Below, one piece after another: positions 1 through 64,000 of a stretch of DNA of 64,000 nucleotides (within the stretch, counting starts at the first letter, position 1; the number at the start of each line of letters is the position of its first letter). The stretch covers positions 23,560,001 to 23,624,000 of the forward strand of contig NC_042997.1 of the NCBI RefSeq assembly GCF_006345805.1, written 5' to 3'. This DNA is from Octopus sinensis (Eukaryota). The translations under genes were made by a program, and so were the position numbers. The notes under the pieces are model-generated. The model saw only the letters and a list, made by a program, of their open reading frames with translations. It had not been told where the DNA came from and did not search any database.

Positions 1-146
1 TAGATATAACTAAAAATAATATTAGCCATTGACTAATATTATCTTTCTCTCATCAAATATCATCATTTTAACATCTACTTTTCCGTGGGTCAGATGGAAT
101 TTGTTGAATCAGATTTTAACAGCCAGATGCCCTCACAGCATAATCA

Positions 147-660
147 CCGTAAATCTTCGAGTACAGTTCGCCCTTGGGTATAATATGCAGGGGATTTTTA
201 GGGGGCTGTACCTCTGGAAAACCTAAACCTTGTGTATAATACGCACTCCTTTCTAACTTGAGTCGTGCGTAATTAAGCCAGCAGCACCTAGTCGAACAAA
301 CACTTCCGCGCATGCGTAATACAATAACGGTAGTGTTCTTAACTGTTATATGGGAATGTAAATATATTTGCAAATTGTTTTTGTTACGTTATTCTGTGTT
401 TTGAATATTTTTATTTTAATAAATGTTGCTTACTGCAAGTTATGGATGATTCTTTTATGACTTCATTGCTTTCAGGCTTAGCTTAAGATATTTTCGCGCC
501 CAACATCACAAAATGCAGCTGAATAAACATTGCCAGACAGCAAATAGAGATATTGCTTAGAAAATATTTTTTAATTTTTAACCTCATATATAGTACGCAT
601 TAGGGGTTTTGACCTTTAAATTTTGGGAAAAAAATGCGGATTATACTCTAGGATTTACAG
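147..660. mobile_element. pogo/Tigger-like MITE
   Basis: TIRs ccgtaaatcttcgagta vs tactctaggatttacag, with TA at the right end. Confidence 0.6.
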
Positions 661-825
661 TACTTCAAATTGTTTTTTTTATGTTCTTTGCATAAAATAT
701 GGTAGCACTAAATTAAATACATTAGATTGTTTGCTATTATAAATAATAGAGTAAAGAATGAAGTAGCAAAATTTTAAAGAGAGCCATGACACTGACAGAA
801 AACATAAACCAAAATGTCATCATAC

Positions 826-975
826 CTGTCACACATAACAACAAGATAATCCTCAGACATACTGTAAATGTATCCTCTACAAATAACAATCTGTTGTTTG
901 TCTTCAACACTAATTGCAACACTGTCATGGACATTTAATCCAACTGTATTAATAGGTTCAAAAGTCTGATGTAAG
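826..975 (-). CDS. DNA2: DNA2 exon (LHQTFEPINTVGLNVHDSVAISVED...RGYIYSMSEDYLVVMCDR)
   Basis: tttccAG acceptor, GTATGA donor, 150 nt. Confidence 0.9.
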
Positions 976-1539
976 CTGGAAAAAATAAAAAACAAAAAGA
1001 AAATATCCATCATAATCATTTCTTTGATAGTAACAGCAATTACACAAATTAGCTAACAATACTTTTTTATAACCTGATTCTTAGATACTGTATTGTATTT
1101 AATTCTATTTCAATCCAGATCAGTGATTTTCAAATGGTGCACAGCAAAGGAGTACCTAAGTAAACTGGGTTTTTTTTAAACTATAATATAAAGCTTTAGA
1201 AAATCCAAACTAATGCTTGAGCATCTTGATGAGTAATGAAGAAAAACCAATATTACAAACTGGAAACAAAGGAGCTAATTATGAAACCTGTAATAAAACA
1301 ACAATCTTACTTGGAATATGTGTGTCTTTTAAATGAGTTGAGAAATTTTTCTGTGTCAGGGAGTATTTGAGTGCCACAAAACTGGAGATTGCTAATACAT
1401 TCCCCCTTTTTTTCTCTGAAATACATAAAGAAATAACATTACATAACCAAATCACTTCTGGCTATTATATAAAACTTATGTTCATGCTTAAGCTAAACCC
1501 CATCATAATTTTATGTTAGGTCACTTTTTTGTTGTTGTT

Positions 1540-1576
<37 letters not shown>

Positions 1577-4500
1577 TGCTCAGGTGCACAACAACTCATC
1601 AGACAAGAGGCAGTACATAGAAAAATGCACAGAAAGCAAACAACGAATGAGTCATTAAAAAAATAAGTACAGTGGGGAGATCAGGTGTACTGATAGCAAA
1701 TTTCAGGAAGCATGAAAGATTTGAAGAATGCTGTGTCCCAACAACTAACGACTGATGAGAGTAGTTTATCCCATGCTTCAGCAATTCTGAATGTGAAAAA
1801 ATGTTTCTGAAAGTCATGGGTGCTGTGCTGTATTTTGATTTTGTAAGAATGTCCACAAGTGTTAGACATATGGGATTCAAAAGGGTGCTCAAAGTTGTTA
1901 GAAAGATGGTGGGTAATCCTTGTGTCTACAAAGTCAGTTGCTAGATGTCAGAGCTGAATGTGACCATGCCCAGGGAAGTAAGACATTCAGAGTATGGTAG
2001 ATACCTGATGGCAGGTATTCATCCGGTTGCATATTTCTGAACAGTTTCCAGGAAATTGATATGCTGAGCAAGATATGGGGTTCCAGACTGGTGATATGTT
2101 TCAAATCAACTTAAGAACAGGAAGGTGTCATACAGAATGATTGGCATGACAGTGTCCTCAACTACTACAAGAGTAAAGAGAGAAAACTATAATGGTATCA
2201 AACTGATGGACTAAGTTATGAAAGTTACTGGAAAAGTCAAAGCTTAGCTGATTAGGAAGAGAATTAGCCAAGATGACATGCAATTCAGATACCAAGATGA
2301 AATGTACCCAGTGCATTCTGCTGCCACTACAATGACAACACAAACCCTGAATTATACATTGAAAAATAACTGGTCTTATACCTAGGTAAAAAATATAAAT
2401 AATTGTAACAAACCTGTCAATGCCAGTTGAGCACCATATATCACGGATCCCTTCACCATGGATACTGCTTTGTTTTTCAAATTCAATCATGACACACCAA
2501 TGAATGAAAAAATTAATATGTGACTGGCTTAAATGAGATAAAGACGTTTGGTGAAGTTCTTTACGGTTTTTAGTCATGTTCCCAACATCTAAAGAAAAAC
2601 TGGAAAGATACAAACAGTACAATAAAATTCAGAATACTCAGTGGTAAAAAAAATTACAAATTATGCATTTAAAAAGCAAAATATGCAAACAAGATGCTCT
2701 TGAGCTGGCTTTTCTCCTCAACAAACTTTTCAAACTTTCTCTCCTTATAAATATCTAACTTACAGAAACACACACCTGTGACCTGTCTGTAACTACACAG
2801 CCCTGTTAGCCATCAACCTATTCTTCCACTTTTCAGAACAAGAAGTGTGAATAGGTACAGGTTGAAAAGTCTATGAGGAAAGTGAGGGATGGTAAGAGAT
2901 GTGGAATAGGTGATGGGGTGAATATAAAGAATGAAGAACAAGTGTTGAAGGATGATAAATATACATTGGAAGAAAGGCAGGAAAGAGTAGGCAGGTGATG
3001 ACTGTAGAGATTAGGTAGGGTTGAAGGGTGGATAAAGTGATTGAGTGATCAATGATATATGAGGGGGTAAGAACAGAGGGGGTAAGTGACAGTACAGAAA
3101 GGAGTGAAAAGAAAATAATAATGATACAGGTATAGCTGTGTGGTTAAGAAGTTTGCCTCTCAACCACATAGTTCTGGGTTCGATTTCATTGCATGGCACC
3201 TTGGGCAAGTGTTTTCTACTATAGTCTTAGTCTAAGCCTTGTGAAGATTTGGTAGATGGTAACAAAGGAACTCATCATATAAATACATGTGTGTGTGTGT
3301 GTGTGTATATGTGTATACATACATACACATATATATACATATATACACATATTCCTGTGTCTGTATGCGTGTATGAAAATGTGTGTAAGTTTGTATCTGC
3401 TTTTGTCTTGACATCATGTTAGCTGTAAATGTGTGTCAATGCCATAGAAGGAGTGTTATTCATATCCACTATTTTATAAAAACATGTCCGACCATAGAGA
3501 AATGTTAGCTTGCTTGAAAACTGGTGAGAGCTGGCAACAGGAAGGGCATGTAGCTGTAGCAAATCTGCCTCAACAAACTCCGACCCATGCAAGCATGCAA
3601 AAAGTGGATGTTAAGTGATGATTGTACAAATACTCTTGCAACCTGACAAGTGACTGGGTAGGTTGCAAGAGTGTAAGCTGAGAGGCAAGCATAATGCCTG
3701 GAGAGAGGGAAAAGATGTATAGTGATGGAAAAGCAATAATTCAATAAAGCTAGTGAAATATAGAGATCTGTGCTCACATCTACTTCAGCAGAGAAAACAG
3801 TAGTTAGGCAAGTGATGGAGATGTATTTATCGGCGAGATGTTGGAGATGGCTTGAGAAGGCAACTGTGTGAGAGACCCAGTTGGTCATATATACATTGTA
3901 CTCCCAGAATCTCAGTTTCATTGAGATGGGTAAGTCTTCTTTACTATCACATATCACTTAGTTATAAGATGTCGCCATGTAGAATATATGTAAAGGCTGG
4001 CAAGAGATGAAGCACACATGCTCTATTGGATATATATATATAATGTTAGTATGTATGACCATTGTTGTACAGATGAGCTGAAAGATAAACTAGGTATAAG
4101 AGGAATTAGATGTTATGTGCAAGAACTGGTACGTACATGTGATGAGTAAGGAGAATAACAGATGAGTAAAGTGCCAGGATATCCAAGTGGAAAGAAGAGG
4201 ACCAAGGAAGATATGAACAGAAGTAGTAAAAGATAATCTCAGGATGTCAAACCTCACAAAAGACCTGACAAAGGAATACAACAAATAGCAAAACATGTGA
4301 GACAAATGTGTTGGAAAAGACCTATCCAACATATTTAAGCATGGAAAAGTGAATGTAAAAATGACAAAGTCAATTAAAATTAACTTACTTTTGATAAATA
4401 GAGCAGCTTAGAAGATGGGGACATTTACTACAAGCAGACACATTGTTGATGGGCTCAGGTAATTTACCAAGCAGTTTTGATAAATCGTCTGGAAGTGAAT

Positions 4501-7500
4501 TCTCTCTAAGTAAACTGTTTTGTATATAATACAAAATCTCATTTCTGAGCTGGATTAATCCTGTTAATGAAAAAAAAAAAATGCAATCAATGAAATTTTT
4601 CAAGTGTAAAAATATAAAAACATTGGTGTTTGTAAAATTTTTTTTTCTGTTAGTAATCAATTTGAACCTATTTTTAAAAACTATTCCATATTCCTGTGTA
4701 TGAACTATCATCATTTAACATCCATGTTCCCATCCTGGTATGGACTAGATGGTTATACAATGACTTGACAGTCTACTATAGCATGGTTTTTACAACTAAA
4801 TGCCTTACCAACCGCTTTACAGCGTGTACTGGCTGCTCTTTTGGTACTACCAACACTAGCGAGGTCACCATGTAACTTGCAAGACAACAAAACTTTATGC
4901 TACAAGATGAGGGAATTAAAGTATGACAGAAAAGGCCAGAATAGAACAGGTTTTTTGTTGCAGAGGAGATACATGGTTAGCCATATTAAAGGGTGTAAGG
5001 TGATGAGGTGTTTATGTGAACTCTCAAAAGTAAGAGGCAAATAAAGGGGAATAGAGACAAAAGAACCAGAAGTGTGAGTGAGTAATGGTTAATAGGACAT
5101 ATAGGAGAGTGAAAGATGGAGAATGGACAAAGGGGTGAATATAATGAATGAGCAAGTGTTGAATGATAAGTAGGTGAGGTAGGGAAGAGTAGGTGAAAAC
5201 TGTAGAGACTGGATAGGGTTGAGGAGTGGATATAATGAATGGTGAATAAAGGGTAGGAGTGACTCAGTTGTGAGTGGGGTGAGAAGAGCAGTAGGTGTAG
5301 TGCATGGGGAGAGTGAGTCTCTCCAGTAGTGAAGGTAAGACAATATGGCGGCTTGGGGTGAATGACAATATTAAAGATGAAAGACGGACATCAAGTGAAA
5401 TGGTTGCAGGTAGTAAGAAAGATTAGCCAATATCAAGGAAAAGTTGCATTTAGGGAGATGAAGGGCAATGGGGGTGACTTGGTGGAAGAAATTGAACAAG
5501 GGGCCCAGCTGTGTGAGTGTGTATACACACAAACACACACACACATGCACAGTGCTTCCAGAACTTAGTTCCACTGAGTTGGGTAGGTCTTCTAGAGAAC
5601 TGCATATCACTAGTCACCTTGGTCTCTTGTTATCTCCTCTGAGAAGTTCAAGATCCTAAAAGTATTGATTATATTGTTGTGCTACTTTGATATTTGAAAA
5701 TGCATAACTAGAACAACTTAGTCATGCTTTCAGCCTGTTCAACTTAGCCCTTCATGACAATGCCCCAACATGGTTGCAGTCCATGTCCACTTTCTGACAG
5801 ATGGTCAAGTTTGTACAGTGGGGACTTCAACTTTTTTTGGCCATCACACTACATCCCTGCTCACTAAAATGGTTTTCCACAAGTGCAAGCCCCATGAGTT
5901 GGAGTGGTCGTTCCAGCACATCTCTCTCACCATCCTCTGGAGTAATGCCTTTTTCATTTTGTCTGCTGGGACCATGAGGCAGACGGACAAATCTTTTTAG
6001 TTATAACTGTTGTAAAGGGTGGTTGTGGTAAGTGGAAATCAACTTCAGCTTTGCTGTTATTTGTGAATTTCAAATTCCTTCACCTCTCAGAAACATACCC
6101 TTTCTTTCTAATTCCTAACTAATATGACTGAAACAAGAAGTAAAAGAATAAAAATAAACTGAGTGAAACTTAATTTTTTTAATTGAATCATAAAAACATA
6201 ATCTACCATATTCAAGTCTTGGCATTATCAACCAAAATCTATATAGTTACTCAAATGTTATGCTATAGTTCTATATTTTAGATTGGTCAGCAAAGTGAAA
6301 TTAATCTTTAGATCTGTAATGAATAATAACGAACACATTTGGTTAATTATTCTTATACCTCTTTTGTTTTGATGTTCAGTTGAAACAGGACTCATGTTTG
6401 GTTGATCTTTTAAGTAAAGAAGTAAACCCTCTTTTGGATCTTCCCGGCGATCAGACATCATCATAGTGTACAAAGTAACCTGGAATAGAGACAAAAAATG
6501 AAATAATGGAAGGTAGAGAAAATACCTTTATTGAAAATCAGTAATTTATTTAATTGCTACTTAATACATTTTTTTTACTTGTTTCTAATCTTACAATTTC
6601 CTTCAGATTGTGTAACCTAATACATTAAGGTATTTTCTCATCAAAATATGTGCCGCCAAGACCTTAGTCTATTTAAGACAAACAAGTAAAAGAAAAACAT
6701 AAGATTAAAAAATAAAAGAAATGCAAATAATTCAACAACTTCTGCAATCGTTCATTATCGTTTAACGTCCGTTCTCCATGCTAGCATGGGTTGGACGGTT
6801 CGACCGGGGATCTGGGAAGCCAGAAGGCTGCACCAGGCTCCGGTCTTATCTGGCAAAGTTTCTACAGCTGGATGCCCTTCCTAACGCCAACCACTCCGTG
6901 AGTGTAGTGGGTGCTTTTTACATGCCACCTGCACTGGTGCCAGGCGAGGCTGGCATCGGCCACGGTCGGATTGGTGCATTTTATGGAAGCCAGTCAAGGC
7001 GGCACTGGTAAAATACAATACAAATACAACAAACAAGACTACTTGTCTAAGAGAAAATTAAAGAAATCATAAGTAAAACAAATCTCTAAACAACTTGGAA
7101 TTGTTAACTTTTGTAGGTTGTACAACAGAAGAAATGTTATAATTGTGAATTAAGAAACTGTACCTATATCTTTTCTCAGGTGCACAGAGCACAGTTTTGC
7201 AATTAATTTAATCACTTACCAGCATATGTACTGTTATACAAATTAGAATTTCCAGTTTGCTGATATAGGTAATATTTGATGGACTTATTAAGCCATAAGT
7301 TACAGATTTCTCTGTGAACAGAAAAAGACAAATACACCCTCTGAGGAAGACTCCAACTTGAGTGGAAACACAAATCAGTTTATTAACTCTTTTTGTTCAG
7401 AGAAATGCATAAAAAGACATATGCTTACATCTATCAGGGCATATTTGCGCATTTATGAAACTTCAGTTAAATCATGAACTATTTTCAGTAAGATTATAGC

Positions 7501-10500
7501 TCAACATACAAACATATACACACAATATTCTTTCAGTTTCCCTCACCCAAATCCATTCACAAGGCTTTGGTCAGCCTGAGACTAAAGTAGAAGACACTTG
7601 CCCAAAATTCCACTCAGTGGAAGTGAACCTGAAACCACATGGATGTGAAGCAAGTTTGTTAACCAAACAGTCATGCTTACAGTGCTACAAAAATTAAATA
7701 TATTACCTGGCCTTTATGTTCAGCAGAAAAAGAAGGATTTCCAGTCTTCAATTCAAGGGGCACTACTTTCCTTTTTAAATTGTGTGTCTGTTGTTAGATA
7801 ATAATATATAACTATATAATTTATATATTAGTTGCAGAAAGAGTTACTGAATTTTCAGTATTATCCTGACATTCCATCAGAATAAAGATTATATAAAGAC
7901 AGAAAGAAAATATACTTTTAAAGTTGAGTACAAACCACAAGATAAAGAGAGACAGCAAGAAAATAGACCAACAATTTGGAATGAATAGCAATCGCAACAA
8001 AGTCATGCCGATGCTGGAATTTGTTGGTTCTAGAAACATCCAGTAGTTCTGAGCTTTGAACATACTTATGAATGCTTCAGAATATGTTTCGGAATGTTTC
8101 TAATATGTATGAGTACAGTAATATTGGTTTCAAATTTTGGCACAAGGCCAGCAAGCTCAAGAGAGGAGGTAAGCCAATTACATCAATGCCCCCTGAAAGA
8201 TGAAAGGCAAAGTTGACCTCGGTGGAATTTGAACTGAGAAAGTAAAGACAGATGAAATGCCGCTAAGCATTTTGCTGGGCATGCTAACGATTCTGCCAGC
8301 TCAGCGCATTAATGATCACAGTAATATTGATAGAAAGATCAACTAAGTTGCCATTCATTTTGTAAGCTGCCTTTCACTTGCTTACATTACAAAGTGTTTT
8401 AATATGGGGATAAAAAACAATTAATAATTGCCATGAACCAGCTCATTTTTTAACACTTCATAAATATATAGTGAAAACAGGAAATGTTTCAACAAGTTGA
8501 GTTATGCTGACCATATAGCTATGAGTTCAAGTTTTCCTTATAGCTTTTGTTCCAACTCCAGGTCAGTCTCAAAACACAGAAATCAATGTGATCACGGGTG
8601 TTCCAACTGTAACAATATACTTTTTATGCATAGTGACCCCAGATATATTCTATCTAGAATTACATTGTCCACTGCATCTTTTAATACGATATGGTGATTT
8701 AGCTGCTATTGTTTTGAAGGCACATAACTCTGTAGGTTCAATTATTCTGCCAACAGGTTTATGCAATTAGCACTAATGTCATGTGGAAATATAAAAGAAC
8801 TGACACAAGAAAACAAAACCCACCTTTGCTTGCTTGAAAATGCATGCATAAAAGACTTGACGTAGATCTGTCATGAACCTTAGACCTCATAAGGCTAGAG
8901 CCTAACACAGTTTCTCTAGCATATAAGTGTCAGATTATAATACACCCCATGAACAAGATGCTGGTTCATCACAGGGTTAACTGCCTAGCTATTGCTGGAA
9001 CTCATTTACAGCCGAGTGGACTGGAGCAATGTAAAATAAATTGTTTTGCTCAAGAATACAATGCAATACCCAATCTGGGAATCAACAATTTTACAATTGT
9101 GAGTGCAACAACCTAACCATTAGGTCACACACCTTCAAAAAATGCAAGCCAAAAAGAAAACAAGAGGTATGTGTTTAAATAATATAAAAAGATTTATATT
9201 ATATATGTATATCTTTATCTATGTAATATAGAAAGGTTAATAAATATCTAACAAAACATCTATAACTATTTTAACTTACTTTGATTTCCACAGTGAGATC
9301 AATTTTTCCTTTCAAACCAAACCTACAGAGAAAAAAATTGTAAAGTTCAGAAATAATCTTTTACAGGTTTCGGTCATAAGATTGTGGCCATGCTGGAGCA
9401 CTGCTATTGTTAGTTTTAGTTAATTATATTGACCTCAGTACTTTGTCGGTTAATTATTTTATCATCCTAGGAGGACAAAAGACAGAGTCAACTGGGCATA
9501 AAGAGACATAACTGAAATGGATTGAAACCATCATTTTAACATCCACTATTCCATACTTGCACAGATCAGGTGTTTATTGAGGCAGTCTTTCAACATCCAG
9601 ATGCCCTTCTAGTCACCAACCCTTAGCTTTTTCCAAACAAGTTAATATTTCCCCAAGGTCAGACATGTTTCTGTAGAATATTAAAAATGAATGAATCAGT
9701 GAAGCTAAGGCAGTATTGCCTTAACAAAAATGCTTTTTAGGGATATCAAATATTCATATGATATAATTGAATATTTGAACGATTTCTTATCTTAATTAGA
9801 TATCTTGATTAAGTAGCGAAAAAGGTAAATTTTTGATTTTTGACAGAGAATGTATTTAGTATGTCTTTTCTCCACAATTCTGACTGGTTATCTTTTAAAT
9901 ATAAAGATTGTTATTTCTTTGGGCACAAAGGAAGAGTTCATAGCCAATTGAATCAATCACAGTAAACTACTGACACATATAAGAGGTAGTATCAAAAAGT
10001 TTCTGGACTGGTTCTTTAGTGTGCCAACTGACGGCAGAACATGGATATGTGCAGTGAGAGTTAGTAGTGACCATCATGAGGGAGCGTGTCAAGTGACACT
10101 GCTGTGTGAAATGTGGTTTTTTTTGTGATCACGTGTTTGCTGTAGTCTACAATTTTTGTCATGAACAGGAAGTTTGAACAAAGAGTCAACATGAAATTTT
10201 GCATTAAACTTGGGAAATCTACTACAGAGACATTGAACATGCTTCGGCAAGCTTATGGTGAAGAGGCAATGGGTCATATGCAATGTTTCGAGTGGTTCAT
10301 GGGCACATGATAGAGCCACAGCTCAATCAAGAGCATACACATAATTTCTTCAACATCCGTGGTATTGTGCATCAAGAATTGCTCCCTGCCACGTGACTGG
10401 ATCTTTGGAGCATGAAGAATTGGATTCTTTATGACTACACTGAGTCACTTGTGAGTTTCTCACCAAAAACATGGTATCGCTTCTGCATCCACCCTAGTTG

Positions 10501-13206
10501 CCAGATGCAAGCTTCCATCTCTTCCCCAAGATGAAAATGCAGCTAAAAGGTCGCTTTTTTAATACTGTTGTCAAGATCAAGAGTGAATTGAAGAAGGTCT
10601 TCAACTTGTTCACAGATAATGGCTTCCAGAATGGATTTAAATAGTGGCAGGAATGCTAGGACCGATGTATTGCTGTGCAAAGTGACTATTTCAAAGGGTT
10701 TGATGTTAAAACTTAAGTAAACAAGTTATTTTTTATTAAACATAACTAGACCAGGAACATTTTGATACCATCTCATATTAAGAAGGAATCCCACAAAAAT
10801 GAAAAAAAAGGACTCCAATGGGATTTGACTGCCATTGCCACCACCTAACATCTGCCTGAGTTGGACAGTTCAACAGAATGCAACAAATCAGAGGACTACA
10901 GTGTTTAAAAGCTAGATTTCAACAGCTAGATACCCTTCTTGATGCCAACCACTTTACAGATTGTACTGGATGCTTTTTTTCTGTAATACCAACACTAGTA
11001 AAGTCACTTCGCAACTAGTGAAACTAAAGAACCTATAGTAGCCTCTATGACTGAAAGAGACTGAAAGAGAGTTTGATTTTAAGCAAGGTTATGAAAGAGA
11101 GTAAAGTATAAGAGGAACAGATTTATAGTGGGAGAGGTTGGTAGTGGAAAATTACAGAGTAGATGATGATAATGAGTTATCCTCTATTATGTTATTTAAA
11201 AAAAAATCAATTCATTTAAAAAATGAAAAGAAGGAAAACTGGAAGAAATACAATGTAAAGTGAAGGAGAGAGGGAAGAAATGATAACATGATCCATAAAG
11301 TATTATTCCAAGGTAGCTTAGCCAAATGAAACTGAGTCCAAACTTACCTGGGTGACCAAATATTTTCTTCAATATCACAGACAGACGTAACTATAGTTCT
11401 TCTGACATCAATATCACTGAATCAAAAGATAAACAGATAAATAGCATTACAAAATGAGAAGGAAAAATTTCAAAATCAGATCCATTATTTATGAGTCTGT
11501 ATCAACTATTTTTTTTTTATTGCATTTACATCTGAATAAAAAGATGAATTTTCAAACTCAGCATTAACTGATGCTCTATTAATAGCTTTCATTTTTTTAA
11601 TGGTTCAAAGAATAATTCTCATTACTATATTCGCGAACAAAACTGTCAAGTCACAACAATTATAGGTCAAGAGCATTGGTAGTGATCATTCATGTGTGTT
11701 TGTACATAAATGTGAGGAAGGTCAAACACCAAATTCTCTATATATAATAACATCTAGTCTGTTGTACACTTATGTACAGCAGAGCTTGACTAATGAAATA
11801 ATACATACTTGGTACAACATTTTCTTTATTAACCACTTAGAGTTCACAAAAGCATAAGGGATAGTTGTAACATGTTGCTAACAACAACACATGCTTGGTA
11901 TATAAGTTGTTTGGTAATTGTATTGTAGTGATCCTATAACGGTGCGCACTCGCGCACCGTCCATTTGTATTTCGCGCGTGTTGGTGCCTTTACCAAGGCA
12001 GAGAGAGGAAGGGCCCTCTCGCGCATGCGCGAAGCACCGGAGGAAGAACCCTTTTGCGCCCAGAACCAAAGGGATACCAGATAACCACTTATTGTTACTG
12101 TTACCACATTAGAGAATAAAGTAGTATATATATCTTTTACGTCTGCCTCTTGTTTGTTTCTGACTGGTAGAATTCTGGATTATTAAAGCAACGGCTAGTG
12201 ATTGCTTTCTTGTACCCCGAAAGTACAAGAGAAGATATTCACACAAAGTTCTTTACAGTATCATCTAAGCTATTACCAATATATTTATTACTCAAACATA
12301 GCAATGCAAATAGCTCACCAAGAGATTTTAAAACACAAATGATGCTTTACTGAGAAAAAAAGCTTCAATATTATTAATTTGTCATCAGCAACATTACAGC
12401 AATCTTCTACTTCCGTTTAAACTGAATATACAATTCTTACCTCTGTTGCTTCATAAAATTTGTATGATGCTCAATCCATTTCACAATATTTGGAATATAT
12501 TTTAAAACTGCTGCCAGCACCACGGATTCATCAGTACCATGACCATAACTGGAAAAAAACAAAAGAAGCAACAATCATTTACAGAAAATACGAGTCTTTA
12601 AATCAATATATACTTCCTTGGTTAGTCTTCTGTAATAATCCATAATATTCATATGTAAAATCCGCTATATTGTCTTGTATTCCAAATATAGTTCATATAC
12701 TTAGATAATATAGAATAATGGAATCCTGTATTGATAAGCATTTATAGATAACTCTTCTTCTCTTCAGTAATATCAAATGTGAAATTTGTATAATTTGTAT
12801 AATTTTACAAATGGTAGTATTTTTTAAAATTTATGAAGTAATATATTTATGAAAATGTCTACATTTTTAAAAAATAGTAAAATAGACGTTGGGAATTATT
12901 ACTGCAAGGATATAAGTAGAAACTTCGAACAGAATAAATTCTTACATTTCATGTAGAATATATTTCCTTTTCATAATTGATTTGGTTAATAATAAAATTT
13001 CCTTTTCTTTGAAAATTTTATTTCTTAAAACCTGGAGAAAATAAAAGGCATAACTCAAAAAAAATTAAATAAATAAATTATGGCATGTAAAAATAAAGAA
13101 AATAGCAGACAGTTTATATATGAACATAAAAGATTCTTGTAGAGTATAATGCTATAAATTATTTCAAGGAAGAATAAGTCTAACACAGATTTCCAACATT
13201 CTTTTC

Positions 13207-13267
<61 letters not shown>

Positions 13268-16200
13268 ATTTTGTTACATGCAATCAGACTCCAAAGAATA
13301 AACAAAGATGATCATTAGTTAAAAAGTCTATCCTGGACTTTTCAGACTTGTAGTAGATAGTTGAAATTTAATTTGGACATTTGTAATATAAGACCTATAG
13401 GATAAAAGTGGGTAGGAAGGAAATGTATCAGATGGAACACAGCTTGTTAATTTAGAAGTAAAGGAATGTTGTAGTAAAGGTAAAAACACAGAGGGAGATA
13501 TAGTGTATTGATGTGCTTGTGGTTGTTGTGTATGATGGTTTACTAATCAGTTACATGGCCTACTTGAAATACAGTATAGAATGTTTGCACATATAAAAGC
13601 TGTGCCATTCCAGATATATGAACAGTAATCTATTGCAGGGCCCATTTTAGCCTTGTTGAGGATCAGCAGGTGTTCAAAGCTGCAATGTCTTCTAGCATAA
13701 AAAAACAACTAGACTTTAGTATGTTATGAGTATATTAAAGGTGTGGTTGCCACATGAGAGATCATCAGACTTTGTGAAGCAAAGCATTAATTAAGCATGC
13801 AAAAATTTTAGTTGTGTTGATCATGAGTGAAGCAGGTGTTGTGCTATGGTTAGTGTGCTAAAAGACACAAACATGACTATGGTTAAGAAGTTCACTCCTC
13901 CAACGATATAGCTTTGGATTCAGTCCCACTGCATAGCAGCTTGAACAAGTGTCAGGGGAGCCTGTATATGGCTTGCGGCATGTAAGAAATAGCAACCAAA
14001 TCTCTTCATACCATATTCAATATTTAAATTATAAAAAAAAAGATCATTAGATAATGTAGTCTTAGATAAAATAAGATAGAATGATGGGTGATGGGTGTAA
14101 CTGAGGATATCTCATTCCATATATACCTTTCACATGCATTTCTAAAAGTTTCATATTTCTTCAATTCTAATTCTATTTTTCCTTCAAAATTACAAATTCA
14201 TTCAGATCCTGCAGGAATATACCCATTTCTCATTGAACTTCTTCCAAAAGCATATTCTAAACAATATATTTTTCCTTATAAAATCTATAAATCTAGCCCG
14301 GAGTCAGATAACCTTCAGCCTTCTGGAAGAATGCATTAAAAACCTGTTTACATTTTATTTATTTCTTTAACACTTAAAATTATATTTTTATAATAACTGT
14401 GCCTTTCAAACACAACTTTTATTGCTTAATCTATCCAATAAAAGTCTGTATTTCAAATCTGTTATGATTAACAGATTCTAAAGCTAGGGTATTTTAGAAA
14501 TATTTAGGAAGCTCACTTCATAGACATTCCAATTCTGAAGCTAACAAGAGTTTTTAAAATATCAACTATACTACATTAAACTGCCTCTTTTCTTGCTGTT
14601 TTTACAAGGTTACTAAAAAAAAAAAGATTACTATTATCAACTCATGAAAAGAAATTCATACATCATCAACATCATCTTTTAACACCTGCTTTTCCACGCT
14701 TGCATAGGTTAGGTGGAATTCACTGCAAAAGATTTTTTCAAACAGATGCCACTCCTGTTGCCAACCCTCAGGTAATATTTTCCGATGGTAGGGTAGTGAG
14801 CTAGCAGAATTGATAGCATGCCAGGTAAAATGCTTAGTGGCATTTCGTCTTGTCTTTACATTCTGAGTTTGAATTCCACCAGGGTCAATTAAATCAGCAC
14901 CAGTTGAATACTGGGATCAATGTAATTTACTTAATCCCTTCCCTGAAATTGCTGGCCTTGTGCCAAAATTTGAAACCAATATTTCCTTCATCGTGGATAT
15001 ACTCTTTTACTTGTTTCAGTCATTTGACTGCGGCCATGCTGGAGCACCGCCTTTAGTCGAGCAAATCGACCCCAGGACTTATTCTTTGTAAGCCTGGTAC
15101 TTATTCTATCGGTCTTTTTTGCTGAACCGCTAAGTGACGGGAACTTAAACACACCAGCATCAGTTGTCAAGCAATGCTAGGGAGACAAATACAGACACAC
15201 AAACACATACATATATATATATATATATATACATATATACGACAGGCCTCTTTCACTTTCCGTCTACCAAATCCACTCACAAGGCATTGGTCGGCCCGGG
15301 GCTATAGCAGAAGACACTTGCTCAAGATGCCACGCAGTGGGACTGAACCCGGAACCATGTGGTTGGTTAGCAAGCTACTTACCACACAGCCACTCCTGCA
15401 CCTATGCTTATATAGGACACTGAAGTGAAAGACACCACTTGTACAAGTGATGCTCATTTACAAAAATCACACACAGACATGTATTAACACAGTGGGCTTC
15501 TTTCAGTTTCCATAAACCAAATCCATTCAAAAGGTTTCAATTGGTCCAGGGCTCTAGTAGAAGACACTTGCTATGCAGTGGGACCTTGGGCAAGTGTCTG
15601 GAAAGTAAACATTTTAACCACACAGCCATGTCTGCACTTTTATTCAAGTAATTAGCAGCAGTGTGTAATCATAGAAAATAGTAAAACCTTTCTTCAACTG
15701 AATTATTTCTATTTCCCTAGTCAAACTCTATCCCAGATACTGTTGAAAGAGCAATTTTTACACAATTCTCTCTCTTCATCTTCATTACAAACTGAAATCA
15801 CCATTGTTTCTTCTAAATATTACAAGTAATGTTTCTAAGCATTAGGTATTTTCTTCATCCATCTCTGACTTATTCATGAAGTAAAGAAACATACAAAACA
15901 ATCTTTCTAAGGTATACAATACAATGAAAGAAAATTAGTGAATAAAATGATATATTGAAAGACAAAGCACTAACCTCTTGTAAAAGACAATGTACAATAC
16001 TCCCATATAACATATGCAAGTTTCCTTTGTCAATTCCCTGCAAATAAATATAAAATATATTTATCAAAATAAAACTAATTTTTCACCAAAGTCACTCTAA
16101 AACAAACTCTCATTTTAAAGTTATTCCATTAAAACTACTATAGTAAGAGGTCACATACTCATATACGTCCAATTATATATTTCTCAATACATGTGAGTGT

Positions 16201-19200
16201 GTGTGTATAGCATGTGCAAATTAATGTTTATAATGTTTAATATCATAGTTTATTCATTCACAATTTAACTTGCTTGTCACAAAATTACTCCTAATTTAAC
16301 ATAATACAAAATACTTATACATGTAACTTTCTATCACAGCTGACAGTGAAATAAAAATAAAACTTGTTTTTTATCAGATAGAGTCATATATCTTATTCAG
16401 GTGTTCTTTAGTGAATTGAAAATTTGAATTTCTGATCATGCCATCCTCCCATTACTCTATTTTCTATATTTTGCAAAAATTTCAATTAACTGATTTCATT
16501 AGAGTTATATTCCTTGCTTTATTTTTGTAGCCTTTGAGCACTTTCACAGGAATTTTTTTTTACTAATTGCATAGTTAATGAAAGCATTTTTTAAAAAATC
16601 TCTCTACATATGAGACACAACTATATAATAAATCATGTGGCTTACTGATCCAGCATTTTAATGTCCTATTATTCATTCATACACACACACGTGTATCTGT
16701 ACACGCATGCATAAATCATTTAAAGGATAAAAGAAATATAGTAAATAAAATACTAACCCTGAACCTCTCATTCAAAACTGCTCTGAAACAGAAATGAAAA
16801 AGATTTTTAAATAACATAACTATAAAGAGGAAAAAAACCCATTTTAGTGCAAAGAAATAAGAGAAAAATACGACAATCAGTATATTTTGAATTCAAAATC
16901 TAGAATTTCTCCATTCTGAGCAGTTATTCTATTGATATTTTGGTCATTGTATTCTCATATAGGTAATGAAATTAAGAATATTTTTATCAGTTGATGTTTA
17001 GGCAACTCTGATTGAATACACATACATCTAAAGGTATATAACCAGCTCATTCTTTTCAAATATAGTATATTTAAGACCACATTAATTATGCCTTTCTCTC
17101 ATTGCTTCTTCTGAAGTATCAGTTGATCTGCTATGCTACAAGTACTTTCCACAGCATTTTTTACACACAGTAGGTGTCTTCTGTAGGTTTAGTATTATAC
17201 ATTCATAACAGTGTTTACTGCTCCTGCACACGTTAACCGATACCTTTATTGCTAATACATTCTTAATTTTTCATGCAAGCCAATGTTACATTTCCAATGG
17301 CTCATAGCAATTTCATTTCCCCAAAGCCTCAACACACCTTCCACATTAAATGCTCACATCTCATCATGCAGCATCACACTCTTTATCCAAATGCTTCATA
17401 AACTAATCATTTATATAATATAAACTATCTTCTATAACTAAGAAATCATTTGACTAATTCATGGACTTCATTTCACTGCTGCCTATTTCTGTACAGGCAG
17501 CACAACTTAGTTAGTTAGTTAGTTAATTTTTTGGCTCAAAAAGCAAAAAGCAAGGCCATGTAGGGGGACATGGAGTTATGTACAGGGTGGTGTTCATGTA
17601 AAGAGTTCAGGCCACTTGTAGTCAAGGGAGACTTTGAACCGAGCGGTCGTCGGCATCTTCACCATCTCATCCGGCAGCTTATTCCATGGATCCGCAACCC
17701 AGACGGAGAAAGCCCCTCTCCTTTGATTGAGATGAAATCGTCGCAGATAGAGCTTTTCAGAGTGACCCCGCAGCCGACGCTCTAGAGCAGGAGTGAAGAA
17801 CAGCTCTTTCGAGAAGTTACACTTTCCGCTTATGATGTGAGCAAGAATGAGGTCACCACAGCATCGTCGTTTTTCTAGAGAATAAAGGTCGAGTGTCTTC
17901 AGCCTTTCTTCATAAGACAAATTCTTGAGACCAAGAACCATGCGGGTAGCCAGCTTCTGGACTCTTTCAAGATGCTGTATGTCTTTGAGGAGATAAGGAG
18001 AAGAGGCTTAAATCCCGTACTCCAATATGGGTCTCACCAGGATGACATAGAGCGGTAGGAATATGGCTGCTGGGAGCATTCCGAATGACCGTCGAATCAA
18101 GAACAAAACTCCGCGTGCTTCGTTGGCAGCATGGATGCACTGGACCGAAGGCGAAGTTTTCATTTTGATATCCTGACAGAAGTATCACTGCATATGCTCT
18201 AAAAAAATTATTTGTACTGAGTACATAGAATTATAATAATGAACAAATGATTAACTATATAACTTACCTTTCCTGAAAACCAACCTAAACTACATCATGT
18301 CATTCTAAGGCTTTAAATCTATTTAAATCTATATAAATATGATGCGTGCCTTCCCTTCATTGGACACTGCTTGCGAAGACCTGTTGAGGCAAGTGAAATT
18401 GAAATCAAATTCGATGACTGGCATCCGTGCTAGTGGAGCACTAAGCGCACCATCCAAGTGTGATCGTTGCCAGAGCGGCTAACTGGCATTCATGCCAGTG
18501 GCACATAAAAGGAACCATTCAAGCGTGATCGTTACCAGCGACGCCTTACTGGCACTTGTGCCAGTGTGCAGGTGACACGTAAAAAAACACGATTTTTTTG
18601 TGACTGTTGCCAGTACCACCTGACTGGCCCTCGTGGCATGTAAAAGCACCCACTACACTCTCAGAGTGGTTGGCATTAGGAAGGGCATTCAGCTGTAGAA
18701 ACTCTGCCAGATCAAGATTGGAGCCTGGTGCAGCCATTTGGTTCGCCAATCCTCAGTCAAATTGTCCAACCCATGCTAGCATGGAAAGCGGACGTTAAAC
18801 GATGATGATGATGACACAATATGTATAAACAATATGTTTCATGATAGGCTATTCTTTAAAATTTGCTATTACTGAAACAGAAAAGGTATCTTGCTAACAT
18901 ATTTTTTCAGATTGTATATTACATGTGAGAGCTATTTGCACTGCAAGTTAGTTTGGCCATGCCTGATGTAGATAGTTAATTAAAATATGAAGTATGGAAA
19001 TCAAATCAAAATAGATGAACATCAATGGAATTTGTATCTTTGTGGTACCAGTGCCGGTGGCACACAAGAAAACCATCCGAACGTGGCCGTAGCCAGTACC
19101 GCATCAACTGGCCTCCGTGCTGTGGGCACGTAACAAACACCATCCGATCGTGGCCGTTCGCCAGCCTCATCTGGCACCTGTGTCGGTGGCACATAAAAAC

Positions 19201-19474
19201 ACCATCCGAGCGTGGCCGTCTGCCAGCCTCGTCTGGCACCTGTGTCGGTGGCACATAAAAAACACCATCCGAGCGTGGCCATTCGCCAGCCTCGTCTGGC
19301 ACCTGTGTCGGTGGCACATAAAATCACCCACTACACTCTCGGAGTGGTTGGCGTTAGGAAGAGCATCCAGCTGTAGAAACACTGCCAGATCTGACTGGCC
19401 TGGTGCAGCCTTCGGGCTCCCCAGACCCCAGTTGAACCGTCCAACCCATGCTAGCATGGAAAGCGGACGTTAAA

Positions 19475-19505
<31 letters not shown>

Positions 19506-20173
19506 AATGCTAAAAAGAATAAGCCATAATGGGTTCTATCAAATAACAAAAACAGTCAAGATAATTGATACTTACTTTCTCATACAAAACAAAGACGACA
19601 CGACAGTTGTGCTGGAGACCAAAAAGTCAGGATTAATGACAAGTAACCCTGTTTCATCAGTTATGTGATAAACACCAGCTGAATCAGTGCTGGCATCAAG
19701 AACATGGACAATATCACCTACAGCAACATAGCTATAACACCTGGTAAAATACAATACCATTAGAAATAGTAAATTAGACACTGATATTGTAGTTTTAAAA
19801 ATATTAATAATTTACTGTGAAGGTGATTATTTGAAACAAAGATTGAATTTATAATCCAGATAATTGTAGATATTATTAGCCAAAGTTTTGTTTAATTGTT
19901 GATATTTAATAGAAATTTTGATCAATAATGAATATTTAATAAGAATTAATATATTACAAACTTCACACTTTTACGTGTTTCAGTCATTTGATTGTGGCCA
20001 TGCTGGAGAACCGCCTTTAGTCGAGCAAATCGACCCCAGGACTTATTCTTTGCAAGCCTGGTACTTATTCTGTCGGTTTCTTTTTGCCGAACCGCTAAGT
20101 TACAGGCACGCAAACACACCAGCATCGGTTGTCAAGCGATGTTGTGGGGGGGCAAACAGACATATACACATAC

Positions 20174-20232
<59 letters not shown>

Positions 20233-22772
20233 ACATATATACGACGGGCTTCTTTCAGTTTCTGCCTACCAAATCCACTCACAAGGTCTTGATCGGCCTG
20301 AGGCTATAGTAGAAGACACTTGCTCAAGGTGCCACGCAGTGGGACTGAACTCGGAACCACGTGGTTGGTAAGCAAGCTACTTACTACACAGCCATTCCTA
20401 TTCTCAAATTATCTGTGAAAGTATGCTCAAGTTTGAGACTTTTTGATACTGTTTTATTTGTAAAGGGAACTGGTTGCTTCTTTACACTTTTGGGGTGCAA
20501 CACAATTTCCTTTCTTTTTGTTTCTAGAAACTACCAGTCAGGAACGAAACGCAAGTTTAAGAATATATACAATTCTTTATTCTCTTATTCAACAATGAAA
20601 CACGATGGTATACTGGTATCCATCTAGTTCAACACAGCAAGGCTGAATTCTAACGTTTGTAAGCTTCTCACAACAATTCAGCATTAATAGAACAGGTTAA
20701 ATCCTAAGCGTCTGGGACAGGAGAATAGGCTGATCACACGTATGAAAATACGTCCTTTCTCTTCTATCGCCGTGTCTCAAGTCCCCGACGCTATTAAGGA
20801 ACGCTATAGAATTTCTTCTTCAGTCTCTAGTGCATGTGCATGAGGGAACTTCCTTATGCCTTTCCAGAAGGTCCCAACCCCGCACACGCACACTGAAGAA
20901 GGACGCTCCGCACACGCACACCGAAGAATGACGTTGCGTGTGCGCACACTGGAACATGACATCACTACATATTAAATGAGAAATCAAATAATGATTGAAA
21001 TCGATTGAAATGATTGAAATGTGTTAAGCCCAATCATGTCAGCATCAACAAATGAGACACATATTACCGTATGCAACAATTACAGCTATAAATATATTAT
21101 CTAATCATCATCAACATCATCATGTGATACATATATATGTCCTACCCATGCCAGCATGGAAAATAGATGTATAATGATGATTGTGTGCGTGTGTGTGTAT
21201 ACTTGTATCTTCTTGTTTTGACATCACCTTATAGTTGTAAATCAGTGTCAGTCATTACCAATATTCTTCAAAAACATGTCTGGGCATGAAGAAATATTAC
21301 ATTGTTTGGAAACAGGTAAGGGTTGACAACAGGAAGGGCATTTGTCTATAAAAAATCTGTCTCAATAAATGTATGACCCATACAACCATGGAAAAGTGGA
21401 CACTAAAAGTGTGTGTGCATTGTTACTGTCTCCTTGCCTTGACTTCATGTGATAGTTGTAAAATGAGTATCACCATCAGGCAAGTAGTAACTTTCATTTC
21501 TAATCTTCTGTGAAAACATCTGCTCATGATGCATGTGTACGAACAGCCATGCTACATGGCAGTGAAACATGGGCCGTGACTGCTGAGGACATGCGTAAGC
21601 TCGCGAGGAATGAAGCCAGTATGCTCCGATGGATGTGTAATGTCAGTGTACATACTCGACAGAGTGTTAGTACCTTGAGAGAAATGTTGTACCTAAGAAG
21701 CATCAGTTGTGGTGTGCAAGAAAGACGATTGCGCTGGTATGGTCATGTGGCGAGAATGGATGAAGATAGGTGTGTGAAAAAGTGCCAATCCCTAGCAGTT
21801 GAGGGAACCCGTGGAAGAGGTAGACCCAGGAAAACCTGGGACGAGGTGGTGAAGCACGACCTTCGAACTTTAGGCCTCACTGAGGAAATGACCAGCGACC
21901 GAGACCTTTGGAAATATGCTGTACGTGAGAAGACCAGGCAGGACGAGTGAGCCCAGCCCACTTATGCATGCCTTTCCTCCCTTGGACACAAAGACCTGTT
22001 GAGGCAAGCAAAGTTGATATCGAACCTCATCCGACGACAGGCACCCATGCCAACCCCCTTTGCTTGCGAAGACATGTTGGGGCAAGTGAAATCGAAATCG
22101 GAATTGAAATTGAACCAATCCTATGACTGGCACCCGGCAGATGCCAGGACCCCTGGACTGGTGGTACGTAAAAAGCACTATCCGAATCGTGGCCGATGCC
22201 AGCGCCGCCTCGACTGGTTTCCTGCTGGTGGCACGTAAAATGCACCAATCCGACTGTGGCTGTTGCCAGCCTCGCCTGGCACGTGTGCGGGTGGCATGTA
22301 AAAAGCACCCACTACACTCACGGAGTGGTTGGCGTTAGGAAGGGCATCCAGCTGTAGAAACATTGCCAGATAAGACTGGAGCCTGGTGCAGCCTTCTGGC
22401 TTCCCAGATCCCTGGTCGAACCGTCTAACCTATGCTAGCATGGAGAACGGACGTTAAACGATGATGATGATGATAAAATATTAGCTTACTTGGAAATATG
22501 TGGGAGTTGGCAACAAGTAGGGCATGCAACTCTATAAAATCCTCAACAAATACTATCTGACCAATTCAAGCATAGAAAGGCAGACATTAAAACAATGATT
22601 ATATATATACAGGCACAGGAGAGGCTGTGTGGTAAGTAGCTTACTTACCAACTACATGGTTCTGGGTTCAGTCCCACTACGTGACACCTCGGGCAAGTGT
22701 CTTCTACTATAGCCTTGGGCTGACCAAAGCCTTGTGAATGGATATGGTAGACGGAAACTGAAAGAAGCTTAT

Positions 22773-22814
<42 letters not shown>

Positions 22815-25800
22815 CATACATACATTACGTGCGGGTGGCACGTAAAAAGCACCCACTACACTCACGGAGTGGTTGGCGTTAGGAAGGGCATCCAGCCATA
22901 GAAACACTGCCAGATCTGACTGGGCCTGATGAAGCCTTCCGGCTTCACAGACCCCAGTTGAACCGTCCAACCCATGCTAGCATGGAAAACGGACGCTAAA
23001 TGATGATGATGATGATGATGATGTATGTATGTATGTATGTTTGTTTGTTTCCCCAACATCGCTTGATAACTAATGCTTGTGTGTTTACGGTTCGGTAAGA
23101 GACCAATAGAATAAGTACTACGCTTATAAAGAATAAGACCTGGGGCCGATTTACTTGACTAAAGGTGGAGCCCCAGCATGGCCACAGCCAAATGACTGAA
23201 ACAAGTAAAAGAATATATATATATATATATAGCTAAACATCTTAGAAATTACATACCAAAAACCATGTAGCACACATGAAATTGTGTGGTCTTGGTTGGT
23301 CAAAACCAACTCAATATCTTGTCTGAAAGAAACAAATAAATATCTAGGTGTTAACATTTTAAAATATTATCAGATGGGCAGAAGAAAGTTGGTTTCAAAG
23401 AAAATACACAATGAGAAAGCATTCAATAATCTTAGAAGAATATTAAGGAGATGATGATGATGATAAACAGCAACACAAATTAATGTTATAGGATGGACAG
23501 GTTAACAAAATGTCATTTTTCCATGAATCTCAAAGCCACTTGCACCTCTACATTTATGAGATCCAACAATTTTTGAGACTATATTAAGTATACTAGAAGA
23601 TAAGAATAATTAAGTAATGGAAGTATTGACCAATGTATAGCTGAGGAACAAGGGCATGAATAAAAATGATGGCTAAGGAATGTACAACTCTTGTTATGCC
23701 GGTAAAATGATTTTAACAGAGAGATCAAAGGCTTGAGAAAAAGCTGGAATAAATATTGGACCTCACAGATAACCAAGTTTCATGAGGAAATTACTACATT
23801 ACAAAGTTTATCATGGTTAAAAGTAGACATAAAAATGATGATGATGATGGCAGTAGTGATGATAACAATGACGATGATTTATCAGATATATTTAGAAATA
23901 CTAGCTTCAAATTTTGGCACAAAGCCAGCAATTTGGGGGGTGGGGAAAGTCAACCTTGGTGAAACTTGATCTCAGAACGTAAAGTCAGACAAAATGCCAC
24001 TAAGAATTCTGCCAGGCATGCTAATGATCCTGCCTTGATATATTTAGAAATATTAACTCTCCAAATTCTTGATTACTTACCCTTGATATTTGACATCATT
24101 GATTTGGTAACGATTATATAATGAACACACAGGAGAACAAGTCAGTGGATTATCTTTGGAACTGAAAACAATAAATCATGATTAATAAATAGAACAGTAA
24201 TCAAAATTCAAAATAGAAAGGAAAAAAGCTGATGTAAAAGAAAAGTTAACATACGTTTTTGCTTTAGATTTGAAAGGAGAAAGATTTTTTATATCATCAC
24301 AGAATTCATCATCAAAGTCAAATGATGAATTCCACTGAGAAAGTTCAATATTATTTTCTTCTTCATCAAGTTTGCTTTGTGGTTCAGATGAAATATTGCT
24401 ATTGCTCACACAAGAAATATGTTTTATCTTGGGAACTGGAGAGAATGAGGTAGACGAGTTAGGTTTGTCTTGAATGTGTTTCAAATTAACATCCACTAAA
24501 TTTGCATTGTTATCATTTTTACTAGTATCATTCAGACTAATACCAGTGGATGTTTGCATATTTACATCATTGGAATGATTACCTTTCATGTCTGGAAATA
24601 TATTACTTTGAATATGGTTAGGGTTAATGAGGTTGTTTGATAATCCCTTATCACTGGAATTTATTTCTTTAAGAATTTCAGATAATATTTCATTATCATT
24701 AATAACAGATCCATTTTCAATACAAGGTTCACTTTTTGGAATTTTTTCCGTATTATTCTTTACTTCAGTCATAATTTGTTTTCCTTTAGATAAGTTTTGG
24801 CTTTTAGCAACAGGAATTTCTGCAAGAATTTCAGACAGAAATGTATCATTTGTATTATTTAATTTTTTAGGGACCATATTTGTTTTTGTCCCCAACCAAT
24901 CAAACACTTTATTTTTAGTATTACTACCATCGTTTTTTCTCAAAGTAGAAACACTTAAATTATTTTTAACATTAGACTTTTTAAGTTCATTACAAGCACT
25001 CGAATGCTTCAAATTCTTTGGAAAATTTTGTATTGGGCTTTTTAAAGAATCATTTTGCTCCCAAACATCATTTGGGTCAGGGTTTAAATTTTCCCACATA
25101 GCTAACTGCTCATCTGAATAGGCTTCACTAAAACTTTGATTTTCTTGCGTATCGTTTTCATTATCAAGAAATAAGTTAGATAACTCAATGCTACATCCAG
25201 TATTAAGTGATAGTTCAGTTTTATTAAATTCACTGCTGAGGGAGCGTTTTGATAATGGTGAACAACCTGAAACTGCTAACCGTTTAACAGATGTTCCGGA
25301 CAAACCAGTGTAATTTTTTACAGGGGTCAAAGGCTTATTAATTGGTTCTGCTAATTTCATTGCAGTATATTCTACAATACTGTCTTTTTTCTGAAGCGAT
25401 TCAGCCTTCTTCATAGATTTCTTTAAAATCTTAGACTTTAGTTTACTTTTACAATCTGCTTTTTTATTTATTCGGCTTTCCACTGTACTTTCTAAATTGG
25501 AAGAGGAAGAAAGAAAACTGCGTGCAAAAGATTTTTTTTGTATTCTCCCAAGAGTATCTGACTCGAAACAATGACTAGTTTCAGGCTGCTTTGAAAATAT
25601 TGGAGAAGTAGATTTTTCAGGAAAATTAGAAATGTTATGGTTAGGAGAAACAGAGCAAGAAAATATTTCCATTTCAGACTTTTCTTCGCTTCCTGGAATG
25701 TCTGTATTATGTTGAGGAGAGTTTTGAACAAATTTTCCATTGCCATCAAATGCATTTGCTTTTTTGATACAAGTCTTTTTAACTGGTGTTTCAAGAATAA

Positions 25801-26362
25801 TGTTGGAATCATCAAGATTAACAGTTTCTGCATTCATAGATTCTGACAGATTGGAACAACTTTGCAGAGAGCATATACTTAAAGTAGTTAAATTATCAGA
25901 AGCACCGTCATTCTTTGCACAGGTCTGATGATGAGAGACTTCAGAAATTTCATCTGATTTGTGAAGATGAACAGTTTCCTCTTTTACTGATTTCAATATG
26001 CCTGAAGTAGTTGGGAGAGGATATGGACCAAAATTAGTTAAATCAGAAACAGGAGATCTTTTAGAACAAGATCCTTCAAGTTGTATATCAGGAATTGTAT
26101 TTGATTCATTAATGTCTGTGATTTTCTGTTTTTGACCACCATACATTTTAAACAGCAATAGATCAGTGGAGGTCTGACATGAAACAGGTGGCTTTTTGGG
26201 ACTTTTAGAAATTTCTGTTTGGCTGCATGCTTTAAATTGACTATTTGTAAAATTTTCTGGTTGTTCTGCCACATAAACAGTTGAGGCCTTTTTTGACAGC
26301 CGTAATCGGTTTTTGAAATTTGGTTTTCCAACAACAGAAAACATGCTTTTATTTGAATTATT
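826..26362 (-). CDS. DNA2: DNA replication ATP-dependent helicase/nuclease DNA2, multi-exon, partial (3' helicase exons lie left of the window; 5'-most exon not identified)
   Basis: 16 exons joined by GT..AG introns with consistent phases. The translation contains DNA2 motifs: [87 protein letters not shown] and CSKCPHLLSC (Fe-S cluster cysteines). Confidence 0.95.
1311..1415 (-). CDS. DNA2: DNA2 exon (EKKGECISNLQFCG...FKRHTYS)
   Basis: atttcAG acceptor, GTAAGA donor, 105 nt; EK.G.CI.NL motif. Confidence 0.9.
2414..2599 (-). CDS. DNA2: DNA2 exon (FSLDVGNMTK...HLSQSHINFFIHWCVMIEFE...IWCSTGIDR)
   Basis: tttccAG acceptor (the in-phase one of two nearby AGs), GTTTGT donor, 186 nt; HL...H..FF..W...E motif. 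Confidence 0.88.
4389..4560 (-). CDS. DNA2: DNA2 exon ([12 protein letters not shown]...CSKCPHLLSCSIYQ)
   Basis: ttaacAG acceptor, GTAAGT donor, 172 nt; CxxCxxxxxC Fe-S motif. Confidence 0.95.
6359..6479 (-). CDS. DNA2: DNA2 exon (VTLYTMMMSDRREDPKEGLLLYLKD...NKR)
   Basis: ttccAG acceptor, GTATAA donor, 121 nt. Confidence 0.93.
7707..7787 (-). CDS. DNA2: DNA2 exon ([27 protein letters not shown])
   Basis: caacAG acceptor, GTAATA donor, 81 nt; ELK catalytic motif. Confidence 0.95.
9280..9322 (-). CDS. DNA2: DNA2 exon ([14 protein letters not shown])
   Basis: ctgtAG acceptor, GTAAGT donor, 43 nt; contains the catalytic Asp of the PD-(D/E)xK nuclease. Confidence 0.95.
9980..10777 (+). mobile_element. 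Internally deleted mariner transposon
   Basis: TIRs (gtatcaaaaagtttctggact vs accaggaacattttgatacc). N-terminal EQRVNMKFCIKLGKSTTETLNML and C-terminal LHPP..PD...HLFPKMK..LKGR with stop codons. Confidence 0.85.
11348..11416 (-). CDS. DNA2: DNA2 exon ([23 protein letters not shown])
   Basis: gattcAG acceptor, GTAAGT donor, 69 nt; DIEE.IWSP motif. Confidence 0.93.
12441..12548 (-). CDS. DNA2: DNA2 exon (YGHGTDESVVLAAVLKYIPNIVKWIEHHTNFMKQQ)
   Basis: tttccAG acceptor, GTAAGA donor, 108 nt; Y-x-P..W pattern. Confidence 0.9.
12946..13031 (-). CDS. DNA2: DNA2 exon (VLRNKIFKEKEILLLTKSIMKRKYILHE)
   Basis: tctccAG acceptor, GTAAGA donor, 86 nt, in phase. Confidence 0.85.
15975..16037 (-). CDS. DNA2: DNA2 exon ([21 protein letters not shown])
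   Basis: tttgcAG acceptor, GTTAGT donor, 63 nt; contains the nuclease histidine. Confidence 0.92.
16758..16782 (-). CDS. DNA2: DNA2 25-nt micro-exon (AVLNERFR)
   Basis: gtttcAG acceptor, GTTAGT donor; supplies the conserved AVL..F segment and restores phase between the flanking exons. Confidence 0.85.
17508..18180 (-). mobile_element. CR1-clade LINE 3' fragment with (AACT)n tail
   Basis: LSYEERLK.L.LYSLEKRR..GDLI, RLRGHS.KL and WNKLP. Confidence 0.9.
19003..19503 (+). repeat. RTE 3'-UTR-derived repeat with ~60-bp internal tandem units
   Basis: Same sequence family as 22000-22475. Other copies lie at ~6755-7000(-), 18345-18815(+), 22826-23023(+), 38224-38420(-), 38600-38915(+), 39350-39520(-) and 55690-56060(+). 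Confidence 0.85.
19576..19740 (-). CDS. DNA2: DNA2 exon (CYSYVAVGDIVHV...[19 protein letters not shown])
   Basis: ttaccAG acceptor, GTAAGT donor, 165 nt; contains the first Fe-S cysteine. Confidence 0.95.
21510..22475 (+). mobile_element. RTE-clade LINE 3' end (RT C-terminus, 3' UTR, (GAT)n tail)
   Basis: HGSETW, LRWYGHVARM and GRGRPRKTW, contiguous with the common repeat that ends in gatgatgat. Confidence 0.9.
23257..23322 (-). CDS. DNA2: DNA2 exon (QDIELVLTNQDHTISCVLHGFW)
   Basis: ctttcAG acceptor, GTATGT donor, 66 nt; matches the C-x-L-x-x-x-W segment of the DNA2 OB fold. Confidence 0.9.
24081..24161 (-). CDS. DNA2: DNA2 exon (SKDNPLTCSPVCSLYNRYQINDVKYQG)
   Basis: ttttcAG acceptor, GTAAGT donor, 81 nt; NRY motif at the start of the conserved region. 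Confidence 0.85.
24255..26362 (-). CDS. DNA2: DNA2 large N-terminal exon (~700 aa, S/N/K-rich, probably disordered)
   Basis: 720-aa ORF 24182-26344. Acceptor ttttcAG at 26363-26364 lies 18 nt upstream of the ATG, in frame. Donor AC|GTATGT at 24253-24254; phase matches the next exon. Confidence 0.85.
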
Positions 26363-27012
26363 CTGAAAACAAAATAAAGATAATTTCTTTTATTTGTTAT
26401 ATGATCAAAAATAGAACATTACAATACAATATAAAGATTTATGGAATGAAGTTATGTGTGTGTGTGTGTGTGTGCGCGCATGTATACAGGATGCAATGGG
26501 TAAATTGTTGGCATTTTATAATTTTGATTTCGCACATTGTTTATTTTTGATTTTGTCAACTACACAGTATGGTGGGGGTCAGTTGGGCACTGTCTGTGAG
26601 AAAACTAGCACCGTAAAGCAATTCACTCTGCCAGAAATTTGTAAAGAACATTGCTGTACTGCTTGGCATTCGCACCAGAAGCTCCAATACAAACAGATGG
26701 TGAACACACAGAACAACTGTTGACTTGCCATGTCCCCAAAACATGTATTGAGAATGATAAAAATCAAACATCCAGTCAACATCATGGTGATGTTATTCAT
26801 CTTCCCACATGGCCTCAGACTCAACAGGGTGGCTGCTGGAAGACCCTATGTGTGGCAACAGGACTCTGCACCACGCCACACATGACCTCAATATTCTGAT
26901 GACGATACAATAATCAAAGTGCAAAACTTGAAATTGAATACATATGAAATGCTGTGCCTTACCATAAAAAATGAAATTTTTGGCTGGCTGGAATCCTAAA
27001 TTGAAAACAAAT

Positions 27013-27182
27013 ATATATATTACAAAATAGTTGAATATATATTACAAAATAGTTGAATATATATTACAAAATAGTTGAATATATATTACAAAATAGTTGA
27101 ATATATATTACAAAATAGTTGAATATATATTACAAAATAGTTGAATATATATTACAAAATAGTTGAATATATATTACAAAAT
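27013..27182. repeat. 22-bp minisatellite, ~8 copies
   Basis: Unit atatatattacaaaatagttga with an exact 22-nt period. Confidence 0.95.
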
Positions 27183-27211
27183 ACAGGCAGCAAAAGTATA
27201 AACAGACTTAA

Positions 27212-27607
27212 TATAATTAAGGTAGAAAATTAAGTTACATTTTTTATAATTAAGGTAGAAAATTAAGTTACATTTTTTATAATTAAGGTAGAAAATTAAG
27301 TTACATTTTTTATAATTAAGGTAGAAAATTAAGTTACATTTTTTATAATTAAGGTAGAAAATTAAGTTACATTTTTTATAATTAAGGTAGAAAATTAAGT
27401 TACATTTTTTATAATTAAGGTAGAAAATTAAGTTACATTTTTTATAATTAAGGTAGAAAATTAAGTTACATTTTTTATAATTAAGGTAGAAAATTAAGTT
27501 ACATTTTTTATAATTAAGGTAGAAAATTAAGTTACATTTTTTATAATTAAGGTAGAAAATTAAGTTACATTTTTTATAATTAAGGTAGAAAATTAAGTTA
27601 CATTTTT
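27212..27607. repeat. 33-bp minisatellite, 12 copies
   Basis: ggtagaaaattaagttacatt recurs every 33 nt from 27221 to 27584. Confidence 0.95.
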
Positions 27608-28199
27608 AACTTTTGTTGAAAACATTTCCATATTTATCTTCGTAGCATTCAATAACAATCTATTTCAAAATCTCCAAATATAATGAGTGATTTTATATAT
27701 ATTTGTCCAAAACCACGCAGGAAGGAACAGGAGAGAGAGAGTAGTATATGTGAAGGGAGAAGAGAGAAAATAGTAATTCAGTGAAGGAGAAGTAGTGAGA
27801 GTAATAGCCCTGACTAAGAAGGGAGTGAAAGAAAGTAATAGCAACGAGAGAGAGAAAGTGGCAAAGAGCGTGTTGTGTATCTTGTTTTTCTCAGCCACAA
27901 CATATGAATGAGAAAGGAAGGGGTGAAAAAAAAACCCAGTGTTTCAACTCTGTGTGAGTATATGTGTAAAAGGGAGGTATATGAATGTTTGTGTGTGTGC
28001 ACAATGGAAGTGGGATAGTGAATGGTCAATGCTGAAAAGAAAAATCAAACAGCATTTCAACTCTGTGAGTATATGTGTGTGCATGAACAAGAGAAGTATG
28101 TGAACATTGCCAAGTGTATTAATTTGATTTACCATCCATATTTTCTGCTATAATAATACACTTGTGTATTTCTCTGTCACAACATATGAATGAGAAAGG

Positions 28200-28460
28200 A
28201 ATGTGTAATAGATGAATAAGGAAGGAAGGAGTGATAGATGAATAAGGAAGGAAGTGATAGATATAAGGAAGGAAGGGGTAACAGATGAATAAGGAAGGAA
28301 GGGGTAATAGATGAATAAGGAAGGAAGGGGTAATAGATAAATAAGGAAGGGAGGGGTGATAGATGAATAAGGAAGGAAGGGGTGATAGATGAATAAGGAA
28401 GGGAGGGGTGATAGATGAATAAGGAAGGGAGGGGTGATAGATGAATAAGGAAAGAAGGGC
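28200..28460. repeat. Purine-rich degenerate tandem repeat (gatagatgaataaggaaggaaggggt)n
   Basis: About 10 visible units of ~23-27 bp. Confidence 0.85.
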
Positions 28461-29979
28461 TGACAGCAAACTTGGTAGTGGAATAATGGAAGTTCTATAG
28501 TGAAAAAAAAAATCAAACAGCATTTCAACTCTGTGTGAGTATATGTGTATGTATATAAAAGTGGGTCTTGTGAATGTGTGTGTGCGCATACAATGGAAGT
28601 AGGATGGTGAACATTCAATGCTGAAAAGCAAAATCAAACAGCGTTTCAACTTTGTGCGTGCATGTACAAGGGAGGTATGTGAATGTTTGTATCTGTGATT
28701 ATTATGTACCTTATTTATATATAAAATACTACAATTAGCCGTCATTTTTAACGGCATGGAGCCATATGTATTATGTTTTCAATAATACATAATGAAAACA
28801 TAAGTTAGGCATAATTTCCACATCAGACATAAACATAATTTGAAGGTAATCAATTATGCAAATAATAAAAATCTTCATAAAGACTTTTTAATCTGATAAT
28901 TGTCTACCAATAAATATTTCTATTTATCAAATGATGAACTTCAAAACATATAATCATTTAGTGCAAGAAAAGAAGTAATATCTCCACTTTACAGTCAATT
29001 TTTTTCCCCATTGAACTGTTTTCAGTTTGCTGTTAAATGAAAAAGTCAGCACACTTTTGCCAACTTAACAATGCTAGTTCAAAGTCAACCGACCCAAATT
29101 GGTCAATTCTACAGGGTGGGTTTGTAAAACGTAAAAGATTAGTCCTGACCACTATTTTGTACAACTGTTTCTTGTAGCTTCTTAGATATACCCAGTTGAG
29201 CAAACCTGTTTTGTGAAAGAATACTGTAGTTACTATACTGCATCCAAGAAAAGGCCATTAGCTTGACACAATCTAGAACTATGACCTTTCGACTGTGACA
29301 AAAACAATATATTTTCATGAGATCAATTCTATACTACTCCTACCTACACCCACTCAATGAATCCACATGCCCTAACCATATTTCAATTCCCAGAACATCC
29401 TTCCTATGTGTGTACAATGTTGTACATCTACATAGTGCTTCTTTCATGTATGGTGATGGCTAAAGTTCAGCAATGAAATCTATTAAAACCAAAATATTCT
29501 AGAATAATTCAAAAGACTATTAGTCATTAACTAATATCATCTTTTCCCTGCTGCATAATTGTTCCTATCAGATACAGCTACAAAAATTTGACCAACATCA
29601 AATATTTTGATCAGGCATCTTAAGCTTTAGATTCTCCACTTCTCTGGAATTCTAATTTCACTCATGATTCTTCTGCTAATTATCAATATTTAAAATTGAA
29701 TGAGAAGAACTGTATGAGTCAGCTTGTTACTTGTTGATTTCAAATTCTGGCACAAGGCCAGCAATTTTGGGGGAGGTAGTAAATTGATTACATCAATCCC
29801 AGAGTTCAACTAGTGCTTATTTTATTGACCCTAAGAGGGTGAAAGGCAAAGGGTAAAGTTGACCCCAACAGCATTTGAACTCAGAATTAAAGATGGAAAA
29901 AATGCTGGAAAGCAGTTTTTCCAGTGCAGTAATAATTCCACCAGCTTACCACATTAGTTTGTTATTTAATAATAGTTTC

Positions 29980-30180
29980 AAATTTTGGCATGAGATCAGC
30001 AAGTTCAGGGGGATAGGTAAGTCGATTACATCAACCCCATTGCTTAACTGGTACTTATTTTATAGGCCCCCAAAAGGATGAAAGGTAAAGTCAACCCTGG
30101 TGGAATTTGAACTCAGGACGTAAACAAGCAAAATGCTACTAAGCATTGCACCCAACATGCTAACAATTCTGCCAACTAAC
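29980..30180 (+). repeat. Second dispersed SINE-like family (representative copy)
   Basis: Shared ttttggcacaaggccagc...gatgaaaggcaaagt.gacc..ggtggaatttgaactcag. Copies lie at ~8130-8300, 14790-14980(-), 23900-24030, 29740-29950 and 53150-53270. Confidence 0.75.
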
Positions 30181-30675
30181 TGTCTTGTTTGTTAATTTTT
30201 TAAAAACTATTAAATAGATACACAACACTGAATTTAATTTCAAATAAATAATCCACATTGAAATAATGATAGTTAAATTTCATTTTACATTGAAGTAGCT
30301 ATGTTTAATAACATTTTTAGACTTAATCTGCAGACAATTTAAGATTAACTGAATCTTGGGACTCTTTAGCAGAGTTCAATTTGTTACAAGCATTTAGGCC
30401 AGGCTTCTAGAGTGATGGTAAATTTTGCTCTTCCCCTTCCAACTAGACCTTAAAAAGCCTGCATTTATGAAAACAACAATTCAATACAAGTGAGAGACAA
30501 TCTCTAGTTTTAAAGTTCATTAAAAAACAGATATATTTACCGAGTTGTCTTTCACAGGTTTCCCCATGGTTTATCACAATGCTTGTAAGAACTGGAAGTT
30601 TAAAAAAAATATAACAAAATCAATTCTAAGCTATTGTGTTGTATAAGAAAATACTTTCAAGATTTATTACATTTC

Positions 30676-31567
30676 TGAGGATATGCGTAAGCTCGCAAGA
30701 AATGAAGCCAGTATGCTTCGATGGATGTGTAATGTCAGTGTTCATACTCGACAGAGTGTAAGTACTTTGAGAGACAAGTTGGACCTAAGAAGCATCAGTT
30801 GTGGTGTGCAAGAGAGACGTTTGCGCTGGTATGGTCATGTGGCGAGAATGGATGAAGATAGTTGTGTGAAAAAGTGCCACACCCTAGTGGTTGAGGGAAC
30901 CTGTGGAAGAGGTAGGTAGACCCATGAAAACCTGGGACGAGGTGGTGAAGCATGACCTTCGAACTTTAGGTCTCACCAAGGAAATGACTAGAGACCGAGA
31001 CCTTTGGAAGTATGCTGTGCATGAGAAGACCCGGCAGGACAAGTGAGGCCATAATCCTGTGGCCTCTACCTGGGATGTAGCCAGCCCACTTATGCATTCC
31101 TTTCCTTCTTGGGACACAAAACTCCACTTGTGAAGACCTGTTGAAGCAAGTGAAAATCAAAATTGTAATCGATCAACATCAATGGAATTTGTAGCTGCTG
31201 GCATGTAAGAGAACCATCCGAACGTGGCCGTAGCCAGCGCCGCCCTGACTGGCCTCCGTGCTGGTGGCACGTAAAAAGCACCATCCGATCGTGGCCGTTG
31301 CCAGCTTAGTCTGGTCTCTGTGCCGGTGGCACGTAAAAAGCACCATCCGATCATGGCTGTTTGCCAGCCTCATCTGGTACCTGTGCCAGTGGCACGTAAA
31401 AAGCACCCACTACACTCATGGAGTAGTTGGCGTTAGGAAGGGCATCCAGCTGTAGAAACACTGCCAGATCAGACTGGACCTGGTGCAGCCTTCTGGCTTC
31501 CCAGACCCCAGTTGAACCGTCCAACCCATGCTAGCATGGAAAGCGGACGTTAAATGATGATGATGAT
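30676..31567 (+). mobile_element. RTE-clade LINE 3' end, same family as 21510-22475
   Basis: Near-identical RT C-terminus followed by the same UTR and (GAT)n tail. Confidence 0.9.
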
Positions 31568-32624
31568 TTAGAGAGAGAGAGATTACTATCACACTACATT
31601 TCTTTGTTTATACAAGCAAATTAAATTTAATAGACTGCGCTGTCAGTCAACTAGCCAGACATACCAACTAAATCTTCTGCAAATCAAATCCTTTCTGTTT
31701 AAATAAATAAAAACAAACATGCTTACCCACTAAAAAATAGGATGGTCACAGTGGAAATGTTTTTGGTCATAAGTCTGCAGGATAGGAGCAACATGGGTAA
31801 ACAACAATTAATGTTTATATGAATATTGAAACAAAGAATGCAAAATTAAACGTTTTATAACAATTACTTTCATCTACCTCTCTGGTATCGACAACATAAA
31901 CACCAATTCGAATGGAATACTAAGTAGTCAAAAGAATTGACCGCCTTCCTCTTTGGTATTAAAAAAGTCAACTAAGTAGGTGTAGGAGTGGCTGTGTGGT
32001 AAGTAGCTTGCTTACCAACCATATGGTTCCGGGTTCATTCCCACTGCGTGGCACCTTGAGCAAGTGTCTTCTACTATAGCCTTAGGCCAAGCAAAGTCTT
32101 GTGAGTGGATTTGGTAGACGGAAACTGAAAAGTTCATCGTATATATGTATATATTTGTGTGTGTGTGTGTGTCTGTATTTATCCCCCGCCCAACATTGCC
32201 TGACAACCGATGGTGGTGTGTTTACATCCCTGTAACTTAGCGGTTCGGCAAAAGAGACCGATAGAATAAGCACTAGGGTTACAAAGAATAAGTCCTGGGG
32301 TCGATTTGCTCGACTAAAGGCGGTGCTCCAGCATGGCCACAGTCAAATGACTGAAACAAGTAAAAGAGTGTCGCGAGGGGCTAAATACAGTTTCGCACCT
32401 CTCCTTGAAAAATGTATTTTTTGGGAAAAAAAAAAAAATAATTTTTTAAATTTCACCCACCCCAAAATAAAATTTTTGATTTTGCTTACTTTAAAGAGAT
32501 TGTAGTGAATTGACAAGCATATGCAAATCGAAATCAAATACAGACAAAAGTATTAAAGTGAAAAAAATCTGTGTTTTACTTGTTGGCTTTAATCATAAAT
32601 AATGATTTAATGTAAATTAACTAT

Positions 32625-33036
32625 AGGCGCAGGAGTGGCTGTGTGGTAAGTATCTTGCTTACCAACCACATGGTTCCAGGTTCAGTCCCACTGCGTGGCA
32701 CCTTGGGTAAGTGTCTTCTACTATAGCCTCAGGCCGACCAAAGCCTTGTGAGTGGATTTGGTAGACAGAAACTGAAAGAAGCCCGTCGTATATATGTACA
32801 TATATATATATATATATGTGTGTGCGTGTATGTTTGTATGTCTGTGTTTGTCCCCCTAGCATTGCTTGACAACCGATGCTGGTGTGTTTATGTCCCCGTC
32901 ACTTAGCGGTTCGGCAAAAGAGACCGATATAATAAGTACTGGGCTTACAAAGAATAAGTCCCGGGGTCGAGTTGCTCGATTAAAGGTGGTGCTCTAGCAT
33001 GGCCGCAGTCAAATGACTGAAACAAGTAAAAGAGTA
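32625..33036 (+). mobile_element. tRNA-headed SINE with internal (TA)/(TG) microsatellite (representative copy)
   Basis: A/B-box-like head (tggctgtgtggtaag, ggttcagtccc). Further copies lie at ~15001-15402(-), 19965-20400(-), 22612-23215(+), 31981-32368(+), 33395-34158(-), 37575-37990(-), 52384-52755(+), 61106-61500(-) and partially 3120-3420. Confidence 0.85.
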
Positions 33037-33480
33037 TACACCATTTTATGAGAAACAAGCAATATTTAATAATGTTATAAAGTTTAATAAGGGGTTCAAA
33101 TTTCACCCCCTCCCCCAATTTTAAATTATAAACTTTTTCATCTGTTTATTCATTTATCTGTATATCCCTGTCTGTTTATTCATTTATCTGTATATCCCTG
33201 TCTGTTTATTTATAAAATAGATTTGTCAGCTAAATGTGGCAGTCCTATAGAGGACGGTGTTATTGTTGTTTTTAGCTCCAGGAAGACATTCATATCTATC
33301 TCTTTATACACACATCTAATATGCTTATTGAATTTAAAATTTTGAAAACGTGGTTTCTTGCATATTCGAAATCTCCATCATCTAAAACACTTACTCTTTA
33401 CTCTTTTATTTGGTTCAGTCATTTGACTGTCGCCATGCTTGAGCACTGCCTTTAGTCGAGCAACTTGACCCCAGGACTTA

Positions 33481-33830
33481 TAATAATGAAATTATTGTAT
33501 ACAGTGCTCAGGTGCACCACAACTTGTCAGAAAGTGCGTATAAAGTATATGCTGTAATGTACAAATGTCTGGAAAGCAAACAATGTATGAGTCAGATACA
33601 TGCTTGTGTGTGTATGGAGGGGAGAAAATCAGGTGTAGTGTTAGCGAATCTCAGAAAGCATGGAAGTTTTGAAGGATGCAGTGCTCCGACAACTAACAAC
33701 TGATGCCGGCAGTTTGTTCCATGCTTCAGCAACTCTGAGTGTGAAAAAATGTTTCCTAAAGTCATGGGAGCTGTGCTGTTTTCTGACTTTGTAAATATGT
33801 CCACGGGTGGAGTTTGAAAAGGTGCTCAGA
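33481..33830 (-). mobile_element. CR1-like LINE 3' fragment nested in a SINE; related copy at ~1545-1900
   Basis: 33592-33804 and 1599-1892 translate to nearly the same peptides. The flanks are the two halves of one SINE. Confidence 0.7.
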
Positions 33831-34429
33831 GTTATTGTTTGTAAGACTTATCCTTTGTAAGCCTAGTACTTATTCTATCGGTCTCTCTTGCCGAACCACT
33901 AAGTTACAGGGACGTAAACACACCAGCATTGGTTGCCAAGCGATGTTGGGGGGACAGACACAGACACACAAACATGCACATATATATACATACAAACAAT
34001 GGGCTTCTTTCAGTTTCCGTCTACCAAATCCACTCACAATCACTCGGGCTTTGGTCGGCCCGAGGCTATAGTAGATGACACATGCCCAAGGTGCCACACA
34101 GTGGGACTGAACCCAGAACCATGTGGTTCGTAAGCAAGCTACTTACCACACAGCCACTGGGAAAAAAAATTTCGAAAAGTTCAAAATTTTAAATGGGAGT
34201 GGGGGGGAGTAAATTCTTTTTTTTTTTTGCATATTCGTCTCCGACATTTGAAACGTAGGAATCCCCCCCAATTTTTTTTTTTTAATGCATTTTTCAAGGA
34301 GAGGGGCGGAACTGCATTAGCCCCTGTCGTGATTGCCTTTCAACCTCTAATTAATAATGTTTTACTTTGCTCCCCCACTCACCCCAAAAAAACTCATGTA
34401 TCTATTGGAAAAAAGTTATGAAGGTAAAT

Positions 34430-35140
34430 CGGTCTTCTTTCATTAGAAACAATACCGGTAAGATTTTAGTTAACAAAAACAAAAAAAACCAGCCTGCTGG
34501 GTGTTAGCAACTGTGTTAGAAAACGAATATGACAAATAAAAATTGTGCAAACGAACCTGGGAACCTCGGAAAATTCACAAGATCCGATTTTTCCGTCATA
34601 ACTTTCAAGAAAATGGATATATATTGATTTTTTGGTACTACTAGCGAACAGTGGTCCCGGTACGCGCATCCGCGCTAGCTAGTCATGACTAGTCGATCCT
34701 TTGTGTTTTTGTGTGTTATTTACTTTGTTTAAAAAATGATTTACTGTGTTTTTGTTTTATTTACTTTGATAGGTAGTCGTTGTAGGATCGACTAGTCACG
34801 ACTAGCTAGCGCGGATGCGCGAATACGCGCACTGTTCTCAAATAGTACCATATATATATATATACATATATATATATACCCCCAACGCCCTCCTCTCCCA
34901 ATTCAATGGCCTTGACCTTCAAGCAGGCTATCCGCATGCTAGAAATAACAGCCCAAAATCGGATCTTGTGAATTTTCCGAAAGTCCTTCACCCACTCAGG
35001 TTCGTTTGCGCAAATTTTTTTTTGTCATATTCGTTTGCTACACAGTTGTTTAACACCCAGCAGGCTGTGTTTTCCTTTGTTTTTGTTAACTAGTGAAGAT
35101 CTTTATATTAACCGATTTTATGTTGTTTCTAACGAAAGAA
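34430..35140. mobile_element. Fold-back element with long imperfect inverted arms
   Basis: 34467-34700 is the reverse complement of ~34783-35092 (e.g. gaaaattcacaagatccgatttt / aaaatcggatcttgtgaattttc). Confidence 0.8.
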
Positions 35141-35399
35141 TGCCGGTAAGGTAAATCGTTTATTCCCATAAATATTTCTTTTAACATGTTGGTCATGATA
35201 TTAGTTAATAAATCCTATCGGTGCTTATTCCATAACTCCGTCAAAATGCATATAAAAAAGATATGTATTGTAAATAATTTCAAAGTATTCAATTAAGTGT
35301 ATAGGTTCACGTGTTCAAATAACTATCACTTTTACATGAACTGATACTTGAAGTGAGTGCAGTTATGTTTTACTAAAATATCAACGTTTTTCTCCTGCA

Positions 35400-36250
35400 A
35401 CATCACTGTTTTCACGAAAGGAACCTCTACGTAGTCGTCCGAGACATTAGAAATAGCAGTCCAACTACACGCTACCATCTTACAAAAAGAAAAAAAAAAG
35501 AGACCGTGCCCGAAATAAGAAAAAAGATGAGATGAGATTATCAAAGCGGCAGGGGTAACCAGAAATTAAGAGTTAAAAGCAATATCATGTATATACTTTC
35601 ACAGTATTAAACATTTGAAGGCGTGTATTTATACAACTGTTTTCCAACTCAGATACCACCAAGCGTGCTTAGAACTAAGGAACAGTCTGAATTTCTACCA
35701 ACTGTATATCTAAAACATCGATAAGCATCTAAATTTTCTAAACAAATACGAAAGATATACTGGAAGATACTTTGTGGCGGGGACGCTCCGTTATTGAAAA
35801 GATGTTTTACAATATTGAACTATATTTATTTCGACTCGGTATAATGCTACTTCCTAAAGTAATATAGTGTCGATTGAATTAAAACTAGATTATAGATACT
35901 TATTTCATTAGCTTGGGGGAAATAATGACGCAGTTAAAAAGAATAGTTTTGTAGGGTTGAGATTTATGATAAAAAAGAGTTTAAAAACAAACAGAAAAAA
36001 TGGAAATAAATGAACACATAAATATATATGCATAATTTTGTAGTATAACAACACAGTTTACCAGCATTCGGCTCCGATGACAATGTTTAGTTTAAAATTG
36101 GCGCGATCTGCCTCGGGAAGACCGGTTCTTGTGACGAGTGAAAATAAGTTCCGTCTATTATAAAAGTCCGTTGTATGTTTTGCAGTGGTTTTCTAACCGT
36201 TTAAAGCTCGTGGCTCACTTGGAATCTTTAATTTTTCTGTGGTCCCCTGG
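35400..36250. promoter_or_regulatory. Candidate promoter/5' region of DNA2 (CpG-enriched, non-repeat)
   Basis: Local CpG enrichment outside recognisable repeats, upstream of the first identified DNA2 exon; no transcript evidence. Confidence 0.3.
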
Positions 36251-36339
36251 TCATTATTTGTGGAAAAAAAAAGTATTCCCGTTTTGTAACAGTTAGGATT
36301 AATAGGAGAAATAGGTCACTTTTGATAAAAAATAAAAAA

Positions 36340-36736
36340 TCTTTATTTATAAAAGTAAGGTTGTGTGTCTGTCTCCTACGATTTAGATTCCTAACTACTC
36401 CCACATTTTGCGGTGCAGTTTAACCAAAACCGGGTATCATATAGTCGTGATTCATATCGAGCCCTTCTGGGTATTAGCGCGCGTCTACGATGAGTCTACA
36501 ATTAAAAAAAAAATTTACCATCATTTTTTTCCATTTTAATGCGTTTTTCGCTATTATATAAGGGAAGTAACTCTCTAAAAATATCTACGATGAGTCAACG
36601 ATTTAAAAAAAATTTACCATCATTTTTTTTTCCATTTTTAATGCATTTTTTTGCTATTTTTTGGCTATAACTCTCTAAAAATGCTTATATAGTTATTTCC
36701 CTTACAAACCCGAGCAACGCCGGGCGATACTGCTAG
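36340..36736 (+). mobile_element. Non-autonomous Helitron
   Basis: a|TC start; shares ~130 bp of 3' sequence and the CTAG|t end with 45807-46179. Confidence 0.85.
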
Positions 36737-37149
36737 TTTTTAATAAAAATAAAATTTGTAAAATTTATGAAATAATAACCTTTTACATATTGTTTTAAAT
36801 TAGTGTCATTATCACGAAATGTATTTCAACATTGATAATTTGTAATGAAAACAATTTCTGAACAAAAATTTAATCCGTTTTCAACTATTAATGCATAAAA
36901 TCCATAAGAATATTAGTGTCTATCAATTGCATACTTAATCCCTCTATTATTCTATTTTACACACGGAACAAATATATTTTGTGGGTTCAATAAAACAACC
37001 ATTCATAATCATACATTGTAACAAAAAAATCTTTGGCACCCAGGAAATTAATAACTTCTAAAAAAAATATGTTACTCTCTCGGTACAAAAATATAATCGT
37101 TTAGCAAAATATAAAAAATATCATATTACCTTTTTACTGCATTGAATAA

Positions 37150-37560
37150 GAACGTTGTGGCTGATACAATTTCATAAGTTTTTCAATATCAGAAGTCCAT
37201 GGTTGTTACAGAAAAATATCACCTTTACTTATAATTTTTAAGCAATTGCAAGCTTTTGATACTAGAAAGGGAATTTCAAAGCAATTTTACTACTTGTCCA
37301 TAAGTGAAGCCATGGTTAAATTTTACTGGAGTAATTTGATTACTCCGCAACTCAATAAAGCTTTCTTGTAGTTTAATATCAATACCAGCTGCATTTGTCC
37401 TAGAGGGGTCTATGACCAAGCTTGGAAAATTTATTTTCAGGAGATCTTTTAACCTAATTTATGTACCATTGTGCAATTTCTTCAAGAGCTCAATGTACTC
37501 TAAAATACCACCCTCTTCCTACTCCTCCTCACTAATATCAAGTGTTGGTAAATGCATAAA
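37150..37560 (-). mobile_element. hAT (Buster/Charlie-like) transposase C-terminal remnant
   Basis: Reads Y.E.L.KLH...RLKDLL...P..VIDP...LQESFIEL..N, with stops. Confidence 0.5.
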
Positions 37561-40500
37561 CTCCTAATATTCTCTTTTACTCTTTTACTCTTTTACTTGT
37601 TTCAGTCATTTGACTGCGGCCATGCTGGAGTACCGCCTTTAGTCGAGCAAATCGACCCCAGGACTTATTCTTTGTAAGCCCAGTACTTATTCAATCGGTC
37701 TCTTTTGCCGAACCGCTAAGTGACGGGGACGTAAACACACCAGCATCGGTTGTCAAGCAATGCTAGGGGGACAAACACGGATACACAAACACACACACAT
37801 ACATATATATATATATATGCATATATACGACAGGCTTCTTTCAGTTTCCGTCTACCAAATCCACTCACAAGGCATTGGTCGGCCCGGGGCTATAGCAGAA
37901 GACACTTGCCCAAGATGCCACACAGTGGGACTGAACCCGGAACCATGTGGTTGGTTAGCAAGCTACTTACCACACAGCCACTCCTGCGCCTGAATTTATT
38001 AAGTTTTCCATGGAAAGCTCTAATAACCTCTTTACAAATTAAAAGATTGTTTTGTTTTGTTTTTTACCTTGTAGCTTTTGTTCAGCAAATTTAACCCTTC
38101 AAATATATCTGAAAGGTAGAATATGTCAGCTAAGATTTCTTCACTAAGTGGTTTACCATTCAGAAACAATACAATACTGTCTCAAAGTTCAAGGAAGCCA
38201 CCTTTAAAGACTATCACTGGATTTCATCATCATCATCATCATCGTTTAGCGTTCGCTTTCCATGCTAGCATGGGTTGGACGGTTCAACTGGGGTCTGGGA
38301 AGCCAGAAGGCTTCACCAGGCCCAGTCTGATCTGGCAATGTTTCTATGGCTGGATGCCCTTCCTAACGCCAACCACTCCGTGAGTGTAGTGGGTGATTTT
38401 TACGTGCCACCGGCACATACGAGTGAATAAATTGATCTAAACTAAAACTTTCACCAGACAATGTCCCTGTCTTAGAGTTTGTGGTTCTGGTTGTATATGT
38501 GTTCCATGAGTTCTTGAGTGTTTGTCTTTATTTTATTTAATATGCAATATTTTTCATTAACCATTTACTTAAGATTAATTACTTGTTTGCTCAATATATC
38601 TGTCTCACAGAAGCAGTGACAAGTGACTGAGACCTTTGACGATATACCATGCTTGGTAAGACCTGTCGAACCAAGAAAGATTGTAGTTGTGGCTGATGCC
38701 GGTGTTACATATCTGGCGCCTGTGCTAGTGGCACGTAAAAAGCACTCACTACACTCTTGGAGTGGTTGGCATTAGGAAGGGCATCCAGCCATAGAAACCA
38801 TGCCAAATTAGACTGGAACCTAGTGCAGCTCCCCAGCTTACCAGTTTTCGGTCAAACCATCCAACCCACGCCAGCATGGAAAAACAGACATTAAATGATG
38901 ATGATGATCATCATCATATGTGAACTTCAAAGCAGAAATATAATATTCAATTCTTACTAGACTTTCCAATGTCAGTTTGATATTTTTTTAATCAATAAAT
39001 TATTATCAAAGTGTGAAATGAATTCTGTTTTTTTTCTCTGTCGTGACAGAACTGAAGATATAAAAAATACATTATTTGTATGCATATTTTTGTGTGTAAA
39101 TTTTAAAGAATGACAGACAGTAAAAGAATATTTTAGGGAAAAACAGATAGCTAGTTGTGTGGACTCCTTCACTGAGCCTGTAGCAGTACTCAGCATTTGA
39201 AATTGTCAATTCAGGAATGAGAAAAGGCTATATTCGGCAACAGCTGTCCATATCAGGTGATTCTGGCCCATATTTCAGCTACTCATTATTCTGGAACATT
39301 TGTGTAGGTGTTAAGATCAATAGAAAATTTCATTCAGATTTGTGCCAAATCATCATCATCATCATCATCATCGTTTAACGTCCGTTCTCCATGCTAGCAT
39401 GGGTTGGACGGTTCGACTGGGGATCTGGGAAGCCAGAAGGCTGCACCAGGCCCCAGTCTTATCTGGCAATGTTTCAACTGGAGCCTGGTGCAGCCTTCTG
39501 GCTTCCCAGATCCCCGATGCATGGAAAATACAAGGCAGCAGAGCCAGGAGACTCATAAAGCTTTCTTGGTAGCTATGCCACTCTGACCTCTTGCCAAGCA
39601 TGAATACAGAGCATTTTCTCCTCTTACATACTAGCTACTGGTATTCAGTAGCTTTTTGTAAAGTAACAATTATAGCGTCAGTCAGTAAATAAACATGTTA
39701 ATAAAATACAAATAGTGGGAACAGCATGCAGCCAGACTAAATAAACCAGCTCCCACCTAACCAATTCTACAACCCTGTGCCTCTTTTCCTCTCCTGATTT
39801 CCACTGTGGCTCAATGAAATGTATCATGGCCCAAGTTGAGAAAATACTGAAAGAAAAAGACTCTTTCATCTTGATTTTTTTAACTTTGAAATGTAACCGA
39901 TGAATTAATTCCTTTCAATTCTGTATTTTTAAAAAATTGAGTAATTTTTCAGATTACTCAAGTAAAATTTAGCTCTAGATTTTTCGGATGGTTCTTACAC
40001 AAAGCAAAACATCAGACTTATAATGATAGAGAAAATTTTCAAATTTAGTATATTGATGTAATTTTTCATGCTGAATCTTACGTCATTCACTTGTCCCACC
40101 AAAAAATTTAGAAAAATATTACAGTGGTTTAAAGTTTGGTATTGATGATGAGCACTCAACTGTTCAATCAACTGATCTACCTACTCATTAAATTAACTGT
40201 AAGTGGTGAGTATTCCACTGACATGTATACCTGTAGCACCTGTATGGCTGACCTGGAGCTAAACAACAACTAACTTTCTAAATAATTTCAAAATAATAAA
40301 CCACCTTTGAATGTTGAAAACTAGCAAAGTATTACATATACATTGGAAAAGTGGATTAGCATACAGCTTGGTTAGTTAGTTCTTTTCATGCCATGGGGCA
40401 CATAAAGCTGCAATATGATCTCTCCAACCAGCTCTGTTTTCTTTCACTGTCTTGATCTCATTCCAGTTTCCACCCTTCTTTTCTCCTTTCCTTGTCAATG

Positions 40501-41224
40501 ACCCTTTCCCATGTAGTTTTAGGGCACCCTGCTGCTCTTTTCCCCTCAGGCTTCCACTTTATTTCCACTATACAATTGCTTTCTTTATCTTGTCTGCAGT
40601 TTACCATTATAAAAAGGTGAAAGTAATGCCATTTCATAGAGGAAATTCTACACACTGCTGTTTCAGAACATATGTTGCATAATGCATTCCCACTCATTGT
40701 GATTATACCAGATCTTTCATTCTGTATTTTTTTTTAACATTTTCAATTCTTTTCTGAATTGACATGAAAAAACTGAAGGAATAAAGGAATAAATATATTT
40801 TAAATGTATATCTCACTGATATGGTAATATAACTTAAAGCAAAACAGCACCTTAAATGTATCATAATGAGAAAATGTTTTATAACTGCATATGCTTACTT
40901 ACATAGTTTTAAAGCAACGATTTGAAATAGCTAATTAAGGATGACACAAGTAAAGCAATCTTAGGCCATGAAGAATTTATTGGATCTTTTCTGCTCGGTT
41001 CACACTTTTCAATTCCTTCGATTTTGTTCTAATTGATATCAAATTTGGTGTATTGATATAGTTTTGTGTGCTGATAATGGAAATGAAATTCATTTTTTCC
41101 ATAAATTAATTAATAAAATGTTAATAACTTTTAAAGTTTGCAAAGTTTGGGTAAATTTAGCCAATCAAAAGTCACAGACATATTGGTGCCTGTTTCCAAA
41201 GTAACAAACCAAAGTAAAGCCTAT

Positions 41225-41575
41225 TATGGGAGGACTGTTGAGGTAGATGAAACAGTCTACTCAAGATGTAAATACAATTGAAGAAGGGTGCTACTTGAGC
41301 AGTATGTTTTTGGAAGAGTGTGTTGCAAGACCAGACATGCTTTTCTTTATGCAGTGCCATATCAGAATCATGACATTCAGGAAGAATGCATACATCAGTT
41401 CATTCTTCCAGGAAACATTTTTCAGTAACTTGTGGAGGGTCTACTTTCACATATCGAAAACTGATGGTTATAATTTTCAACATAGAACAGTGAACCACAT
41501 CGTTTAGTTGATTAACTCCAAAGATGGTACCCACACACAAGTGGAAAGCACATGGGCCTCTGTAAAATGAAGTAA
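41225..41575 (+). mobile_element. Merlin/IS1595-family (ISXO2-like) transposase remnant
   Basis: Across frames it reads VEVDET..SRCKYN, YVFG, ILPG, ..LWRVY, GY..QHRTVNH and GTHTQVESTW; contains stops and frameshifts. Confidence 0.75.
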
Positions 41576-43265
41576 TAAATGATGCTGTAACATCCATTCT
41601 ATGGTTTGATTTGTATCTTCAAAAATTGTAATTTGCTTAATAAATTCCAAGAGTACATCATAGTCTTTGAATTTTCGCTACAAAATATATATATTGTTTA
41701 CCTGAAGTGAACTACAGTTTTTTTTTTTTTTTTGTGATTTAACATTCAGGTTTTTGTTTTGTTTGTTTTTGTTTTGTTTTTTTTTTTGTTAATTTTTTCA
41801 TATTTGAAAAATTTCATTGAGGATTTTCCTTTTTATATTGTTTACATGCTTGTTCCAGCACATCACATGACTTTATCCATTAAAATGTATGGATCTTGTA
41901 GGTTTGGGCTGCCAGCATTTCAAAAATTAAAGTTTATTGAAAATTTTAAAATTTAGCACATGGATACATTTTTCCAAGCTGAATTGCTGGAGTTATTTCA
42001 CTTTTTCCAGAAGATTGTTTTTAAAAAGTTATAGAGGTTTAAAGTGTGATTATTTTCACCCACTCAAGAAACAGGATTTGGAAGCTATCATTTTGTGCAT
42101 AACTGCACGTGTTGTCAACATTCTGAAAATAGCAAGTGTTTTATATGAAACTAAACAAATCAAATTCTGCTTAATGTACAACATATAACTCTTCATAAAT
42201 TCTTTAAAATTTGGAATTATCAGAAAATTTTTGCAAATTCGTACTCTACATACAGGAATTCATACAATTACAAAAAGAAAAAAGACTTTTTAAAATGGGG
42301 TGGTGCGTGATTTAAGGCCTATTTAGCTGTTATTTTTAGCACTTCACGTGACCAGGGTACAAGCAACAGATGAGTACAAGCAACAGAACACAGTATCAAT
42401 GCATGTGGTATCATGTAGAATATACTTGTCAACACACGTGCTTTCTTACTAACAAAAGAGTTCTCATGTTTGGCTTGTTGTTATGGAAACAGGCATGAAT
42501 ATATCTGTGGCTTATGATTAGCTAAAATTACCCAAAATTTTCAAACTTTAATTGCTACTAACTCTTTATTTATTGATTTATAGTGAAAATGATTTACACA
42601 TCATTTATTAGCCTATAAAAGTGTATCATTACACTGAATATAAAATCAATTCGAATAAAAAATGATGCTAGTAGCCAAACCAACTAGATCCAAAGTTACT
42701 AAATCTTCCATTGTCATTGTAATGTTTTGTCTAATGTTGTCAAAGACAGCTATCACGCAGAAAATGCCAGCATCCAGATCCTGTTTTCTGATTAGGTAAA
42801 AGCAATCAAACTTTAAACCACTGTAATATTTTTCTAAATTTTTTGGTGAGACAAGTGAATGACGTAAGATTCAGCATGAAAAATTACATCAATATACCAA
42901 ATTTGAAAATTTTCTCTTCATTTAAACATTTCAAAAAGTGTGAGCCAAACAGAAAAGATCTAAATCATTAATTTTATCACGTGTATAAATTTTGATAAAT
43001 ACCCGGCATAGGATAAGTTTTATATCTATATGTTATCATCCTGACTCCAGTGTGCTGATATTTTAATAGTAGATTGAGATGTATAAACTGTTAAAGACTC
43101 CAAAGTTTACAAAAGAAAAATTTTATATTATAATTCACGTGACTTTGCAGTAGCTCAAGTTATTTACAATATTAGATCAACAAAACAAGGAAGAATTAAA
43201 GTATATTGGGAAATTATATCACAGATTTGCATGTGGTGGTTTTGATCCTAACCTCATGTAGACAT

Positions 43266-43596
43266 TGTAGTGAACACTGGCAGTCAAGTCAGGAAGCAAA
43301 ACAGAAAAGGGATTTAACAAGAGTAATCTCCCTCGAGCTTCTAGAAAGTTCTTGAACATTCTGGAAGATTCCAGTTTACATGGGGACTTCTGGTTCATCC
43401 CTTATAATAAAGGAAGGAATCTCGAACATTCTGGAAGCTTCTAGTTTATATAAGGGATGAACTGGAAGTCCCCGACTTCCACGTAAACCGGAAGCTTCCA
43501 GAATGTTCAAGAACTTCCTAGAAGCTCGAAGGAGATTACTTTCGTTAAATCCCTTTTCCATTTTGCTTCCTGTCTTGACCACCAGGGTTCACTACA
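43266..43596. mobile_element. 331-bp fold-back MITE, TGT..ACA termini, 4-bp TSD ACAT (Ginger-like)
   Basis: Near-palindromic along its whole length; ACAT at 43262-43265 and 43597-43600. Confidence 0.85.
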
Positions 43597-43686
43597 ACAT
43601 TAAATAGAAAAGTTGATGACATTACCATGAGGAGTATGATAAAACATACTCAAGAGAAAGAGAGATAGAGATACAGATGAAGAGGC

Positions 43687-43720
<34 letters not shown>

Positions 43721-44110
43721 GAAGAGGGAGAGAGAGAAAGAGAGAGAGAATGACAGCAAGTTAAATAGAAAAAAAAACACAAAAGAGACAGGCAGAGTGT
43801 GTCTGTGAGAGAGAGAGAGAGAGAGTGAGAGGGTGACAATGAGCAAGAAAAAGTGACACTTATATGCAAATGCAACAAAGAGGTTGTTTGAATAACATGG
43901 TGATTAATAAGCGGTTTCTTTGATGATGAAGTGTTCATCAAAGTTAGTAACATCAAAATTCAGATGACAAAGAAATACACATGTTGCTACCTTGACAAGA
44001 TTTTCATTTTTCTTGTTTTATAGTTCTTTTTCCCCCTTTAACTTCTTCTGAAGTGAAAAAACAGCTAAAAGTACATCATACGTTAGTTTAAGTGTATATG
44101 TGACTACGTA

Positions 44111-44622
44111 ATGGCCTGGTCAGCCTGTAATGACATGCATAAGATCTGGTCATCAAATCTAAGTAGAGACTTCAAACTTGAAATCTTCAAAGCCACAGTC
44201 GAACCAATTCTACTATATGGCTCAGAAACCTGGACGTTATCAAAGAAGCTTGAGAGGCGGTTGGATGGAACCTACACTCGCCTCCTTATGAGAGCTCAAA
44301 ATCTCTCGTGGAAGCGCCATCCAACCAAAATGCAAATATATGGGAAACTACCACCTGTGTCATCTCTTGTGAAAAGTAGGAGAGTCCAGTTTGCTGGACA
44401 TTGTTGTAGAGCTGAAGAAGAGGTAATTTCTACTCTTCTCCTCTGGAAGCCATCTACTCGCAATACCAGAGGGCGCACACTCTCCTACCCTGATGTAATC
44501 TCCAGGGATACAGGCATCCAGCAGCAGGACCTCCATAATGCCATGATGGACCGTGAAGTCTGGCATAGCACGATAAATTCCATTGTCTCGATCACGGTCG
44601 AACAATGATGATGATGATGATG
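44111..44622 (+). mobile_element. RTE-like LINE 3' end (different family)
   Basis: VEPILLYGSETW and R.QFAGHC motifs; (GAT)n tail directly after the stop. Confidence 0.85.
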
Positions 44623-45806
44623 AATATATCTATTGATGATCAATTTAATGTTGTTGTTCATACAAACTTAGAATGAAAATCATTCTTGAGTCACTAGAAA
44701 GAGTAGCCAAGTCCCAATTGATTCCTACTTACCGTTTTGGAAAAGAATACTTTGGATTATGTAGTTTGGAACTCTTGCTATGGTAAAGAGATGTGATGGT
44801 CGTCTCTAGGCTGCATCTCTGTCTCACTATTTTACACCTTTTTGCTATCTCATTGGATGTGTGTGTATGTGTGTGTGTGTGTGTGTGTGTGGTACTATGT
44901 CTGTAATTCAGTTAGGTAGTTAGTGACAACTTTTGAGTAGTAGGTAGAGAACTCACCATTGTTACTAGGGCATGTCGATTTGCTTTACATGAGACCCAAG
45001 CTCAGCTAGCTTCGACAGACACTACATAGAATGGGCCCATTTGTATTTAGGATTGTGAACCAATGCATGTTTTTATTGACAAAATGAATCTCCCAAGATA
45101 CAATAGCTGTTTCAACATATGATTTCACATCAAGAAGCTTGCAAACCAAATACAAATGAGAATACATTCATGCATGCATGCACACACACACATACATGCA
45201 CACATGAATGATGGCTGTCCACTCATGATCAAAGAAGACGATCACTGATCTCTATGAACATTATACACTCGGACAAAATTTCACTTTATGAGTGTGAGTG
45301 TGAGTCTATAGTGTCACAATCATACCATCTAATTACATTCTAAGACACTACATAAACATGACAACCAATAAATTTAAGGGAAGATACATGAACATATGCA
45401 CTCCTTCTGGTGTAGAGACAGAAAAATCTCCAAATCCCTGTTCTGCTTCAACTGAAGACAATGGTACCATCAACATGACTTATTCTACAATGCATAAAGC
45501 ATCCTTACATGATTCCTCCTTACTCTGGAGCAATGTCCCTAAGAATCTGCACATATTCCTCCAATCTGCACTATCCAATTATAGGAAAACTAAGCTTTCT
45601 TATTGTTGCCACAAAAGGCACATCCTGTTAATGATTTTCAAACCATTGGATATTGATATGCAACCCTAGGCAAATTCATGTGTAATCTGACACCACGATG
45701 CCAGTTAACTCCTCCCATGGCAACTGCTGTCACTGAAAAAAACCCACATCCTGCAAAATGCTGGCCAAGTGACACCAAGATTTTGCCTGCTTTACCACAT
45801 GTAGCA

Positions 45807-46179
45807 TCTCTCTCTATATAAACGGCAGTTTGTCTGTGCGTGTTTCTGTGTGTCTGTTTGCTTGTACCCTCACCCTGACCACGGCTTTCAACCATTTCTG
45901 ATGAAATTTGACACACACATAGCCCAATGTCATAATTCAAAACTAACGCAGCGAAAATTTTGAAAAGTTCCCCCAGTTCTGAAAAAAATCGATAAATTCG
46001 ACATGGGGTCGAGAATCAGAAACACAAACCGCAAACTGTCTAGGGGACGCAACTCCACCTTTTTTAACTAAAAAAAAAATTTACCATCATTTTTTTCCAT
46101 TTTTTTGGCTATAACTCTCTAAAAATGCTTTATAGTTATTTCCCTTACAAACCTGAGCAACGCCGGGCGATACTGCTAG
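45807..46179 (+). mobile_element. Non-autonomous Helitron
   Basis: a|TCTCTC start; 3' ...gagcaacgccgggcgatactgCTAG|t. Confidence 0.85.
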
Positions 46180-47609
46180 TCTAATATAAAAAGCAGTTGT
46201 TGCTGAAATATCACACCCAGCAGAATGTCATCTGTGTGATACCACTATCATGTTTGCTTCCTATAAATGAACTGATGTTGGTATGAGAGCAAAAACAACA
46301 AGATCACTCAAACTGACCATTGGAGGCTTAAATATCTCAGCCCTGAAGCTATTTCAAAATTATTTAAAATTCTCTTCACTCTCTTCTTGAATATCTGATG
46401 ATGTGAAAATGTTCTTCATTCCTAAAATTTTAAGTAATGTGGAGTTCTATCAAAGACAGTGACAGCAGTTGCCATGTGAGGAGTTAACTGGCATCATGGT
46501 GTCCGGTTATACATGAATTTTCCTAGGGTTGCATATCAGTAGCCAATGGTTTGAAAATCATTAACAGGGTGTGTCTTTTGTGGCAACAATAAGAGTTCTG
46601 TTAAAGAAATATAACTCGAACTGAATATATTGGGTGATACCTTCTTATGTTTGTTCACCCATTTCCAGATATCTACACACACATGTATGTGTGTGTATAT
46701 ATATCATGCATACACATACATATTTCCTTTCGCAGACTCTCGGCTTACATCTTTTATTTGCTCTTCTCCTCTCTAAAGCATTCCATTCCATTTTGCCGTA
46801 ATTTTCCTTAGATCAACTTCTACCAGTAATTTATGACTGCTTTAACTTATATGGCATCCATTAACTATTTCCACATTACTTGATGTAGAAACAAAAGCCT
46901 TTCTTTTTTCCCTACGATAATATTTGTGCCATTTAATCTTTCCTGTCAACAGAAAGCATTTTTGAGTAAAGTTGAAAACATATTCTCAAATCATATTTTC
47001 TATAAATTCATTTTAGTTCTTAAGATGTATGTTATGTTACTGTATCTACAAGGTCCAATAAAAAAAACATTAGGACTAGTGCTATAAAAAGAAAACTACA
47101 ATACATATCAATTTGGTATTTAATTTCTTTGGAAATAGTGCCATTATGTAGACATATACTTTATCAAATGTCATTTCAATTGGTGAAAGAATTTTTGAGT
47201 GAGTAGCTGTCTCATACAATTAAAGAGATCCTGTTCAGCTGAAACCTGATCTTTTTGAGATGACCAGACACTAAGAATGAATATTCCAATAATGAGACCA
47301 GTACTTAACTGCTAATCTGTTTCATAGACTTTGTAAAGGTGAAAGATATTGTTGAACCTGTGTGTATCATATTTAATGTAAATACATAAAAAAAGTAAAT
47401 TTACTGCAGTATTTATCTAAAGATAATATTTCATATGGACAAGCTGCATTTAAAAATACAATATATATTAAAGACAGATGAAAATTGTTCTAGCAGCAGC
47501 TGGTGAGTATGCTAGATGCATTTCTCTCTTGTTGAGCATTGTCAATGGCACCTACTCAAAGCCACAAATTTCATAAGGTTGGCTCTGATTACATGCTATT
47601 GATAGTATC

Positions 47610-47826
47610 TGTTACACATTCATATCTATGTGTTTGCGTATGCCAAACTACATCCCCACTCTTGGCACTATTTTGTTAGTGAACAGTACAACTGTGTGTA
47701 AAGTATATAATGTATCACTATGCTGAATGTCGGGTCCGTGTATCATGACAAGTCAATAAACACGTAACAATAACAATGGTTTTCATTTGGTTGTCTATCC
47801 CATTAGAACCCAAACTACACATAACA
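47610..47826. mobile_element. 217-bp TGT..ACA element (solo-LTR-like or MITE) with 5-bp TSD GTATC
   Basis: TGTTA...TAACA termini, GTATC on both sides (47605-47609, 47827-47831). It is absent from the duplicate, which has a single GATAC at ~58232. Confidence 0.75.
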
Positions 47827-48810
47827 GTATCCAACAAGACATGAATACATCTAGCATTCTCATCAACCACTGTTAGGATGATTTTTTTTTCTGCCTCTGA
47901 TAAATACTGCATATTGAAACACAGCATATCCAGATGAGGTATTATCTCTGGATGAACACTGCAGGAAATTTGCCTTTTGCAATGTATTTATATTACATAT
48001 AATACATAGATTGATATATATATATATATATATGTTTGTTTATATCTTGCTTAATTTTTGCAAATTTTTTTTTATATGGAAATGTTAGTTTGTAAATATT
48101 AAATAAAGCCCCATCACTAGAATTTCAGTAAGACAACAAAAATTTAAAGGTATATAAAGATTTCTTCATCGATTCTTGTTCTCCTTATAGGCAGAACTTT
48201 CAGAGTACACATTAGATAACTCTTTACTCCTTGAGAATGCCAATTCTATTAGATTATTACTTAGACATTTAGTAGCATAACTACACACATGCACATGTTG
48301 TATGTATTTATGTAAATGTAGAAGGTATAGTGCTTGTTAACTTTTCAAAAGACTTGTAATACTACAGTTACTAAATCAATGTAATTCTTTAATCAAAATC
48401 CAAGATTAAGTTACCAGAGGTTAACAACAGGGCTCAAGAACTTTCAATGTCTACATTTAAAGCAAAGCTGATAAAAGACAGATGCAATTAACACACGTAA
48501 TGGTTAAATATTTACTGAAATACTTTATTAATATAAACTGTAATGAAACATACAAGCAAGCATTGATTTCACTTTATTGAACCAGTAAATATTTACAGGC
48601 AACAATATATTATTAAAATAAAATTGCTAAGAAAAGATATTTGAAAGGGTGTAATATTTTTTTTTTGTAAATGTATGACAAATACAAGTTGATAATATTG
48701 ATTTAGATTAATGCTGGTTGATAATCTTTCATTGGATAGATATGACCATAATCCTGCACAATTACAACAACTATAATGACTTAAGTTACTCTACTAAAAA
48801 ATATTCTAAA

Positions 48811-49517
48811 CTAGCAGTATCGCCCGGCGTTGCTCGGGTTCGTTTTCACCCTTTAGAATTGGAATCTTTGAAAAGTAAAAATTTTGCATTATGTAGCTTG
48901 TTATACTCTTTAAGTGAACATTTTTCTGGTTGAAATACACCGAAAAATGCCGACACAACAGTAAAAATATAAAAAATAGGGATTTTCATAGTAAAAAAGC
49001 CCCTTATTGATGTAAATAATCTTTGGTGTTAACATGGTCTGATTTGAATTTTCTCTTCTATGGCAGGAAGTGCAAGTCTTCTATCATACTCTCAATTTTG
49101 GTCAACTTGCACCGCAGGGTTTCGGAGGAGAAGAGCAAATAAAAGATGTAAGCCGAGAGTCTGCGAAAGGAAATATGTATGTGTATGCATGATATATATA
49201 CACACACATACATGTGTGTGTGTGTAGATATCTGGAAATGGGTGAACAAACATAAGAAGGTATCACCCAATATATTCAGTTCGAGTTATATTTCTTTAAC
49301 AGAACTCTTATTGTTGCCACAAAAGGCACACCCTGTTAATGATTTTCAAACCATTGGCTACTAATATGCAACCCTAGGCAACCTTACACCACGATGCCAG
49401 TTAACTCCTCACATGGCAACTGCTGTCACTGTCTTTGATAGAACTCCACATTACTTATAAGTTGAAGGCTACCAAACCTGCCATACACAGACAACTTCAG
49501 CTTTATATATAGAGAGA
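48811..49517 (-). mobile_element. Non-autonomous Helitron carrying an internal copy of 46433-46770
   Basis: 5' TC, 3' hairpin (cccgagcaacgccggg) plus CTAG, inserted between A and T with no TSD. The exact empty site gcaaattta|tttagaat is present in the duplicate at ~57249-57266. Confidence 0.9.
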
Positions 49518-49597
49518 TAAATTTGCTCACTTACATTATCTATATAATGCAATGTAATATTCCATATGAGGAAAATCTTTGACAGGGCAATATCATC

Positions 49598-50752
49598 TTA
49601 TATTGTAGGGTTTATTACTTTACCAATGAAATGAATCATTTCAGTTTCGTTGTGAACAATTAGAAATATGAATGGGTGATTTACATCAAATTGCATATCA
49701 ACAGTTTTTACGCCGTCAATCACAAACATTCCGAATGCAGCCGCAGCTTCTGTTCCTTTTTCATCAACATTAACAAATGCTTTGTGAAACATTTCACTGG
49801 CATAAATATTGTTTTCACTATCAGTCATTCCAGATAAATCAGCTTTTCGAGGATCAAAAATATCAGAGAGTCCAAGCTTTTTCAAAACATCACCCAAATT
49901 AAAACTACATTGTAAACGAAATTTTGGCATACTTAATTCTAAATACCTCTCTTGGAATTTTTTTCTGTTAACAATTTCTTTGAGAAATTGAGCATTAATC
50001 TCCTTCTCTAAAACAGCAAGACCATTGATTTCATTGGGAAGAATTACAAACATACTAAAAGATTTTTCTATATAAGGTAACTCAACAACTTTATAGTTCT
50101 TGCTTACTTTTGTATTAAAATATTCAGATATATACATAAAATCATGAGATACAGTCTTGTATGGACTTAAATAAAACTGTTTAGAGTATGTTGCTTTTTT
50201 GGGGAATTTTTCAGCCCATATTCCTTTAAAGTACACAGCATTAATAAGAAGTAGTACTGTATGAGGTGTCAAACTTCCACTTGGTAACAAATCAGTAATT
50301 TTATCATTTGTTTTATTCTCAACCCAATCATTAATAATAATTCTTGTTTTTTCTGCATTTTTTATAAAATCTACATTTTTAATATCTGAAAAGAAATATT
50401 TTACAATATTGATCTTGTATTTGTCTGAAATGTGGTATTTTTCATTAGCATATAAACAATTCACTGAATTGAATGTGATAAGTTTATCCAAGTTTTTCAA
50501 AAGTGAAAAATATTCTTTGAAAGCCAAAGCTACAGAATCTGGAGTTGAAGTTATCTTCAAAACATTTTCCAACTGTGTGGCAGAGTTTTGTCTTGCTCCA
50601 AAATAAACCATCGATAAAACAGTAGCAACACTGAATGGTGACATGAAAACATTTTCATTGGTTCCTGCAGCCACAGCTTGATAAAGATTGTTTGTAAAAT
50701 AATCTACTGAAGCAGCCAGGTCATTGATGTCTTGTCCCTTTTCTGAGTCCAT
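49598..50752 (-). CDS. Intracellular (ov-serpin-like) serine/cysteine protease inhibitor, 384 aa, single coding exon
   Basis: The ORF has NVFMSPFSV, INAVYFKGIW, DEKGTEAAAA hinge, NHPFIFLI and FIGKVINP. The likely start is MDSEK (ATG 50752), downstream of an acceptor ttcttcAG at 50770-50771; no signal peptide. The ORF-finder start at 50824 is probably intronic. Confidence 0.95.
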   Translation of the reverse strand: MDSEKGQDINDLAASVDYFTNNLYQAVAAGTNENVFMSPFSVATVLSMVYFGARQNSATQLENVLKITSTPDSVALAFKEYFSLLKNLDKLITFNSVNCLYANEKYHISDKYKINIVKYFFSDIKNVDFIKNAEKTRIIINDWVENKTNDKITDLLPSGSLTPHTVLLLINAVYFKGIWAEKFPKKATYSKQFYLSPYKTVSHDFMYISEYFNTKVSKNYKVVELPYIEKSFSMFVILPNEINGLAVLEKEINAQFLKEIVNRKKFQERYLELSMPKFRLQCSFNLGDVLKKLGLSDIFDPRKADLSGMTDSENNIYASEMFHKAFVNVDEKGTEAAAAFGMFVIDGVKTVDMQFDVNHPFIFLIVHNETEMIHFIGKVINPTI

Positions 50753-50963
50753 ATTATATATAGTAGTGTCTGAAGAATATAGATTACGAAAATAAAATAT
50801 ACAAAATAACTTTTTTGCAAACATTTCAAAATATTGTAGTATACATAAATATAAATGAAGACATCTATGAGAGCAAAGTCTGAAATATCTTATGTTGCAA
50901 CTTTAATTCCAAATATCATCAGTACCACATTCATCGGAATCTAAATTTTGCTGAACTCATATA

Positions 50964-51001
<38 letters not shown>

Positions 51002-54000
51002 TTTAAGACAGTTTAAAGTTATAAGGTAAAAATTGGACAAACAGGTTTAAACCATCAAATGTTCACAAAAATTTCAATGAGTTTCACAAGGGTAGATAGT
51101 AATATCACTGTAAATGTTTAGTTAAGATCATAACAAATGTACATTATAGAAAGTTCAGTCATAGAGGTTTTTTTTTTAAAAAAAAAGAGAAGAAAGAGGA
51201 AAAGTTGGAGAGAAAAAGAAATAAATTTTTTTTACTATTTCTGTTGTGGTGTGTGTTGTTCTTTTTTCTATTCAGTCTCAGTGGTTTCTTCACCTTCACA
51301 GCGTTTTGGAGTTGGAACAGTTTTGGGTTCAAATCTTTTAGTATATGTATATTTTTATAGAAAAGGATCCGATTTTTGATGACTTTATAACAGTGATGTT
51401 TTTAGCTTGTGGTCACCACTTATAATGAACAGAGATGTTTTTAGCTTGTGGTCACCACTTATAAAGCTCATCAAGCCACTTCTTACGATATCCGTGTCTG
51501 TATGAAACCGGGCTTGGCTGTTAGTATATATATATATATTTATACCATTGAGCAAGTAAATATATATTTATATATGCTTGTGTGTGTGTTTGTGTGTGTG
51601 TGTGTGTATGTGTGTACATACATGTTCAAACCCCTCTTCTGATTCAGCTAGCTCTCCATATTTAAACATTCCAAATTGAACCATTTATGTCATGGTGTTA
51701 TAAATAATTCTTGTCATTAATGACCAGAATTTTCCCTCTTTACTCAGTGACAATTCTAAATTCAATCCCACTATTTTCAGGCATTTTACTAGCTGACTCT
51801 ACTTTATACTTCTATATATAATCATTATTTTTTCCCTTATTATTCAACTGCTATACTTCAGTTCTTTTTTTACCCTTTCACTTGTGAACATTTATTAAAT
51901 TGTCGTTTGGTGAGACGGAGTAGGAGCTTACAGAGACCAGATGAGAAAACCTTGTCTGTATTTTTTAACCGATGTGTCAAGTAGCTATCTTTTCAGTTAG
52001 ACAAGAAATCCTGTAAATTCTGCTTTACAGCTAATATCAGCTAGACTCAAAACCAGATCTAGTTAAATTGATTCACACAATCAGCCCCCTTGAATTTTTC
52101 TCAGATTGCTTTCAATTTTGATGTTTCAATGCAACTGTGAATTTTGATTACGATCAACCAATTACTTTATCATGTAAATTAAAGAATCTGATGCTATTTG
52201 GAATTAAAGTTGCAAAATGTGGGTAACTTTAGCCAGTCAACAGACAGCGAGGCATTAACAGGTTGTTACTATGACAATCGCACGTTGTGTGGTGTTTTGC
52301 TTCACCCAAATGTTGCTTTGATTCTTCACACCACGAGATTCTCTTCACCTGCATTTTGTTTCCATAAAAATTTATACTTATCAGTGGCTGTGTGGTAAGT
52401 AGCTTGGGTTCAGTCCCACTGCATAGCACCTTGGGCAAGTGTCTTCTACTATAGCCTCAGGTCGACCAAAGCCTTGTGAGTGGATTTGGTAGATGGAAAC
52501 TGAAAGAAGCCCGTCGTATATATGTATATATATATATGTGTGTGTGTGTATGTTTGTGTATCTGTGTTTGTCCTCCCCAACATCGCTTGACAACTGATGC
52601 CGCTGTGCTTACGTCACCATAACTTAGCAGTTCGGCAAAAGCGACCGATAGAATAAGTAGTAGGCTTACAAAGAATAAGTCCTGGGGTCGATACGCTCGA
52701 CTAAAGGCGGTGCTCCAGCATGGCCACAGTCAAATGACTGAAACAAGTAAAATAGTAGTAGTAAATAGTTATCAATTAGAATTTTATTGTAGATATTTTA
52801 CATATATTTCATGAAGTTTTTCTGTTTTTACTGTTGATTCAAATAGCTGCATCCACATTCAAGCCATTTAATTGTACCACTCAGTTTAAACAACAGGTGA
52901 GGCCAGAATGAGCCATTCTGTATTTTTATTGAAGATGTAGGACAACACAATTTAATGTGTCTTTCATTTTTAAAATGTTAGAGCACAGTGTGAGGGAGAT
53001 TTGGCTGTTATTTGTAGCAAATTGAACAACCACACAGATTACCTCATTGGCTCTTTTGCTGATGCGTATAAGTAAACAAAAATTAAAGGAAATGGATCTT
53101 CATCTGCTTCTGATGACCATTCCAGTTGTATGATCAACTCAACTGGTTACGCATTCAACTGATACTTATTTTATCAACCCTCAAAGGATGCAAGGCAAAA
53201 TGAACCTAGGTGGAATTTGAACTCAGAATGTAAAGCATTTTGCCCAGTGTGGTATTGATTCTGTCAGCTTGTAGTCTTATAGTTACACATTATATTAACA
53301 TATAACTAGCTGAGTATACCACAACACACATGTACCCACAAAGTAATCCATAAGTAGAATCAGTACAACCCAGTGTGACATGGTTAGGCCTTTTAATTAC
53401 AAGTCCAGGATCTAATTATAGTGTGATTTGGATGAGTATTCCATAGATGTGGCCTTAATGTAATTCTGGGACAGAATCAGCGTGATACACGATGGACATA
53501 GCCAGAGTTTCAACTGAATGCTTCTCAACTATTAAGAAAAATACGCCATTCGCTGAATAAATTGTGGAAAATCACAACAAATTTAAACTAAATATCACAC
53601 GAATAATTCTGTTGACAGGGAGCTGTGGGTCGCTGTTGGTCACAGGTTTCTTCATCCCCCATTACTGGTTACATATTTGGTGTGAGACTAGATTAGCTCG
53701 GTCATTTCACAGATACTAAACTATAAATTTCCCAACCTTAAAGTTGACACCGCTACAATGCAGAAAATTTCTGTCTCACTATTGGCTAAAAATACACAGT
53801 TTTTTCGATTTTTAAACCTCTGCAACTTTTCCCTCAAATTTTTTCTCCACAACATCATGGCTTCACAGCAATAAGAGTGGAAAACTACATCAATATAACA
53901 GATTTTTTATTTCCTTTTAAAAAATGCACATTCTGTGAATTGATTTAACTAGATCCCTCGAAACCTTGTTGTTATTATTATTTCTGTCAGAATAGTAGAA

Positions 54001-54038
54001 CTCCTTTTAATAATAACAACAACAACAACAACAACAAC

Positions 54039-54070
<32 letters not shown>

Positions 54071-54404
54071 CAACAATAACAATAATAATGTATGGTGACC
54101 ATGCAGAGTAAAGTATTAGAACTGTTTAATTGTTGGTAGTAATTTATGTACTGGTATGTGTCATTATAGAAATTACTCATCCACTTGTAGTAACAATGAA
54201 GTAGGAGAGTACCTCATCGTATAGAATGTATAGATCGGATTGAATTTCTAGGAATAAAGTACATATTACACCATTGACAATGTGCTTTGTTCATCAACAA
54301 ATATGGAAACCAAGTATATAAGAAGCGAGTCAGGAAGCCAATGTTTTGACAGAGTTCGTTAACGAAACATACACAAAATGTGTATGTGTGTCGAACTGGG
54401 TAGT

Positions 54405-54882
54405 GTCTGTCAATTAGGGTGTTTTTGAGTTCTTGTAGTCTAAAGTTCCTGGTATTTTGTTCTGACACTATTGTGCATATCCTTTTTGCAAGGTTGAAAG
54501 GGATGGTTGTTTTAGTGTCTCTTGGATGGCATGAATCAAAAAGTAGGTATTGTTTGGCATCTGTGGCTTTGTAAAATATTTCTGTTTCTATTGTTAGGTT
54601 AATTTTCTTAATCAGTATATCTAAGAATGGAAGCTCCTTTTGGTTGTACTCCATTGTGAACTGTATATTTGGGTTGATGCTGTTCAATAGGTTATTGAAT
54701 TTTAGGAGTTTATCTGTGTTTTCATTCCAGAGTATAAAACAGTTGTCCAGGAATCTTTTCCAAGTCTCTTTTATGTATTGAGAAAGGGGGTTTCCAAAGG
54801 TCGATAAAGATTCCTGGTATATAACTATTTCCAGGTAGCCCATTGTTAGGTTCGCAATGACTGGTGCTGCCCTTGTACCCAT
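54405..54882 (-). mobile_element. Penelope-like element reverse transcriptase fragment (degenerate)
   Basis: MGT..AP..ANL.M, WKRFLDNCF (YxDD-like motif with D to N), ELPFLDILI, YK.T...YL.F.SCHP and IPFNLAKRI. Confidence 0.85.
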
Positions 54883-55276
54883 ATATATATATAAGAAATT
54901 AAAAAAGGAAAATACACACTCTTTACATAGTTTTAATATAATTTTTAATATATCGACTGGTTTCGCTATTCATGATATTATGTTTTACTTATTTGAATAT
55001 GTATTTCTTCTTAAGAAGAAATTTTGTCCATGTTGTGTGTGATGATATTCACGAGTGAATGGCTGCACAAGTAGATAAATGAGGGGAGGTAATTGGTTAT
55101 CAATATTATTGTTATTGTTCTGGGTAAGGGAGATAACTGTTCAGCTTTCGGTAATGGGAGGGGAATATATATATATATGTACAGACAAAAGCAAGTTTTG
55201 AAAACCTTGTTTAGTGAGGGGATTTATGTACAGTGATGTAATTGTGAATTGAAATATGTAAAACGATAAAAGTTGG

Positions 55277-55630
55277 TTATGCGTGCATATTAAGACATGT
55301 TCTGTATTTTTCAATGAAAAAAGTTTCTTTATTTAAACGTTCTTGTGGAGAAATTGTGTCTTTGCACTGGTAGAAGGTGAAGACTATGAAATTTGGTTTG
55401 ATGTTATCCGCACATTTTTCTATTTGTTCACTGAGAGGAATTTGCCTGAATTGTGGGAAACGGATTTGCTCTTTATGTAGAGTGGTTCGCTTTCTCAAGG
55501 TCATACTTGTTTGTCCAATAAAGTTGTGCCTGCAACCCGAGCAGGTTATTACATAAATTAGGTTCTCAGAGGAACAAGTGAAACTAGTTTTAATTGTGAA
55601 CCTCTGTCCTTGTTTGAAAAGGAAATCCAA
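55277..55630 (-). mobile_element. Penelope-like (Neptune-type) GIY-YIG endonuclease fragment
   Basis: FTCSSENLIYVITCSGC...FIGQT...LRKR...H and ERLNKETFFI. Confidence 0.85.
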
Positions 55631-56872
55631 GCCTTCAAGTAGGCTTGGATTTCATTTTCAAAAAGGATGGATTGACCAGGGCTGGCAAATAGGAAGCTGT
55701 ACCAGGCTCAAGTCTGATTTGACATATTTTCTATGGCTGGATGTCCTTCTTAATGCCAACCACTCTGAGAGTGTAATAGGTGCTTTTACATGTCACCAGC
55801 ATGGGTCCCAGTTGCATGACACTAGTATCTGCCATGACTACAATTTCACTTGGCTTGATGGGTATTCTACTCAAGCACAGCATAATACCAAAGATCTCAG
55901 TCATTTGTCATTGCTTCTGTGAGGCCCAACACTCAAAAGATGCTTTTCACATGCCACTGGCATCAGCCATCTTGTCTCCATGAAGCCTAATGCTCGAAAG
56001 GTACTTGTTACATGTCACCAGCATGGGTGCCAGTTATATGACATCAGCATTGGCCACGGCTACAATTGCACTTGTGGCTACTCACTTCCTCACACTGCTG
56101 CCTCATTGCTTGCTGGAGTTGTTATGGCAACAAGGGTGGGCCCCCTATCTATGCTAACTGTTTTGTTGGTTACATCAAGGTTCAAATCTTTGCCCAATGC
56201 ATTATATAATACAATTAAGAAAAAGTCATTTCATGAGATTTTGCCTAAATTGAAAAATTCAGTCATCATGTGTACAAACAAACCACAACCAATTTGAAGG
56301 GAAAAAATGGTTGTCATTAGAATGTATTACACATCCACTAAATAGGTGCAGGTATGGCTGTCTGCTAAGAAGTTTACTTCCCAACCATTTGGTGCAGGCT
56401 AACCAAAGCCTTGTGAGTGGATTTCGTAGACAGAAACTGAAAGAAGCCCTTCATCTGTGTGCGTGTGTGTGTGTATGTGTGTGTGTGTATGTGTGTGTGT
56501 GTGTGTGTGTATGTGTGTGTGCACCGTGCACGTCTGGTTGCGTTTGTCCCTCCACTTCCTGCACCACATGACAATGGATGTAAAAAGAATCGCATTTCAT
56601 TTCTCTTATATACTATAGTTCTGCACTTTGTTTCCATGTCTGAGCATCCTGTAGCATCATATTTTTCATACATGTTTCATTCATATAGTCTGTCTTTTGC
56701 CCAGTTTGGTAAAGTCCTTTCTTTGCATCCAACAAAAATAATAGCTTCTTGAACTCCTGTTCTTTATAATACTTGAGCTTCTCTATTCAAAGACAACCAC
56801 CTTTACCGAAGATGAATGTAATTCAGATAAGATTATAATCTTTTGGACAATTAACCTCACATTTAATAGCTA

Positions 56873-57170
56873 ATAGTTCTTGCTTACTTTTGTATTAAAA
56901 TATTCAGATATATACATAAAATCATGAGATACAGTCTTGTATGGACTTAAATAAAACTGTTTAGAGTATGTTGCTTTTTTGGGGAATTTTTCAGCCCATA
57001 TTCCTTTAAAGTACACAGCATTAATAAGAAGTAGTACCGTATGATTTGTCAAACTTCCACTAGGTAACAAATCAGTAATTTTATCATTTGTTTTATTCTC
57101 AACCCAATCATTAATAATAATTCTTGTTTTTTCTGCATTTTTTATAAAATCTATATTTTCAATATTTGAA
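56873..57170 (-). pseudogene. Serpin gene fragment (~99 codons, copy of 50093-50390)
   Basis: Near-identical to the mid-CDS of the serpin (DFIKNAEK...SKNY); truncated at both ends. Confidence 0.92.
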
Positions 57171-57171
57171 A

Positions 57172-59345
57172 TATAAGATGATATTACCTTGTCAAAGATT
57201 TTCCTCTTATGAAATATTACATTGCATTATGTATATAATGTAAGTGAGCAAATTTATTTAGAATATTTTTTAGTAGAGTAACTTAAGTCATTATAGTTGT
57301 TGTAATTGTGCAGGATTATGGTCATATCTATTCAATTAAAGATTATAAACCAGCATTAATCTAAATCAATATTATCAACTTGTATTTGTCATACATTTAC
57401 AAAAAAAAAAAATATTACACCCTTTCAAATATCTTTTCTTAGCAATTTTATTTTAATAATATATTGTTGCCTGTAAACATTTACTGGTTCAATAAAGTGA
57501 AATCAATGCTTGCTTGTATGTTTCATTACAGTTTATATTAATAAAGTATTTCAGTAAATATTTAACCATTATGTGTGTTAATTACATCTGTCTTTTATCA
57601 GCTTTGCTTTAAATGTAGACATTGAAAGTTCTTGAGCCCTGTTGTTAACCTCTGGTAACTTAATCTTGGATTTTGATTAAAGAATTACATTGATTTAGTA
57701 ACTGTGGTATTACAAGTCTTTTGAAAAGTTAACAAGCACTATACCTTCTACATTTACATAAATACATACAACATGTGCATGTGTGTAGTTATGCTACTAA
57801 ATGTCTAAGTAATAATCTAATAAAATTGGCATTCTCAAGGAGTAAAGAGTTATCTAATGTGTACTCTGAAAGTTCTGCCTATAAGGAGAACAAGAATCGA
57901 TGAAGAAATCTTTATATACCTTGAAATTTTTGTTGTCTTACTGAAATTCTAGTGATGGGGCTTTATTTAATATTTACAAACTAACATTTCCATATAAAAA
58001 AAAAAATTGCAAAAATTAAGCAAGATATAAACAAACATATATATATATATCAATCTATGTATTATATGTAATATAAATACATTGCAAAAGGCAAATTTCC
58101 TGCAGTGTTCATCCAGAGATAATACCTCATCTGGATATGCTGTGTTTCAATATGCAATATTTATCAGAGGCAGAAAAAAAATCATCCTAACAGTGGTTGA
58201 TGAGAATGCTAGATGCATTCATGTCTTGTTGGATACTATCAATAACATGTAATCAGAGCCAACCTTATGAAATTTGTGGCTTTGAGTAGGTGCCATTGAC
58301 AATGCTCAACAAGAGAGAAATGCATCTAGCATACTCACCAGCTGCTGCTAGAACAATTTTCATCTGTCTTTAATATATATTGTATTTTTAAATGCAGCTT
58401 GTCCATATGAAATATTATCTTTAGATAAATACTGCAGTAAATTTACTTTTTTTTATGTATTTACATTAAATATGATACACACAGGTTCAACAATATCTTT
58501 CACCTTTACAAAGTCTATGAAACAGATTAGCAGTTAAGTACTGGTCTCATTATTGGAATATTCATTCTTAGTGTCTGGTCATCTCAAAAAGATCAGGTTT
58601 CAGCTGAACAGGATCTCTTTAATTGTATGAGACAGCTACTCACTCAAAAATTCTTTCACCAATTGAAATGACATTTGATAAAGTGTGTGGCTACATAATG
58701 GCACTATTTCCAAAGAAATTAAATACCAAATTGATATGTGTTATAGTTTTCTTTTTATAGCACCAGTCCTGATGTTTTTTATTGGACCTTGTAGATACAG
58801 TAACATAACATACATCTTAAGAACTAAAATGAATTTATAGAAAATATGATTTGAGAATATGTTTTCAACTTTACTCAAAAATGCTTTGTGTTGACAGGAA
58901 AGATTAAATGGCACAAATATTATTGTAGGGAAAAAAGAAAGGCTTTTGTTTCTACATCAAGTAATGTGGAAATAGTTAATGGATGCCATATAAGTTAAAG
59001 CAGCCATAAATTACTGGTAGAAGTTGATCTAAGGAAAATTACGGCAAAATGGAATGGAATGCTTTAGAGAGGAGAAGAGCAAATAAAAGATGTAAGCCGA
59101 GAGTCTGCGAAAGGAAATATGTATGTGTATGCATGATATATATACACACACATACATGTGTGTGTGTAGATATCTGGAAATGGGTGAACAAACATAAGAA
59201 GGTATCACCCAATATATTCAGTTCGAGTTATATTTCTTTAACAGAACTCTTATTGTTGTCACAAAAGGCACACCCTGTTAATGATTTTCAAACCATTGGC
59301 TACTGATATGCAACCCTAGGCAAATTCATGTGTAACCTGACACCT
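57172..59345 (+). repeat. Inverted duplicate of the serpin 3' flank (about 49602 to 46498)
   Basis: Long colinear reverse-complement match, e.g. 57172 tataagatgata vs 49591-49602, and 59049-59345 vs 46498-46790. It lacks two segments present in the parent copy. Confidence 0.9.
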
Positions 59346-59769
59346 TCTGGTCCCTAGTTTCTTCCCACTCCTTGCACCCAACCTGGCTCCTTCCCTTGCT
59401 TTCGCCACACCACTACGTACACCTGACCTTACCTCTCCAACACCACTATCTTCATTGGTACCCACCACTACCCCTACACCATCCCCGATTCATTCACCTT
59501 TTGATTCCTTCTTCTCTTCCATACAGTCCTTTCATTATGCCTTCAAATTCTCCTGTTTGGTCTCTAATACCTCTATCAACTTCCGTCCTCACAATTTCAC
59601 TAACTTTCATGTAAAGGAAGATTATGCAACTATCTAAAACTATCCTTATTCCAGTGGCTTTAATAATCATATGGTTAATACTATTATTAGTCATAGTGCA
59701 TCATATGAAACAATAAATAGTTTAAATAACTCTGCTAATTCTACATATAATCAGCACTCTCTACTGTAC

Positions 59770-60123
59770 TTAAGTAGTGAGGAGAAGGAGACCCCCTTCG
59801 GTCATGAATGACCATGGGATTGCACCTAGAAAGTTACCCTCTGAGCCACAAGTTCAGACAAGGTTGTTTGTGGAAGGCTAGCAGTTGCCCATGCATACCA
59901 GCCTCCCCTCTCCACACTATTGATATTATCCAAGGGAATGGCAAAGGCCAATACAGCTTGGCACCAGTGATGTCTCAACTCATTTCTATAGCTGAGTCAA
60001 CTGGAGCAACGCAAAATAAAGTATCTGGCTCAAGAACACAACACGCAGCCTGGTCCAGGAATCAAACCCACAACCTCGCGATTGTAAGCTCCATGCTCTA
60101 ACCACTGAGCCATGCGCCTTCAC
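59770..60123 (-). mobile_element. tRNA-derived SINE with CORE-like segment
   Basis: Head ggcgcatggctcagtggttagagc..., body ttgctccagttgactcagct; a partial relative lies at ~8870-9140. Confidence 0.65.
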
Positions 60124-60574
60124 AGTAGTAATAACAATACTAATAGCATGTTGACCACAAAATTATGTAACTTAACTTCAGAAATAAATCTCTTTGTCTT
60201 CTCAGCAGCCTGCACATTATATAACTCTATGGTGTATAAGTTATGCATATATGATTTATAATGTATGCATATATTTGGAAACTATAAATATATGAGGATG
60301 TGTAAGTACATGCATGAGCATATATTTGTGTATGACTATGCATATGTCTTGCTTCACTATGTAGCTTGGTGAGCTGGTCAACTTAACTTTTCTAACATAC
60401 TTGTTTGTTGGTCTAAAATCACCTGAAGATTTCCAAGAGCAAATCAATAAGCAATTCAAATAATGTCACTTTCTTTGATGTTGTGTAAAGTTCATGAGCT
60501 AATTACTGAATTGTTAGAAAGATACAATCTCTTTTTCTAAATAAAATGAAATGTTTCTAAAATTTTCATTACCA

Positions 60575-60800
60575 TCTATACATATAAAATTCACTGTATG
60601 TGTGTGTGTCCTCTATGCATGGCCAAACTGCTGGATCAATCTATACTAAATTCGGCATGAAGGTTTTTCATTACTTGAGGAATGTTCTTGGGGACCAAAT
60701 TATGGCCTTTGGCCATATAGGGGGCTGTAGCTCCCCCCACCCTATACGACCCTTTTGATTTTTTTCAGCGGATTTCTATGCTTTCAATGACTGAGATTCT
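60575..60800 (+). mobile_element. Probable Helitron 5' end
   Basis: a|TCTATACATATAAAA..(GT)n start resembling the other Helitrons; no 3' CTAG end found. Confidence 0.4.
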
Positions 60801-62305
60801 GAATATGCAAAATAAACATGTTTACAAAATTTGAAATTCCCCCCTCCCCCCAAATTTTTAATTTTTCACTTGAAAAAAAAAATTTTCAATCTATGTGGGA
60901 GAATACGGAGATTAAGGATATGGAAAAAAAATTTTAATTTCAAGTTTTCTATGAAGAACTCTAAAATTGATCCATACACCCCTCGCCACCCCATCCTGTT
61001 GTTTACAACTGAAAATGAACTGCTAAAAATAACAGCTAAATGTCTGGGAAATTTCTGTTTGAGTGTGTGTGTGTGTGCAAAAATTTTTACTGCTTATTTT
61101 TTTTTTTACGTGTTTCAGTCATTTTAACTGCGGCCATGCTGGAGCACCGCCTTTAATTGAGCAACTCGACCCCGGGACTTATTCTTTGTAAGCCCAGTAC
61201 TTATTCTATCGGTCTTTTTTGCTGAACTGCTAAGTGACGGGGACATAAACACACTAGCATCGGTTGTCAAGCAATGCTAGGGGGACAAACACAGACACAC
61301 AAACATACATGCACATACATATATATACATATATATGACAGGCTTCTTTCAGTTTCCGTCAACCAAATCCACTCACAAGGCTTTGGTCGGCCTGAGGCTC
61401 TAGTAGAAAACACTTGCCCAAGGTGCCGCGCAGTGGGACTGAACCCGGAACCATGTGGTTGGTAAACAAGCTACTTACCACACAGCCACTCCTGCGCCTT
61501 ATGCGAATGAACAGAGAAAATAAACAGAAATATGTTTTATATACCTGTCGTATGCACCAGTTTTGTTTCGTCGGTTTAAGGTTAATGATTCTGGTAGAAG
61601 CAAACACAATATTGAATAATTCTCCGTCATACGTATACGACCCCACCTTTTTTTTTTAAAGTAAAGATAAACGCTTTTTAATTGTGGTAATGAAACAAGG
61701 GGTTTAGTCCTTACCGCCAAAATTAATTTCTCTTGCAAAACAGTGGGTGGCATTTCCTTTCTTTTTCAATATTTAACTAGAAGAGAGAATATGTTGTTAC
61801 CAAAAACGTTAAAACTTTACTAACCTGATCAATCTGTTATTGAACCAGAATTTTAATTTCATTTTATACACACTTTGCTATCATTTATATGAAGAATTGC
61901 AAACATGGCATATAAAGATAACTTATTTTAATAGAATTTTTATCAGTACATTTCCATAAATGCTTTTCTTGCGCACTAAACCGACCCCCAACCACAACCA
62001 ACACAGACACAGGCACATATACGCATGTGGATACACATGGACAAAGTTCCATTTTGGAAGTTTTTATTATTTTGGAATCAAGAACACAAACACAGGTGCT
62101 GAGCCAGTGATTAAACTTGTAGTATTTTGTTGGGATTAATCCAATGAACTGACAGCAAGGTATGTAAGATGTACTTTTCTGAAACAAAATTTCTGTGTAC
62201 GGTCCTGTCGCATGCGTATTCACACCAACATTTTCATAGAAAGATTAGTTGTTGATAAACATAATTGTGACTGGATAAAAATTTGGTAAATATTTATAAT
62301 AACAC

Positions 62306-62723
62306 TGTAGTGATGCTACTGTGTAAGGTTCAGCGCGCATGCGCAGAATGGGACTACTTCCGGGTGGTCACCGGAAGTCTTCCCCATGCGCATGTGCGGG
62401 AAACTGACCCCCTAAGGCACACTCACTCATTCATCCTCTCTGGCCGTTTCAGCCATCGTTTACAGACGTGCATTTTGGTAGTCTCTGATAACTACACCGA
62501 CTTAGCCGCGGACGACATCGAACCACTTCAACCAACGAACAAGAAGCTGTACAACAGATTCGGCTGTCGTTTTCCCTTCAGAGATACGTACACCATCATG
62601 ATTAATAAACAAACTGCTGTCTTTCACTGATAATCTGACTTCGTCTGTTATATCTAACTAAATTGTATGTGACGGGATCGGATCGACACCCCTTCAATGA
62701 TACCGATTCCAGATCCTGTTACA
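62306..62723 (+). mobile_element. 5' LTR of a Ty3/Gypsy retrotransposon
   Basis: TGT...ACA termini, AATAAA inside, immediately followed by a PBS. Confidence 0.85.
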
Positions 62724-62725
62724 AT

Positions 62726-62737
62726 TGGTGACCCCGA
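62726..62737 (+). promoter_or_regulatory. Primer-binding site TGGTGACCCCGA (complementary to the tRNA-Trp 3' end)
   Basis: Lies 2 nt after the LTR end; matches the metazoan tRNA-Trp terminus UCGGGGUCACCA (from memory). Confidence 0.75.
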
Positions 62738-63109
62738 AAAAAAAAAAAAAAGAACAGAGGACGCAGCAAACAGGTTTTGCCAGATAGAGCACTGAACACT
62801 CAGTTTTCATTTTTCATTTTTCTTTTCCTTTCAGGACGGCGAGGTGGGTACAAACAAAAGCTTTATTCATCGCACTCAGTACACTGAAAAAAAAAAAGAA
62901 AAAAAACACGCACACATTATTTTTTTTCTTTTCTGTACCTTTGTTTTCCTTTGTGCACACACACACTTATTTTTTACTACCCACGAGGTGCACTCACACT
63001 CACACCAGTACACAAAAAACGATTTTGATTTGCTTTGTCGGTTCCACGTGTTCTCCATTTCTCGTTCATACCTTCTGCCCCTTTCTGACAGACGATTCTT
63101 CGGACAAAC

Positions 63110-63643
63110 ATGGCTGCATCAGGTTTGCCTTCATTCACAGGGGATGCGGGTCTGTGGCTTGCCCAGGTGGAGTCCCATTTTGCCGCACATGCCGTTCCTC
63201 CACAGCAGCAGTTACATCTACTATACTCGAGTTTGCCTTGCCGACTCGCCACATCGGTCAGGGATCTCATAATGAGTCCCCACCCTGACGCCACATACGC
63301 ATCAGTAAAGGCCGAAATCCTCTGCCGCAACACGCGGTCGGAGGAGAGTCAGTTCAATGAGCTGATGGCCGACGAGCAGTTGGGGGACAGGACTCCATCC
63401 CAGTTCCTGCTCCACCTAAGGGAGCTTAGCGGCAATGCAGCGGACGCGCCACTCTTACGGAAGATATTCTTTTCCAGGCTACCTGCCCACGTGCAGACAA
63501 TATTGGCCACGGCACTGGAGTCTGTGTCTGTAGACCAGATTGCCACGATAGCCGACAAAATATTAGAGTTATCGGGAACCATCTCCATCACGGTGCCTGT
63601 ACGCATGTACAGAGCCCCCTCCGACGAACAATTCATTAGCTGA
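63110..63643 (+). CDS. gag: Gypsy (Mag-like) gag, probably truncated
   Basis: W..QVE.HF, Y..VK..IL and LGDRTPSQFL..LREL motifs downstream of the LTR/PBS; it stops before any zinc knuckle. Confidence 0.8.
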   Translation: MAASGLPSFTGDAGLWLAQVESHFAAHAVPPQQQLHLLYSSLPCRLATSVRDLIMSPHPDATYASVKAEILCRNTRSEESQFNELMADEQLGDRTPSQFLLHLRELSGNAADAPLLRKIFFSRLPAHVQTILATALESVSVDQIATIADKILELSGTISITVPVRMYRAPSDEQFIS

Positions 63644-63769
63644 GAAGATCGATTAGCTTACGCAGCGAATCGATGATCTGTGCCGTGCAATCGGGCACCG
63701 ACCTCGCAGTCGTAGTCGCAGTGGCTCTGTTTCCCGTAGTCGGAGTGACTCTGTTTCTCGTTCCGGCTG

Positions 63770-64000
63770 GGAAAAATTTGCGGTGAAAATTTTCCAAAAA
63801 TTTTCGTGCAAAATTTTCGGTGAAAATTTTCCCAAAATTTTTGGGTAAGATTTTCGGTAAAAATTTTCCAAAAATTTTTGGGAAAATTTTCAAAAAATTT
63901 TTGGGTAAAATATTCGGTGAAAATTTTGGAAAAAGTATGGAAGGCCAGTGGTGCCAAAATCACAAAGTATGGAAGGCCAGCGGTGCCAAAATCACAAGGT
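63770..64000. repeat. Degenerate gaaaatttt tandem array followed by a 32-bp duplicated unit
   Basis: Repeats of gaaaattttcc/aaaaatttttgg; aaagtatggaaggccag.ggtgccaaaatcac at 63932 and 63964. Confidence 0.85.

What the first reader, a model, noticed from the sequence alone, without database searches (positions are those of the whole stretch)
49672..49770. Cellular serpin with a CrmA-register P1-Asp loop: candidate caspase inhibitor
Seen: the loop reads EKGTEAAAA-FGMFVID-GVKTVDMQF-DVNHPF. Established: cowpox CrmA, a cross-class caspase-1/-8 inhibitor, reads TEAAAA-TCALVAD-CASTVTNEF-CADHPF (recalled from memory). The Asp (codon 49715-49717) has exactly the same spacing to the hinge and to the strand after the loop, i.e. 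the shortened CrmA-type loop. F-V-I-D|G also fits caspase preferences: bulky hydrophobic P4 as in YVAD, and small P1'. There is no signal peptide, so the protein would be cytosolic. Cellular serpins with P1 Asp are uncommon. Inference: this is an endogenous cephalopod anti-caspase (apoptosis or immune) serpin. Caveat: Phe replaces the usual Thr after the AAAA hinge and could slow loop insertion.
Basis: partly seen in the sequence, partly recalled or inferred. Interest (0 to 1): 0.85.

Follow-up and report, generated by a model that had tools for sequence, protein, structure and literature searches.

The report
Octopus serpin with Asp-Gly loop
This is a real, intact octopus protease-inhibitor (serpin) gene with no secretion signal, copied from a cluster of secreted serpins on another chromosome; its bait loop was rebuilt around a conserved Asp-Gly pair, so it is a reasonable but unproven candidate inhibitor of Asp-cutting proteases such as caspases.

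Summary
The loop, the coordinates and the Asp codon (49715-49717, minus strand) are exactly as described. The gene (49598-50752, minus) is a single-exon, 384-aa serpin (Pfam 1.9e-107) with a perfect inhibitory hinge (EKGTEAAAA) and a confident native-serpin model. Orthologues in O. vulgaris and O. bimaculoides keep Asp-Gly, while 7 of 15 loop residues differ.

The "CrmA register" is not diagnostic. Glu331 to Asp346 is 16 residues, as the literature reports for crmA. But every octopus paralogue has the same spacing with other residues there, the overall loop length is the commonest among homologues, and PAI-2 aligns without gaps, putting its P1 Arg over Gly347. The proposed P4 is not conserved (Phe/Ser/Met).

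The gene is a DNA-level copy of one cassette from a tandem array in which a shared signal-peptide exon splices onto alternative whole-serpin exons. The copy lost that exon, rebuilt its loop (Asn-Tyr to Asp-Gly) and evolves fast (dN/dS about 0.7, against 0.18 for the parent), yet its reading frame is preserved.

My estimates: Asp|Gly is the scissile bond about 0.35; caspase inhibitor about 0.2. Interest is moderate.

The parts
49598..50752 (-). Single-exon serpin CDS, 384 aa plus stop (stop codon 49598-49600; conserved start Met at 50750-50752, MDSEKGQ...)
   Evidence: ORF list. Pfam Serpin 1.9e-107. Identical 384-aa protein in the public collection. AlphaFold2 model with pLDDT 92 and pTM 0.91, native serpin fold.
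50753..50824 (-). In-frame 5' extension giving the 408-aa ORF (Met at 50822-50824). Specific to this species and probably not translated as a conserved product.
   Evidence: O. vulgaris and O. bimaculoides have one A fewer in the A-run and an in-frame stop upstream (alignment).
50770..50800 (-). Retained splice acceptor (polypyrimidine tract plus AG at 50771-50770). It is homologous to the acceptor that joins the signal-peptide exon to each cassette in the parent array.
   Evidence: Five-way DNA alignment. Identical in all three orthologues. The exon-1 donor and phase were read from L002.
49736..49762 (-). Hinge, P17-P9: Glu331-Lys-Gly-Thr-Glu-Ala-Ala-Ala-Ala339
   Evidence: Sequence. It matches the inhibitory consensus ExGTEAAAA (x = E/K/R) quoted in PMC8233489.
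49691..49735 (-). Variable part of the reactive-centre loop, Phe340-Gln354. It is the hot spot of divergence between orthologues.
   Evidence: 7 of 15 residues differ between the window and O. bimaculoides, against 49 of 369 elsewhere (Fisher p=0.0025). AlphaFold pLDDT is below 50 for residues 336-346.
49712..49717 (-). Asp346-Gly347, the invariant core of the loop and the candidate scissile bond (16-residue register). Gly347 is the canonical (17-residue) P1 position.
   Evidence: Codons GAC GGC. Invariant in three species. PAI-2 P1 Arg aligns over Gly347.
49503..49597 (-). Proximal 3' flank or UTR, still homologous to the array cassettes
   Evidence: Alignment. In O. bimaculoides the homology continues for at least 700 nt past the stop, through an AATAAA, with no poly(A) tail.
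49125..49500 (.). Repeat insertion into the 3' flank. Present in the window and O. vulgaris, absent in O. bimaculoides. Boundaries are approximate.
   Evidence: Other copies of the repeat lie at 46425-46771, 59069-59323 and 45598-45735.
56873..57171 (-). 299-bp fragment copy of the serpin CDS (aa 140-244), part of a scrambled local duplication upstream of the gene
   Evidence: tblastn. blastn gives 97.7% identity to 50093-50391. Also present in O. vulgaris.

Best explanation
SHOWN: The gene is an intact, inhibitory-type serpin with no signal peptide. It is related to the 'leukocyte elastase inhibitor / serpin B3-like' genes of octopus. It arose when one whole-serpin exon ('cassette') was copied as DNA to another chromosome, before O. 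bimaculoides and O. vulgaris/sinensis split. The source was a tandem array in which one signal-peptide exon is spliced to alternative cassettes. The copy kept the cassette's own ATG and the now orphan splice acceptor. It lost access to the signal-peptide exon and left the clustering of array cassette bodies by species (which I read as concerted evolution). It accumulated amino-acid changes about twice as fast as its parent, yet its reading frame has been preserved. Its bait loop was rebuilt from ...Val-Val-Thr/Ser-Asn-Tyr-Met... to ...Ile/Thr-Asp-Gly-Val/Ile..., with Phe at P8 (unique among 105 homologues) and a second new Asp five residues further on.

INFERRED:
- It works as a classical suicide-substrate trap. 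The protease cleaves the loop, the loop inserts into sheet A, and the acyl- or thioacyl-enzyme is dragged along and distorted.
- The product stays in the cytosol.
- My committed guess for the scissile bond is Asp346|Gly347. This is a 16-residue P17-P1 segment, as reported for crmA, C1-inhibitor and alpha2-antiplasmin. The target would then be an Asp-specific protease.
- A caspase (cross-class inhibition) is the first candidate, at about 0.2 overall. An Asp-specific serine protease or legumain is second.

The confidence figure applies to the Asp|Gly step. The 'shown' part I hold at about 0.85.
For: Serpin identity and inhibitory competence:
- Pfam match 1.9e-107.
- The hinge EKGTEAAAA equals the inhibitory consensus in PMC8233489.
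- All 24 invariant columns of a 109-sequence alignment are retained.
- The AF2 model has pLDDT 92 with a disordered, exposed loop. Its best structural matches are native SCCA1, antithrombin and MENT.

Origin:
- The orthologues are single-exon genes on the ~200-225 Mb chromosome.
- The closest paralogues lie in arrays on a 54-55 Mb chromosome, with gene models that share one signal-peptide exon.
- Homology covers about 150 bp of intron plus the acceptor upstream, and at least 700 nt downstream through AATAAA with no poly(A) tail.
- The three orthologues form a clade with 100% bootstrap, sister to the array cassettes.

No signal peptide:
- The upstream ATG is in frame only in the window.
- No signal-peptide exon was found in 13 kb upstream in the window, nor in 10-kb flanks of either orthologue.

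Selection:
- dN/dS is 0.68-0.77, against 0.18 for the parent. The nonsynonymous excess has p=3e-4.
- The ORF is intact in three species. P(no stop | 92 substitutions) = 0.052. P(0 indels) = 0.0026 at the flank indel rate of 5.15 per kb.

For Asp|Gly specifically:
- Asp-Gly is invariant while 7 of the 11 central loop positions changed. The chance that both were spared is about 0.11 (hand calculation).
- The ancestral canonical P1 Tyr (TAT) was replaced by Gly (GGC), which needs three nucleotide changes. The neighbouring Asn (AAT) became Asp. That fits the reactive bond moving one residue towards the hinge, with a small P1' residue. I know of no protease class for which Gly is a good P1.
- Asp appeared in the same lineage that lost the secretion exon.
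- A 16-residue register has precedent (PMC4493575).
- Caspases 3, 6, 7, 8 and 10 are expressed in O. vulgaris hemocytes (PMC4199593).
Against: - By homology the canonical P1 is Gly347, not Asp346. PAI-2 aligns ungapped with its P1 Arg over Gly347, and SERPINB3 aligns its Ser354 (P1 of the 354S/355S bond; PMC4136820) there too.
- Paralogues show Met|Ser, Leu|Ser, Cys|Ser and Ala|Ser-Ala-Gln at that register.
- Asn or Asp at the 'P2' column recurs in paralogues that have good canonical P1 residues (Asn-Tyr, Asp-Leu).
- P4-P2 would be Phe-Val-Ile, Ser-Met-Ile and Met-Val-Thr in the three species. P4 is not conserved, and none has the P3 Glu that most caspases prefer (own knowledge).
- dN/dS between the window and O. 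bimaculoides is not significantly below 1 (Fisher p=0.14).
- No transcript-level evidence was available. The exact proteins occur only on genome contigs.
- Only three closely related species could be compared.
Confidence: 0.35

Rival explanations
1. Canonical or +1 register. The scissile bond is Gly347|Val348 (17 residues) or Val/Ile348|Lys/Ile349 (18 residues). Asp346 is then only a P2 or P3 subsite residue. The target would be an elastase- or chymotrypsin-like serine protease of hemocyte granules, gut or pathogens, or a papain-like cysteine cathepsin, as for other intracellular clade-B-like serpins such as SCCA1, MENT and SRP-6.
For: - Ungapped alignment with PAI-2 and SERPINB3 puts their P1 over Gly347.
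- The recurrent X|Ser-Ala-Gln pattern of the paralogues lies at this register.
- Paralogues P0014-P0017 carry one extra residue and would use Val|Ser at an 18-residue register.
- Position 348 is Val / Val / Ile, a conserved beta-branched aliphatic that suits elastase-type S1 pockets.
- Gly at hinge+14 occurs in 17 of 105 homologues.
- The best sequence and structure matches include SCCA1 and MENT, which are cross-class inhibitors of papain-like proteases. SCCA1, hurpin and SRP-6 are reviewed in PMC7863939; MENT's activity is from my own knowledge.
Against: - To my knowledge, Gly is not a productive P1 for any characterised serpin target.
- This reading does not explain why Tyr became Gly and Asn became Asp and both then stayed fixed, while the flanking subsites (P4-P2 and P2'-P4' in the Asp|Gly register) drifted.
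- The residue after Val/Ile348 is not conserved (Lys or Ile).
- For a papain-like target cleaving Asp|Gly, the P2 residue would be Ile / Ile / Thr. Thr is a poor fit to a hydrophobic S2 pocket.
Confidence: 0.3
2. Relaxed constraint. The orphaned cassette lost its secretory context and is drifting. The open reading frame survives, but the protein is a poor inhibitor or none, or has a non-inhibitory role. On this reading the Asp-Gly pair carries no functional meaning.
For: - dN/dS of 0.68-0.77 is not significantly different from 1 (p=0.14), while the parent cassette is at 0.18 (p=5e-12).
- CDS nucleotide identity to O. bimaculoides (91.7%) is barely above that of the flanks (88-92%).
- There are repeat insertions in the 3' flank and a scrambled duplication nearby.
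- Phe at P8 is unique among 105 homologues.
- No transcript evidence was found.
Against: - The ORF is intact in three species, with joint probability of about 1e-4 under neutrality (0.052 x 0.0026).
- The hinge and all family-invariant residues are untouched.
- Window against O. vulgaris gives dN/dS 0.37.
- Divergence is concentrated in the loop (p=0.0025), as in serpins under diversifying selection, rather than spread evenly.
Confidence: 0.15
3. Still secreted. The conserved acceptor at 50770-50771 is used to splice an undiscovered upstream exon that encodes a signal peptide. The serpin would then act outside the cell, for example on salivary, digestive or pathogen proteases, so caspases are irrelevant.
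For: - The acceptor and polypyrimidine tract are perfectly conserved in three species.
- In the parent arrays the signal-peptide exon lies 5-32 kb upstream of its cassettes. The window covers only 13 kb upstream.
Against: - No homologue of the signal-peptide exon was found in the window or in the 10-kb flanks of either orthologue.
- The parent's exon is on a different chromosome.
- Public annotations give only signal-peptide-less products of 384 or 408 aa.
- The region around the acceptor is no better conserved than neighbouring non-coding DNA, so its conservation proves nothing.
Confidence: 0.1

Closest known systems
Octopus 'leukocyte elastase inhibitor' / 'serpin B3-like' array cassettes (P0003 O. 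sinensis, P0004 O. bimaculoides)
   Same: 78% identical, the closest paralogues. They have the same single-exon body, the same start codon context, the same acceptor, the same loop length and the same ...MQFDVNHPF end of the loop.
   Different: They are array members spliced to a signal-peptide exon (413-aa secreted forms). Their loop is ...Val-Val-Ser/Thr-Asn-Tyr-Met..., P8 is Ser or Thr, and dN/dS is 0.18. The window gene is solitary on another chromosome and has no signal peptide. Its loop is Asp-Gly, P8 is Phe, and dN/dS is about 0.7.
Human clade B serpins SERPINB3/B4 (SCCA1/2) and PAI-2 (SERPINB2)
   Same: They are the best solved-structure matches (E 4e-66 to 1.5e-63, 31-35% identity, TM about 0.9). 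They lack a signal peptide, have the inhibitory hinge, and PAI-2 has the identical loop length.
   Different: Orthology is not implied, because prokaryotic serpins score nearly as well. The window gene has no CD-loop insertion. The reactive centres differ: Ser-Ser, Leu-Ser and Arg-Thr, against Asp-Gly-Val.
Cowpox virus CrmA / poxviral SPI-2 and Serp-2 (cross-class caspase and granzyme B inhibitors)
   Same: Asp lies 16 residues after P17 (PMC4493575). A small residue follows it. Hydrophobic residues precede it in two of the three species. Location is intracellular.
   Different: There is no special relatedness: viral serpins are 20-29% identical and rank below cellular ones. In octopus the 16-residue spacing is a family-wide trait. 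P4 is not conserved. Inhibition of any caspase is untested. CrmA is a 'minimal' serpin (PMC7863939), whereas this is a full-size one.
SERPINB9 (PI-9), the cellular inhibitor of granzyme B and weak inhibitor of caspase-1
   Same: It is a cytosolic clade-B-type serpin with an acidic residue at the reactive centre, and it protects cells from an Asp-specific protease (PMC4493575 and PMC7863939).
   Different: PI-9 uses Glu at the canonical 17-residue P1 (own knowledge). Here the canonical P1 is Gly and the acidic residue is one position earlier.

Membership tests
Serpin superfamily (PF00079) | Full-length match to the serpin profile, and the serpin fold | tested here: met
   Pfam 1.9e-107, positions 4-370 of 370. 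AF2 model with pLDDT 92. Foldseek E 1e-42, TM 0.88-0.93 to native serpins.
Inhibitory serpins | Hinge consensus P17-P9 ExGTEAAAA, with small residues at P12-P9 and Thr at P14 | tested here: met
   EKGTEAAAA at residues 331-339. Consensus as quoted in PMC8233489.
Inhibitory serpins | Forms an SDS-stable covalent complex with a target protease and undergoes the stressed-to-relaxed transition | not testable with these tools
   Needs recombinant protein.
Intracellular (ov-serpin / clade-B-like) serpins | No cleavable N-terminal signal peptide | tested here: met
   The conserved product starts at MDSEKGQ/MDSAK. The upstream ATG is in frame only in the window. No signal-peptide exon was found nearby. 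No signal-peptide predictor was available, and splicing to a distant exon is not excluded.
Intracellular (ov-serpin / clade-B-like) serpins | Phylogenetic membership of vertebrate clade B | not tested
   There are only best-hit relations. Prokaryotic serpins are almost as close, so 'serpin B3' is an annotation label, not a demonstrated orthology.
CrmA-type cross-class caspase-inhibiting serpins (functional class) | Asp at P1 of the bond actually cleaved | not testable with these tools
   Asp346 is present and conserved. Which bond is cleaved needs biochemistry.
CrmA-type cross-class caspase-inhibiting serpins (functional class) | P17-to-Asp segment of 16 residues | tested here: met
   Glu331-Asp346 is 16 residues; literature value. 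This is not discriminating, because all paralogues have the same spacing with other residues.
CrmA-type cross-class caspase-inhibiting serpins (functional class) | P4-P2 that fit a caspase subsite profile and are maintained | tested here: inconclusive
   Phe-Val-Ile, Ser-Met-Ile and Met-Val-Thr in the three species. P3 is hydrophobic in all three. P4 is not conserved.
CrmA-type cross-class caspase-inhibiting serpins (functional class) | Inhibits a caspase (thioacyl complex) | not testable with these tools
Poxviral SPI-2 lineage | Closer sequence or structure relation to SPI-2/CrmA than to cellular serpins | tested here: not met
   Viral serpin models are 20-29% identical at E 1e-35 or worse. 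Cellular serpins are 31-35% identical at E 1e-43. CrmA chains are absent from the 60 best sequence hits.
Retrogene (processed copy) | Homology limited to the mature mRNA, ending in a poly(A) tract | tested here: not met
   Homology includes intron sequence and the acceptor. It runs at least 700 nt past the stop and beyond AATAAA, with no A-tail. It is therefore a DNA-level duplication.

The most novel reading that the evidence does not exclude
The first endogenous invertebrate serpin that inhibits caspases across protease classes. On this reading it was created when a cassette escaped from a secreted, hypervariable serpin array, lost its signal-peptide exon, and shifted its reactive bond one residue towards the hinge (Asn-Tyr to Asp|Gly). 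It would then have arrived independently at the same 16-residue, P1-Asp solution that poxviruses use.
Probability: 0.2. Interest if true: 0.7.

Novelty: new member of a known kind. Interest (0 to 1): 0.4.

Why it matters
Cellular regulators of caspases in invertebrates are thought to be IAP-type proteins. Serpins with a P1 Asp that block caspases are known from poxviruses, and mammalian PI-9 (P1 Glu) inhibits caspase-1 only weakly. Showing that an octopus cytosolic serpin traps caspases would add a new layer to the control of cell death or immunity in molluscs. It would also be a clean case of convergent evolution with a viral immune-evasion protein.

Independently of the target, the locus shows how serpin specificity evolves. 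One cassette left an array, changed compartment from secreted to cytosolic, and had its bait loop rebuilt. If none of this holds, it is simply one more fast-evolving member of a lineage-specific serpin expansion.

Tried and rejected
1. Retrocopy origin. I first suspected it because the gene is intronless and on another chromosome. I rejected it: the parent cassettes are themselves single exons, and homology includes intron, acceptor and post-poly(A)-signal DNA.

2. The 408-aa ORF as a product with a degenerate signal peptide. Rejected: it is in frame only in the window.

3. Search for a signal-peptide exon in the window and in both orthologous loci by blastn-short and tblastn. Only chance-level hits were found.

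4. This was inconclusive: 1f0c_B and 1c8o_B align with a 1-residue length difference, and the alignments are not shown for ranks beyond 5. I did not write the viral sequence from memory.

5. Literature look-ups for the SCCA1 cleavage site and the crmA loop-length papers (PMC24842, PMC2253425, PMC2144729, and the PNAS DOI). None is held. From memory only, and unverified: cathepsins cleave SCCA1 one residue before the canonical P1, and crmA can use two adjacent bonds. I did not use these as evidence.

6. Open-literature search for cephalopod serpin loops or invertebrate caspase-inhibiting serpins. There is nothing specific. Only 'SerpinB10-like' qPCR and '6 serpin transcripts' in O. vulgaris were found.

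7. L002 and L004 were not readable from scripts. I pasted two 1155-nt cassettes by hand for the dN/dS calculation.

9. Taspase-type Asp|Gly cleavage and legumain (Asn/Asp) were considered as targets. They are kept only as minor options, because no serpin is known to trap them (own knowledge).
Full report
**1. The observation**

The minus strand of window 49598-50824 is one uninterrupted ORF. 49715-49717 (gtc on +) is GAC = Asp346, numbered from the conserved start MDSEKGQ at 50752. 49712-49714 is GGC = Gly347.

The protein matches Pfam Serpin at E=1.9e-107 over the whole profile. The best solved relatives are human SERPINB3/B4, PAI-2, antithrombin, MENT and SERPINB1. An AlphaFold2 model built on 109 homologues has mean pLDDT 92 and pTM 0.91. 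Only the reactive-centre loop (residues 336-346) is of low confidence. The model superposes on native-state serpins with TM 0.88-0.93.

The hinge EKGTEAAAA equals the inhibitory consensus ExGTEAAAA (PMC8233489). So this is a real, structurally complete, inhibitory-type serpin.

**2. Whose gene it is**

The identical 384-aa protein sits on a 213-Mb contig. A 97%-identical orthologue is annotated in O. vulgaris (225-Mb chromosome) and an 85%-identical one ('serpin B3') in O. bimaculoides (200-Mb chromosome).

The O. vulgaris locus is collinear with the window at about 97% nucleotide identity. The O. bimaculoides locus is 88-92% identical, with rearrangements. I infer that the window is most likely O. 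sinensis. All three orthologues are single-exon genes of 1155 nt.

**3. Where it came from**

The next-closest proteins (75-78%) are 'leukocyte elastase inhibitor' isoforms encoded on a different, 54-55 Mb chromosome.

Reading those loci shows an unusual layout. One short exon encodes a signal peptide (MARII...QQTVS, donor gt, phase 1). Downstream lie several complete serpin 'cassettes', each a single exon. Each cassette is preceded by a polypyrimidine tract and AG, and carries its own ATG seven codons further on. Gene models in two species join the signal-peptide exon to alternative cassettes (413-aa secreted forms), or start at the cassette's own ATG (384-387-aa forms).

The window gene is one such cassette:
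- It shares the acceptor and about 150 bp of upstream intron with the array cassettes.
- In O. bimaculoides it shares at least 700 nt of downstream DNA, running through an AATAAA with no poly(A) tail.

It is therefore a DNA-level dispersed duplicate, not a retrogene.

A neighbour-joining tree with the loop excluded puts the three orthologues in one clade (100% bootstrap), sister to the array cassettes. The array bodies cluster largely by species, although their loops differ. I read that pattern as concerted evolution, which the dispersed copy escaped.

**4. Signal peptide**

No homologue of the signal-peptide exon exists in the 13 kb upstream within the window, nor in the 10-kb flanks of the orthologues.

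The 408-aa ORF of the window begins at an ATG inside the former intron. It is in frame only because of one extra A in an A-run. O. vulgaris and O. bimaculoides have an in-frame stop there.

Splicing to a more distant exon cannot be excluded, because the acceptor is intact.

**5. Is it functional?**

dN/dS (Nei-Gojobori):

| Comparison | dN/dS |
|---|---|
| window vs O. bimaculoides | 0.68 |
| O. vulgaris vs O. bimaculoides | 0.77 |
| window vs O. vulgaris | 0.37 |
| parent cassette, orthologous pair (P0003/P0004) | 0.18 |

The dispersed copy has twice the parent's nonsynonymous divergence (p=3e-4). Taken alone, it is not significantly below neutrality (p=0.14).

Against decay:
- 92 random substitutions would leave the frame free of stop codons only 5% of the time.
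- At the indel density of the flanks (5.15 per kb), zero indels in 1155 nt has p=0.0026.
- All family-invariant residues and the hinge are intact.
- The amino-acid differences are concentrated in the loop: 7 of 15 against 49 of 369, p=0.0025.

I conclude that the gene is maintained, with relaxed and/or diversifying selection.

**6. The loop in context**

| Species | Loop |
|---|---|
| window | FGMFVIDGVKTVDMQF |
| O. vulgaris | FGMSMIDGVKTVDMQF |
| O. bimaculoides | FGVMVTDGIIEIDMQF |

- Asp-Gly is invariant, and so is a second Asp five residues later.
- The Lys of an alternative Lys-Thr bond is not conserved.
- The closest parent loop is GMVV(S/T)NYM(S/L)RIGMQF. After the duplication Asn (AAT) became Asp, Tyr (TAT) became Gly (GGC, three changes), and P8 Thr/Ser became Phe.
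- Phe at P8 occurs only in these three proteins among 105 homologues (Thr 94, Ser 7, Phe 3, Asn 1).

**7. The 'CrmA register'**

Glu331 to Asp346 is 16 residues. PMC4493575 states that P17-P1 is almost always 17 residues, the exceptions with 16 being crmA, C1-inhibitor and alpha2-antiplasmin.

It is not diagnostic, for four reasons:
- Every paralogue has the same spacing with other residue pairs in the two columns: Asn-Tyr, Asp-Leu, Leu-Cys, Ala-Met, Phe-Ala, Pro-Cys, Met-Cys.
- The overall length from P15 to the conserved Pro (28) is the modal class of the homologues (32 of 105), so the loop is not shortened.
- PAI-2 aligns through the loop without a gap, with its P1 Arg over Gly347. SERPINB3 aligns its Ser354 there; its scissile bond is 354S/355S (PMC4136820).
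- Six paralogues show Met, Leu, Cys or Ala followed by Ser at that register, in most of them as Ser-Ala-Gln.

By homology, then, the canonical P1 is Gly347 and Asp346 is P2. The primed-side spacing to crmA could not be checked.

Viral serpins are more distant from this protein than cellular ones. Any resemblance to crmA would be convergent.

**8. Which bond?**

Sequence alone cannot decide. According to the summary in PMC4493575, the serpin mechanism tolerates a loop shortened by one or two residues. From my own recollection of the same loop-length work, it also tolerates slight lengthening. Asp|Gly (16), Gly|Val (17) and Val/Ile|x (18) are therefore all feasible.

For Asp|Gly:
- The pair is the only invariant core in a loop where 7 of the 11 central positions changed. 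The chance that both were spared is about 0.11.
- Replacing a good P1 (Tyr) by Gly makes sense if that position became P1'.
- The acidic residue appeared in the lineage that became cytosolic.
- Asp followed by a small residue is the classical caspase or granzyme B site (own knowledge).

Against Asp|Gly:
- The homology argument above.
- The unconserved P4.
- The lack of P3 Glu.
- The fast evolution of the loop even between the two sister species (Phe343Ser and Val344Met among only 11 differences). That looks more like an arms-race or relaxed serpin than a regulator of conserved endogenous caspases.

My estimates:

| Reading | Probability |
|---|---|
| Asp\|Gly is the scissile bond | about 0.35 |
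| ...of which a caspase is the target | about 0.2 overall |
| Canonical or +1 register (serine or papain-like protease target) | about 0.3 |
| Effectively drifting | about 0.15 |

The secreted-after-all rival (about 0.1) is listed separately. It concerns the compartment, not the bond, so it overlaps these readings.

**9. Comparison and novelty**

It is a member of the serpin superfamily and of the inhibitory class. It resembles intracellular clade-B serpins in lacking a signal peptide, though orthology with vertebrate clade B was not tested.

It is not a relative of the poxviral SPI-2/CrmA lineage. Whether it works like crmA is open. One defining feature (Asp at 16 residues) is met but non-specific. 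One (a maintained P4-P2 profile) is inconclusive. The decisive ones (scissile bond, caspase complex) cannot be tested here.

The open literature I could search holds nothing on cephalopod serpin loops or invertebrate caspase-inhibiting serpins. O. vulgaris hemocytes do express caspases 3, 6, 7, 8 and 10 and six serpin transcripts (PMC4199593).

**10. Verdict**

This is a new, fast-evolving member of a lineage-specific serpin expansion, with an interesting origin and an unusual Asp-Gly reactive centre. It is a reasonable but unproven candidate for an Asp-specific (possibly anti-caspase) inhibitor.

Noticed in passing
L002 10001-34308 (O. bimaculoides CM046619.1) and L004 10001-52514 (O. sinensis CM016877.1): The parent locus is a tandem array of at least 3-7 complete single-exon serpin cassettes behind one short signal-peptide exon. 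Gene models in two species join that exon to alternative whole-serpin exons, or start at each cassette's own ATG. The constant part is the signal peptide and the variable part is an entire inhibitor. Cassette bodies cluster by species, while the loops are hypervariable.
   Followed up: partly
window 56873-58063, paired with 48001-50391: Scrambled local duplication upstream of the gene. It holds a 299-bp CDS fragment (56873-57171, 97.7% identical to 50093-50391) next to inverted copies of the gene's downstream flank (48001-48810 = 58063-57257; 49517-49604 = 57257-57170). The fragment is also present in O. vulgaris (L003 3308-3607).
   Followed up: partly
window ~49125-49500; also 46425-46771, 59069-59323, 45598-45735: A dispersed repeat is inserted about 95 nt after the serpin stop codon in the window and O. 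vulgaris, but not in O. bimaculoides. It separates the CDS from the ancestral AATAAA, which may alter 3'-end formation.
   Followed up: partly
window 50796-50802 (A-run upstream of the CDS): One extra A, compared with O. vulgaris and O. bimaculoides, puts an intronic ATG (50822-50824) in frame. This produces the 408-aa ORF that is also present in public annotation.
   Followed up: yes
window 54214-55630 (-): Remnants of what looks like a Penelope-like retroelement between the gene and its fragment copy. One ORF has a GIY-YIG domain (55277-55630, Pfam 7e-5). An adjacent 222-aa ORF looks reverse-transcriptase-like by eye but has no Pfam hit.
   Followed up: partly
window 24182-26344 (-): A 720-aa open reading frame rich in Ser, Asn and Lys, with no Pfam match. 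It may be a large exon of an unrelated gene or a chance ORF in low-complexity DNA.
   Followed up: partly
window 63110-63643 (+); 21510-21950 (+); 44111-44608 (+); 17594-17941 (-): A DUF7041 ORF (Pfam 1.2e-11), and several short ORFs that look like C-terminal parts of retrotransposon proteins. The window is repeat-rich (GC 35.6%, many CA/TA microsatellites).
   Followed up: partly
window CDS vs L001, compared with L004 41360-42514 vs L002 23154-24308: Synonymous divergence between what I take to be the same two species is 0.11 at the dispersed locus but 0.19 at the array cassette. This suggests either different local mutation rates or non-orthologous or converted cassettes in the array.
   Followed up: no
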